DNA of 64,000 nucleotides, taken from assembly GCA_965240325.2 (NCBI GenBank), contig OZ251233.1, positions 992,001-1,056,000 on the forward strand. Reading direction: 5' to 3'. A program made the position numbers and the translations under genes. The DNA is from Rebecca billardiae RCC1528 (lineage: Eukaryota; Protista; Haptophyta). Below the pieces are notes generated by a model, which saw nothing but the letters and a program-made list of their open reading frames with translations, was not told where the DNA came from and ran no database searches. Below, piece after piece: positions 1 through 64,000 of this stretch (positions within the stretch are counted from its first letter, which is position 1; every line of letters starts with the position of its first letter).

Positions 1-769
1 GCGCGGGCCGAGAGTGCCGGCACGGAACAGATCGATGGATTCGGGCGGTTGGCGCGCCTGCTCTGAAGAAGAGTTCTGGGAGACCCTGGCGGAGAGGCAT
101 GACAAGGGGGGCGTGTGGTGAAGTCGGAGACTCAGAGATCGATCAGTCCGGCATCAGTCAGGCGCCGCTGCCCCCGAGCTTGCGACAGCCCGAACAAAGG
201 GCGGCGGCTGCGCTGACGCGCGGCCCCGGCCGCGCAGGCATCGACAGGGCGGCAGGGGCGCGCGGAGTGACTAGTGAGCGGGGCACGAACACGATGTCGA
301 CGGCCGTCGGGACCCGCCGCAGACGCGCGCTCCAGGCGCCACTGGCCGCGCGCACCTGCCCATCGCCCGCCCTTGCTTGGAGGCGAGAGTCGCGCGGCGC
401 TGGCACCTCCGCCAACGGGCTCCGCAAACCTGCTGCCTTGCGACGACGGCGAGTTTTGATTGAGGCTCGCCAGCTCGGTGCGTCGATCAGTGACTTTGAA
501 ATGGGCTGGCGACGAATAGCTGCGGGTATTTTTTCAATGTCTCGCAGTATTGGAGTTGGTGAGAGTCGTTCTTGCGGCGGCGAGGCCCATATTTATTTAC
601 TATGGTCACACATGAACGACTGAGTCCACCCGTAATTACTCACCCTCGCACACTTGGGCGTGGGTTTCGTTGATTCCTCTGTTCACTATTCAAGACGGCG
701 GACGCGCCCTTTTTCGACGAGGATGCACCTGTAAGGGAGTCTCAAAATTCGAAACTCGGTCTCCTCCAG

Positions 770-883
770 CCCTGAAAATCGTCCCCCGTCCCTTTTTTCT
801 TTGATCAAAGATCTTTTTGAAACGTGGTTCGGGCCCGCTGGTGCGGGCTCCACGCTGCGCGCTTCGCCCTGCACCGCGGGCCA
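770..883 (-). mobile_element. 5' end of Helentron-like family A element (copy A3; body presumably extends toward the left window edge)
   Basis: Close match to 15840-15955 and to the reverse complement of 28294-28405, including the subterminal IR GGCCCGCGGTGCA (870-882, minus strand). Confidence 0.7.
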
Positions 884-1042
884 GCATGACCACTAATACT
901 AACGGTGGCGGGCCCCGAGCCTCGGCGTGAGCGGTCATTCACTCATATTGCCGCCTAATTGTTGGCGGCACCGCTCACTCCACGCCAGTGAGTCACTGCT
1001 CAGCCGATCATCGACCAGTTATTCGATCGGTCTGGAAACTCT

Positions 1043-1110
1043 TGATATATATATATCTATATATAGATAGATATATATAGATAGATAGATAGATAGATAT
1101 AATATACATA
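1043..1110. repeat. (TA)n/(GATA)n microsatellite
   Basis: Read directly from the sequence. Confidence 0.95.
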
Positions 1111-2495
1111 CTACGGGGCGCTCTGAGTGGTCCAACGAGCAAACATCGTTCGCAAGTTTCGCGGAACTTCCAAAGGAAGTGGAACTTCGCTTCACCCCCC
1201 GTCCGCCGCCTGAACGCGCCGCGCGCGAGCGCGTGCGTCACGATGCTGCCGGCGCGAGCCGCCAGGTGGGGGCGCGTCATCCCTGGCATGGACTGGCTCG
1301 CCTCCTGAGCGCGGTCGAGCTCTCCAATCGAGACTCACCACCCTGCACACTCGACCCGACCGACGCCGGCGTTGATCCAGAGTCGGCGGCACGGGCCTGG
1401 TATGCGCACGCGCGTACCGCCGAGTGCGGGGATGATTTGCGCAAAGCAGCCAGGTGGGATTGCGCCACGACTCACATTCTGTCTGCTCCTCCGCCCGCTC
1501 CCTCTTCCCGCGCGCGGATCGCGCGTGCGCAGCAGGATTGTGTTGGCAAGGCTCTCGGGCAGCCGCCTGGACTGCAACCGGGTGCCTCGCGGGCGTGGTC
1601 GGCGACAGTCGAAGCCGTCTGGCGGCGCGCGCGGCGTGCGCGGTGAGTGGCCAGTACCTGGTCTTCGCACCCACCGCGCGCGTCGGTCTCCAACGCCTTC
1701 CTTCAGTCCCAACACGGGGGCCGTTTGCTGAGCACGTGTCGTCGTCTCTGGGCGCCGCTACGTGCTGCTCTTTGAGCACGCGCTCTGGCCGAACGCGAGG
1801 GTGCGCATCCTCGCGCGCGCGCCACGCGATTCAATACCGCATATGCCACCTCCGCACGCGCGCGTATCACCCTCACCGTCCCGCACGCTCCGCTCGGCAA
1901 CGCGTCGCGTGCGCAGGCTCGCATTCAGTTGGTCGGCTCAGCTCATTCTCTGCGCGCATGCGACGAGAAGGCCCTCAGCCGCGCACGTTGTTGCCTTCTC
2001 GATGTCGCCCAGCCATGGCGAGTGCGCGCAGCAGCACACCGACCATCTCGAACCTGTTCACACCAGCACGCGCGCGCGCGCTCGGGCCGTCGCTGCACTG
2101 TTTCGGCTGTCTCGAAAGGGCTGCCTGAGCTGCGCAGAGCGGCGGCTGGCGCGCAGACCCTGGTGGCGTTGTCCGCCCTGGTCGTCGGCACGCGTGCTGC
2201 CGAACGAACCCAACAAACGCGGCGCCTGCAGCACGTCTGGATCGGCGTCACGGAGCCATTTGCGGATGGCCGGTTTGGCAGTCGTGCCCGGCGCTGCGCA
2301 CCGACCCCGAACGGAGGCCCGCGGGACCCAAAATCAGGGTCCGACGCACGGTTGGGGGGCAGGGACCTGGCTCAGACCACGAGTCCGAGCCCGCCCGAGG
2401 TAGCCAGTGACGTCCGACGCGTCAGGCTGCGCCTGACGCGCGATTACAGCGTTTTAGCTAAGTTTGCTCGGTCCGTCAGTGGGGCCGCCCCGTAG
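1111..2495. mobile_element. Non-autonomous TA-flanked TIR element (Tc1/mariner-like MITE, ~1.4 kb)
   Basis: Both ends read CTACGGGGCG-N15-CGAGCAAAC in inverted orientation and in register. TA lies on both outer sides (1109-1110, 2496-2497). No transposase ORF. Confidence 0.7.
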
Positions 2496-3843
2496 TACAT
2501 ATGACCGCGTTCCGCGGTCCTTCCGTAGAACCAACGCAGTTAGGGGCCCGCGGTGCACCCTCCGTCGGCTGCTCGGCTGCTCAATGTCGTATGAAGATTT
2601 ATAATGGGCCAGGCCCAGTGGCAGTGGCAGTCTGCGAGACGCGTCACGCAAGTTGGCAGTCCAGCTTGCCCGCCGCGTGCGCCGCGGCCGCGATCTCGTC
2701 GCCGTCCATGTCCTCGAACAGCTTGGCGGCGTTGGCGATGCGTCGGGACTTGGCGCGCTCGTCCGATTTGTTCATCGCACCCGCCGCCGCGGCGCCGCCC
2801 TCGTCCCGCTGCTTGCGCTTGCCGAGGCGGTTGGAGTTGCCGCGCATCGACCGCGAGCGCGCCGCGTGCGCGCATGCGCCGCCGCCCCGGTGCGCTCCGC
2901 TGCCAGCGCCTTGCGTACCTTACGGCGCCGAAAACGGATCCGGCGCTCAGCGTTGCGCAGCGCGCGTGTGTCCTGGTCGCACGCCTCGCACACGAGCAGC
3001 AGCGCCAGCGCCATCTGCGCGTCCTCGTCGACCTCGGCCGAGTGCAGCGTCACGGGCGCGCCGCCCGCGCGTGCCGCCATCTCCTCGCGCTGCAGCTGCT
3101 CTGCGATGGCGCGGTCGCTGCGCAGCTGCTCGGCCAGCGGGTCGGGCGCGGCGGAGCGCTGCTCGCGCAGGCGGAGCGCGGCGGCGGACGTACTCCTCCA
3201 GCGCGGCCTACTCGTCGTTCAGCGGCGCGCCGGGCCGGCAGCGCGCCCGTGATCGCCGACCGCGTCCGACCGAGAGCCGCGCGCGGCCATGTGTGCGCGC
3301 AGCTCCGCCGTCTCCTCCTACGAGATCATGCCTGCGCGGCGGCGGCGGCGGCGCGGCCGGGGTAGCGCATGCGCGAGGTGCGTCAACAGTCAGCGCCGTA
3401 CGGCTGGTCGGCGCGCCACGTGCCCGTCGCGCGCGCACGCGCGCGCGCGCGCCGCGCACAGACTCTCCTGGATGCGCTGATGCACCTGGCCCGAGAGCAG
3501 CGGGTTGTTGCAGCTCGGGCAGAACGCCCGCACCGCCATCTGCGGCGCCAGCACCTGCTCCTTCGCGTCGCGCAGTGTCGCAGTCGTCACGCGGCCTGCG
3601 GTCCGCGCGTGCACGCGGTCGCGGTAGAGTTTCGCCCGGTGTCGTTTCAGAACGGCCCGATGTCGTGCGTCCCCAAGCGCATCAACGCGTTCCGCATGCC
3701 GAGCCGGTTCGCGTGCGCGTCCAGGAATCAGGATTTCTGATCTGTCTTGCGCGACAAGTGCGCGCGCGCCCGCGCCCCCGCGTTTGACTGCGGTCGAGGC
3801 GGTGACAGCTCAGGCAGGCGAGATCCAGACTCCAGTACTACTT

Positions 3844-4306
3844 TGGGGCGATGGCCGACGCGACGGGAGTGGTGGGTTTGGCAGTCCGCGGCGGTTATCG
3901 CGTTATGACTGCCGCGTCGCTGCTCCGCCGCCGCCCGTGCCCCTCCCCGCTAGGTGGGCGTATACCTGGCCGGACGCGGGCTCGGCGCTCGCAGCGGCAT
4001 CGCCGGAGTGACCGCACGGTGACGAGATGTGAGTCGGAAGCAGCTCGCCTTTGCGGCGCGGGTACCAAGCGGAAAGTGAGCGTACCTGCAGGAGGGCCGA
4101 CCCTCGGCGTGACAGGCGCACCTTCGGGGCCGGTCAGGGCAGCCCACGTCGTGCAGCCGACCGCTTCCGCCGCGACTGCCCCCCGGCGCACCCTGCCCCG
4201 GCCGACGCCTGAGCACAGCGGCCCCGCCCGGGCCCGGGGCCCCCGGGCGGCAGGCCGCGGCGGCGCCGGCACACTCACGGACAGCCAGCGGCGCTCCTCC
4301 GCCTCC
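3844..4306 (+). repeat. ~460-bp direct repeat, copy 1 (copy 2 at 7793-8255)
   Basis: Apparently identical from TGGGGCGATGGCC to CTCCGCCTCC; the ORF track gives identical translations at both loci. Confidence 0.95.
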
Positions 4307-4339
4307 TTCGCTCCCCGTTCCTCGTTGTCCCCCCCTGGC

Positions 4340-5160
4340 GTGGTGCGCGTGCATCACGCTCGAACTCTCACGATGCTGCTTCGGCGTCCTTCTGCGGCGG
4401 CATCCGACGGTCGTGCGCACTGCGAGGCGGAGCGCGAGGTGCTGGGCACTGCCGTCCGTCGTGCTCCCTCCTCCTCATGGCCCACTGCTTTACTCGAGGG
4501 GAACGCTCAGCGCCTTCTGCTTCTCTCATCCGCTCGTGCGCGACCACGCTTGTGCTGGGTGTCCTTCTGAGGCGTCCGGTGGCCGGGCGCACATCGGGGA
4601 CGCACATCGGGGTGGTAAGTGAGGTGCCGGTGCGCTGCCGTCCGTCGTGCGCGCTCCTCGCTCATCTCCACCTGCTTCGCTCGAGCGTGGGCGCGCTCGG
4701 CGCTGTCTGCCTCGCTCGCGCGCGAGCGCATTTTGGCGCTGGACGAGACTCGTGCGCATCCATGCTGCTTCTGCGTCCATCGGCAGCGTCCGGCGGCTGG
4801 GCGCACGGCGGGGCGGCGCCAGCGGGCGTGTGTCGGGCACGCTCCACGCTCCTCACCAGCTGCTGCGCGCTCGCGGGGGCGTACTCAACAACACGCTCCT
4901 CACCAGCTGCTGCGCGCTCGCGGGGGCGCGCTCAACAACACCTTCTGCCCTTTGTCCGAGCTGGAGCGCATGTCGGCGGCGCGGGCAGTGAGCGCACACA
5001 TGCTACTTCGGCGTCCCGTTCTCGGCCATCTGTTGGGCGGCCGGCGGGGCGGCGCGTGAGGTGTCGTTGCGCTGTCGTCCGTCGGGCACACTCGTCGCTC
5101 ATCACCTTCTACTTCGCTTGAGCGGAACCGCGCGCTTCATCACCTTCGATCTGCCCCCCG
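4340..5160. repeat. Degenerate ~200-bp interspersed/tandem repeats
   Basis: A GAGGTG...GCCGTCCGTCG...CTCAT...CTTCGCTCGAGCG block recurs near 4436, 4621 and 5058. Related fragments occur near 6630 and 6825. Confidence 0.7.
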
Positions 5161-5332
5161 CTCGAGCGAGCGCGCTTCTTCGGCGCGGGCCCCTCGGGGC
5201 GCAACAGCGGAGCCGCGCGCGCTCCGCGTGTTCGCGCTCGCCGCACGCCGCTGCCGCGCTGCAAGCACGCCGCCGCCACTCGCCGCCGCACGACTCACCC
5301 TTCTCTACAGCTCGCCGTCGCTCACTCGCGCG

Positions 5333-5410
5333 TCTATCTGTCTATCTATCTGTCTATCTATCTGTCTATCTGTCTATCTGTCTATCTGTCTATCTGTCTA
5401 TCTGTCTATC
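5333..5410. repeat. (TCTA/TCTG)n microsatellite
   Basis: Read directly from the sequence. Confidence 0.95.
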
Positions 5411-5454
5411 CCTCGCGCGCGCGCCGATCATCATGCGCCGATCATCGTGTGCGC

Positions 5455-6075
5455 ACCCTATCTTCTCCGCGCGTCACTTGCGCCTATCTCATCTCCGCGC
5501 GTTACTTGCGCCTACTATCTACTTCTCCGCGCGTTACTTGCGCCTGTCTCCGCGCGTCACTTGCGCCTATCTACTTCTCCGCGCGTTACTTGCGCCTACT
5601 ATATCTACTTCCCCACGCGTTACTTGCGCCTGTCTCCGCGCGTCACTTGCGCCTATACCTCCTCCGCGCGTTACTTGCGCCTATACTATCTACTTCTCCG
5701 CGCGTTACTTGCGCCTGTCTCCGCGCTACTTGCGCCTACTATATCTTCTCCGCGCGTTTACTTGCGCCTATCTTCTCCGCGCGTTACTTGCGCCTGTCTC
5801 CGCGCGTTACTTGCGCCTACTATATCTTCTCCGCGCGTTACTTGCGCCTATCTTCTCCGCGCGTTACTTGCGCCTGTCTCCGCGCGTTACTTGCGCCTAC
5901 TATATCTTCTCCGCGCGTTTACTTGCGCCTATCTTCTCCGCGCGTTACTTGCGCCTGTCTCCGCGCGTTACTTGCGCCTACTATATCTTCTCCGCGCGTT
6001 ACTTGCGCCTATCTTCTCCGCGCGTTACTTGCGCCTATCTCCTCCGCGCGTTACTTGCGCCTATGTCCTCCGCGC
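5455..6075. repeat. Minisatellite, ~22 copies of CTCCGCGCGTTACTTGCGCCT with short reused linkers
   Basis: Read directly. The long overlapping ORFs here are repeat translations. Confidence 0.95.
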
Positions 6076-6129
6076 CTATCGTCTCCGCGCGCATCTTCTC
6101 CGCGCGTCACTCGCACCTGTCTTCTCATG

Positions 6130-7260
6130 CGCGCGCGCCGATCATCATCATGTGCGCGCGCCGATCATCACTTCGTGCTCAGCGTAACCATCGCATCATC
6201 ATCCGGGTGCCGAGCGTGCCATCATCGCACACACCTTTCGGCGCGCTTACATGGGCGTACGTGGTGTCTGTGGCCGGGGCGTGGGGGACGACGTCGTCGG
6301 CGGGCTGGCGTTGATACCCGCGCGCGCCGATCATCATTCGTGCTCCGCGCAACCATCATCATCATTCGGGTGCCGAGTGCGCCATCCTCGCGCGCACCTT
6401 TCGGCGCGCTTACATGGGTGTACGTGGTGTCTGTGGCCGGGGTGTCGGGGACGACGTTGTCGGCGGGCCGGCGTTGATACCTGCGCCGCGTGGCGGCTCT
6501 GGCGGATGCAGCTCTCGCCGGTCGGCTGCCACTGCAGCGGGGCGCGCGCGCTGCTGGGCGTTTTCGGGCGCGAAAAGCGACGTGGCCCGCTGGCCACCTG
6601 CGGCGCTTTCACCTGGCCTTGGTCTTCCTCGCTCGTCACCTTCTGCGTCGCTCGAGCGCGCACGCGCTCATCGTCGTCAATCACCTCCTGTCTATCGCTC
6701 GAACCGCTGCTTTCCGTTCCGTTCCGTTTCTACGCGCGTTCCTTTCCTCACGCCGAGCGTGCCTGGCCCTTCCCGCCACGCGCCACGCGTTCCTCTCCCA
6801 TTCCTGTGCCATCTTCCTCACTCATCACCTCCTGCTTCGCTCGAGCGCTCGAACGTGGTCGCGTTCATCGTCAATCGCCTTGTGCCTCTCGCGCGAGCCG
6901 TTGCGGCGAATTCGTCACGCGCGCGCATGGTCATGCGCGCGCGCCGATCATCGCGTGACGATCATCATGCGCGCGCACCGACCAGCGCCGATCATCATGC
7001 GCGCGCGCCGTCATGCGCGCGCGCCGAGTATCATGCGCCGTTTATCATGCGCGCGCTCCGATCCGCCCGCGCGTGCACCGCTCATCGTGCGCGCGCACCG
7101 ATCGTCATTCGTGCGCCGCACGGCCATCACCATTCGCGCACCGTGCGCGTCACCTCGCACGCCCCTTTTCGGCGCGCTTTCACGGGCGCTCGTGCGGTCT
7201 GCAGGCGCGTGGTTGACGACGTTGTCGGCAAGCCGACGTCGATACCTGCGCCTCATGTCG
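6130..7260. repeat. ~175-bp tandem copies (6135-6315, 6320-6490, diverged 7100-7260) plus ATCATCATGCGCGCGC low-complexity repeats
   Basis: Recurring CACCTTTCGGCGCGCTTACATGGG...ACGACGT.GTCGGC...GATACC blocks. Confidence 0.8.
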
Positions 7261-7792
7261 GCTCGGGTGTGTTCCGCGACGGCTCGGGCGCATGCGCTCT
7301 CGCCGGCCGGCGGCGGCGGCGGCGGTGCGCGCGTGCTGCTGGGCGGTTTCGTCGGGCAAGTGGACGGCGTGGCCTGCGGGTCACCTGCAGCGCTTCGCCT
7401 GGCCTGTGCCGGCGCGCGACGACGGGCGGGTTACGCCAGTGGTCCTGTGGTCCGCCGGTCGCTGCGGGCTCTCGGCGACCTCTGGCAGGGGCTGAGCGCT
7501 GGGGGGGAGGGGGGGGGGGCACCCAGTCCGCCGCTCCGCGGCCTCACACCGGCGGCGTGCGGCGTGGTGGTGGGCAGGGCGCTGCGCCTCTGGGGGTCGG
7601 GGCCGGGCCTGGCCTCGGCCGCGCCGGCCGACGCCGGCCACGCCGGCGTGGCGCCTGGCGCTGCGCCTCTTTGGGCGGGCGCTGCCTCGCCGCCCTGCCC
7701 CCCCCCGTGGCGACTGGCGGCCCCAGGCAACCCCTGCATCCGCCTATCGTAAACACCGGATCGCCAGAAGGAGCGCGACGCGCGCGCGGTTA

Positions 7793-8255
7793 TGGGGCGA
7801 TGGCCGACGCGACGGGAGTGGTGGGTTTGGCAGTCCGCGGCGGTTATCGCGTTATGACTGCCGCGTCGCTGCTCCGCCGCCGCCCGTGCCCCTCCCCGCT
7901 AGGTGGGCGTATACCTGGCCGGACGCGGGCTCGGCGCTCGCAGCGGCATCGCCGGAGTGACCGCACGGTGACGAGATGTGAGTCGGAAGCAGCTCGCCTT
8001 TGCGGCGCGGGTACCAAGCGGAAAGTGAGCGTACCTGCAGGAGGGCCGACCCTCGGCGTGACAGGCGCACCTTCGGGGCCGGTCAGGGCAGCCCACGTCG
8101 TGCAGCCGACCGCTTCCGCCGCGACTGCCCCCCGGCGCACCCTGCCCCGGCCGACGCCTGAGCACAGCGGCCCCGCCCGGGCCCGGGGCCCCCGGGCGGC
8201 AGGCCGCGGCGGCGCCGGCACACTCACGGACAGCCAGCGGCGCTCCTCCGCCTCC
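7793..8255 (+). repeat. ~460-bp direct repeat, copy 2
   Basis: Matches 3844-4306. It is bracketed by a second ~52-bp direct repeat at 7673-7724 and 8339-8390. Confidence 0.95.
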
Positions 8256-8418
8256 CGCCCGCCCTCCCTGGCGTGGGATCGCCGCGCTGGGGTGGGTGCG
8301 GCTTGAGTCAGCGTCCACGGGGGGGGCGATGTGCTGCCGGGCGGGCGCTGCCTCGCCGCCCTGCCCCCCCCCGTGGCGACTGGCGGCCCCGCGCCGCAGA
8401 AGAGTCACTACAAAAAGT

Positions 8419-10040
8419 CTCCGCCAGCGGAGCATCCGGGCAAGGGGCCCAGACCCTCCGCCGGCGGAGATTTTTGTGGCCACGAAAAATCCCCGCTGGC
8501 GGAGCATGGAATGCTCCGCTGGCGGAGCCTGGGCTTGCAGGAATGACACAACAAACGTACTAGTTATGGTATCAGAAGTCTGTCAACCACCGAACAGCAG
8601 TCACCTCCGCTGGCGGAGCTCGCTAATGAGCCATGCCTTTTGTAAACTAATACACTCGGCACTTGAACTGAGCTCCGCTGGCGGAGCTTCGGGGGCGCCG
8701 AATGCCATTCTTGATGACCCACCTGACTTGAACTGAGCTCCGCTGGCGGAGCGTCGGTGGTCAGCGCCGTGTGTCATATCGGAGAAATAATGCTAAGCCT
8801 TTCAACGCATTCATACTCTGCTGTGCCACACATTCAACCTCCGCTGGCGGAGCTCACTGGCCTATTCGACTTGAACTGAGCTCCACTGGTGGAGCCTCGG
8901 CTGCGCCGAATGTCCTTAATCGATGACCCACTCTCGACTTGAGCTGAGCTCCCCTGGCGGAGCTTTGGTGGCGCCGCATGTCATATTGGAGTAACGCGGA
9001 AGCGTCAACCGTAGTCATATCTATATTGAGACTCAACCTCCGCTGGCGGAGCTCGCGGACCTACTAGTATTCAACTTTAACTGAGCTCCGCTGGCGGAGC
9101 CTCGGCTGTGTCGAATGTCCTTATCGATGGCCGACGTCTTGACTTGAGCTGAGCTCCGCTGGCGGAGCTTTGGTGGCGCCGCATGCCATTTATGGGAATA
9201 ATGTGAAGCCGTTAACCATAATCATATCCATATTGACACTCAACCTCCGCTGGCGGAGCTCACGGACCTATTCGACTTGAGCTGAGCTCCACTGGCGGAG
9301 CTTTGGTGGCGCCGCATATCATATTGGAGTAATGCGAAGCCGTCAACCGTAATCATACGTATCCATATTGATACTCAACCTCCGCTGGCGGAGCTCACTG
9401 GCCTATTCGACTTGAACTGAGCTCCGCTGGCGGAGCCTCGGCTCCGCCGAATGTCCTTATCGATGGCCCACGTCTTGACTTGAGCTGAGCTCCGCTGGCG
9501 GAGCTTTGGTGGCGCCGCATGTCATATTGGAGTAATGCAAAGCCATTAACTACCGTAATCATATCCATATTGACACTCAACCTCCGCTGGCGGAGCTCGC
9601 GGGCCTATTCAACTTGAACTGAGCTCCGCTGGCGGAGCCTCGGCTGCGCCGAATGTCCTTATCGATGGCCCGCTTGACTTGAGCTGAGCTCCGCTGGCGG
9701 AGCTTTGGTGGCGCCGCATGTCATATTGGAGTAATGCAAAGCCGTTAACTACCGTAATCATATCCATATTGACACTCAACCTCCGCTGGCGGAGCTCGCG
9801 GGCCTATTCAACTTGAACTGAGCTCCGCTGGCGGAGCCTCGGCTGCGCCGAATGTCCTTATCGATGGCCCACGACTTGACTTGAGCTGAGCTCCGCTGGC
9901 GGAGCTTTGGTGGCGCCGAATGTCATATTGGAGTAATGCGAAGTCGTTAACCGTAATACTATCCATATTGACACTCAACCTCCGCTGGCGGAGCTCACGG
10001 GCCTATTCAACTTGAACTGAGCTCCGCTGGCGGAGCCTCT
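8419..10040 (+). repeat. Subterminal array of ~26 quasi-palindromic CTCCGC-TG-GCGGAG motifs in ~195-200-bp higher-order units (left arm)
   Basis: Counted by eye. Each unit has three motifs separated by reused ~30-75-bp linkers. Confidence 0.9.
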
Positions 10041-13000
10041 GCTTGTGGTTTGCTGCAATTGGGGCTGGGCAGCCTGGGCTCAGCATGGGGCAGCTGTTCA
10101 CAGCCCAGGCGGGGCGTCACCGCCTGTGAGCCGTCGGTGGGCAGGGCCGACGGCGTCGCAGAGCTCATGCGTGGGAGCAGCGCGTCGAGGAAGCGATCAA
10201 GGTCGAGAAGGAAGGGGCAAGCAGCAGGGGCTGCCTGTACGTTTGTACATGCCTCCACACCGGTGCACATCACCCTTGCTCACTGCAGTCGTGAACAGTG
10301 CTGCCACTCATCTCATCATCGCTCACCATGCAGTGACGGCCGAGCTGCGGCGAACTCTCACAGGCACCGAACACGCATCGGCTGTGCCCGCTGGTGCTGG
10401 TATGCGCTGTCCTCTACTTGCTGTCGGACAGCAAGGAGACGGCACAGCCGCATCTGCGAGCGGGCGAGGTGATGCTGTCCAGTGTCCTCTGCTCAGCGAG
10501 GCTGAGAGGCTGAGCACGGATCACGGATAGTGAGCCCTGGTATCTCAACGCATCCAGGAGAGCAGTTGGTGCATGCCTGTGCTCAGACGTGCAGGACCAA
10601 CCATCCGGTGCTGATTCAAGCACCCGCGCCAACAGCGGCGGCACTCAACTCCACGCTGCTGATGCGGCCGCACAGCTGCAGGGATGGTACCACGGCGGGC
10701 GACGGCGGGCGCTGCAGCTGGCAGCTCGGTGGTGCCTGCCCGAGGGGCCTGGGCGCCGGGCGCACCGAGCGCGATGACGCCTCTCGCATCGCCTAGCGCG
10801 CTGGAGCCGCTGTCATCCGATGCTGCTGTGCCCGCGCCCAGCTTGGGCTGCAGCAGCTGCGCTCGACTCCGCGCCGAGTGCGGCGGCAGCAGCGGGGATG
10901 GTGCCACCGCGGGCTGCGGCAGGCGCTGCGGCTGGCAGCTCGGTGGTGCGCGCCCGATGGGCCTGGGCGCTGGGCACAGCGAGCGCGGTGACGCTGCTCG
11001 CCTCGCCCAGCGCGCTGGAGCCGCTGCCATCGCGCGCTGCGCTGCCCGCGCCCAGCTTGGGCTGCCGCAGCTGCACTCAACTCCTCGCCGAGTGCGGCGG
11101 CAGCAGCAGGGATGGTACCACGCGGGCGGCGGCTATCACTTTGGCTGGCAGCTCGGTGGTGCCTGCCCGAGGGGCCTGGGCGGTGGACGCACCGAGCGCG
11201 ATGACGTTGCTCGCCTCGCCCAGCGCGCTGGAGCCGCTGCCATCCGGCGCTGCGGTGTCCGCGGCTCCGCGCCCCGCCGGGGCAGCTAGCTGTCACAGCT
11301 GGCAGCTGCGCTCGACTCCGCGCCAGTGGGAGGGATGATGCCTCGGCGGGTGGTGGCGGTCGATGCAGCTGGCAGCTCGGTGGTGCGCGCCCGAGGGGCG
11401 TGACCGGCCTAGGCAGCAGCAGCTGCGCTGGACTCCGCGCCGATTGTGGCTGCAGCAGCAGGGAAGGCGCCACTGGCTGCGGCGGAGGTGGATGCAGCGA
11501 TCAGCTCGGTTGTGTGCGCGCGAGGGGCCTGGGCGGCAGACGCGCCCAATGCGGTGACGCCGATGCACGCGTCCGATATGCTGGCCAGCAGCAGCCGTTG
11601 TGACACTTCTTCCGCCGGCTGACGGCAGCAGGCGGTACCATCGGTCACATTGGTGAATTCGAATCGGGGAGAACCCGGCAGGCCTCAGCCCCGGACACTG
11701 CTGCCTGCCAATGACCTGTGAGGGCCGCAGGCCTTCCGGGGCACGGGGGCCGCTGCGGTCAGCTCTTTGAGCTAGCCCGGCGCCGGGCGCGCGAACAAGT
11801 ACGGCCCGGCGTCGGTGAGGCCGAGCAAGGCGCGCCGAAGTGCCGCGGCCCAGATCTCAGCGCACGCATCATCAGTACTACGACATCACTGCGCCGCGGA
11901 TATGCATCAGATAGCGCGACTGATGATGATGATGCGCCGCGCGCTCCCCGCTGACCGGAGCCCGACTACGAGTAGCAGGCGCGCATGATCTGAGCTGAGT
12001 ACGTAAGTAGCCCGTGTCATCCAGTGGCGGTGTCACACTTATGTGACTCAGGAGTCGGAGGAGTCGTTATCGTCATATCGTCATCATCATCATGAAGACG
12101 CGCAATAAAACGGTCATCAGGCGGACCTGCGCTACCATACGCCGTCAATGTAATGCTGAGGGCGAGGCCGGCAGCGTAGTCGTAACCTACTACTACTACG
12201 TACAGAAAAAAGTATAGCGCCATCATAAGAAGAGTAGCTGCGTGTGACTCGTCACCGCGTTCTCAAAACTCCTGCGCTGCTGATCGGGACTCGGACGTAC
12301 GCCGTCTTAAGCCTATATACCGGCGTGCGGTCGCAAGTCAATTCACGCGGCCCCTGCGACTCAGCGGCTCACTCACCTGGCTCATACGCAGCAACCGAGC
12401 AGTCACGGAGATCTGAGCAGCAGCTGTTAATTACCAGCCTGCTGCTGCTGCTGCCTGCGGCCGCACGCGGCGTGGAGTCGAGCGCACAGTCCGCAGCTGC
12501 CCGAACGGTTCAGCAGCATCAAATGGCAGCGGCTCGAGCGTGATAGGGGAAGCGAGGGGCGTCAGCTCGCTCGGCGCGTCCGTCGCCCAGGCCCCTTGGG
12601 CAGGCACCGTCGAGCTACCAGCTGCAGCGACTGCCGCCGCTCGCCGTGGTACAATCCCTGCTGCTGCCGCCGCACGGGTGCGGAGTCGAGCGCACCTCGT
12701 GCTGCTCCGGCTGGGCGCGGACACCGCAGCGCCGGATGGCAAACGGCTCCAGCGCGCTGGGCGAGGCGAGCAACGTCATCGCGCTCGGTGCGTCCACCGC
12801 CCAGGCCCCTCGGGCAGGCACCACCGAGCTGCCAGCCAAAGTGATAGCCGCCGCCCGACGTGGCAACATCCCTGCTGCCACCGCACTCGGCGCGGAGTCG
12901 AGCGCAGCTGCGGCAGCCCACGCTCGACGCGGGCACAGCAGCGCCCGGTGGCAGCGGCTCCAGCGCGCTGGGCGAGGCGAGCAACGTCACCGCGCTCGCT

Positions 13001-13939
13001 GCGCCCAGCGCCCAGGCCCCTCGGGCGCGCACCACCGAGCTGCCAGCTGCAGCGCCTGCCGCAGCCCGCGGTGGCACCATCCCCGCTGCTGCCGCCGCAC
13101 TCGGCGCGGAGTCGAGCGCAGCTGCTGCAGCCCAAGCTGGGCGCGGGCACAGCAGCGTCGGATGACAGCGGCTCCAGCGCGCTGGGCGATGCGAGAGGCG
13201 TCATCGCGCTCGGTGCGCCCGGCGCCCAGGCCCATCGGGCAGGCACCACCGAGCTGCCAGCTGCAGCGCCCGCCGTCGCCCGCCGTGGTACCATCCCTGC
13301 AGCTGTGCGGCCGCATCAGCAGCGTGGAGTTGAGTGCCGCCGCTGTTGGCGCGGGTGCTTGAATCAGCACCGGATGGTTGGTCCTGCACGTCTGAGCACA
13401 GGCATGCACCAACTGCTCTCCTGGATGCGTTGAGATACCAGGGCTCACTATCCGTGATCCGTGCTCAGCCTCTCAGCCTCGCTGAGCAGAGGACACTGGA
13501 CAGCATCACCTCGCCCGCTCGCAGATGCGGCTGTGCCGTCTCCTTGCTGTCCGACAGCAAGTAGAGGACAGCGCATGCCAGCACCAGCGGGCACAGCCGA
13601 TGCGTGTTCGGTGCCTGTGAGAGTTCGCCGCAGCTCGGCCGTCACTGCATGGTGAGCGATGATGAGATGAGTGGCAGCACTGTTCACGACTGCAGTGAGC
13701 AAGGGTGATGTGCACCGGTGTGGAGGCATGTACAAACGTACAGGCAGCCCCTGCTGCTTGCCCCTTCCTTCTCGACCTTGATCGCTTCCTCGACGCGCTG
13801 CTCCCACGCATGAGCTCTGCGACGCCGTCGGCCCTGCCCACCGACGGCTCACAGGCGGTGACGCCCCGCCTGGGCTGTGAACAGCTGCCCCATGCTGAGC
13901 CCAGGCTGCCCAGCCCCAATTGCAGCAAACCACAAGCAG

Positions 13940-15362
13940 AGGCTCCGCCAGCGGAGCTCAGTTCAAGTTGAATACGTCCGTGAGCTCCGCCAGCGGAGGT
14001 TGAGTGTCAATATGGATAGTATTACGGTTAACGACTTCGCATTACTCCAATATGACATTCGGCGCCACCAAAGCTCCGCCAGCGGAGCTCAGCTCAAGTC
14101 AAGTCGTGGGCCAGATGTCGATAAGGACATTCGGCGCAGCCGAGGCTCCGCCAGCGGAGCTCAGTTCAAGTTGAATAGGCCCGCGAGCTCCGCCAGCGGA
14201 GGTTGAGTGTCAATATGGATATGATTACGGTAGTTAACGGCTTTGCATTACTCCAATATGACATGCGGCGCCACCAAAGCTCCGCCAGCGGAGCTCAGCT
14301 CAAGTCAAGACGTGGGCCATCGATAAGGACATTCGGCGGAGCCGAGGCTCCGCCAGCGGAGCTCAGTTCAAGTCGAATAGGTCCGTGAGCTCCGCCAGCG
14401 GAGGTTGAGTATCAATATGGATATATGATTACGGTTGACGGCTTCGCATTACTCCAATATGATATGCGGCGCCACCAAAGCTCCGCCAGCGGAGCTCAGC
14501 TCAAGTCGAATAGGTCCGTGAGCTCCGCCAGCGGAGGTTGAGTGTCAATATGGATATGATTATGGTTAACGGCTTCACATTATTCCCATAAATGGCATGC
14601 TGCGCCACCAAAGCTCCGCCAGCGGAGCTCAGCTCAAGTCAAGACGTCGGCCATCGATAAGGACATTCGACACAGCCGAGGCTCCGCCAGCGGAGCTCAG
14701 TTAAAGTTGAATACTAGTAGGTCCGCGAGCTCCGCCAGCGGAGGTTGAGTCTCAATATAGATATGACTACGGTTGACGCTTCCGCGTTACTCCAATATGG
14801 CATGCGGCGCCACCAAAGCTCCGCCAGGGGAGCTCAGCTCAAGTCGAGAGTGGGTCATCGATTAAGGACATTAGGACATTCGGCGCAGCCGAGGCTCCAC
14901 CAGTGGAGCTCAGTTCAAGTCGAATAGGCCAGTGAGCTCCGCCAGCGGAGGTTGAATGTGTGGCACAGCGCAGAGTATGAATGCGTTGAAAGGCTTAGCA
15001 TTATTTCTCCAATATGACACACGGCGCTGACCACCGACGCTCCGCCAGCGGAGCTCAGTTCAAGTCAGGTGGGTCATCAAGAATGGCATTCGGCGCCCCC
15101 GAAGCTCCGCCAGCGGAGCTCAGTTCAAGTGCCGAGTGTATTAGTTTACAAAGGCATGGCTCATTAGCGAGCTCCACCAGCGGAGGTGACTGCTGTTCGG
15201 TGGTTGACAGACTTCTGGTATAACTAGTTTGTTGTGTCAATCCTGCAAGCCCAGGCTCCGCCAGCGGAGCATTCCATGCTCCGCCAGCGGGGATTTTTCG
15301 TGGCCACAAAAATCTCCGCCGGCGGAGGGTCTGGGTCTTGCCCGATGCTCCGCTGGCGGGGA
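13940..15362 (-). repeat. Mirror subterminal CTCCGCCAGCGGAG array (right arm, about one unit shorter)
   Basis: Reverse complement of 8419-10040. Confidence 0.9.
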
Positions 15363-16084
15363 TTTTTTGTAGTGACTGCCCTGGCGCCGCCCACCTTTTG
15401 TCCACCGGCCACCCGGGATTGGCCCTACAAGTTACAAGTACGACGGGGCCGGCTTCGACCCATTCGACGGTATGATGATTTAACGACACAGGTAGGGGGC
15501 CGCGCCGGGCGGTTTTTTCAATATGACCCCCGCGTGCGCAAAATAATGCAAACCGGCAAACAGCGCGCTCGGTACGCCGACATGCAGTTTGAAACAGTGA
15601 GTAGTATATGACCCATATGCACATGCACTTTGTCAAAACAATACGGCCCTTGGACCGGCGACCAAGTTTTCAATAGCGTCGATGACACGATGACTAAACT
15701 TTACTGACAATGTGACGGCCTTCGATCTTCGACCCCACGGCCGTCCAACGACATACGCGGAATGACCTTGGGCGCGGCCTTTTAAGCTGTGATGGACAGC
15801 AATACCCCCCTCAAAAAATCGAATAAAACTCACCCTCCAACAGCCCTAAAATCGTCCCCCGTCCCCTTTTCTTTGATCAAAAGATCTTTTTGACAACGTA
15901 GTGAGGGCCCCCGGCGGGGCTCCACGCTACGCGCTCCGCCCTGCACCGCGGGCCATTAAAGTCAACCAAGCTCGGTGGAGCGCGGACTGAAGATGTGAGA
16001 TGTAGTCACTGCCACCGATCGTGTCCGATCGCGCCGGCCCGTGGTGCTGTGGAGTGGTGCAGAGCCAGAATTTACTCAGTTAGA

Positions 16085-17193
16085 CTACTCGGCGCCCGAT
16101 GACGACTTGCCGGCGCTGTAGGCGGTGTGGTGTGAGCCGGTGCTCGCCTGCTCGTACGTCCCCGCTGACGCAGAGAGCGTCGGCGAGAACACGAGCTGCT
16201 GGTGTAGTTCGCCGCCCGCCTCGAACGCGGACGTCTGGCAGCACGGCGCGCAGCACGGCGAGAACCAGAACGGCATCGGCTTCTTGCGCAGCACGACGAG
16301 CGCGACCACGACGGGGACGACGTCTGCGGGCAGACGGCGCGGCGGCCGCGGCGGGAGAGCCACGCGCGGGCGGCGTGAGCGTGGCAGCCGCGCGCGGGCC
16401 TGCGTGCGCGTCGCGCGCGCGCACCGGGCAGGTAGTAGCCGAAGAGCAAGTAGTGCGCTGGGTGCACCTCAAAGCCGAGCGGCAGCGACGAGCCGAGGCA
16501 CAGCGCGCGCAGCGCGAAGCAGACGCAGAAGACGTGCCACGCGACGTTGATCTTGTTGAATTTGACCGAGACGTACGTGCCCAGCGTCGGGTCCGCCGCC
16601 GCCGCCGCGAGCTGCACGAACTTCATCGAGAGCACCATGCCAAACACGGCGGCCGCGATCGTGAGCACGACCGCAAATGCGACCAGCAGCGCGACGCTGA
16701 GGCACGTGAGCGCGGCGAGCCGCGCGTCGCCGCCGTCGGCGTCCCTGCCAAAGCCGGCGAGGTGCACCGCCGCGTACAGACCCGCGTGCGCCGCCCAGTT
16801 GATCGTGTTCAGCCCGACGAACGCGCGCCTCGCCGTGAGCATCGGGGCGCTCGACCTGTACGAGATGGCCGTCACGTTCGCCCAGCCGAAGATGACCATG
16901 GAGAAGGCGTTGTGTCCGAGGCAGAGGGCAAGACGGTTGAGCCCAGACACGCCGGGCGAGAGGAACTCGTCCACGCTCAGCGTGCCGTCGACGGGCGAGC
17001 GCGCGAGCGTGCCGAGCCACGCGAGCCTCACCGCGCACAGCAGCGCGTAGAAGTAGTACGAGTACCTCCGGGTCGAGCGCTTCCAGACGCCATGGCGGTG
17101 GATGCTCCAAGCCGTCCACCCGAGCGACAGCGCGAGCGTCCCGCCGTACAGCACGTACCCCGCCACCAGCACGGGGCCCGGCTGGCCAGGCAT
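16085..17193 (-). CDS. Multi-pass membrane protein, TOM1/TOM3/THH1- or GPCR-like; exons 17193-16425 and 16323-16085
   Basis: ATG at 17193 (MPGQPGPVLVAGY...), about 7 hydrophobic segments. A GT-AG intron at 16424-16324 joins YYLP to DVVPVVVALVVLRKK in frame. Family assignment rests on topology only. Confidence 0.75.
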
Positions 17194-17415
17194 GGTGGCC
17201 GTGCCGGGCGACCTTGACTCCCTCCGGCTCGGCTGCACAGCAGGCAGGGCCGCACGGCGGCCTTGCTCCACACGTGCTGGACAAGATGATTGGCCCGCCG
17301 GCGCTGCGAATGCACAGCGTGACGACTGACGATTGAGATTTCCAGATTTGAAGTCAGAAGAAGTCCTCCGGCGCAGTGGCGAGCATTTTTTCCGGACGCG
17401 ATCAGTGGCGCAGCA

Positions 17416-18924
17416 ATGGCGCCGACTACGGCTGGCGCTCCGAGGAGAGCGCGCGTCCTCCTCGCGGGCGTGGTGTTGTGCGCCCAGGCGCGGCCGGATC
17501 GTGCCGCCCTCGCTGACGCGCCCAGCTCGGCGCCCATCCCGAGCTACCGGCTGTACGTGACGACCAGCCTGCGCACGGTCGAGAGCGCGCGCGCGTCGCT
17601 CGAGACGTGGAACAGCCCGCCGAGCTCGCGTGTGTTTTACATGCTCGGGCGGGAGGCACGCGGGCAGGTGGAGAGCGCGCTTGCCGCGGCCGAACCGTCG
17701 CAGCTCGTGTTCCTCGCGGTCGGCGACCAGGAGCCCGCGCGGAAGGACCTCGCCATCTGGGGCTACGCGTTCGCCAACCACTACGCAGCAGGCACTGACC
17801 GCGCCGCGCCGTCGTGGTTCGGGCGCGTGGACGACGACTGCTACGTCGTCGTGCCGCGGCTGGAGGGCCTGCTCGCCGCGCTCCCTGACGGCCACGCCGA
17901 GCGCGTCGTCGCCGGCACCCTCTTCTGGATCCCTGGAGCGCCCGGCCACAACCGGCACACGCGCGCGCTCGACTGGACTGGGCACAAGGTGAGCTTCGAT
18001 GATCGCGGGCGTGCGCTGCCGTGGCCCGGGCGGCAGGTTCGGTTCGCAGTCGGGCGCGGCGAGATCCTGTACTACCCGGCAGGCGGCGTGGGCACGCTGG
18101 TCTCGAGCGTCGCGCTCGCGCACGCGCGCGGCTTCGAGCCCGCGTGCGCGCGCACGTACGCGCGCCTGAACGCGACTGGCTGCCCGGCGCATGCGGTGGC
18201 GGGCTGGAAGCGCGACGGCTTCGCCGAGACGCCGGGCTCGGGCATGCTTGGGCATGGGGAGGAGGGCTCGTTCCTGCACCGCCTCATGTGCCTCTCGCGT
18301 TACAAGAGCCTCCCTCGCGTGCGCTCGGCGGCCAACCGGACGCGCCCTGGGCGCGCACTCCGCCGCTCGACCGGTCCGAAGCCGCCGCCTGATGAGAAGC
18401 TGCGCGGGCGCTTCACCGATGCCTTCTTCGGCTACTGCGTGCAGCAGCTGCACGGCCTGCGCACGCGGCACGTGGGCTGGCTGCCGCGGAGCTCGAAGCT
18501 CCAGTACGACCTGCTGCTGCAGGGTGGGCAGAAGCGCGTGCTGCGCGCGAAGCAGCGCGACGCCGCCCCAGACACGCTGCCGCCGTGGATGGTGGCCCTC
18601 CACGGCATCAAGGGCGCGCACGAGATGCGGGCGGCGCACCGCGCGTTTGTGCGCGCGCTGAGCGGGGCGAACGGCACGGAGCAGCTGGGCAACCGCAGCT
18701 TGCTGGGGACCGCGCGGCCATCCGAGCGCGGAGCTGCGGAAGAGGCTGCAGGCTCAGCGCAACCAGCGGAGTCAACGGGCGACATACCCGGCGCGACCGC
18801 GCTGATCCGAAGCGCCGCCGGCGCGCTCCCCGGGCCAGCCCACGGGCGCGTGATGCTCAACCCGGCGCCGTTCGAGCTCGCAAACCCTCTGCTGGCCACG
18901 CCGATGTACTATCAAGCAAGCTGA
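17416..18924 (+). CDS. Secreted/Golgi glycosyltransferase, GT31/Fringe-like
   Basis: N-terminal signal-like segment; motif SWFGRVDDDCYVVVPRLEGLL; YYPAGGVGTLVS resembles the GGAG motif. Confidence 0.75.
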   Translation: MAPTTAGAPRRARVLLAGVVLCAQARPDRAALADAPSSAPIPSYRLYVTTSLRTVESARASLETWNSPPSSRVFYMLGREARGQVESALAAAEPSQLVFLAVGDQEPARKDLAIWGYAFANHYAAGTDRAAPSWFGRVDDDCYVVVPRLEGLLAALPDGHAERVVAGTLFWIPGAPGHNRHTRALDWTGHKVSFDDRGRALPWPGRQVRFAVGRGEILYYPAGGVGTLVSSVALAHARGFEPACARTYARLNATGCPAHAVAGWKRDGFAETPGSGMLGHGEEGSFLHRLMCLSRYKSLPRVRSAANRTRPGRALRRSTGPKPPPDEKLRGRFTDAFFGYCVQQLHGLRTRHVGWLPRSSKLQYDLLLQGGQKRVLRAKQRDAAPDTLPPWMVALHGIKGAHEMRAAHRAFVRALSGANGTEQLGNRSLLGTARPSERGAAEEAAGSAQPAESTGDIPGATALIRSAAGALPGPAHGRVMLNPAPFELANPLLATPMYYQAS

Positions 18925-19408
18925 TAATCCGAATCGCCGGGGCCCGTCTTCGTCGGACGGTGCCGTGTCATAGTTATTGATGTAGTACTAGTATAAAGCA
19001 GTTATTATTCCGGCAGTGGGCAGATCGTGTCATCACTCATCGTCACCTGCGGCGGCGCCGATTCATTCATCATCATTGAAGAGCGCGGCCTGATCTGCAT
19101 GAGCCAGGTGCACTGATGATCTGAGTCACCGCCGTCACCGGGACCGGGGACTCGGCGGGTCGAGTGCATCATTGCGTCGGGACGTAGTAGTAGTGCAGCA
19201 AATACTTCGACGCTTGGCGCCGGCGACGCAGCCGACGACAGCGTGGTACATTGGATCAGCAACATCCTGTGACATTGCCCGTGCTGGCGTGTCTGACTGA
19301 CTGTCTGAGGCCAGTTAAACAGCATTGGGGCTCCCAGTCCGGTCTGAGAAGACAAAATCATCGTGAGAGGCGTCGTCGCCCCGGTGCAAAGCGCATCGAG
19401 ACGTCGTG

Positions 19409-20398
19409 ATGGCGCCGCACCACGTGGTGCTCGCGTCGCTACTGGCGTTCGCTCCGCCGGGGCGACCGATCACCGATGCTCCGCGCGCGCGGCTCGCACG
19501 GCCCGCCGCCGTTAGGACGAGCGTGCGCGCCGCCACGGACGCTGCCGAAGGCTCGGAGCCCCCCGCCATGTCGATCCTCGACCTCGAGCAGTTCAGCAAA
19601 GTGAAGCGCGCGGCCGACGTGGTGGCCGTCGCGGCGCAGCGGGCGAAGGGGCGGGGGAAGGAGGCGAACGACGTGCTGATCCGCGAGTTGATCAGCTCTT
19701 CGGACATCAACGCCGCGATCCAGCTGCACTACGACTGGGTCAGCTCCATCAAGTTCCTCCGCGGGCTGCAGGTGCGGATTGAGAAGGCGACGGCCGACAA
19801 GCGCAAGCGCGCGCAGCTCGAGCAGCTGATGGCGCAGGTGCGCGCGGAGATCCAGGCGCGGATGGACACCGCGTCGCGGCTCATCAGCGCAAGCCTGCCC
19901 ATGCTCGCGAGCACCCCGCTCGCCATGCGCGTGCTCGCGCGCCGCGGTCTCCTCGACGAGGCGCTCGTGCTCATGCTTGTCGCAAACGCCGAGCGCGCGG
20001 CGACGCTCGCGAAGGAGCGCGAGCGCGGGGCGGGCGCGGGCGGCGCGGCGGACGACGGCAGCGCCGCGCGGTTGTGCACGCTGCTCCAGCGCCTGGCGCA
20101 GGACGCCATGCGCGAGCTCGACCTGCCTGTCGCCGCCGAGCTGATCATCCTGCGGCGGCTGCTACAGACCCGAGCGCCGAGCGCGCGCCGCGAGCTCGCC
20201 TCGCGAGCAGCTGCAGGCGACCGGCTCGTCACGGACCAGCCCGTGGACGTCGAGAAGATGCTCGAGGTGGTGCGCGAGTTCCGGGCGATGGAGGAGAACG
20301 AGAGCGAGCCCGACCGCGAGGCGGCGCAGAAGCTGGGCGTGATCGAGCGCGAGCTGGCAGCGCTCTTGCGCGACGGCACAAACGGTGCTGCCATGTGA
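19409..20398 (+). CDS. Probable plastid-targeted helical protein of unknown function
   Basis: ATG at 19409, signal-plus-transit-like N-terminus (VLASLLAFAPP...), strong GC3 bias, helical core LLDEALVLML...ELIILRRLLQT. Confidence 0.75.
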   Translation: MAPHHVVLASLLAFAPPGRPITDAPRARLARPAAVRTSVRAATDAAEGSEPPAMSILDLEQFSKVKRAADVVAVAAQRAKGRGKEANDVLIRELISSSDINAAIQLHYDWVSSIKFLRGLQVRIEKATADKRKRAQLEQLMAQVRAEIQARMDTASRLISASLPMLASTPLAMRVLARRGLLDEALVLMLVANAERAATLAKERERGAGAGGAADDGSAARLCTLLQRLAQDAMRELDLPVAAELIILRRLLQTRAPSARRELASRAAAGDRLVTDQPVDVEKMLEVVREFRAMEENESEPDREAAQKLGVIERELAALLRDGTNGAAM

Positions 20399-20699
20399 GC
20401 GCGCCAAGTCTGGTGGAGCATCTACATATGATGCACTGCACAGTCCACCGTGGCAGACGGCTGACTGAGGTGCCCGCCGCGAAGCAGTGCTGAAGTACGA
20501 CGTTTCTTATTATTGCACGACGTGCCGACAGCAATAATAAGTAGTATATATATGATCGGCTACGCCGATCTTCGGGTAGTAAACAACGAAGTTGAGGGCG
20601 CACGGCCCTGGTATCTAGGGTCTATCCTGCCATTTTTGCAGGAATCTGGAGTTTCCAGGAAGAGTGCGGGAAGCTGTAAGTGGGCGCGCACGCGCGCGC

Positions 20700-20722
20700 G
20701 CTCTGATTGGCCGACGTGACAC
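20700..20722 (+). promoter_or_regulatory. Possible promoter motifs (inverted CCAAT, GACGTGAC) upstream of the primase ORF
   Basis: CTGATTGGCCGACGTGAC inside the left end of the element. Short motifs only. Confidence 0.25.
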
Positions 20723-20755
20723 GCCCGATTCCTCGTCATCCCTAGCTGTTGAGCG

Positions 20756-22399
20756 GTGCAGTCGGGCCCACCCGACCACGGCCGCCGTGCTGGCGGGCGG
20801 CACCCGACCACGGCCGCTGTGCTTGGCGGGCCACCTGACCGCCCGACCCGACCCGACTACCCGACTGCCAGTGCCACGCCGCGCCAAGACCCCCCCCCCC
20901 CCACCCGACCGCCCGACCCGACCCGACCGCCCGACTGCCACGCCGGTCCGGGGCTAGTCCGGACCAGCCCGGGCCATGGCCGCCGGGCGCCGCGCCAAGA
21001 CCCCCCCCCGACCCGACCCGACCACCCGACTGCCTCGGACTGCCACGCCCGGCCGCCCGTGCTACCACCGGCCGGGGCAAATCGCGCGCGCGCCGGCGGC
21101 GACGAGCCGTGCACCCACGAGATTGTGTTCCTCCGCGACGCCGACGGCCACAGGGTGGGCGGTCGGCTGCACGTGCCGAGCGCCTCTCTGCCGCGGCTGG
21201 ACGCGCTCGTCGCGTCGTCGTACGCGCTGCTTGGCGCGCGCGCGCCCATGGTCGTCGAGACGTTCGGCGCGCGCGCGCGGTTCGGCGTCGACGTGGATCT
21301 GCGCTTCTCCCGCATGCCCTCGTACGACGCCCTCGCCGCGCTGCTCGTCGACCTCTACGACGCGGCAGACGCTGCGTTCCACGGCGTGCCCCGTCCCGCG
21401 CGCGGCCACGCCGTGCACGTCTCGGCGCGCGCGGCGACGCCCTCGCGCCTCGGGGTCGCCGCGGACGACGCCGGCCTGTTCCGCGCGGGCCTGCACGCCA
21501 CCTGGGGCGACAGTGCGGTCCTGAGCTCCTCGGAGGCGCAGCGCGTCGCGCGGGAGCTGGACGTGCGGCTGCAGGCGAGCCCTGTGCGCGCCCTCTTTGC
21601 CAAGGCCGAGGTCGATGGGTCGATCTACCGCTCCGGCTTGCGCTTGCCGTTCACGGCCAAGGCGGACGGCGGCCCGCCCTACCTGCCCGCCGCCGTCGTC
21701 GCTGCCGACGGCTCGGGCGTCGTGCGCTGCGCCTGGCTCTCGGCGCTGCCGGCCGGGCACGCCCTGCGGCAGCGCTGCGAGCCGGCGCGTTGGCTCGCGC
21801 TGACGCGGCTGCGCACCGAGCGCTTCGAGTTCGCCGCGAGCGCCGCGGCGGGCAGCGCCCGCCCCGGCGCGCCGGCGGCGGCGCGGCGTGCGCCGCCGTG
21901 CCCGCCGCCCCACCCGCAGGCGCCGCTCTGCGCGCGCGCCGCGGGGCGCGGCGCGCTCGTCGCGTGGCTCAACGCGCAGCTCGACGCGCACGCGGCCGGC
22001 GCAGGCGCCACCGGGCACTGGCCGCGCGTCCAGCGGGTGTACGCAGGGAGCACGCCGCACGGCCGCATCGCGACGTGCTCGACCACGAGCAGGTGGTGCG
22101 AGCGCAAGCGCGGCGAGCATGCGAGCAGGACCGTCTACTACGTCGCCAACGCCGACGGCATGGACCTGTGCTGCGGTGATCCCGTGTGCGTCGCCGCTGC
22201 TGGCGGCCGGCGCGGCGCGCGCGCCGTTCGCCTCCGGGGGCTGCCGTACCGCCATCTGCCCAGCGGCGCGTGCGCGCGCGGGTGCTGCGGCCCCGCGCAG
22301 CAGCCCGCCCGTGAGGCCGGCTGCGGCACCGCCGCGGCGCTGCCCGCCCCTGGCCAGACGTTTGCGGCGCCCTGCTCCGACGCCTTCGACGGAACTTAG
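20756..22399 (+). CDS. Archaeo-eukaryotic primase (NCLDV/herpes/PrimPol clade) with C-terminal Zn finger; true start uncertain
   Basis: AEP motifs I RFGVDVD, II GLHATW and III VDGSIYRSGLRLPFTAK. Zn finger SRWC-x5-EH...CCGDPVC, as in PrimPol/UL52/PBCV-1 A468R-like proteins. No introns. The domain begins near 21110; the upstream in-frame part is repeat translation from a GTG. Confidence 0.85.
   Translation: MQSGPPDHGRRAGGRHPTTAAVLGGPPDRPTRPDYPTASATPRQDPPPPTRPPDPTRPPDCHAGPGLVRTSPGHGRRAPRQDPPPTRPDHPTASDCHARPPVLPPAGANRARAGGDEPCTHEIVFLRDADGHRVGGRLHVPSASLPRLDALVASSYALLGARAPMVVETFGARARFGVDVDLRFSRMPSYDALAALLVDLYDAADAAFHGVPRPARGHAVHVSARAATPSRLGVAADDAGLFRAGLHATWGDSAVLSSSEAQRVARELDVRLQASPVRALFAKAEVDGSIYRSGLRLPFTAKADGGPPYLPAAVVAADGSGVVRCAWLSALPAGHALRQRCEPARWLALTRLRTERFEFAASAAAGSARPGAPAAARRAPPCPPPHPQAPLCARAAGRGALVAWLNAQLDAHAAGAGATGHWPRVQRVYAGSTPHGRIATCSTTSRWCERKRGEHASRTVYYVANADGMDLCCGDPVCVAAAGGRRGARAVRLRGLPYRHLPSGACARGCCGPAQQPAREAGCGTAAALPAPGQTFAAPCSDAFDGT
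20835..21096 (-). repeat. Inverted partial copy of the G-rich array (left inner arm of the primase element)
   Basis: CCCGACCCGACCCGAC..., CGCCAAGACCCCCCCC (twice) and GGGCTAGTCCGG. Approximate reverse complement of the array beginning near 23345. Confidence 0.9.
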
Positions 22400-22649
22400 C
22401 TGCTGCAGCTAGCTGCTCGGCCGCGCCACTTGTTAATGTTAGTCTGAGTTTAGAGTTAGGACGACGACGCGGCAATCAATAACTGCAACAGTCGCGTATC
22501 GGTCAGAATGCATCCTCAGCACACAGTGGTCAGTGCGGACGGGCAGACGACGTCAGCATTATTATATATTCAGAATTATACATATCGGAGTTGGTTGGAA
22601 GAAGCTGCGCGGCTGAGCGGTCGAACGCCTACGTGCCCACGATGATGCG

Positions 22650-23360
22650 GCGCCGGCGCCCCCACGCCCCCATTTGTCCACCCGGACAAGGCGCGCGCAC
22701 GGCGCGGCGGGCAGTCACGGTTGGCTCAGCCGGGCGGGCCGCTCGTGCGCGGCGCATCGACCCGTCTCCTCGCGCTCGGCGCCGCCCGCAGCGTGCGCGT
22801 CCGGCCACGCGCGCCGCGGTCGCGCGGCGAGCGCGCTGGCGACCGAGGTCGTCGGCCGCACGGCGCGCGCGCGCGCGCCACGCCCCCATTTGTCCACCCG
22901 GCGCGGCGCGCGCGCGCGCGCGGGGCCCGCGCGCGCGGCCAAGGTCGTCAGCCGTGCGACGGCGCGCGCGCGCGCGCCACGCCCCCATTTGTCCACCCGG
23001 CGCGGCGCGCGCGCTGCGCGGCGCGGCGACCCGTCCGTCCTCGCGCTGCGCCGCCCGCGGCGTGCGCACCCGGCCACGCGCGCCGCGGTCGCGCGGCGAG
23101 CGCGCTGGCGACCGAGGTCGTCGGCCGCGCGACGGCGCGCGCGCGCGCGCCACGCCCCCATTTGTCCACCCGGCGCGGCGCGCGCGCGGCGCGGCGCGGC
23201 GACCCGTCCGTCCTCGCGCTGCGCCGCCCGCGGCGTGCGCACCCGGCCACGCGCGCCGCGGTCGCGCGGCGAGCGCGCTGGCGACCGAGGTCGTCGGCCG
23301 CGCGACGGCGCGCGCGCGCGCGCCACGCCCCCATGTGTCCACCCAGCGCGGCGCGCGCGC
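22650..23360. repeat. Tandem repeat of ~100-220-bp units marked by CCACGCCCCCATTTGTCCACCC (5 copies)
   Basis: Motif near 22662, 22878, 22977, 23150 and 23323. Confidence 0.9.
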
Positions 23361-23394
23361 GTTGTGCCCCGGCCGGGCGGCCGGGGCGTGGCCC

Positions 23395-23923
23395 CGAGTC
23401 GGGCAGTCGGGTCGGGTCGGGCGGTCGGGTGGGGGGGGGGGGTCTTGGCGCGGCGCGGCGCGGCGGCCATGGCCCGGACTGGTCCGGACTAGCCCCGGAC
23501 TGGCGTGGCAGCCCCGGACTGGCATGGCAGTCGGGCAGTCGGGTCGGGTCGGGCGGTCGGGTGGGGGGGGGGGGTCTTGGCGCGGCGTGGCACTGGCAGT
23601 CGGGCGGTCGGGTCGGGTCGGGCGGTCGGGTGGGGGGGGGGGGGTCTTGGCGCGGCGGCGGCGGCGGCGGCCATGGCCCGGACTGGCCCGGACTAGCCCC
23701 GGACTGGCGTGGCAGTCGGGCGGTCGGGTCGGGTCGGGCGGTCGGGTGGGGGGGGGGGTCTTGGCGCGGCGTGGCACTGGCAGTCGGGCGGTCGGGTCGG
23801 GTCGGGCGGTCGGGTGGGGGGGGGGGTCTTGGCGCGGCGGCGGCGCGGCGGCCATGGCCCGGACTGGCCCGGACTAGCCCCGGACTGGCGTGGCAGTCGG
23901 GCGGTCGGGTCGGGTCGGGCGGT

Positions 23924-23958
<35 letters not shown>

Positions 23959-24420
23959 CTTGGCGCGGCGTGGCACTGGCAGTCGGGCGGTCGGGTCGGG
24001 TCGGGCGGTCGGGTGGGGGGGGGGGGGTCTTGGCGCGGCGGCGGCGCGGCGGCCATGGCCCGGACTGGCCCGGACTAGCCCCGGACTGGCGTGGCAGTCG
24101 GGCGGTCGGGTCGGGTCGGGCGGTCGGGTGGGGGTGGGGGGTCTTGGCGCGGCGTGGCACTGGCAGTCGGGCGGTCGGGTCGGGTCGGGCGGTCGGGTGG
24201 GGGGGGGGGTCTTGGCGCGGCGGCGGCGCGGCGGCCATGGCCCGGACTGGCCCGGACTAGCCCCGGACTGGCGTGGCAGTCGGGCGGTCGGGTCGGGTCG
24301 GGCGGTCGGGTGGGGGGGGGGGGGGTCTTGGCGCGGCGTGGCACTGGCAGTCGGGCGGTCGGGTCGGGTCGGGCGGTCGGGTGGGGGGGGGGGTCTTGGC
24401 GCGGCGGCGGCGGGCGGCCG
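23395..24420 (+). repeat. G-rich higher-order tandem array: 11 subunits GGCAGTCGGG(CGGT/T)CGGG...Gn-TCTTGGCGCGGCG and 5 GGACTAGCCCC linkers
   Basis: Read directly; dense GGG runs give strong G-quadruplex potential. Confidence 0.95.
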
Positions 24421-25923
24421 CCGCCAGCGGCGGCAGCTGGCGGCGCCGCGGCGCGGCGGCGCGCGCGCGGACCGTCGCTGACTATACAGAGGAATCAAAC
24501 AGTGTCGTGCACACTATGGGCAGCCGGTGACTTCCGGGACATGTCCCTACAGAGGGGTAGAAAGCCGCTCAGCCTGGGTATCTGGGGGGTCGCCCCTATG
24601 GGCCCCCTAGGGGCAGGGGGGGAGGGTGCCGTGACACTACAGATTCCTGCAAAAATCACAGGGTACACCGTATCTAGTTGTCGCGCGCGTTCTTCACGAC
24701 TGCTGAATCACGTTGCGCGCGCGCCCCGGCCCGGCGCGTCGCCGTACACGAGGGCGACTGTGAGCACGGGTTAGACTGAGAGGGGAGCACGGCGTCGCCC
24801 GTAGCATATGCCACCTCGCCATCGTCGCAGACTCGCCGCTCGCAGATCTAAGCCTGTGGCTCGTCTCGTCGGTCAGGCAGTCAGGCATCCGTCGAGTGAT
24901 GACTGCGTCAGACGACTGCGCCGCTGCGCGTTGCAGCCGCAGCCATACCGTACATACATACGCTCTCAGCGGGACTACGCGCGAGTTGTTCATCTGCCTT
25001 CTAACGGTGCCGGCACGTGGCGCGACGATTCTGGCGTCATTATCACTTGACGACTCGACTGATCACGACGAGTGCCGTCATCGTCTGGTTCCCCTGAGAA
25101 GTCTTCTGGAATGCATCAGCGACATGCTCCCGCAGCCTGGTCAGTGGTCCAAGCCAGTCACATCCGGCAGCCTGACATGGCTCCGGTCACTGTCCGGGAC
25201 GTCCAGCAGGGGTGCATTCAGACTCTCTGGGGGGGTCTGGGGGGGGGCTCCCCCCAGCCGATCGAAGGACCAAATACGCCTCAATAAGGCCCCAACTCGC
25301 CAGAATTCGCATAGCAGACCGTGTTCGCTGGTGTTGGCTGAGGGCTGCGTCATGCGGCGTCGGCTCTGCGCCGGGCGGCCATGACGCATTACACACAGCC
25401 CCGATATCGGCGCCTCCCTCGCGAGTCAAGACGTAGCGCAGTGCAGGATCGAGCAACGCATTGACCGCTGCGGCGCACCGCGCAGGCCACGCCGCACCTC
25501 AGCACTCGCGAACAAGCTCTGAGCCAGCCAGCTGTGGCAGTCCTCTGAGGAGCTGCAGCCAAGCACGAGCTCGTGCGCATACCCGTGGCACCACGAGCTG
25601 ACGGCGCGGCCCGGGGCGCGAGCAGCTAGAAGCCGACAAGCTCATGCGCACGCCCGCACCGCCGCGAGGTGTGGCCGCCGCGCCGGCGCGAGCAGCTCGA
25701 CGCGGATAGCGCGCAGCTTGCTCGAGTCGACGAGCAGCTTCTCGCCCATCGGTGACTCTCAGTGCACGAAGGTGCACCCGGGGCGCGAGCGCGACAGGGT
25801 GCCGCGGCCAACCAGGGGATGCGCCCGGATCAAGGCCTCCAAGGCGTCTCGTCTCCTCGCCCGCTCGGCGGAGCTCCATCGTGCGAGAGACCGGTCCGGG
25901 AGCCCCCAAAAAAGTTCAGCACG

Positions 25924-26630
25924 ATGGAGTCCTCCGTGTTCGACTGTGACGACGCGTTCAAGGACAAAGAAACATACGAAATCGTCTGCGGCTTCGGTTT
26001 TGAACCTGCGGCTTCGTCCGCCGCCCCGGAGATCTTTCGATTGGTACCCTCATCGCTCCCTGGCTCCCAGGGGTTCGTCTAAATGCACCCCCCCCATAGG
26101 GTCAGTGGACGTCCCTGACTGTGGCTGGAGCCACATCATCCCACATGCCGCGCGGGCAGAGAGGCGCGCTATGCCCACGCGACTGGCTTCCTAGAAGCTG
26201 CCGTGACGGAACGAGTGTCAGCAGTGGACCGCCGGCCGGTGCCGCGCGCCGCACCGCCGGGCCCAATGGCAACCGGAACACCCGGTGGCCGGCGGTGCGG
26301 CCCTAGGCTAGTGCGGCGGATCTATCGCGTATAGAACGACCGGCCGTGACGCGCTCTGCACCACGTACATTCGGACGCGGCAATGAGCAGCATGCACCAC
26401 CGTCCGGCCGTCTCAGGTCGCTGTCGTCGGCAGCCAGCCGGTGCCGGGCACGGTGGCGCCGGGCGCTCGCAGCTGAAGGACCGCGATGGCAAGGATTGAT
26501 TGCCAAGTCGTCAGCCGACGACTGGGAAGTTGAGCCTGATGCTGCCCGCTGCCGATTCGCGGGACGAATGACGAGCAGCCTATGGTCCGTGAACCTGCGT
26601 CAGCTCCTAGAACTCTTCCAGACGTGGTGA
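25924..26630 (+). pseudogene. Possible degraded or captured gene fragments inside element B2
   Basis: Short protein-like segments (MESSVFDCDDAFKDKETYEIVCGFGF...; PRWQGLIAKSSADDWEVE...LLELFQTW) in different frames. No family recognised. Confidence 0.3.
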
Positions 26631-28293
26631 GGATATCCCTCACTGCGAACTCAGCCCTCTCGCGCTGACGCGGCGCGTAGACCTTGCGGCCTGCTGCGTG
26701 CCGCGAGCTATCGGACAGCGCGGCCCGCCGGCCGCGGGCCTTGGGCGGCGGGTCGACGGCTCCAGGCAGCTGCGGAGGACGCGGAGGCCGGTCGCATCCC
26801 GGCCAATGCGTGGGCATCGGCCCGGCGGTTGGGCCCGTCAGCACGTCGGCAAGCGCTCTGATGCCACTCGACTCTCGAGACTGGCTGCCGAGCCGTGTCG
26901 CGCAACCGTGCCCGGCAAGACACGTGGGTCCGCGCCGAGCGTTCACCGGCCTCCGAACCCGCGCACGCCTGCCAGCCCAGGGCCAGGGCACGCGCCGTCG
27001 AGCTGCCCAGTCGCAAGCAGCTCGACAGCCCCGCTGTGTGCGCGCGCCCTGCCGGTCCGTCCGCTGCCCGCTCGAGGGCGAGCACGCGGCGCCTCACCTG
27101 TCGACCACGACAGCGCGCCTCGCGTGCACACTCTGACGGCGAGGCCCGGGATCTGGGCATGCGATGGCACTACCCGCGCCTCCGCCAAGTCTCGGCCTGG
27201 CCGAGGGGTGCAACACCGGCCGAGCCCTCGGCCCGGCGCGCCGCCGCCAGCCTGAATGCGCTGAAAAGCCCCGAAGCCGTGCGCGGCAGGCCTGCGCGTG
27301 CGAGCGGCGATGGGCGTGGGCGGCGTTGCGCGGCGCGAAGTGGGCCAGGGGCATACGTCAGCCTCGACTCCGCCGCGTCGCGCGCGGCCGAGCGCGCGCT
27401 CTGCGCGCGGGGCGCGCGACGCGAGGCGGGCGCTCGCGCACACACACGGCCATCCCATCCGGGAGGCTCCGCGACGGCTCAAGCCCCGCGCCGCCTCCGC
27501 AACCCGACTCACGGCCGCAGGAGCGCCCGGCGCGAGCGGCCCGGCGAAGGTCGGGCCGCCTCCCCTCGTGAGCAACCCGAGTCTTCGTCAGCCTCTGTGA
27601 GCCCGGAGTGCTGCGCAGTCACGAGTTTAGCGAAGCACCCTGAACCCCGTACTACAGTTTACTATGATTTAACGTGCACACTTGGTTAAGGCGTGATATC
27701 TGATGTACTCATTTCGTGTTGTATTGCGTACCCACCTCTTTATGCTATGCACTTGCATATGTATGTGATTAAGGCGACAACCGTCCAAAAACGGACAGAG
27801 ATGAGATAGGCAGAGAGCCTAGAAGTGACGGTTCGTTAGCTCGTACCATTATGAAACTTTACCACCTTGATAACCGTATGATACTGACCAGGGCGGGAAC
27901 GTCGATTCAAGCTACCCGCGCAATACCATATCGCGTCGCTTTGATGAATCTGAGCAGTGAACAGCTATCCAGAGAATTCGTTCGATATCTCACCTTTTTA
28001 TAATCAGTTCAACACACGAATCTTGACTATCAGAAAGGTATCAGAGATGACTTCGTCCAATTTGATTCCGATTTCTTCTATTACTTACTATCCAAGGATT
28101 AAGGAGCAGTACAAACGCAATCATGAGCAGCGAAATGGGGTCTCTATGCTGCGGATTTCACACCTAAATCCACCTACAAAAATCCCCCAAATCCTGCGCG
28201 CATCCTCTTTTTTGATTTTGCGGAGCACGTGCGCCGCCCCCCCCCCGGCTTTCGCTCACGCTCAGACCTTTCGGGGGGGGGCGTGCGCCATTA

Positions 28294-30410
28294 TGGCCCG
28301 CGGTGCAGGGCGGAGCGCGTAGCGTGGAGCCCCACCGGGGGCCCTCACTACGTTGTCAAAAAGATCTTTTGATCAAAGAAAAGGGGACGGGGGACGATTT
28401 TTAGGGTTGTTGGAGGGTGAGTTTTCGATTTTTTGAGGGGTACGGTACAATGCTGTCCATCCCAAGCTTAAAAGGCCGCGCCCAGAGTCATTCCGCGTAT
28501 GTCGTTGGACGGCCGTCACATTGTCAGTAAACGAATCTGCGCCATTGTGGTAATGCCCGGGGCCGGACTCCGCCCAGCACCAGACAACAGTGATCCACTC
28601 CGGACTGGGCGGTCCGGCGATCGCTCCCCGCGATGAGTCTAGATGACCAGTGGACCTCTCGACCCGCAGTCAAACGCCGGCGACGCGGCGCGGGCGCGCG
28701 CGCACTTGTCGCGCAAGACAGATCAGAAATCCTGATTCCTGGACGCGCACGCGAACCGGCTCGGCATGCGGAACGCGTTGATGCGCTTGGGGACGCACGA
28801 CATCGGGCCGTTCTGAAACGACACCGGGCGAAACTCTACCGCCTGCACGCGCGGACCGCAGGCCGCGTGACGACTGCGACACTGCGCGACGCGAAGGAGC
28901 AGGTGCTGGCGCCGCAGATGGCGGTGCGGGCGTTCTGCCCGAGCTGCAACAACCCGCTGCTCTCGGGCCAGGTGCATCAGCGCATCCAGGACCGCCGCTG
29001 CCACGTGCTAACCAAGGTGGTGGGCAAGACACGCGACCGTGTGCGAGCAAGGCGTGCCAAGATGATCGACACGGCGAAGCAGGTGGTGATCGAGGCGCTG
29101 AGCCTGATCATGGTGAGGCGCATCTTCTCGACCTGCCCGACGCGCAGACCACGCAGGCGTCGCTTCCGGGCGCGTGGGACTCGCGCACCAAGACGGTGTG
29201 GCGCGTGGACCCTGTCGCCAAGGCGGTCAACTCCGCCTGGCCGCTGGAGGTGGTCGCTCGCCGCGCCTGGCCAAGCTGGTGCACGAGGGGCCAGCTGATG
29301 GCGGCGGTGGTGCCACCGATGAAGCTGATCTTCGTGCAGCGCAAGGACGCGTCGGGCCCGTTCTCCCACGTGCTCAAGATCGTCTTCCGCGTCGCGACGA
29401 TGAGCGTGGCGGCCCCTCACAACCTGCAGCTGCCGGCGTCGCTGCTCTGTGCGCAGCGCGCGCGCGCGCGTGCGCGCGCGACGGGCACGTGGCGCGCCGA
29501 CCAGCCGTACGGCGCTGACTGTTGACGCACCTCGCGCATGCGCTACCCCGGCCGCGCCGCCGCCGCCGCCGCGCAGGCATGCTCTCGTAGGAGGAGACGG
29601 CGGAGCTGCGCGCACACATGGCCGCGCGCGGCTCTCGGTCGGACGGTCGGCGATCACGGGCGCGCTGCCGGCCCGGCGCGCCGCTGAACGACGAGTAGGC
29701 CGCGCTGGAGGAGTACGTCCGCCGCCGCGCTCCGCCTGCGCGAGCAGCGCTCCGCCGCGCCCGACCCGCTGGCCGAGCAGCTGCGCAGCGACCGCGCCAT
29801 CGCAGAGCAGCTGCAGCGCGAGGAGATGGCGGCACGCGCGGGCGGCGCGCCCGTGACGCTGCACTCGGCCGAGGTCGACGAGGACGCGCAGATGGCGCTG
29901 GCGCTGCTGCTCGTGTGCGAGGCGTGCGACCAGGACACACGCGCGCTGCGCAACGCTGAGCGCCGGATCCGTTTTCGGCGCCGTAAGGTACGCAAGGCGC
30001 TGGCAGCGGAGCGCACCGGGGCGGCGGCGCATGCGCGCACGCGGCGCGCTCGCGGTCGATGCGCGGCAACTCCAACCGCCTCGGCAAGCGCAAGCAGCGG
30101 GACGAGGGCGGCGCCGCGGCGGCGGGTGCGAGGAACAAATCGGACGAGCGCGCCAAGTCCCGACGCATCGCCAACGCCGCCAAGCTGTTCGAGGACATGG
30201 ACGGCGACGAGATCGCGGCCGCGGCGCACGCGGCGGGCAAGCTGGACTGCCAACTTGCGACGCGTCTCTCGCAGACTGCCACTGCCACTGGGCCTGGCCC
30301 ATTATAAATCTTCATACGACATTGAGCAGCCGAGCAGCCGACGGAGGGTGCACCGCGGGCCCCTAACTGCGTTGGTTCTACGGAAGGACCGCGGAACGCG
30401 GTCCGATAAT
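28294..30410 (+). mobile_element. Helentron/HLE2-like family A element, copy A1 (~2.1 kb, both ends present)
   Basis: Asymmetric 13-bp IR GGCCCGCGGTGCA at the 5' terminus (28295-28307) and ~50 bp inside the 3' end (30349-30361). A hairpin GGACCGCG-GAA-CGCGGTCC follows (30386-30404). AT-rich junctions. Confidence 0.75.
28700..30300 (+). pseudogene. Frameshifted remnant of the element-A protein (CxxC, possible RepHel N-terminal DUF6570-like pieces, MIU-like motifs); second remnant at 2600-3760 (-)
   Basis: High-GC3 segments broken by stops and frameshifts: FLDAHANRLGMRNALMRL, FCPSCNNPLLSG, LEVVARRAWP..RGQ..VVP..LIFVQRK, SDRAIAEQLQREE, EDAQMALAL. Confidence 0.5.
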
Positions 30411-32412
30411 TATGGCGCACGCCCCCCCCGAAAGGTCTGAGCGTGAGCGAAAGCCGGGGGGGCGGCGCACGTGCTCCGCAAAATCAAAAAAGAGGGCGCA
30501 GGATTTGGGGGGATTTTTGTAGGTGGATTTAGGTGTGAAACCGCAGCATAGAGATTAGAGACCCCATTTCGCTGCTCATGATTGCGTTTGTACTGCCCCT
30601 TAATCTTTGAATAGTAAGTAATAGAATAAATCGGAATCACATAGGACGAAGTCATCTCTGATACCTTTCTGATAGTCAAGATTCGTGATGTGTTGAACTG
30701 ACCATATATAAAAGGTGAGATATCGAACTAATTCTCTGGATAGCTGTTCACTCCTCACTCTCAGATTCATCAAAGCGACGCGATATGGTATTGCGCGGGT
30801 ATAGCTTGAATCGACGTTCCCGCGCGCCCTGGTAGCAAGAATGGATTGCCACCCGCATTGACGGGCCTGAAAATCTCATGAGCATTGGAATTTCTACCGC
30901 TTCACGCACGACCCTTGATTCTCTCCCATTTAATACCGGCGCGTCCGGGAGAGCTTGACGAATATGAACGATAAACTGGTTCCCGCGCGCGATTCATAAC
31001 CGTATCCTTTCTGATTATGATAGTTGTCTCCCGTTGATTAATACTGCTCATCGCACGGCTTCGCGCGATGATACAAAAGCTGGCCACACGGAGCCTCTGA
31101 GGCGGGCAATGCGTGACGCAGGCACGATCGTTCAATCCGACAAGACTCAGCGCAGGTGCGCGCAGCTGCGCGGCGGGTCCCAACGGCCGTCGCCATCGCA
31201 TTCGTGCCTCGCTCACTCCGCGCGCCCCGCCCTGCCATGCCTCTTCGGCCCAGTGCGTTTTCCAATCGAGCACTCGTCGCAGGATTCCCGACGGCTGGCC
31301 GAGTTGTCGACCGGCTCGTCGGCTCCTCGACTCTGGGTGCGAAAGCGCGTGGCGCGTGGGGGCGAGGCGCGTTTCTCGCTGTATTTCCAGCTGACCATGC
31401 GCGCGCCCGCGCGCGCCACGCCGCACGCCCGCGCAGCTGAACTCTCGGCATGTTCGCGGGAAGTCGCTCGCCCAAGCCCTCACGCTCGCGCCGTCCATGA
31501 CCATGGCCGCGCTGTGATGGCTCCGCGTGCGGAGTGCTGACCGCTCTGGCTGCGCATGACGGCGCGGCAAGCAGCGCGCGCAGATCTGCGGGCGACGAGG
31601 CTGGGCGCCAGTCCTCGCAGCACGAGGCCGAGCGCGGACATCTGTTTTCCTCGCGACGAGGCTGGGCTTAGATCTGCGAGCGGCGAGTCCGCGACGATGG
31701 CGAGGTGGCATATGCTACGGGCGACGCCGTGCTCCTCTCTCGCCCGTGCTCGCAGTCGCCCTCGCGCTCCAGGCCGTCGGCCGACAGCACCCGCGGAGGC
31801 GCCGACGCGCACAGCGGCCCTCGCACTGCATCGATCGACGCGGCGGCGAGGCTGACAGACAAACTGACAAAGGTCGCAATCCAGGGTCTCACGTGCCGTG
31901 GGGAGCTCATTGTGCCCGCATTCGAGGGGAAGACGCTGAGGGCGTGCAAGGAGCGGCTGCTGCGGCTGCGGGAGGTCGTAGACAGGCTCGAGCCGCGGCT
32001 GCTCGCGACGCTCTTTCCCGCCGCCGACCGGCCGACGAGCTGCGAGCTCAGAGCTGCGAGCTCATTCATCCGACGCTGCGCCGATCCCGCCGAGCGCGCG
32101 AGGATGTGCGAGGCTGAGACGGGCGAGCTGCCGAGCGCGATCTCTGCGCTGCGCGCGGCCCCAGCAGGGCTGCCCGAGGCGCACCGGGCGGAGGCGCTGC
32201 GGCTGCTGCGCCGTTGAGTTCGACACGGCGCAGCCCCCCGAGCCCCGTCGATCGCGTCGATTACTCGCGCCCGCGCGCCGGCCGCGCCTCCTGCACGGCG
32301 ACGTGCCGGGCGCGCGCATCGTGATTCGGTGAAGAACGCGACAACTACCAGGGCCGTGCGCCCGCCTCAACTTCGTTGTTTACCACCCGAAGATCGGCGT
32401 AGCCGATCATAT
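30411..32412 (+). mobile_element. Helentron/HLE2-like family B element, copy B1 (~2.0 kb)
   Basis: 5' TATGGCGCACGCCC; inverted GGGCCGTGCGCC at 32351-32362; hairpin GATCGGC-GTA-GCCGATC at 32392-32408, then ATAT. Directly abuts the 3' end of A1. Confidence 0.7.
31672..32217 (+). pseudogene. Protein-like fragment inside B1
   Basis: Open frame ...EVAYATGDAVLLS...AARLTDKLTKVAIQGLTCRGELIVPAFEGKTLRACKERLLRL... with coding-like codon use and no clear start. Confidence 0.35.
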
Positions 32413-32655
32413 ATCTGATGACGATATTACACGCGTCGCGTACACTATATACTGTGACGCGTCGTCGTCGTCTCGGTCTCCAGGCGTCGTTGCACGTAAC
32501 ACGTCGTCGGCGTCGTCATCATCATCGTCATCGCGATCATCGCGCGATGGCGTCAGCAGCATAGTGAGCATGAGACTGAGTGCAGCAGCAGCATCATATA
32601 TAGCAGATCATTGTCGTAACGACAGGCATCAACTAGTAGCTTATTATTCTTATTA

Positions 32656-35292
32656 CACAGTGCAGGATTGGAATTTTCCGTGACGCTTCGGACGGTCCGC
32701 AGCTCGAGTCAGCGAATCCGGTCTCGGCCGGACAGTGGAACTCGGGTGGAAGCCGCGACTTCGCGGCGGACGGAGCCTCAAACGAGCGGTGCCTCGGCTC
32801 GCGGCGCGATCTACTCGGCGAAGACCGACGAGGCTGCTCGCGGGCCCGACTATGCGTCGACGCGGGCTGGGGTCGTCTTCCGCGTGGCGCTGGGCAAGTT
32901 CCTCGCCGCCCTGACGGGTGCTCTCCTTTCGCCCTCACGGCGCGCGCGGTGCGTTTCGCGAGCTTCTTGCATGCACCGCCCGCGGTTGCGCCCGAGCCTG
33001 ATGCTTCAGTCGACACGGCAGGTGGCTCGCGCAGGGTGGGATTGTGTGCGGGTGCCGCTGGCGGTGCGTCTCACCCTCCTGAAATTGTGTGGGAGGCTGT
33101 GACATTGCACGCGTACACCCCGCCACGCCCGCGGCCCGCCCGCGCAAACGCCGCGCCGCGCAGTTGTCTTTGACCTCGAGCGAGCCTGAGGCGTGGAGGC
33201 GACCGACGGCGGGGTGCGACTTGCCCACCGACCCGAGCCGCATCACCCAGCGCAGCCTCGCCCGCGACGACGCTTCGCCTGGCTGCCACTGCTCAGCCGC
33301 GTGCAAGGCGGGCTGGGCGACGTCTCATGCCGAGCGCGGCTGCAGCGCAGCACGCGAGAGGCTGGAGCGCCATGACGCGGATGGCGGAGCGGGCTTTGGG
33401 CTGGCTGGCATGAGCCGCCAGGCTGTACCGTCCGCGCAGATCGCGCTCGGCCCGGCCGCAGCCCTCCTGAGCGCGCGCCTCAGAGCTGAGACTGATCACG
33501 TGCACGCGCACAAGCCACACTGCCGTGGCTGTGTCGAGCAGCTGCGTGTGATCGAGGCGCGGCGCTCGCACGGGCCACGCGGGCGCAGCGGGTGCGCGTA
33601 GCTGGCGCACGCAGTGCCACGTCCTGCCGCGCCAGTTTGGCGGCCGTCCGCCCCCCCGAGCTCGAGTTCTGCGCGCTTTGCGACGGCGCGGCCGGCCGCG
33701 CCCATCTTCATGCTTGGGCACGCCAGCATGGCCGCCGCCGAGCCTGCTGCGCGCGCCGAAGCTGGAGGGCGGAGGAGGGCGCTGGGCTGCTCCTACGGCG
33801 TGCTGCAGCCCGGGCAGGCTTTTCCGCGGCGCGGCGAGGCCGTCGCGCCTGCTCGCCGCCGTCGAGTCGCCCGTGCTGAGTGACCGTCGGCCGCCGCATG
33901 TGCTCGGCGGCACCGCAGGCAGGCGTCCCATACCAGTGTGCTCGAGCCGCTGCGCGCACCCAAGGCGAGCTGCTCGAGCGGGCTAGGTGGGCCCACGGAG
34001 TGCGCGCAGCTGGCGCACGCAGCCCCGCGTCATGGGGTGTCGGTTTGACGGTCGCCAGCCCCCGTGGGCTCGAGCTCTGTGCGCTTCACCACAGAGGTGC
34101 CGACGGCGCCCCGCGGCGCGCAACGGCGTGGCAGCATGGCCGCCGCCGGCGCCGCCGCACATGCCGCCGCTTACGGGCAGTCGAGAGCTTGGGGCAGCAC
34201 CTACGGCATGCTGCAGCTCGGGCGGGCTCTGCCAGCCTGCTGTGGCGTGATCGCGCATTTTCCAGACCGTCGACTCGCCCGCGCTGCATATTTGTTTGCT
34301 GCGCGTGCTCGACGGCGCCGCTGCTGCCGCTACGGCCGCGCGTTGCTGCGTCGCGAGCGAGCCCGATGCGAGCTGAACGGCGGCGTGCTCATCGCTGCTG
34401 GCGCAGATGGGCGCGTCATGGTGGCCACGCACGATGCTGAGTGCTCGCGCGTGCCAGACGAGGCGCGTGCTCGCGCTGTGGCTCAATGTCCGGCAGTGCG
34501 CGTGGCAGGCCGCAGCTGCTCGACAACAGAACCAGCGGGCAGTGATCGGGCTGCGCGCGCGCAGCTGATGGCGGCGAACGAGCGAGCCCGCACCGCCGCG
34601 CAAGGGCTGGGCGACTGGCGCCGAGGTGGCGCGCACGTCGTCCGCTGCCGTTGGCATCGCGGCGGACGCTTCAAGCTCGTTCGGCCGGCGTGTTTTCTCC
34701 GACGCCCACCTGCGAGCGCTGCCGGCACCGTGCTCGGGCGTCAGTATCGGTGGGCTCGAGCACGCGTGGTGAGGCGCTCGGAGCGGTCGACGGCCATGAT
34801 CGGGCAGCGCACGGTGGGCGCAGGCCACGCGCACGCCAGCGCCCCGCGTGGCGTGGCTTCACGGGGCGCAGCCACCAGGAGACTGTGCTGCGACGAGCTC
34901 GGGCGCGCTCGGGCGCCGCTGCTCTGCATTTTCCCGAAAAATCGGTTTTCGTGCCCTCGACCGGCGGTATGCCGCCGGGGTGGCCGCAGCTGCGCTCGGA
35001 GCAGCGCGCACGGGCACCGCCGTGTGCGCCCGCCCGCTTTCGCCGCCGCCGAGCTCGAGCACAGCGCTGCGCGGGGCTGCGTAATGCCAACGGCGCATGA
35101 TTTTTTGCCCGCGCCGAGCGCGCGTCGGCGCGCGCAGCGCGCTCAGGTGTGGCCTGCTACCAAGGTCTGTGCCACGATTCGACGCGCCTATGGTGCGCCG
35201 AATTTAGGCGCACCGCTTCAGAATTGTCCGATGATTCGACTAGTGGTGCGGACAACTTAAAACGTCACCCTGAGCAGTTTTCCGGCACTGTG
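32656..35292. mobile_element. Non-autonomous TIR element with CACAGTG termini (CMC/Transib-like), 2.64 kb
   Basis: Both ends read CACAGTGC(A/C)GGA-N12-GTGACG-N9-GTCCGCA in register. TA on both flanks. Interior has diverged ~410-bp repeats (e.g. 33600 vs 34010). Confidence 0.75.
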
Positions 35293-35799
35293 TATATATA
35301 TGTGTGGAGTTATTGGTACAATAATAACTGATTGTCTAATCTCTTTGAGGACGACAAGAACGCCGCCGGGCGCCAGCGCCGCTCATCCGAGCCACATCGC
35401 CCTCTACCCGACCATCGCCTCAAAGGGCGCTGCTCCCGGACAAACAGTCTGTCCGGGTTTTTCTGCCGCCCAGGAGATCGGTTTCCGGCGCCGGCCTCTG
35501 CCGCCTGCTTCGCCAGGCGCGGCGTGCGAGGTGGCTCCAGCCAAGCTCGTCCTGCGTCGCCGGCGGCGGCGGCTCGCACGCGGGTGGCGCGTCGCGTGCA
35601 CCGACCAACATCTTTCGGCTCTCGTCGACGGCGAGCGGCATGCCCACCGCATCTGCTGCCGCTCGCAAAGGCATGAGGACACGTAAATCCCACTGAGTAG
35701 GAACACACGCAGCCGCCTCGGCATCCGCGACATGCCAGGCGGCGTATGCCCACCTTCGGCCAGCAGTTCGGGCGTCGGCGTTCACGAGGACGGCTAGAC

Positions 35800-35802
<3 letters not shown>

Positions 35803-35898
<96 letters not shown>

Positions 35899-35927
35899 TA
35901 CACACACACACACACATATATATATAG

Positions 35928-35993
<66 letters not shown>
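35803..35993. repeat. (TA)n and (CA)n microsatellites
   Basis: Read directly from the sequence. Confidence 0.98.
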
Positions 35994-35997
<4 letters not shown>

Positions 35998-36271
35998 GTC
36001 GTACTACTACCGGCGGAATAACCGCATCAACTGACACTAACTACGGCCGAGTAGTAACGCGCGAGTCCGGTCTCCGGAGTCGCGTCTCAGACACTGTCAC
36101 TCACACTCCTAATAAGTCGAGCTCAGCCATCCGGCTGTCGCAGCAGAGCCTGTACCACCAGGCGAGGCCCAACCGCCCGCCACTACGGCGCTGCCATATC
36201 GGCCCCGCCGATACGCGACGACGATGCTGCTGCTGCTGATGATGGATGCCGCGGCATCAAGTGAGAACGCA

Positions 36272-37900
36272 TCATGCCTCCGAGGGCTCATGGCGGGCGC
36301 GGGCGCCGTACCGGCGATCAAGCAGCTCATCTGCGCGGGACGTGTTTGCGCCGACCACTGCGGTGCATCCCGTGCCGCCGGCGCTGCCCGCCGCCGCGCC
36401 CGCGAGCAGCGGGCTCACCCTGTGCTGCTGCAGCCGCGCCTCGCTGCACGGGAAGTAGGGCAGCACGACGGAGCTGCCATCTCGCACCACCTCGTCTGCA
36501 AAGTCGCGCTTGGTCCGAGCGTCGAACGCGAGCGCAGCGCGCGTGCTGAGGCGCGCGGCGAGGGCGGAGAGGACGGAGTCGCCCGAGACGAGCACGTCGG
36601 CCTCGAGGAACGCCGCCATCATCGAGATCCGGTTCGGATTCGCGTGCACGTGCACCTCGCCGATCCCGCCGCGCGTGCGCTCGGCGGGGCCGCGCGCGCG
36701 CTGCGCCGCCTCGAGCCCAGCAAACTGGGCGCAGCACAGCTCCGAGCTGGCGAGCTCATGGAAGACGGCGACGCGCATGTGCACGCCGCGCGCGCCGAGC
36801 GCACCTCGCAGCCAGCGCAGCAGCGGATCGAAGAGGCTCTCGTGGAACGAGCGCGAGCCCTGCCCCGCGCGGATGTGCACGACGACGTCTGCGGCGCGAC
36901 GCGCGGCGCCGCCGCCCGAGCCCGCGCACCGTGCGTCGCCGCGCGCGCGCGCCGAGCCCGGCGCGCAGCGCTGCGGGGCGGCGGGCGGCGCGAGGGGCAG
37001 CAGCTGGCGCATGAGCCGGTACTGCCTGCGCATGAACCCAACGTCGGCGCCGTTGAGCGGGATCTCGATGAGCTTCGGCCGCCGCGGCGGGCGCGAGTGC
37101 ACGAGCCGCACGGAGCGCGGCGCTTGGCCGGCGGCGCCGAGCGCGCGCAGCCGCGCGCGCGTGGCCGCGTCGTCGAGCACGGCGGCGGGGGTGAGGACGA
37201 GCTCCTCCTCGTGCGGCGGCGGCGGCGCGCGCGCGCACGCCGCCTGCAGCTCCTCCGCGCACGTCGTGTGCATCGACAGCCCGACCAGCGCCTCCCAGAA
37301 AACCTCGCCGACGTAGAACACATCAGCCGGGTAGCTTATGAGTAGCATCGCGCGCGCGCCCAGCAGCGCGCGGAGCTGGCCGAGCGCGCGGCGCACGAAG
37401 AGGCGCTGCTGCAGGTGCGCGCCGGGCGTGTTGCCGCCGACGAGCCGCGGCGGGTCGAGCTGCACCACCGTCGCCGAGCACAACCCGCGGTTGCTCAGCA
37501 GCGGCCGGCGCAGTGCCTGCAGCAGCAGGGCCAGCCGATACCCAAACCGGCGCGCGTGCGCCGGGCATGCGAGCGGCGGCGGCACCGTGATGGGCTGGTG
37601 TGGGCTGATCCCGTTCGTGGCGACCACGCAGGCGAGGCGGCGGAGCGCGGCGTCCGCCTCCGCCGGCAGCCGCTCGCGCCGCTTCCGGCCCGTCAGCTCG
37701 GAGAGCGACGAGTTCGGGGCGACCAGCGCCTCGTCAACGCGCCACGCGTCGCACGCGCCCGGCGCATCCGCCGCGGCGGAGAGCGCGCCCACCACGGCGC
37801 GTAGCGTGCGCAGCCTCGAGATGTCCGCGCCCGTCCCCAGCCGTGTGCACGACAGGAATGCCACGGCGCCCAGGAGCACGCGCCGGCATCGGGCCGCCAT
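36272..37900 (-). CDS. Secreted glycosyltransferase-like protein (fucosyltransferase-type GT-B motifs)
   Basis: ATG at 37900 with signal-like MAARCRRVLLGAVAFLSC. VVVHIRAG resembles VHxRxGD, and AFLEADVLVSGDSVLSALAARLS resembles the ADxLxxxxSxFS motif. Confidence 0.65.
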   Translation of the reverse strand: MAARCRRVLLGAVAFLSCTRLGTGADISRLRTLRAVVGALSAAADAPGACDAWRVDEALVAPNSSLSELTGRKRRERLPAEADAALRRLACVVATNGISPHQPITVPPPLACPAHARRFGYRLALLLQALRRPLLSNRGLCSATVVQLDPPRLVGGNTPGAHLQQRLFVRRALGQLRALLGARAMLLISYPADVFYVGEVFWEALVGLSMHTTCAEELQAACARAPPPPHEEELVLTPAAVLDDAATRARLRALGAAGQAPRSVRLVHSRPPRRPKLIEIPLNGADVGFMRRQYRLMRQLLPLAPPAAPQRCAPGSARARGDARCAGSGGGAARRAADVVVHIRAGQGSRSFHESLFDPLLRWLRGALGARGVHMRVAVFHELASSELCCAQFAGLEAAQRARGPAERTRGGIGEVHVHANPNRISMMAAFLEADVLVSGDSVLSALAARLSTRAALAFDARTKRDFADEVVRDGSSVVLPYFPCSEARLQQHRVSPLLAGAAAGSAGGTGCTAVVGANTSRADELLDRRYGARARHEPSEA

Positions 37901-37919
37901 GCTGACTGCCTGAGCGCGC

Positions 37920-37990
37920 AATCTACTAGATTGCACGCTCAGGTTTGGGATGGTTGATGGACACGGCCAATCTACTAGATTGCACGCTCA
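37920..37990. promoter_or_regulatory. Two ~22-bp direct repeats AATCTACTAGATTGCACGCTCA between divergent genes
   Basis: Copies at 37920-37941 and 37969-37990, each overlapping the dyad CAATCTA-C-TAGATTG. Confidence 0.5.
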
Positions 37991-38085
37991 AGTAACAGGT
38001 GGGTGCTCATCTCGACCGCGAGGCGCGCGCGCGTTTGCGGGCGCGACACCAGGGTCATCGTGGTCGCCTTGCCAAGCTGGCCGGC

Positions 38086-39474
38086 ATGGTCGACCGGAAG
38101 AACCGCAAGTGCGATCACACGGGCTGCACCGCGCGGCCTCACTTCGGCATGGCGGGTGACGCGCGCGCCAGCCGGTGCGCTGCGCACAAGCTCGCCGGCA
38201 TGGTCGACCCGAAGAACCGCAAGTGCGATCACACGGGCTGCACCACGTGGCCTCACTTCGGCATGGCGGATGACGCGCGCGCCAGCCGGTGCGCTGCGCA
38301 CAAGCTCGCCGGCATGGTCGACCTGAAGAACCGCAAGTGCGATCACACGAGCTGCACCAAGCAGCCTTCATTCGGCATGGCGGGTGACGCGCGCGCCAGC
38401 CGGTGCGCTGCGCACAAGCTCGCCGGCATGATCGACCTGAAGAACCGCAAGTGCGATCACACGGGCTGCACCAAGGTGCCTTCATTCGGCATGGTGGGTG
38501 ACGCGCGCGCCAGCCGGTGCGCTGCGCACAAGCTCGCCGGCATGGTCGACCTGAAGAACCGCAAGTGCGATCACACGGGCTGCACCACGCGGCCTCACTT
38601 CGGCATGGCGGGTGACGCGCGCGCCAGCCGGTGCGCTGCGCACAAGCTGGCCGGCATGGTCGACCTGATTCACCCCAAGTGCGATCACACGGGCTGCACC
38701 AAGGATCCTTCATTCGGCATGGCGGGTGACGCGTGCGCCAGCCGGTGCGCTGCGCACAAGCTGGCCGGCATGGTCGACCTGAAGCACTCCAAGTGCGAAC
38801 ACACGGGCTGCACCAAGGAGCCTTCATTCGGCATGGCGGGTGACGCGCGCGCCAGCCGGTGCGCTGCGCACAAGCTCGCCGGCATGGTCGACCTGAAGAA
38901 CCGCAAATGCGATCACACGAGCTGCACCAAGGAGCCTTCATTCGGCATGGCGGGTGACGCGCGCGCCAGCCGGTGCGCTGCGCACAAGCTCGCCGGCATG
39001 GTCGACCTGAAGAGCCGCAAGTGCGATCACACGGGCTGCACCACGCGGCCTGCCTTCGGCATGCCGGGTGACGCGCGTGCCAGCCGGTGCGCTGCGCACA
39101 AGCTGGCCGGCATGGTCGACCTGAAGCACCCCAAGTGCGATCACACGGGCTGCACCACACGGCCTACATTCGGCATGCCGGGCGACACGCGCGCCAGCCT
39201 GTGCGCTACGCACAAGCTGGCCGGCATGAAGCGCCTTCGGAGTCTTGCGCACAAGCGCGCGCTGCAGCAAGACACGAGGAGCCCCAACGAAGTGATGAGC
39301 GCCGCCAAGCGACAGCGGAAGCGCACCAGCAGCACAGCCACTGCCCCGGCTGATGTTGTGGCAGCGCCGCGGCCGCGATCGGCATCGCAGCTGCCGCCGC
39401 TGGTCACAGCCAGCGTTGTATCGACGCCGTCGCGTGCACGACCCGTGGTGATGGCCAGGCGGGTGAGGGCCTGA
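38086..39474 (+). CDS. EsV-1-7 cysteine-rich repeat protein (10 x 38 aa) with basic, NLS-like C-terminus
   Basis: Ten 114-bp units MVDLKNRKCDHTGCTxxPxFGMAGDARASRCAAHKLAG match the EsV-1-7 consensus (C-x4-C...C-x2-H). First ATG at 38086; frame open from 37999; AKRQRKR in the tail. Confidence 0.9.
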   Translation: MVDRKNRKCDHTGCTARPHFGMAGDARASRCAAHKLAGMVDPKNRKCDHTGCTTWPHFGMADDARASRCAAHKLAGMVDLKNRKCDHTSCTKQPSFGMAGDARASRCAAHKLAGMIDLKNRKCDHTGCTKVPSFGMVGDARASRCAAHKLAGMVDLKNRKCDHTGCTTRPHFGMAGDARASRCAAHKLAGMVDLIHPKCDHTGCTKDPSFGMAGDACASRCAAHKLAGMVDLKHSKCEHTGCTKEPSFGMAGDARASRCAAHKLAGMVDLKNRKCDHTSCTKEPSFGMAGDARASRCAAHKLAGMVDLKSRKCDHTGCTTRPAFGMPGDARASRCAAHKLAGMVDLKHPKCDHTGCTTRPTFGMPGDTRASLCATHKLAGMKRLRSLAHKRALQQDTRSPNEVMSAAKRQRKRTSSTATAPADVVAAPRPRSASQLPPLVTASVVSTPSRARPVVMARRVRA

Positions 39475-39680
39475 GCAGCGTTCTCACTGATCGGCACAGC
39501 TGCGTCATCGTAGTCAGTCAGGAGCAAGACTCAGTGACAGTATGGGGGTAGTAGTCTTAGTTACACAGTAGCTTTGTTGTTCATTTGACCAAGAATCTCC
39601 GCCCTTGTTATGTTCATTCAGTGCGCACCCGTGACGCGCGGATTCGGAATCGCGGATTAGCAATTATTCAGCATGGCCGC

Positions 39681-40484
39681 ATGACTGTGCAATCAGCTGT
39701 GCTCCTCCTCTCCAAGCTCGTCCTGCCACTCCTGCTCGCGGGTCGCCCTCCTCGCACGCACATGGCCGCCGGCGACCAAGGCGCTGATCACGTGGAGGTG
39801 GAGGTACGGTTCGCGTGGGACGTGGAGGTCGAGCAACGCATCGCACAGCTTGCGAAGGAGCCGCCGTCGCGCACGTCAATTGATGACGTGTACTTGGATG
39901 CGGGCGACGCTGCTCACGAGCTCACGCTCAAGAACCTGTGGCTGCGACGGCGGCAGGGTCGTTACGAGCTGAAGCATCCGATCAGCATGAACGAACCATC
40001 GGTGTACACGGAGACCAGGGACGAGCAGGAGATCGTGCGTGTCCTGAATGCCGCGCTCACCCCGGCCACGCCGCTCTCCCTGGATGGCGGCTCGCTGGAG
40101 GATGCGCTGGCGGCCGCCGGAATCGCGCCGTTCGCTTGGCTCAGGACGGACCGCGTTTCGTATGACATTGATGGCGGGGCCGAGCTCGGGCGCGTGCACG
40201 TCGACCTGGACCTCGAGGTCAGCCTCAACGAGCGCGTCGGCGAGCTGGAGCTGTGCCTGCCAGCCGGCAGCGCAGAGGAGGCCGTCTCACGCACGCGCGC
40301 CGCCCTCGAGGCTTTTGCGCATGAGCAGCTCGGCGTGGAGGCACGTGCAAGTGGTGGAAACAAGCTGCTTGCGCACATTCGGGCTCACGACCCTGAGCAC
40401 TTCAGCGCACTCATGGCGATGATGAAGCAGCTGAAGAGTCTGAGTCCGACTCTCAACGGTCGTCCGCCGGATGACCGACGATAA
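39681..40484 (+). CDS. CYTH-domain protein, thiamine-triphosphatase-like
   Basis: VEVEVRF (ExExK-like), DVYLD, LWLRRR..YELK, VDLD, VGELEL, KLLAHI. Alternative start at 39762. Confidence 0.85.
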   Translation: MTVQSAVLLLSKLVLPLLLAGRPPRTHMAAGDQGADHVEVEVRFAWDVEVEQRIAQLAKEPPSRTSIDDVYLDAGDAAHELTLKNLWLRRRQGRYELKHPISMNEPSVYTETRDEQEIVRVLNAALTPATPLSLDGGSLEDALAAAGIAPFAWLRTDRVSYDIDGGAELGRVHVDLDLEVSLNERVGELELCLPAGSAEEAVSRTRAALEAFAHEQLGVEARASGGNKLLAHIRAHDPEHFSALMAMMKQLKSLSPTLNGRPPDDRR

Positions 40485-40543
40485 ATAGTCAGCTGAATCT
40501 TCGATCACGCGAACTGTCACAGTCGTAGCAGTATATCGATCAG

Positions 40544-40547
<4 letters not shown>

Positions 40548-40616
<69 letters not shown>
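40548..40616. repeat. (CT)n microsatellite
   Basis: Read directly from the sequence. Confidence 0.98.
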
Positions 40617-40619
<3 letters not shown>

Positions 40620-41444
40620 GGACTCATTAAGTACGACTCAACGGGTCCTGCGTGCGCCCGGCCAATGAGGCTGCGTTCGAGAGCAACGACGCGAAGGGGA
40701 GTCTGCTTCCCTTGACGATGACATGTTCCGTGCGCTCGGGTCGCACGTGTTGGCGCTACTGGCCCGGGTTGTGACGCTGCTCGGCTGCGGCCTGAATCTG
40801 CGCAGCCGCGCCGTGCTGATGCTCCCTCTGGCTGTCAGCTCCGTGTGGTCTGGCGTGCACGCGCAGGCGCGCTCGTGCGCCGAGCACTCCTCTTGCGCGC
40901 GCTGTCGACAGTGACGCACGCGCAGGTCCAACCTTACTGAACCGCAGATCCATCCTGCGCTGCCGGCGCCGCGGTCGGTGACCACGGTCGCCGCAGCCGC
41001 CCGGCCCGGCACGCTCTGCTGCGCGGCCGCCGCGGACTGTCGGCGAGCCCGGGAAGGTCAGGAGGCAGGGTGGGCCGGACAGAGGTCAATCTGGGCAATA
41101 ACTGACGACTAGTACTAGCCACTGTGCGGCCTTCTGGACCGCTGCGGCCAGTCAGGAGTAGGCCGTAACGGTGATGGCGCGGCGGAGGGCGGCGGCGCGG
41201 GCCGGCGGTCGCTGGCGGGGTCAGGGTGCGGCGGGCCGGTCGCCGTCGGGGAGTGCGACTGGACGCTGGTGCCAGTGCCACTGCTCTGAGGAGTCTGAGA
41301 CTCTGCGACTGCTACTGTTTGTGCGTCTGGTTTATACTTGATGCAGATTTGCCACTGGGCCCGGCCCATTGATGTATCGGGCGATATCATGATGATGCAT
41401 CATCGCGCGCGATACATATTTGCGCAGGCACCCAAAGGCAAAGT

Positions 41445-44073
41445 TCACCGACGGGCCGCCCGCCGGGTCCCGCGCGCAGCGGCGCGCGCCGGTGGCGCAG
41501 TGTCGGACTCGGGTGCGCGCGGCGTCCCGAGGCTTTCGTCGGTCGAGGCCGATGCAGCAGGGGTGGCAGCCTCGGCATCGGAGACGCGGCTCGCCGGCCG
41601 CTTCGGTCCCGCGCGGGCGCTGTCCGCCAATGGCGCCGACGGCGCCGACGGCGACTCGGCGCGGCGCGAATCCAGAACGCCCGCACTCGCCGCGGCGCCT
41701 TGTCGCGCCGCCTCCGTCGACTCGGCACTCGCGCGGCGCGCTGGCGCGGCCGAGGTCGCGGACGAGTCGAAGCAGCCGGTGGGCAGCCCGTGGCACACCG
41801 CCGCGGCGCCGACGAGGTGTGTCATGCGGCACGCACCGCGCGCGTGCGCGAGCGCGCGCAGCATCGGCGCCCCGGCGGCGCAGCGCTCGAGTAGGGCCGC
41901 GCACAGCCGATCGAGGTCGCCGTCCGTCACGTCCCACAGGGTGCCCACAACCGCCGGGCTGCGCGCGAGCAGGTACGAGAGCGCCATCGTCGGCTGCTCG
42001 AACTCGCCCAGCACCGACGGCGCCGCGGACGAGCAGCCCATCAGCCATGCGGCCGCGCGCGCGCGCACGGCGCGCACGGCCTCCGCCTTGACAAAGCGCT
42101 CGCCTCCGCCGTGGCCGCAGTACAGCACAAGCCCAGCGCGGCCGAGCGCGGCGAGCAGCGCGTCGGGCGGCGGCGGCGCGCCCACCACGCCGCTCCAGCC
42201 GGCGCGCTCCCTGAACTGCGCCTCGAAGCGCGCCTGCGTGCGCGCGAGGTCGCCCCCCGGGTTGAGCACGAAGAAAGCATCGCCCACATCCACATCCACA
42301 GCCGCGCCCGCGCCCGCGCGCATGTCTGCGCCTGTGTTCGTGCGCGCGTCGGCGGCGTCATCGGCGCGCTCGGCCGCGGCGCGCGCGCTCAGGTGTGCGC
42401 GCAGCACGTCGACGGAAGGCATGCGACACACCTCCTGCGCGTGGCACGGGCGCAGCGCCTCCCACGGCACCCGCTGCACCGAGCCATCGAGCAGCAGCAG
42501 CAGCGGCAGCGGCGGCGGCGCCGCCGAGGGCGGCCGCGCGGCGCCCGACACCGAGGCTTGCGCGTCGTCGTCATCTGTCGAGTGCGGCCGAGCGCGCGCG
42601 AGCGCGGCGCGCAGCGCGTCAGCGGCGGCCCCGCTCTGAGTGTCGGGCGTCTCGCGCCCGTGCCGCTCGGCATGCCCCTCCTGCTGCTGCGCGCTCGGCG
42701 CGGCGCGCGCGGCGTTGCACAGGCGCGCCAGCTGCGCGCCAAGCTCGTGCAGCTCAGCGCCGTCCGCCGCCGCCGCCGCCATCGCCGCCGCCGCGCCCTT
42801 GGCGGCCGAGTCGTCGTCCGCGCCCGGTGTTGCCCGGTGCTGCTGCTGCTGCGCCAGGTAGCCCAGGGCGGCCTCTGCGAACGCTTCGGCCTCGGCGCGC
42901 AGCGCGGCGCGCGCCGCGTCGGCGCGCGACGTCGGCAGGCCCGCGCCCGGCTCGCCCGCCAGCGCGCTCACCGCCTGCTGCGCGCCCGCGCGCAGCGCTC
43001 GCGCGAGCGGCGCGTGTGACACGCCACCTCTGAGGCACGCGCGCGCCGGCGCGCCGAGCCCGTCGCTAAAGCCGCCGAGCCAGTCGCGCAGCTGCTCGTC
43101 GAGCGCGCGCCGCGCGGCCCACCATTCGGCACGGCGCTGGCTCGCCGCGTTCGCCTCGCGCGCGCCGGCAGGCGCCGCGGCGGCCGGCGCAGCTGCGAGG
43201 GACTCGCTGGCTGCGCCGGCCGCCGCGCCGGCCATGGCTGTCACAGGTGCAACGCTCGCCGCCGCCGCGCCGCGCCGCCGCCTCCCGCCGCCGCCGCTGT
43301 CGGCCGCGCCTGCCGAGGCGGGCGCCGTCGTCGCCGCGGGCTGCGCGGGCTGCGCGGACGCGGACGAGGACGAGGACGAGGACGCGCCGGCGCCACCGGC
43401 CGCGGATGGCGCGGAGGAGTCGGCGGCGCTCGGCTCGGCCGCGGCCGCGGCCGCATCCCGACTCCGCGCCAGCACGATCTCGAGCCTCGCGAGCGCGCCC
43501 GACCAGCTGACGGCGGGCGCGTCGGCGCGCTCGGCGGCGCACGACGCGGGCGCGCACGGACGCGAGGCGAGCACCACGGGCGCGCGCCCCGCCCGGAGCC
43601 GCGTGAGCAGAAGCGCCGAGCCGTCGGGCGCAAGCGAAGCACACACGAGCGTCCAGCCCTCTGGTAGTGATCCGAGCAGCGCGCCGAGCGCCGCCCGGTC
43701 CGCCACCGGCCCGGCCGAGAGCGGAGGGCTCGGCGCGGGCGCGAAGCGGGCCTCGCCCTCCGACCCGCCGCTGCACTCCTCGCCGGGCGGCACGCCCGCC
43801 GCGTCCGCGTCGACGGCCACGGCCGGCGCGCGCTCGCTCACCGCCGCGCGAGCCGTCGTGCCCTGAGCGCCACCGGACAACTGCAGCGCCGCTGCGAGCT
43901 GGGATGCGCCCACACCGATCGAAAGCGCATGGGCCCACGCGGCTGATGGGCGCTCGCCCGCGCGCGCGCACGCCAGGCTGAGGAGTGCACGCAGCGCGCG
44001 CAGCTCAGCCGGCGGCCCGTCCGCAGGGCAGCGCGCCGCGGCCGCTCGAAGGTGTCTCGCCGCCGCGGCCGCA

Positions 44074-44118
<45 letters not shown>

Positions 44119-44769
44119 GCGGCGCCCGCGGCCTCGGCGGTGGGCGGCGCGGCGCGTGGCGAGGGCCCGCGGTGTGGCTGCGCAGGGCTCGTCGTCGCGG
44201 CCACGGGCGCAAGCAGCGCAGATAGACCTGCCGGCGAGGCGGCCGCGCCATCCGACGGGCCGGCGGCGGCCGCCGCCGCACCGCGCGCCGCGCTTGCGGA
44301 CAGCTGGTGAAGCCGCGCGCACGCGAGCGCGCGGCGCGCGCGGCACTCGGCATCCGCGCCGGCGGGCTGCGCGAGCACGTGCTCGAGCGCGGCGCACGCC
44401 GCGGAGTCGGAGGCCGCACTCGGCTCGCGCCCCGCACCGCCGCCCGACCCCGTCGCCTGCGCCTCCGCCGCACCGCCGTCCGATGCCGGCGGGTGCGAGC
44501 CTGCGCGCGGCAGCAACGCGTGTTGGGCCGCCGCCGCGCACGCGGAAGCTATGCCGGCGAGCGCACGCGAGGAGGCTACGCCGCCCGCCGGTAGTGCCGC
44601 CTCCGGCGCGGCGGCGCCGTCGACGCCGAGGGCCGCACGCAGCGCACGCCACACCTCCGCGACGGCGGCGGTGGCGGCGCGTCCGCCCTCCTCGGCCGCG
44701 TCCTCGTCCGCGTCCGCGTCTGCGGCCGTGCGGGCGGCGCGCGCGGTCGCGCGGCCGCGCGCCGAGCCG

Positions 44770-44804
<35 letters not shown>

Positions 44805-47800
44805 GCCCGTAGCACGGCCGTTGGCGGCGCGTGCGGGCGCGGCGGCCTTGCCCTCGGCCACGCGCGCCGCGCTCGTGCCTGCCGCGTCCGACGGCGCGCG
44901 CGCGAGCGCGGCCGCGGCGGCCGCGGCGGCGCGCGCGAGCGCGGCCGCAGCCGTCGCCTCCCCTAGGCGAGCGTGCGCTGCCGCGGCCGCGAGCGCGCAG
45001 CGCACACCCGCCGCACTGCGCGGCGCGGCGGCGGCGGCGGCGGCGTGCGCGTCGCCGAGGGCGCACGCCGCGGAGGGCAGCACGCCGCGCAGCTCGACGA
45101 GCGCGCCGCACCGCGCGTGCAGCTCGAGCTCCACCGCCAGCGCCTCGAGCGCCGCCGCGCCGGCGGCTGCATCGCCGCTTGAGCCCTCGGCCGCGCCGCT
45201 TGCGCCCGCCGCGCCTCCGGCCGCGGCCGCGCACAGCGCGCGCGCGCGCCTCAGGTACCGCTTCGCATCTTGCGGCGAGCCGCGCGCCAGCAGCACGCGC
45301 GCGAGGGCGAGGAGGCACTCGGCCACGCCCGCGCGCACCAGCCATGCCGGCGGCGAGCTACCGGCCGCGCCTCCCGCCGCCGCGGCCGCGCCCGGCGTCG
45401 GCGCGGGCTCAGCGGCCACCGCGGGGGCGGCGGCGCCGTTGATGTTGGTGGTCGAGTCGGCGCGCGTCGGCGGCGGCGCGGCGGCGCTGCCACCATCGTC
45501 GGCTGCGGCGGCGGGCGCGGCGGCGCCGAGGCCGAACGCGCGGCTCCACTCGTGCCAGCTCGCCCGCCCGCCCGCCACGCGCATCCACGCGCGCAGCGCC
45601 AGCGCCCAGTGCGCGTGCGCCGCGCCCAGCCGCAGTGTTGCTTCGTGCGCGCGCGCCGTGCACGCGTGCACGCGCGCGCTCGCTACGAGCGACCAGCCGC
45701 CTTGCTGCGCGCCGCCGCTGCCAGGCGTGCCCGGGGCGGAGGGCCCGGCGAGCGGCGCGTGCGCGCGGGCGACGGCCTGCAGCGCGCGCGCCAGCGCGGG
45801 CGCGCCGCCGCGCAGCGCGCACTCGGCCGCCGCCCAGTCCGCGCGCATCGCGCCAGAGGCGGCACGCAGCCAGGCGGCCGCGCGCGGCGGCGCGGCCGGC
45901 GGCGCGGCGGCGGCGTCCGCGTCCGCGTCCGCGTCCGCGTCGGCGCGGAGCCACGCGTCGGCGGCGCGCGCGCACGCGCCGTGCCCCTCGGCCTCGAGCG
46001 CGAGGCCGAGCTGAAGCGCCGCCTCCGCCGCCACGCGCGCGAGCGCGGCGCTCTCCTGGCACGCGCCGCCGGCCGCGGCCGCGGCGCCGCCGGCCGCGGC
46101 GGTGCTGGCTGCGGCCGGCGGCGGCGCGGCGCGCGGCGCGCCGCTGGGTGGCTCGAGCACGAGCGCGGCGGCGCGCGAGTGCCGAGCGGCGAGCGCGGCG
46201 CAGCGCGCGCCGAGCGGCAGCTGCGCGCGCGCGCGCGCCTCCGCGCCCACCCTCAGGAGCTTCCAGCCCAGAGCGGCGGCGGCGCTAACCGCTAGCGCGT
46301 GCGCGCACGGCGCAAGCGGCGGCGCGCCCGGTGGCGTGTCCGGCGGCGCGCCCGGCAGCGCGTGCGCAGGCAGTGGCTTGCCGCGCGCGGCCGCGGCGGC
46401 GGCGAGGGACGGTGCCGGGGCAGGCGATGACGCGGCGCGTGCCGCCGGCGGCGTCGGGCGGACGAGCGGCGCGGCGAGGGCCTCCGCGGCGCGCGCCGCG
46501 TCGAGCGCCGCGTCCGCCGCCGCAGCGGTCGCGCTGTCCGCCTCCGCGCGGCCGCGCGCGGCCGCGCCGGCGCGCGCGCCGAGCGCGGCCGTGCACAGCG
46601 CGCGCGCGCGCAGCACGAGGCACGCCCAGTGCGCGGCCGGGTCGGCGCCGGCCGTCTCGAGGGCGGCACGGTCGCACGCCTCCGCCGCCGCCTCCGCGCA
46701 CGCGTGCGCGCACCGCGCGAGCTCTGAGCAGCCCTCGCCGCTTGCCGGCGCGCGCGAATGCCGCGCGCGCGCGCACGCACACTGCGCGCACAGCGCGGCG
46801 CGCGCGCGCGGCGCGCGCGCCCCACGTGCTTCCGGCGAGCTCGGCGCGCTGGACGTCTCCTGCGCGTCGTCGGCCGCGTCGTCGGCGCACGCGCCTTCGC
46901 CCTCGCCCAGCGCCTCGCCCATCTCGAGCCGCAGCGCCGCCACCGCCATGGCCAAGCGCGGCGGCGCGCCCGCGCCGCCCGCTTCCGCCTCCGCCTCCGC
47001 CTCCGCCGCGCCCGCCGGCGCACCGCCCCCGAGCGCTGCGAGCGCTGCGAGGCCGAGGCGTCGCGCGCACAGCACGCCGAGTGGCGCGTCGCGCGTGCAC
47101 TCGGCGTCGGTGCCGCCGCTCGACGCCGCCGCCGCGGGGGCGGAGGGACGGGCAGCGGGCGCGCCGCCCGCCCAGCCGCTGGCGGCGGCGCCCGCGACGG
47201 CTGCGGCGCCGGTGGCGGTGGCGGCGCCGGCGGAGGCGGAGGAGTCGGCGTCGGTCGGCGCGGCCTGGGGCTCGGCGCCACCGCCCGACGCGCCCGCGCG
47301 CGTCGTCAGCGGCGTGCGCTCGAGCAGCGCCGCGCACACGGCGCTCGCCACCGCGCCGAGCGCCACATGTGCACCCTCACTCCGTGGCGGCGGCGCCAGT
47401 TGAGGGCCCTCGGCGCGCGGCGCGGGCGGTGCGCCTTCCGCCGCGCCGCGCGCCGCGGGCGCGAGGCCGAGCGCGGCGGCGAGCGCGTCGACGAAGAGGG
47501 CCTCGGCGGAGGGCGCGGCGCCTGGAGCCGGGCTGTCGTCCGCCACCTCGCGCGCGCCTCGCGAGCCGGCCTGCGCCGCGCCGGCCGCGCGCGCGCGTGC
47601 AGGCTGCGCGCCGCGCCGCGCCGCGTCGCGCGCGCCGCCGCCCGCCGCGCGCGCCGCGCCGTCGTCGTCGGCGCTGCGCGCGCCCGCGCCCGCCGCGTGC
47701 GCGAGCAGCTGCGCCGCCGTCTCGACGGCGACTGCTCGCACGCTCGGCGCCTCGCCGGGCTCGGCCGCCGCCGCCGCCGCCGCCGCGCGCGCGAGCCAGC

Positions 47801-50493
47801 CGCCGAGCGCGCGCGCGTCGCGCCGCTGACAGCGCGCGCCCAGCAGGGCAGCGGCGATGAGGGTGGCGCGCGCGTCCGCCGCGCCGAGCGCGCTCGCCGC
47901 CTCGCTCAGCTCGAGCGCGGCCGCACCCAGCCGCGCGCCCGCGCCCGCCAGCGCCCCGCCCGCCCGCACCGCGTGCGCGCCGTGCGCGCACACCGTCGCC
48001 GCAAGCCACGCGGCGCGCTCGCGCGCGCCAGACACCGCGCGCGGCCGCGCGCCCAGTCCCCGTAGCCAGCAAGCTGTCGGGTGCAGCGAGCGCTCGGCGG
48101 CGGTGGCGGTGGCGGCCTCGACGGCGGCGTCGCCGCCGCGCGCGCCGAGCGCGAGCTGCGTGCTCAGCGCCGCCGCGCCGACGCCGAGCGCGACGAGTGC
48201 AGACACCACGTCCGCCGCGGCGTCCGCGCCGGCTGCGGCGGGCGCGGCGACCGCCTGCGGAGCGGCTGCGGTGTCGGCGGCTGCGGCGTTGGCGGCTGCT
48301 GGCTTCTTCTGGGCTGCGCCGCGCTCGGCACCGGCGGCATCGACGGGCGCGTGCGCGCGGGCGAGCGCGCCGAGCGCCAGCGCAAGCCGCTCAGCTTCAG
48401 CGCGCGGCAGCGCACTTGCGCCCGGCGCCTCGCCGCGCCGATCGGCGCCCCCGGCGGCGCGGCGCGTGTCACGCTCGGGCGCGCACGCACCCGCGAGCGC
48501 GCGCTGCAGTGCCGTCGCCTCGGCGGCGAGCGCTCGCAGCGCGGGCAGCGGCAGCGCGGGGGCGGGCTCGGACTCATCCGACAGTCGCTCGAGCGCGGAC
48601 GCACACACCGGCGCGCGCCGCGCGAGCTCAGCCAGCCCGTCCGTGGCGGCGGCGCCGCCATCGGCCGCCGCGGCGCCGCGTGGCGCGGCGGCGGCGTCGG
48701 AGTCAGAGGCTGCGCCCGCGGCCTCGGTGGCGGCCGCGTCGACAGCCAGAGTGCACAGACGGCAGAGGGCGGCGGCGCGCACGGCCTCGGCGGCGCACGC
48801 ATCCGCCGTCCGCGTGCCCTTCGCCGCCTCCGCCGCCCCGCTCAGCGCCTCGAGCTCGGCCCGCGCCAGCGCCAGCGCTCGCTGCGCCGCGAGCGAGTCG
48901 GCCGCGCCGTCAGCACGTGCGCCCGCCGCGGCCGCGCCGCGCGCGTGCGCCGCGCAATGGCAGGCGAGCAGCAGCACGCACACGCGCGCCTCCTCCTCGT
49001 CCGCCGCGCGCGCGAAGGCGGGCAGCTGCGCGCGCAACCGCTCGAGCGCGCGCGCGAGCACACCCGCCGCCGCGCCGCCGCCACCCGCCTTCGCGCGCGC
49101 GGCCGCGACGCTCAGCGCCTGCTGGGCAAACGCTGTCGGTCGGCATGCGGCGGCGCAGCAGCCGAACGCCAGCGCCGCCTCTCGGCACGCGAGCAGCGCG
49201 GCGTCGCGCGCGGCGTCGGCCGGGCGCGGCTGCGCGCGCGCCTCGAGCGCGCTCGTCGCGCGCATCCCCGCGCGCAGCAGCGTCGCCGCGACGGGCGCCG
49301 CGCGCGCCTGCGCGCCGCCGCCGCCGCCGCCCGCCGCCGCGACGTCCGCCGACTCGGCCGGTGGCAGCGGCGTTGGCGCGGCGCGCGGGTTCGGATTTGA
49401 GTTCTCGTCGCGCGCGGCGTTGGCGCGGGCGGCCTTGGCGGCGCTCGGCGGCGGTGGCGGCGGCGCCACCGCGTGCTCGAGCCAGACCATCGCCGCGCGC
49501 AGCACCCGCAGCACCACCGCGCTCTCTGCGCCATCGGCTGCGCTGGCGGCCTCGGCGGCAGTGGCGGCGCCGCCGCGCGCGCCCGCGGCGGCGTCCGCGC
49601 CCGCCGCGCACGTGAGGACGATGGCGAGGGCGCCGCTGACGAGCAGCGCGCGCTCGGCGGAATCGGCGGCGCGCGGCTCCCGCGTGCACCGCAGCGCGCG
49701 CACGGCGGCCGGCTGCCCCAGCGTGTGGTCCACGCCGAGCGACTCGAGCAGTCGCGCAACTGACGCGCTCGCGAGCGCACCCTGCGCGCGGCGCCGCGGG
49801 CGCGCGCGCGCGGAGGCGGCGTGCGCGGCGGTGAGGGCGCGGCGGCGGCGCGGGCGCGCGGGGCGCACTCGCGAGCGTGCCGCCCTTTCGCCGCCCCGCG
49901 CCGCATGCCGCCCTTGCGCGCGCGCGCGCCGCCCTTGCGCGCGCGCTCCGCACCTGCGACCAGTCTGCAGCGCGTGACCCGAGAGAGTAGAGCATGCGCT
50001 CGAGGTCGAGCGGCTGGAAGGAGAGGCAGCCCCTGAGCTTCGCGAGCAGCTCGAGCGCGAGAGCCGCGACGCGGAGCATGCACGCCGCCGTCTCGGCCGC
50101 CGCCGCCTCGCGCTCGCGCGCGCTCGGCGCGGGCGCCAGCTTGAGCGCGCGGCTTGCCACCTGCACAAGCTGAGGGCCGTACGTGCGCGCGTGCTCCCTG
50201 CGCGCGCGGCGCGTCGAGGGGGCGAGGAGGCGTGTGCGACGCGACAGGCCGATCAGCCGCCGTCCGCCGCCAGACGACCGACCCACGGCCGTCGGCCGTG
50301 CGGCGCGCGCGCGCTCTCGCGGCGCGCTGGTGCCGCGCGGCGGCGCGTCCGCGCGCGCGCACAGCTGCTTCTGCGTCTTGGTCTTGGGCGCCTTGAAGGC
50401 GGCGAGGGTGCGCGTGGAAGAGATGAGCGTCGACTCGACCGCCGCGCCGTCGAGCGGCTGCGCCTGCAGCAGCTCGAGCACGCGGTCGCACAT
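41445..50493 (-). CDS. ESP1: Separase (peptidase C50), ~2,900 aa; predicted exons 50493-50363, 50197-49954, 49781-41445
   Basis: EWWAARRALDEQL, PWEAL, FFVLNPGGDL, catalytic YCGHGGG and LMGCSS, VVGTLWDVTDGDLDR. Two GT-AG introns restore the frame at the N-terminus; further in-frame introns cannot be excluded. Confidence 0.92.
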
Positions 50494-50804
50494 GGCGTCG
50501 CCCGGCCACGCCGCGCGGGCGAGCTGCCCGCTTCAAACCCGTGGCTGCGCGGGAGAAGTGCCGAGCACAGGATGGAGTCCGGCGAGCACCCGGTGAGGCA
50601 GACGTTTCACGTTTCGGCAGCCCGAGCCGGGCTCGTGAGGAATCTCAAAGTCGGCCAGGACTCTCCACCCGGGCCCAGCGCGTCCGGAAGCTCTCCACAC
50701 CGGAGCCTTGATGATGATGAGCCTTCTGGCTCTACGAAACGTCATAGTAGATTGGTACAATAGTCCATTTAGGAAACGACATTCACGCCAGGCGAGGCGC
50801 AAGC

Positions 50805-52037
50805 ATGCTGCCGCCGGCGCACCTGAGCGTCGCGCCGGAGGCGCCGGCGCGGCCGGAGGCGGCGCCTCCGGAGCCCGACGGGGCGCCGAGCGCGCCGCGC
50901 GAGCCGCGCGTCTCGATGAGCCCGGGCCCGCCCACGCAGGCGCTGAGCACGCCGCACACGCACCACACCGCCAGCTCGCCCGCGGCGGGCGGCGGCGGGA
51001 TGGGCGCGACCGCGGCGGGCGCGACGCGGCCCCACCTGGGCGGCACGTCGGCGAAGCAGGTGTTCGAGCAGGCCGCGATGTCAGGCTTCTCGACGCTCAA
51101 CATGAACGGCCCGTCCACCGCCAAGATGCAGGCGGAGCGCTACGCCGCCGACGTGCGCTCGCGCCGCCGGATCGTGACCCCTGACCAACGAGACACGGAC
51201 GGCTCGGAGGAGGCGCGCTTCTTCCAGGCGTACGAGCAGGGCCACGCGGCGCGCACGCGGTTCGGCTCGCGGTCGGAGCTGCGCCTCGTCCTCGTCGACC
51301 TTGCCCTCGCCCTCGCCTTCTCCCGCCGCTCCCCCGAGCTGCTCGCGTGCGCCGTCCACCTCGTGAGGCTTCTCGAAGAAGACGCGCTCGCGCGCCGCGA
51401 GCTCGTGCTGCTGGCGCAGGCGGACGCGTCGCGGCCGGAGACGATCGACGTGGCGGCGATGCTGGCCAACACGATCGGCCACCTGATGGGCATCTGCGGC
51501 CGCGTGCGCGACGTCGGCTCCGCCAAGATGGACGCCCAGCTCGAGCTGTTCCTCGTCGTAATGCGTCTCGTCTCCGATCTGAGGCTTGCGCTCGCACCCG
51601 CGCTCGAGGCGGCGCTCGCGCCCGAGAGCGAGCGGCACCGGATGAAGTTCGCGGACGGGAGCGTGCGCATGCAGACCGTGCGCGCGCTGCGCCTCGCCGG
51701 CGCCGACGTGCTGCGCGCCGACCTCGGCGGCGGGCCGGACTCCGAGCTGCCGCAGCCCGGCGGCCTCCGCTCCGCGTCCGCGCAGCCGCCGCCCGCGCTC
51801 CAGCCGAGCGCGCCCGCGACTTCGCGCACGACGTCGCTGCTGCTGCCGAGCATCGCCGGCGCGGCGGGCGCGGCGGGTGGCGGCGGCGGCGGGGCGGCGG
51901 CGTCGAACGGCACAACGCCCGGCGGTGGCGGCGGCGCGGCCGCCGCGGGCGCGCCGCCGGCGCTCGGCGGCGGCGCGGCGCGCGAGCGGCACCAGGCGGC
52001 GCACAGGCCGAGCGTGGCCGCGTCCACGGCGTCCTGA
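50805..52037 (+). CDS. Hypothetical protein with helical core
   Basis: ATG start, strong GC3 bias, non-repetitive core. Divergent from separase. Confidence 0.7.
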   Translation: MLPPAHLSVAPEAPARPEAAPPEPDGAPSAPREPRVSMSPGPPTQALSTPHTHHTASSPAAGGGGMGATAAGATRPHLGGTSAKQVFEQAAMSGFSTLNMNGPSTAKMQAERYAADVRSRRRIVTPDQRDTDGSEEARFFQAYEQGHAARTRFGSRSELRLVLVDLALALAFSRRSPELLACAVHLVRLLEEDALARRELVLLAQADASRPETIDVAAMLANTIGHLMGICGRVRDVGSAKMDAQLELFLVVMRLVSDLRLALAPALEAALAPESERHRMKFADGSVRMQTVRALRLAGADVLRADLGGGPDSELPQPGGLRSASAQPPPALQPSAPATSRTTSLLLPSIAGAAGAAGGGGGGAAASNGTTPGGGGGAAAAGAPPALGGGAARERHQAAHRPSVAASTAS

Positions 52038-52476
52038 CCGTCCGGTTGGCGCCCGTCGTCTCAGGCTCAGCGCTGTCAGAATGGCCGTGATGAACTACGT
52101 GAACTTAGCGCTCCAGCTGACGCCTGAAACGGAGCTTGGATGCCTCGCAGGCCTGTACGCCGCCAGGCACGGTCACGAGCGGAGGGTCCTAACGACAGCA
52201 TCATCATCGTCTGATCGCCTCCGCCAGAAAAAAAAAGTGCCGCTGGGCGTGATGACCGTCTCGACAGCCGGCCGAGGTTCCGGGCCCGCGCCCGGACTCC
52301 ACGGCTGCAGGCGCGGTCCGGGCGGCTCCTGGCCGGGCGCGGCACGGCCAGCCCCCGCGCGAGCTGCACCTCCCGACGAGGCAAGATTAGCCGACCGCGA
52401 CAGTCATCGCCTGCGGCCCGAACACGGGGGTGGAGGCCACTGCCGAGGTGCTGCACGCACACGAGCACGGGTCGCG

Positions 52477-53436
52477 ATGGAGATGGGGCTGATGGAGACC
52501 GGTAAGGCGACGGACGGCGCGCCGGCCCCGAAGAAGGCGCCGAGCGCCACGGCGACCGCGCTCTACGTCTTCGCGCTCGCCGTGCTCGCGGCGGTGATTG
52601 CGTATGTCTGCAACCTGCTCTTCCAGTCGGGCGCGCTGCTCGACGGCGTGCAGATGGACAAGCTGACGCACACGGTGCTCGGGCTGGTGCTCGGCGGCTA
52701 CCTCGTGCTCCGCGTCGCGTTCGCCATCAGCACGTACAACCAGGCCAAGGCTGCGGTCGCCAGCTTCTACGGCTCAGCGACGGCGATCGCGATCTCGTCC
52801 TCGCACGTGTCGGAGGCGCTGACCATCTCGGCGGGCGCGGAGCACGAGAAGAAGGGCATCCACACCTTCCGCTCGGAGCTCGCCCGGCTACTCCACTTCA
52901 GCGCCAGGTGCCTCACGCACTGCCTCAAGGACGAGCCCGTGATCAAGGACGGCGAGCTAATGATGACCGATGAGATGCTCGTCATCAACCAGAGCGCAAA
53001 CGCGCCGACACCGACGCTCTACGTGACCAAGCTCGTGGCCAAGCTCATCGCGCAGCAGCGCGAGGCGGGCCGCCTCGACGCCGCCATCTGCGCCGAGATC
53101 AACGCGCAGATCGCCGTCATGGCCACCGCGAGCCACACGATCAGCGCGCTCAAGAAGATGCCCATCCCGCAGGCCGTGAACGAGTTTGCGTGCGCGTGGC
53201 TCTTCGGCTTCTGCCTGACGGTGCCGGTGGTGATCTCGTACTACACGTGGGCGACGCCGTGGGTCGCGCCCTGCGCCTCGCTCTTCCTCGTCGCCTTCTA
53301 CTTCGCGCTCAACCAGGTCGGCGCGCAGCTCGAGGACCTCGCGGCCGTCTTCTCGTCTGACGTGTCCATCAAGGCTTTTGAGGAGCAGCTCGGCACCGAC
53401 CTCGAGACCTTCACGACGGGGCCGGCGATGCTCTGA
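52477..53436 (+). CDS. Divergent bestrophin-like (UPF0187/Bestrophin_2) membrane protein
   Basis: HTVLGLVLGGYLVLR, PIP..., LNQVGAQLED and a 4-TM layout. ATG at 52477. Confidence 0.75.
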   Translation: MEMGLMETGKATDGAPAPKKAPSATATALYVFALAVLAAVIAYVCNLLFQSGALLDGVQMDKLTHTVLGLVLGGYLVLRVAFAISTYNQAKAAVASFYGSATAIAISSSHVSEALTISAGAEHEKKGIHTFRSELARLLHFSARCLTHCLKDEPVIKDGELMMTDEMLVINQSANAPTPTLYVTKLVAKLIAQQREAGRLDAAICAEINAQIAVMATASHTISALKKMPIPQAVNEFACAWLFGFCLTVPVVISYYTWATPWVAPCASLFLVAFYFALNQVGAQLEDLAAVFSSDVSIKAFEEQLGTDLETFTTGPAML

Positions 53437-54117
53437 GTGGGCGGCTGGGCGGGCGGTGGCGGGTTGGGGACGGGCGCGGCGCGCGCCCGCCGCTCGCCGC
53501 CGCGCCGCCGCCGCGCAGGGCGCGCGCCGGGCCGCCGCGCCGGCGGCGCTCTCGGCGGCGGCGCGGCGGAATGCGCCGCGGCAGCTGCGCGGCGAGCGGC
53601 CTCGGCCGCAACCGATTGTCTCCGCGCGACGCACGCGCGATGCGGCGCGGCCCGCGAGTCGGGCGCTGCTGGCGGTCTGCACTCGCGCCGTCATCCGACG
53701 GCCGGATCCTCTGCTGGGCGCCAGCGACGGGTGCGACCCGCGGACCGCAGTTCACCTCATGCTGCTCCGCGGGCGCGGACTTTCGGCGGACGAGACACGA
53801 GTGTTAATAACTTCGGCGGTGGCAGTCTCGGCTGATGCTCATTCCGCGGTCGCTGACTACAGTGATCCTCCAGCCCCGGCGGCGGTGTAGATCTGCCGAT
53901 ATGCCATCTGCATACCTGTGCGACTGAATCGTCGCTGACGATGCGGCGCTGCCGCAGCATGTGGACTGTCAATTAAGTGCATCTGATCTAGTATTGAGAG
54001 AAGATATGACGATGCTGACTGTAAAATACCAAACGACATTCATCTCAGAAACTGCTGCTGAAAACTGAGTCTTGGACGCGAACGAGCGATCACTCGGCCA
54101 TCAAGCGCACGCACACG

Positions 54118-55890
54118 ATGGCAGTGCTCGCGCGCGCTCGGCTGCTCCTCGCGCTCGCCGCGGCGAGCGGCGCGCTCCGGGCGCGCGCCGCGACGACGGC
54201 GGGCGCGCCGAGCGGCGCGGCCACGCGCGCGGCTGCCGCGGCCGCGCTGCGCGCCAAGGGCGGCGCGGCCATTGCCAACGCGCTGTATGCGCCATGCGAG
54301 GCGGAGGTGCCGCCGACCGCCGCGCGCGTCGTGCGCGGCGAGCTGCCGGCGGACCTGCCGCCGGGCTTCCTGCTGCGCGTCGGTCCGAACCCGGCGCCCG
54401 AGGACCACGCGCGCACGCGCGGCACCACCGGCTTCCTCGACCACGACGGCATGGTCCACTGCGTCACGTTTGCGCCCGCCGACGGAGGCGTCGGCGCGCG
54501 CGGCGCGCGCCCGCCGCCCGCGTACGCGCGCCGCTGGGTGCGCACGGACGGGCGGCGGCGCGAGCGGGCGCGCGGGGAGCCGCCGTCCGCCTTCTTCAAG
54601 GGCACGCTGGGCGTCGCGCCCGGCGGCCTGCGCATGCTCCTGCACCTCGCGGCCAACGCGCTCGCTTTTGGCCGCGCGGTCAAGGACACGGCCAACACGG
54701 CGCTGCGCGCGCACGGCGGCAAGCTGCTCGCGCTGATGGAGCAGGCGCGGCCGTCGGAGCTGGCGCTGACGCGCGATGGGGACGTGCGCACCGTGGCGAG
54801 CGCCACCGACCTCGACGGCACCGTGCCCGACGACCCCGTCACCGGCGGCGCGCTCGGCGCGCACGGCCGCGCGTGCCCGCGCACGGGTGAGTACTTTTGC
54901 GTGACCTACGACTCGTCCGGCCCGCCGTTCGCGCGCGTGGACGTGTTCGCGCCGGGCTCGTGCGCGGCGCGGGCGTCGCGCGGGCTGGGCGGGATGCGCG
55001 CGCCCGTGATGGTGCACGACTGCGAGCTCACCCGCGAGCACGTCCTCGTCCTCGAGCTGCCGCTCACGATCCGGCCGCTGCGCGCGCTCGCAAATCGCTT
55101 CCCCGTCGAATATGAGCCCGGCCTGGGCGGAAGGATCGGGCTGGTGCCGCGGCGCGGCGGCGAGGTGGTGTGGGTGGAGGTGGAGGCGTGCGTCGTGCTG
55201 CACGCCGTGCACGCGCGCGCCGACCCGGCCACGGGCCACGTCCGTCTCGTCGGCTGCCGCGCCGAGCCCGCCACGCCGCAGAGCTTCATTACCCAGTTCT
55301 CACCCGCATTTCTATACGAGTGGGTCCTGGACCCAAAGTCCGGGCGGTGCGTGCGCGAGGGGTACCTCAACTCGGAGCGGGTGGTCGAGTTCCCCACGCT
55401 CAACCCCGCCGACGTGGGCGGCGCCGCGGCCGCCGCGTACCTCGTCTCCATCGGCGCGATCACCGGCGCCATCGCCGAGTACCGCACGCCGCAGGAGAGC
55501 ATCCTGCTCGACGGCTTCGTCAAAATGGCGCTCGCGGACGACGAGGAGGGCGGGGGCGGCGGCGCGCGCGCCGGCGACGTGCTCGGGCAGTACGCGCTGC
55601 CCGCGGGCGCGTACGCGGTCTCCGAGCCCACCTTCGTCCCCGCCGTCGGCGCCGAGCGCGCCGGCGGCGATGCCGGCTACGTGCTCCAGTTCGTGAGCCG
55701 CGTGTCAGGCGAGGGCGGCGGCGCGCGCCGCACCGCGTCGGAGCTGCACGTGGTCGACGCGCGCGACCCGTCGGCGGGGCCCGTCGCGGTCGTCGCGCTG
55801 CCCGGCACCGTGCCGTACGGCCTGCACTCGTGCTTCGTGCCGTGGGACTACTTCGCGCACGAGGATGCAGACGAGCGCGGGGCGGCGTAG
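54118..55890 (+). CDS. Carotenoid cleavage oxygenase (RPE65/CCD/NCED family), probably plastid-targeted
   Basis: LRVGPNP, DGMVH, DTANT, four Fe-binding His (GAH, MVHD, VLH, YGLHS), EFP and SEP motifs. Confidence 0.92.
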   Translation: MAVLARARLLLALAAASGALRARAATTAGAPSGAATRAAAAAALRAKGGAAIANALYAPCEAEVPPTAARVVRGELPADLPPGFLLRVGPNPAPEDHARTRGTTGFLDHDGMVHCVTFAPADGGVGARGARPPPAYARRWVRTDGRRRERARGEPPSAFFKGTLGVAPGGLRMLLHLAANALAFGRAVKDTANTALRAHGGKLLALMEQARPSELALTRDGDVRTVASATDLDGTVPDDPVTGGALGAHGRACPRTGEYFCVTYDSSGPPFARVDVFAPGSCAARASRGLGGMRAPVMVHDCELTREHVLVLELPLTIRPLRALANRFPVEYEPGLGGRIGLVPRRGGEVVWVEVEACVVLHAVHARADPATGHVRLVGCRAEPATPQSFITQFSPAFLYEWVLDPKSGRCVREGYLNSERVVEFPTLNPADVGGAAAAAYLVSIGAITGAIAEYRTPQESILLDGFVKMALADDEEGGGGGARAGDVLGQYALPAGAYAVSEPTFVPAVGAERAGGDAGYVLQFVSRVSGEGGGARRTASELHVVDARDPSAGPVAVVALPGTVPYGLHSCFVPWDYFAHEDADERGAA

Positions 55891-56544
55891 CGCAGGCGAC
55901 GCGGGCGGCCGCGCGCGGGCCGGAGTCCGCTGGCACCGTGAGCTCGCAATGCGACTATATCACTTGATCAGTACGTATAGTCGTACATGACAAGTCCTTG
56001 AAGATGCCTGACTCGGAGCGGCAGTGCACACTTAGTCACGCATATGCGCCTCGATCGGTCCGGGTCGCTTGTAACACATCCGTTACGATGCGCCGCATCC
56101 GGATGCGCATCTGCGAACAGAACCGGCTGAGACTCTCTCCGCCGTTGTCCGACACGCTTGGCACACGCGGCCGACACGGTCCGCGCCGCGCGTCGGGCCG
56201 CAGCGCAGACTCACAGACAGCGCTGCGCCGCCCGGCTCACCCGTGGTCGCAGACCAACGTGATCGGCTCGTCGCCCGCCTCCGCGAGCGGCAGCAGGCTC
56301 GCTGGGCGCACGAGCACGGTGCGCCCGTCGCCGAGCGCGACCGGGGTGCGCGCGCCGATGGGCACTCGACGCGCACTGGGCGAACACCGTCGAAAAGCCC
56401 ACGTGCCGGCCGGCGGCGCGGCGCGGCGCCATCGTGCGCCCGGCCGCATTTTCTCTCGCAGGCGGTTGTCACTGTCTTGTCAGACACTGGCGATGGCGGC
56501 CACGTCGCCGCGGCAGTGAGTGCAATAGAGCACACGGGACGAAG

Positions 56545-57449
56545 ATGGTGGTGACGACGGACGTGGGCGTGCGCGTCACGCGCGTGCGCGTGCGCGGGAA
56601 CAAGCGCACGCGCGAGCACATCATCCGGCAGGAGCTCGCGCCCGCACTGCAGTGCCGCTCGTACGACGAGCTCGGCGACGCGCTCGTCGACGCGACGCAG
56701 CGGCTGCACGACCTCGGCATCTTCCGCCGCGTGGACGTGCTGCTCGACGCGGACGAGGCGGTGGGCCTCGACGAGGCGGGCTTCATCGGCGCCGCCCTCG
56801 TCGTCTCCGTCGTCGAGGGCCCGCGCGTCTCCGCCACCACCGGCACATACGTGCAGAACGGCGAGGGCTCGGCCGAGATGTCAATCTCGGCCAAGAACGT
56901 GCTCGGGCTGGCGGAGCGCGCGGACCTGCACGTGACGCGCGGGCACGAGCGCTCGAACGCGTACCGCGTCAGCCTCGCCAAGCCGCGCCCGCTCGGCACC
57001 GCGTGCACGCTCCAGCTCGGCGCGCGCAAGCAGCTCGCGTCGCGCGAGCGCCTCGCGTCGCACTGCGAGAAAGAGCAGGCGGCCGACGTCTCGATCGCGT
57101 GGGGCGAGGCGCGCGCGCCGGGCGGCGCGCAGGAGCTGGGCCTCGAGCTCGGGCTGCGCGAGGTGTGCAAGCTCACGCCCGCCGCGAGCCCCGCCGTGCG
57201 CGCCGCCGCGCGCACCTCCGCGCGCGCGGCGGTGCGCCACTCGCTCGCGCTCGACCGGCGGCAGGGCCACCCGCTCGCGCCAGAGTCGGGCTGGGCGGCG
57301 CGGCTCACGACGGAGGTGGGCGGGCTGGGCGGCGTGGGCGACGGGCGCTCGCTCAAGGCGCACGCCGAGGCGGCGCTGCACCTGCCGCTGTGGGAGCGCC
57401 TCGGCCTCGTCGCCTCGCTCTCGGCGGGGCTCGGCGCGCTCGCCCCGCT

Positions 57450-57480
<31 letters not shown>

Positions 57481-58241
57481 GAGCCGGGCCGCGCGCCGGC
57501 GAGCTTTTTGACCGATCGCTTTCTGCTCGGCGGCGTGGCGACGGTGCGCGGCTTCCGGACCAACGCGATCGGGCCGCGCGACGTGCGCCGCGCGCTCTCG
57601 GCGGAGGAGATGGCGGCGCTCGTGCGCGAGCAGCGCGTCACGGCCGAGGCGCGCGCCGCGCGCTTTGACATGGGACTCGGCGGCGGCGGCGGCGGCGGCG
57701 GCGGCGCTGACGGCTGGGGCGGGTTTGGCGGCGTGGGCAGCGCGGGCGGCGGCGGCGCCGCCGAGCGCGCGCCGCTGCCGCGCGGCACGCTCGACTCGCT
57801 CGGCGGCGACGTGATGGCGCACGGCCTCGCCGCGCTCTCGTGCGCGCTGCCCGGCGTGCTGGGCGAGCAGGGCGTGCGCGCGCAGCTCTTTGCCAACGGC
57901 GGCAACCTGCTGGGCTGGGGCGAGCTCGTGGGCTCGGGTGCGCGGCGGTGCGGCGGGTGGCCCGCGGCCGGCCGGCGCGCTCGCGCGCGCGCACGGCGCG
58001 TGCTCACCGCGCCCGCCCTCCCGCGCCCCCGCGCCGCCGCCGCCGCCGCCGCCGCGCAGGCGCGAGCGCGCACGAGCGCGCGCGCGCGTTCGCGGCCGGC
58101 ATGCGCCTCTCGGTCGGCGCCGGGCTGGTGATGCCCACGCCGCTCGGTCGGCTCGAGCTGAACGCGTGCCACGTGCTGCGCCGCTTTGGGCACGACTCGA
58201 CCAAGCGCTTTCAGCTCGGGCTGTGCGCGCAATTCCTCTGA
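56545..58241 (+). CDS. SAM50: Sam50/Omp85 outer-membrane beta-barrel assembly protein; intron 57938-58059
   Basis: POTRA start GNKRTREHII, DRFLLGG..VRGF..IGP, LGGD. After the intron: SVGAGLVMPTPLGRLELN...FQLGLCAQFL. Confidence 0.9.
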
Positions 58242-58844
58242 GTAGATCAAAGACGAGGCCCAGAACTTGCCTTCGCCCTCGGGCCGGCGAGGCCCAGCGG
58301 ATCTGTCAGTACTGTATGATACTCAGTAGTCGCTGTGGCAGCGGCTGCATGCTGTACCTAACTAGTAGTAGCACTCGCCGCAGACGACTTGCTGATGAGC
58401 CGACTGAGTCACGCGGGCGACAGACGTCAGACGACGACGACGCGACTGAGTCTGATTATAATTTATATATGACTCTGAGGCCGGCGTCACTCTCATCAAT
58501 GTGTCGTGGCCGGGCCGCCGCGGCTGCGCCCGATCCGACGATGCGGATCGCCGCGCTACTCGCTGGGCTGGCGCGCGGCGACGCGTACCACGACCTCATC
58601 CTCTAGCAGTCTGGATACTAGTTTCTGATCATACGTTCGATTGCGGCGGCTGATCCCGCAGGCAATACGCCAATACGGGAACGCCGCCCAGTCCGCAGAC
58701 GTCGTCGTCATCCGTCTGCCGCCGCCGACGCCCGCGGTGGCACCGACCGCCAGCATCGTCGCAGGCGACTCGGCGGTGCGCGCGCCCGCGCCCGGATCCC
58801 GCTTGCCGAGCGCGGCCGCCCCCCTCCCACGACACGCGGCCGGC

Positions 58845-59641
58845 TTAGAGGCCCGGCACCGAGCCCGGGATGAACTTGGAGCTCGAGAGCGCCATGATGG
58901 CAATCATCGCGGCGCGGCCGTTCTTCAGCTCGGAGAGCTGCAGCTTGGCGACCTGGTCGGGGCTCTTGTTCTTGCTGAGCCCGAGGGGGTCGAAGCCCCA
59001 GTCGCCCGGCGCGCGGTCGCCGCCGCCCTCCCACATCTCGTGCGGGAAGTTCTTGCCCTCCTGCAGCATGATCGCGAAGAGGATCTGCGCCGCGCCGCCC
59101 GGGTTCTTGATCGAGAACGTCTGCCACGCGGTGAACCAGTTGGAGTCGGAGAAGGCCTCCGTGCTCGACAAGCGCAGCCCCAGCAGCTCCTGCACCACCA
59201 CGCCGAGGAACGCCTGCGCGGGGCGGGAGGCGCGGCCGTCGTCGGTGGCGCGCGAGGCGGCGAGCTGGTGAGCACGCGGCGCGCGCGCGCAGGCCGGCGC
59301 GCATGCGCGCCGCGGCGGCGGCGGGTGCTCCCGGCGGCGCCGGCGCGCGCGCGGCGCGGGAGGCGCACCATCATGGCGATGCGGCAGTGCTTCAGCTCCG
59401 CCTCGCGCAGCCACTTGAGGCTGGGGTTGACCGACGGGAGCGAGCCGGGCGTCTGCAGCTCGCCGACCTTCGAGAAGCCGAGCGGGTCCCACGGCTTGCC
59501 GTTGGCGAGCGGCATCTCGATCGAGGCGCCGGCGTAGGAGTCGAGCGAATCCATGCGCACGACCGCGCGCGGCGCCGCCGCCGGGGCGGTGCGCATCGCG
59601 CCGGTGAAGCCGAGCGCGGCGATCGAGGCGCAGGCGAGCAT
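58845..59641 (-). CDS. Light-harvesting chlorophyll a/c-binding protein (LHC); intron 59368-59214
   Basis: WDPLGF, WLREAELKHCRIAM, GDWGFDPLGL, ELKNGRAAM; signal/transit N-terminus. Confidence 0.95.
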
Positions 59642-61037
59642 CGTGCGGTGGCGGGCGGGACGGCGATACGCTGCGCGAGGGGCAATTAATGCCGGCGAAA
59701 TTTAGCGGTCCGGGGCGGGCGCGCGCCGCCCGGACCGCCTCGCGAAACGTTCTGGCAGCCCGGAATGACACCCTGGTGGCTGGCCTGGATGGCGCCGTCG
59801 CCGATTCGTCGCCGCCGCGCGGGCGCGGGTTGGAGGGGAATCTCATCCGGCCATCACGCGAGCAGATGCTGAACAGCCCGTCAGGGGTGGCTTGCGTTTG
59901 CGCGACTCGGACCGTCGGTGTAGCCGACCGGCCGACGTGCGGCAGGCGAGGCCGGTTGCAGAGCGGACTCGGACTGGCAGCTGCGCGCCGCGCGTGCCGT
60001 CGGCCGAAATTGTCGGGGCGATGGGCTGATGCGATGCGGAACGGTGCAGTGAAAGCCACTCGTCGAAGCGCTCGGCCAGCAGCGAGGTGATCCATCGCGG
60101 ACGGCCCGTGCGATAAGCCGAATGCCTCCGCAACCGGCCGTACCGCGGGCGTCGCGGCACCGACCAGCGCCGCCGTCTGCGGGCGTCGCGCCGTGTCACC
60201 ATTGTTACCACCTACGACGGTGTCACCGGGCAGGGCCCGTGAGGAACGCGGTAGATACTCCGCACCGCGCGTGTCACATCAGAGCTATAGAAAGTGTCGG
60301 CCGCTTCCGCCCCGGCCCGGCGGCCCCGGGCCCGCGGGCCCCGAGTCCCGTGACTCCTCGACCTCGGCCGATCAGAGGCCCGCCACCTGGAAATAAAGTG
60401 GTGAACCAGCAGCACCACAACGCTCTTCTCACTGAGATCCTTGATGAATCATATCCGGACATGCACCGCGGACGTCGCCGTTCGCGATGAAGTATATTAG
60501 ACGCGACGCGAACGTTCTCGGCTGCACGCGTTTCAACGCCGAACGCGTTGACGACGGAGGGCACGTGAACGTCTCACATTCACAACGATCACAAGTCAAA
60601 GTGACGACTCAGACTGACGTCTGGACGAGACACGACGCGGACGGCGGCGGCGCGGGCGGCGCCGGATATAGTGATGATACTGCTCATATTCTATGCTGAC
60701 GATAGGCAATAATAATCCGATAGCCCGTGATTTAACGACTCACAGGTAGGACGACGCGGGTCTCCTGATTCGTCGGCGGCAGTGCCCGATCGTCGACACG
60801 AAGTCGGCATTGGTGGCCGCAGAGCATACAGTAGCCTGCACCTGATACGACAAGCGGACAACGCGGATTACTATTCGGTCCGGCCCGGCGGCGGGTCCGG
60901 CCGCCGCCCGAAAAAGCAGTATGTCGGTCGGCTCCGCGCGGCGGCCACGAGCCGCGGCCTACCCGCAGCCCGCCCCACCCCCGCCATCGCCCGCGGCGGT
61001 GCTCCGGCGGCGGGCACGGCGGGCGCGGCGCCGCCGC

Positions 61038-62216
61038 CTACCTGGCCGCCCGATCGGACGGCCGGCTGAGCTCGGACGGCGCGGAGAGCGACGACGGCCG
61101 GCCCGAGCCGGCGCTCGTCGCGCGCGAGCCGCGCGCCGGCGCGCCGGCGGCGGGCCACCACCCCCACCGCGCGAGCGCGCCCGCGCCCGCCTTGGGCGGC
61201 GGCGGCGGCGGCTCGGGCTCGCCCGCCTCCGCGCCCGCCGCCGCGCCCTCCTCCGCGCCCGCGCCCGCGCCCGCGCGCGCGCCGCCGCCGGGGCTTCCGG
61301 GCGCGGGCGCGGCCTCTGAGCCGAGCGAGCTGCGCCGCTTGTTCTTCGGCCAGCGCCAGAAGGCGTAGGTGACGATCGGCGTGGCGAAGGCCTGGTTGAA
61401 GAGGGTGTACACCATCAGCCCGCTCACGATCTGGTTCCGCGCGGGCGACTCCGCCCAGCCCAGCGCGATCACGGCGAGCGCGACCGCGATGTTCTGCTCG
61501 CCCGCCTCCATCGCGACCGTCTGCGCGGCCGCGACCGGCAGCCGCACCGCGCGCGCCGCGCCGTAGGTCGCGGCGAACTTGAGCGGCGGCGCGAGCGCGC
61601 CGACGAGCCAGGTGCGCCAGGTGAGCAGCGCCCACACGTGCGCCGTCTGCGACACCGCCACGCCGATCCCGCCGACGAGCAGCAGCACGCCGAGCTTGAC
61701 GCACACGCGCTCGAGCCGGCGGCCGAGCTCGTCGCGCCACGAGCGCACGGCGCAGCCGGCGGAGGCGCCGACGAGCAGGATGCCGACGGCGGTGCCGATC
61801 GCGAGCCACGGCACAGCCGCGTCGCCGCGCGCCTCGAGCAGCAGCGGCGCGATGAACAGCGTGTAGTTGATCGGGATCGCCGCGGCGGCGAGCATCGTCG
61901 AGACGCACGTGCAGAAGATGCCGAGCTCGACGTCGCCGCCAAAGATGACCTCGGCGAGGTTGGAGCCGTTGCCGCCGGGCGTGGTGGCGCAGAGGATCAG
62001 CCCGACCGCGACGAGCGGCGCGACGCCGAGCAGCCGGCACAGCGTCGCGACGTACAGCGGCTGCAGCACGAACTGCGAGACCGCCGGCAGCAGCGGCGCG
62101 GCGAGCGGCACCTGGCGGAAATTGCGCACCTTGGTCGCGCAGCCGACGGCGAAGGAGATGAAGATGTTGACGAAGACGATGATCGTCTGCTCGGCCCACG
62201 CGGGCACCGACACCAT
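61038..62216 (-). CDS. Sodium:bile acid symporter (BASS/SBF) family transporter
   Basis: SQFVLQPL, PGGNGSN, GDVELG..T..ST, TVAMEAGEQN; about 9 TM segments. Confidence 0.9.
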   Translation of the reverse strand: MVSVPAWAEQTIIVFVNIFISFAVGCATKVRNFRQVPLAAPLLPAVSQFVLQPLYVATLCRLLGVAPLVAVGLILCATTPGGNGSNLAEVIFGGDVELGIFCTCVSTMLAAAAIPINYTLFIAPLLLEARGDAAVPWLAIGTAVGILLVGASAGCAVRSWRDELGRRLERVCVKLGVLLLVGGIGVAVSQTAHVWALLTWRTWLVGALAPPLKFAATYGAARAVRLPVAAAQTVAMEAGEQNIAVALAVIALGWAESPARNQIVSGLMVYTLFNQAFATPIVTYAFWRWPKNKRRSSLGSEAAPAPGSPGGGARAGAGAGAEEGAAAGAEAGEPEPPPPPPKAGAGALARWGWWPAAGAPARGSRATSAGSGRPSSLSAPSELSRPSDRAAR

Positions 62217-62408
62217 CGGCCGCGGCGGCGGCCGCCGCGGCGGCGGGGCGCGGCGCGGGGTGCGTGTGGGCAGGCCCGCCCGAGGCGCCCCCCCCCCCCA
62301 AAAGATGGGCCTGCTTGACGCGTCACAATCTTCTGCTCGTCACGAGCTACCCGCGCGGGTGCAAACTTGCACAGCACGCGGTATTTTGGCGTCGCCGCAA
62401 CCGCCAGC

Positions 62409-63533
62409 ATGGCGACGGCCCCGGGCGACGACGAGGAGCTCACGGTGCTGGCGCGCGAGGCGGAGCAGGCGCTCGTGCTCGTGCGGCACACGCGGACGGG
62501 CGAGACCGAGTGGCGCTTCGCCGCGCCGCCCGACCCGGCGCCGCGCGCCGCGCGCCGCGCGAAGGCGGGCGGCGGCGGCGCGAAGCGCGGCGGCGGCGCC
62601 GCCGCTGCGGAGCCGGCGCGCGCCGCCGGCGCCGAGGCGGTCGCGGCGCTCGAGCTGATGCGGCGCATGTGGCACGCGAGCGGGCGCCCCACCACGTGGT
62701 GGTACTGGCTCGCCGACGAGTCGCAGGCCGCGATCGGCGCGCAGCTCGCCGCGCGCGACTATGCGATCGTCGACGACTTTGTCGGCGGCGCGCTGTGCGC
62801 GCAGCTGCGCGCGGAGCTGCGCGGCGTGCGCGCGGCGGGGCTGATGCGCGCGGGCGCGCTGGCGGGCGGGCGGGCGGGCTCGAGCAAGACGTACGAGCTC
62901 GCGCCCGTCCGCGGCGACGAGGTCGGCTGGTTCTCCGGCGACGAGGCGTCGCTGTTCGACGCGCTGCCGCAGTACCTCAAGCGCGTCGACACGCTCGTGG
63001 GCGAGCTGCGCGACAACGCGCTGTGCGCCGACGTGGCGGGCGTGCGCGCGCGCTCGCGCGCGATGCTCACGTGCTACCCCGGCGGCGGCGCGCACTACGT
63101 GCGCCACTGCGACAACGCGTGCGACTCCGGCGCGGGCGAGCGGTGCAACGGCCGCCGGCTCACGGCGATCCTGTACCTCAACGACGGCTGGACGGCGGCC
63201 GACGGCGGCGAGCTGCGCATCTACCCGCGCGGCGACGCGCACGGCGAGGCGCCGCGCGCGGTGGTCGAGCCGCTCGCCGACCGGCTGCTCCTCTTCTTCG
63301 CCGACCACCGCTGCCCGCACGAGGTCATGCCCGCGCGCGCCGAGCGGTACGCGATCACGACGTGGTTCTTTGACGGCGACGAGCACGCGCGCGCGCGCGC
63401 GGGCGGGATGGCGGCCGACGAGGTGTCGGCCGAGGAGGCGCGGGCGATCGAGCGCGAGATCGCGCGGTTCGAGGCGAGGTACGGCGCGAAGGCCAAGATC
63501 GTCGCGGCGAGCGCGCCCGGCGGCGGCGAGTGA
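62409..63533 (+). CDS. 2OG-Fe(II) prolyl hydroxylase, EGLN/PHD-like
   Basis: AMLTCYPG..YVRHCDN, RRLTAILYLN.W, GGELR, RLLLFFAD.R.PHEV.P...RYAITTW. WW-like HTRTGETEW near the N-terminus. Confidence 0.9.
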   Translation: MATAPGDDEELTVLAREAEQALVLVRHTRTGETEWRFAAPPDPAPRAARRAKAGGGGAKRGGGAAAAEPARAAGAEAVAALELMRRMWHASGRPTTWWYWLADESQAAIGAQLAARDYAIVDDFVGGALCAQLRAELRGVRAAGLMRAGALAGGRAGSSKTYELAPVRGDEVGWFSGDEASLFDALPQYLKRVDTLVGELRDNALCADVAGVRARSRAMLTCYPGGGAHYVRHCDNACDSGAGERCNGRRLTAILYLNDGWTAADGGELRIYPRGDAHGEAPRAVVEPLADRLLLFFADHRCPHEVMPARAERYAITTWFFDGDEHARARAGGMAADEVSAEEARAIEREIARFEARYGAKAKIVAASAPGGGE

Positions 63534-64000
63534 GTGCGGCGTCGTCGTCGTCCGATCGGAGCCTGCGGCGCGACTCTGGCGATGTTCGGATGTGCGCCAG
63601 CATAGAATCGTAGTCGTGTCATCTCGTGATCGGCAGCGCTTCGCGTCGATGATGATTGACAGATGATGATGTACTGTAGTTATTATTACAGCACTGTGCG
63701 GAGCGGAGCACTCCTCAGGACTAGTACTCTAATAATGCGAGTCAGCAGACGACGAGTGTCACAGTGTCGAGTGTCTGTTCTAGGACGACTTTCGGCTCCA
63801 GCTGACAGCTCCGCGCCGCGGTCCGTGGGGCCTGGGGGGCCGGTTCGGTATCAGCTGCTAGGCCTGCATCGTGCACATCGGCATCACTACGGACTATACA
63901 TATTATTGATATATATATATATAATTATGATGACTATCTATAGCTTATAACAATTATTCACCATCAGCAGCCTGCTGATGACGTCGAAATCAGGCCAGGG

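Follow-up and report, generated by a model that had tools for sequence, protein, structure and literature searches.

An insertion in a haptophyte genome bounded by Merlin-like TIRs and holding a gene for a predicted giant-virus-type primase

TSDs of 8 bp are known in hAT, P and some MULE transposons. They also occur in IS4-type elements (PMC3627910) and in Merlin, which is described with imperfect TIRs of 24–462 bp starting with GG, TSDs of 8–9 bp and internal tandem repeats (PMC8101967). In Pack-MULEs and other Pack-type elements, gene sequence lies between the TIRs and the transposase is supplied in trans; their cargo usually consists of gene fragments, and the elements are mostly 1–2 kb long (PMC6431247). 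A non-transposase gene common to large DNA viruses has been described in the TIR elements that carry Fanzor1, which include ESvi-1B, of IS4 type with an 8-bp TSD, and the MuDR-like ROr-4, PBl-3 as well as MCi-4, which lack a transposase (PMC3627910). Cargo capture by TIR transposons is already known, and Fanzor is the precedent for virus-shared cargo. Searches of open-licence papers turned up no case of a stand-alone NCLDV-type primase carried in this way; Repbase-type supplementary lists could hold a similar element.

We have analysed a 64-kb stretch of the GC-rich genome of the haptophyte alga Rebecca billardiae RCC1528 (the window hereafter), in which an insertion of 4,051 bp is found. Its left TIR (20619–20648, plus strand) and right TIR (24640–24669, minus strand) both start with GGT and are identical at 26 of 30 positions, and the exact TSD GTATCTAG lies outside them at 20611–20618 and 24670–24677, its only two occurrences in the window. 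When the element is removed, the flanks align over the joint to the reverse complement of about 32287–32414. This empty paralogous site lies outside the element at a distance of 8 kb, and the rejoined flanks are 4 bases longer than it at the joint. Overall, an insertion with TIRs, a TSD and an empty paralogous site is real, and the earlier note, which had given the same 30-bp TIRs, the exact 8-bp TSD and a paralog near 32300–32362 with 4 extra bp, is borne out in all three respects. Identical 8-mer pairs lying 100–15,000 bp apart number 191,611 in the window, and 23 of them flank sequences that match in inverted orientation at 26/30 or better. Actually, 22 of these 23 are palindromic 8-mers within longer inverted duplications, while the sole remaining pair is that of this element; as the only non-palindromic case among so many, it rules out a chance pairing of TIRs and TSD.

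Within the window, the TIR core has no further copy at up to 3 mismatches beyond the two ends, and no second copy of the element was seen. The TIR pattern gave 0 matches in the viral contigs and 0 in the prokaryote genomes. With a looser pattern, 15 viral matches were obtained; none of them starts with GG or lies near an AEP gene, and the inverted partner never exceeds 20/30. Compared with plasmids, the left end gave nothing beyond short chance matches, no Rfam family was matched, and folding of the right end showed nothing notable (z −1.9). Another unit bounded by inverted repeats lies at 27892–30824, and its content is unrelated and of non-transposase type.

Over half of the element is made up of G-rich tandem arrays, a feature absent from the earlier note. 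The arrays extend over 22650–24420 on the plus strand, first with irregular GC-rich units (22650–23361; periods of 43, 99 and about 173 bp) and then with a G-rich unit of about 184 bp in 5–6 copies (23345–24420; 92% matches). An inverted copy of the G-rich units forms a left subterminal arm at 20831–21096 (minus strand; 80–92% to 23349–24384), and the unique non-repeat DNA outside the primase gene amounts to a few hundred bases only. In addition, the right G-rich array holds 21 of the 29 plus-strand G-quadruplex (G4)-type motifs in the window, and the left arm holds 3 of the 12 on the minus strand. A single unit of the 184-bp array contains 4 such motifs, compared with a shuffle mean of 1.6, and at least 4 were reached in 24 of 2,000 shuffles. 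The imperfect GG-starting TIRs of about 30 bp, the 8-bp TSD and the internal tandem repeats are all like those of Merlin/IS1595, where one dinoflagellate family also has its tandem repeats duplicated in inverted orientation (PMC8101967).

The likeness to Merlin does not extend to the genes. The 48 stop-to-stop frames inside the element that reach at least 30 aa all remained without a Pfam match, in an insensitive test that leaves the primase itself unmatched too; within the reach of this test, the earlier description of a TIR/TSD unit without a transposase stands. The 133 frames of window positions 1–41,500 outside the element gave no transposase match either, no helicase, polymerase or integrase was found in the element, and the window contains no autonomous partner with the same TIRs. 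"Merlin-like", as the unit had been called, is thus right for the ends, with TIR length, GG start and TSD all within the Merlin range, and wrong for the defining component, since a primase gene is present in place of the DDE_Tnp_IS1595 transposase. As a unit with TIRs, a TSD and gene sequence inside but no transposase, it agrees with the Pack-type elements, although it differs from Pack-MULEs in its near-complete virus-related cargo, its TIRs of only 30 bp and its 4 kb of length. It differs from the Fanzor1 elements in that it carries an AEP primase in place of a TnpB-like protein and is known from only one copy. Polintons, PLVs, Teratorn and transpovirons each comprise several genes, among them those for a polymerase, helicase, integrase or capsid. 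The element resembles them as mobile DNA with a virus-type replication gene (PMC6431247), but it has a single gene in 4 kb and consists of repeats for more than half, so it does not belong among them.

The ATG-to-stop ORF of 383 aa (21248–22399, plus strand) is supported as a predicted primase of the NCLDV-herpesvirus AEP clade by alignment and by a structure model. Motifs I (DxD, 21290), II (GxH, 21488) and III (hD, 21608) align to viral AEPs, and the C-H-C-C zinc finger (C335, H342, C360 and C365; 22097–22189) aligns to the viral ligands. That is, all catalytic and zinc-binding residues are retained, in accordance with the AEP motifs and PrimPol/UL52-like finger that had been noticed before. 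HHalign, the kind of profile check recommended earlier, gave 98.9% to giant-virus AEPs and upheld the protein call, and the Atlas gave 0.98 to AEP_C962R/Herpes_UL52 clusters, in which 11–40% of members have PF03121. The structure model has a pLDDT of 79, while a single-sequence fold reached only 35.5. When Foldseek's top 1,000 were re-aligned, the best structural match was the AEP of ASFV C962R (Z 18.2, rmsd 3.0, 211 aligned), followed by UL52 (Z 13.9–14.3) and human PrimPol (Z 13.4).

The order of motifs I–III and then the C-H-C-C finger, as well as the fold, are shared with A468R-like primases, the C962R AEP domain, UL52 and PrimPol (comparison set in PMC4538821, PMC5295015 and PMC10516667). 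Unlike C962R, the protein has no PriCT-2, D5_N or helicase, and unlike the AEPs of that clade it is encoded in a nuclear TIR element. An orthologue of eukaryotic PrimPol is ruled out, since motif I reads DVD and not the DxE variant of PrimPol (PMC5295015), and the nearest folds are viral. The protein gave no match in Pfam, in the PDB by sequence or in phages by tblastn, and nothing in a word-based protein search at near and shorter lengths. By exact look-up, the 383-aa and 548-aa readings were both absent from the protein collection, in which 3 of seven further window ORFs did occur.

A single intronless ORF had been reported for this gene, and the frame is indeed open over 20753–22399, but the first in-frame ATG (21248) lies inside the conserved part. 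Conserved coding sequence begins at about 21101, some 50 codons upstream, and 433 codons from 21098 contain neither stop nor frameshift. The part upstream of this ATG (21101–21247, plus strand; model residues 8–49) is modelled as two strands plus a helix, can be aligned to P0002, P0004 and viral AEPs, and has a GC3 of 0.92 and a GC2 of 0.54. Translation from 21248 drops the first two AEP strands and the helix, so the gene as assembled probably has no proper start, which would make this copy 5'-defective. An upstream intron supplying the start is ruled out, as GTAAGT at 20676 has no preceding ATG inside the element. On the other hand, the left arm holds an ATG in favourable context (20976) that is offset by one base from the primase frame and is followed by a C9 run (21001–21009), where the ten corresponding runs on the right have lengths of 11–33; the missing start may thus be an assembly slip. 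The coding homology begins within about 5 bases of the arm end (21096), where GC2/GC3 shifts from 0.76/0.82 to 0.54/0.92. Since homology and codon bias both switch at the edge of the repeat arm, a captured and 5'-clipped gene fits this junction.

The nearest relatives are seven proteins on short contigs (P0001–P0006 and P0008; 30–49% identical), of which P0002 alone is full-length, while the nearest viral proteins are only about 25% identical. No loci of the close relatives were found in the viral contigs, metagenome contigs or prokaryote genomes, and IMG/VR yielded no match to the protein clade or to the TIR. In a tree that has long branches and a biased composition and lacks an outgroup, all six rows tested fall to the same side of a 100/100 branch. 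The primase has a GC3 of 0.94, compared with 0.77–0.99 for seven other window ORFs and 0.27–0.64 for viral homologs (8 of 46 viral loci measured). As the codons are host-like and the nearest relatives are non-viral-looking, the gene is not a fresh viral capture, and the same codons, with the identity of about 25%, rule out that a known giant virus was its direct and recent source. The earlier proposal of a captured viral primase is thus to be put more cautiously, given the host-like GC3 and nearest relatives outside the viral collection as scanned. In addition, P0011 and P0002 share two blocks of about 85% identity with an unalignable stretch between them. From this alignment, P0011 looks like a frame-shifted near-copy, a pattern typical of transposon-borne genes, although introns, contig ends or gene-calling errors may also produce such broken-looking relatives.

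Taking these observations together, we lean, by a modest degree, towards a cut-and-paste transposon of the non-autonomous Pack type, its ends resembling those of Merlin and a predicted primase being its passenger. A Merlin/IS1595-like DDE transposase encoded elsewhere would bind the TIRs in trans, excise the unit and insert it at a cut staggered by 8 bp, a step beyond the ability of the primase. The primase gene would have been drawn from the NCLDV pool long ago and then have acquired GC-rich algal codon usage, and its acquisition between the repeat arms would resemble the capture known from Pack-MULEs and from the elements that carry Fanzor. The passenger reading is supported by the TIRs, TSD and empty site with their Merlin-type features, by the lack of a transposase match in the element or elsewhere in window 1–41,500, by homology and host-like codon bias that begin at the arm edge, and by the second inverted-repeat-bounded unit with its unrelated non-transposase sequence. 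Against it, the unbroken 433-codon frame and the kept residues fit a working gene equally as well as a young capture, the missing start may come from the C9 run, and near-copies among the relatives look frame-shifted. Moreover, the published survey detected Merlin in none of the 3 Haptista genomes that it covered (PMC8101967), and neither a transposase partner nor a second copy was seen in the window.

The same intact motifs and unbroken frame would also be expected if the primase were a long-standing resident gene that serves an undescribed TIR transposon family, much as Fanzor1 belongs to several superfamilies, with transposition still by a DDE transposase in trans, which we regard as possible but clearly less probable. 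The primase could, for example, re-prime behind the element's own G4-rich arrays, or alternatively start fill-in at the donor gap after excision and so raise the copy number. Only tentatively, then, may a eukaryotic TIR family be supposed to use a giant-virus-type primase for its own synthesis, with the seven relatives as members. These relatives, non-viral-looking and with six rows on one side of the 100/100 branch, agree with such a family, as do the blocks of P0011 and P0002, expected of a frame-shifted copy, and the concentration of G4-type motifs in the right array and left arm. PrimPol re-primes behind G4s (PMC5295015), and virus-shared accessory genes in transposase-less TIR elements have a precedent (PMC3627910). 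Nevertheless, this copy has no in-frame start before its N-terminal module, the G4 motifs recur with a single repeated unit, the tree has the weaknesses given above, and Merlin elements that have no primase commonly contain internal tandem repeats too (PMC8101967).

It is improbable that a repeat-filled unit was inserted first and a piece of a domesticated host primase was copied in later, once, as a young pseudogene unlinked to mobility. The 5'-clipped coding sequence that abuts the arm, the host-like codons and the absence of a second copy from the window would suit this order of events, but the whole AEP and zinc-finger region would then have been copied with zero lesions, and no parent gene is known. 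Slightly less probable still is an integrated small linear replicon, i.e., a transpoviron-like satellite with helicase and polymerase from the host or a giant virus, whose primase would start synthesis on G-rich arrays towards the 3' end of each strand in a telomere-like manner: the arrays are inverted at both ends, the primase clade is used by large DNA viruses (PMC4538821) and one related locus (L004) adjoins an NCLDV capsid gene, yet the combination of short GG TIRs and an exact 8-bp TSD indicates a DDE transposase, the element has no helicase, polymerase or integrase of its own, host-like codons speak for long nuclear residence, and scans of IMG/VR turned up no member of the protein clade and no copy of the TIR.

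As a minimum, this insertion illustrates a route by which giant-virus replication genes can move in algal nuclei. This route bears on how PrimPol-like genes, for which a viral origin has been proposed (PMC4538821), reached eukaryotes, and it points to an uncharacterised AEP branch without a solved structure or any close member among viruses. Should the primase serve the element, the latter would be a link between cut-and-paste and self-synthesising transposons, a combination on which there has been earlier speculation (PMC6431247).

The boundaries of the element, the TIR- and TSD-bounded insertion that carries the primase gene, are genuine. Its TIRs (20619–20648 and 24640–24669) agree at 26 of 30 positions and both start with GGT, as the earlier note had claimed, and the same comparison at twelve shifted registers gives only 3–9 matches per 30. 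The claimed 8-bp TSD is exact (20611–20618 and 24670–24677) and occurs just twice in the whole window, as does the TIR core with up to 3 mismatches allowed. For the chance test, every pair of identical 8-mers 100–15,000 bp apart in the window was taken (n = 191,611). An inverted match of 22/30 or better lies between the members of 39 of these pairs, and one of 26/30 or better between those of 23, where 22 of the 23 are palindromic 8-mers within longer inverted duplications and the element is the sole exception. The proposed uninterrupted paralog was also found, since the joined flanks align over the junction with the reverse complement of ~32287–32414 (identities/mismatches/gap positions: 62/1/5 on the left, 52/5/16 on the right). 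The 4 surplus bases at the joint do not undermine the TSD, because the paralog shows several other small indels.

The target site is repeated within the window (20548–20613 with 24678–24854; 32287–32414; 31665–31764). As the final six bases of the left flank are those at the right end of a second unit at 27892–30824, the element may have inserted at the end of another repeat. This second unit lies between long inverted repeats (424 bp, 90%), with no convincing TSD at its ends. Its interior, without Pfam match, may contain an intron-split gene with a CxxC motif, for which an Atlas lead to Rpr2/Rmp24-like proteins is weak (0.83), and the bulk of it is found again, inverted, at 2503–3798 (96–99%). 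One copy of a 140–225-bp sequence common to 744–883, 15737–15956 and 28293–28516 (85–93% identity) also lies within this unit. Elsewhere, 8403–15377 is a large, foldback-like nested inverted duplication (8403–9844 with 13935–15377 at 96%; 9477–11402 with 12588–14507 at 94.5%), packed with ~200-bp tandem arrays and without Pfam match, and the identical 463-bp direct duplication 3844–4306 and 7793–8255 is either a recent copy or an assembly artefact.

Next to the left TIR, ~180 bp of unique DNA is followed by a repeat arm (20831–21096, 265 bp), in which the right-hand repeat units recur inverted (80–92%), and by the primase frame, with homology from 21101 and a stop at 22399. Then come an AT-richer stretch of ~250 bp, an irregular GC array (22650–23361), a G-rich array (23345–24420; 5–6 copies of a ~184-bp unit) and ~220 bp of unique DNA before the right TIR. 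Of the 29 plus-strand G-quadruplex (G4)-type motifs in the window, 21 fall within the G-rich array, and 3 of the 12 on the minus strand fall within the left arm. These motifs are copies of one unit, which contains 4 of them, where shuffling yields 1.6 on average and 4 or more in 24 of 2,000 cases. The window as a whole is highly GC-rich eukaryotic DNA (55–86% per kb).

Given the scarce non-repeat sequence, there is little room in the element for a second gene. In keeping with the claimed absence of a transposase, none of the 48 element frames of at least 30 aa has a Pfam match, and none of 133 frames of at least 130 aa outside the element within 1–41,500 (three frames over the EsV-1-7 array and those beyond 41,500 set aside) matches a transposase, though such scans are insensitive, because the primase itself has no Pfam match. 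The EsV-1-7 array is a 462-aa ORF (38086–39474, +) with ten cysteine-rich repeats (PF19114, E 3e-133), a domain likewise named from a giant virus. Beyond it lie a CYTH-domain gene (PF01928; 39681–40484, +), a 2,681-aa ORF (41445–49490, −) whose C-terminus may resemble separase, judging by a motif, and, near 59 kb, a light-harvesting gene matching algal LHC proteins, many of chlorophyll-c type. By its composition and intron style, the DNA would be that of a haptophyte-like alga.

The window protein is predicted to be an AEP (primase superfamily) of the NCLDV–herpesvirus clade. The AEP motifs noticed earlier are all present (I, DVD at 21290; II, GLH at 21488; III, EVD at 21608), and the zinc finger retains its four ligands. 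In a language-model search, viral clusters with AEP_C962R and Herpes_UL52 were nearest (top score 0.98, 218/256 features), at a recognition value of 2260, slightly below the tool's 2300 mark. HMMER gave 8 matches among 1.84 billion representatives; one of them, P0007, bears PF23162 and led to 16 further PF23162 proteins and 46 IMG/VR loci, of which the single annotated one (L004) has an NCLDV capsid gene close by. In the profile–profile comparison that the earlier note had proposed for the AEP call, a profile of the window protein and seven close relatives matched one made from 19 viral proteins over 270 columns (probability 98.9%, E 1.5e-17). The structure model (mean pLDDT 79) was built from 27 sequences, 17 of them viral, so that its fold leans on that alignment. 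With this predicted fold, Foldseek matched ASFV C962R and HSV UL52 (E 3e-6 to 4e-6) and the BFVD search matched NCLDV proteins (best E 6e-14), and structural re-alignment of the model yielded Z scores of 18.2 for the C962R AEP domain (rmsd 3.0, 211 residues), 13.9–14.3 for UL52 and 13.4 for human PrimPol. A468R consists of a stand-alone AEP and a zinc finger. The same layout in the window protein fits the A468R-like phycodnavirus proteins, which are placed in the NCLDV–herpesvirus clade in the portion of PMC4538821 covered (a further comparison source, also in part, is PMC10516667). In contrast, PrimPol has DxE in motif I (PMC5295015, in the part covered), where the window protein has DxD.

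Profile, motifs and fold support the viral clade of the protein, but the idea of a captured viral primase needs softening. The gene did not arrive freshly from a virus, since its GC3 of 0.94 is host-like (0.77–0.99 in 7 other window ORFs; 0.27–0.64 at the 8 of 46 viral loci measured) and its nearest relatives, P0001–P0006 and P0008, are 30–49% identical to it. These relatives lie on contigs of 1.1–2.6 kb from Logan, ENA and JGI, and their Ala/Arg/Gly/Pro-rich composition suggests GC-rich DNA. P0002 alone covers the full query, the rest being partial; P0011 aligns to it in two high-identity blocks flanking an unalignable stretch, as would a frame-shifted copy. A tree of 27 rows separates the six rows of this group from all others by a 100/100 branch. 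This tree, with trimmed ends, omits P0001, P0003, P0006, P0010 and P0011 (near-twins or fragments) as well as P0012, P0013, P0015, P0016, P0025, P0029–P0052 and 38 of the 46 viral loci, and, given its long branches, biased composition and lack of an outgroup, it names no donor. Locus scans of viral contigs, metagenome contigs and prokaryote genomes with members of this group or their alignment, and of viral contigs with the window protein, gave no DNA context.

The primase frame is open from 20753, and its sole in-frame ATG within the element, at 21248, corresponds to model residue 52. The 50 codons upstream align with P0002, P0004 and viral proteins, show coding-type bias (GC2 0.54, GC3 0.92; the preceding 50 codons have 0.76 and 0.82) and are modelled as two strands and a helix (block pLDDT 72–93). 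Since the N-terminal module of PrimPol contacts the template strand (PMC5295015, covered portion), a protein translated from 21248 would likely be inactive. The repeat arm ends ~5 bases or less from the onset of the conserved coding stretch, and another ATG, at 20976, lies one base out of frame, upstream of a C9 run whose ten sister runs at the right are 11–33 long. Either the 5' end was clipped during capture or overwritten by repeats, or 20976 is the true start, with a slip in the assembly or in this copy.

Short TIRs flanked by an exact 8-bp duplication are characteristic of a DDE transposase. AEPs are not known to have nuclease or strand-transfer activity, so the mobility of the element must be supplied in trans, and a DDE transposase acting in trans would move it. 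The term Merlin-like, used in the earlier note, fits in that the element shares GG-starting imperfect TIRs, the 8-bp TSD and internal tandem repeats with Merlin, as this superfamily is described in the covered part of PMC8101967. Nevertheless, the survey there, to the extent covered, found Merlin in none of 3 Haptista genomes, and 8-bp TSDs are also made by IS4-type elements of a brown alga (PMC3627910, in part), so the element cannot be filed as Merlin. It works like a non-autonomous Merlin without being assignable to Merlin.

On balance, we lean towards the primase being a passenger of the element, because its 5' end appears clipped, its codons are host-like, and Pack-type capture, by non-autonomous TIR elements, is common (PMC6431247, in part). 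It is less probable, though worth considering, that the primase is crew, that is, a gene serving a primase-bearing transposon family; the flawless catalytic core, the deep clade including near-copies that look decayed, the example of Fanzor, and the gene's pairing with arrays rich in G4 motifs, given that PrimPol re-primes behind G4s (PMC5295015, in part), argue for this. A later one-off copy, in which the primase would also be a passenger, seems improbable, and a free self-priming replicon, for which the placement of G-rich arrays towards the ends is the sole point in favour, is slightly more improbable still. No TIR transposon carrying a stand-alone AEP was found in open-licence full text (listings and abstract starts); an oomycete viral insertion includes a primase gene, not TIR-bound in the text covered (PMC8204020). 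Whether its primase is passenger or crew, the element is a real, cleanly bounded, transposase-less TIR unit, and its cargo is unusual and well supported.
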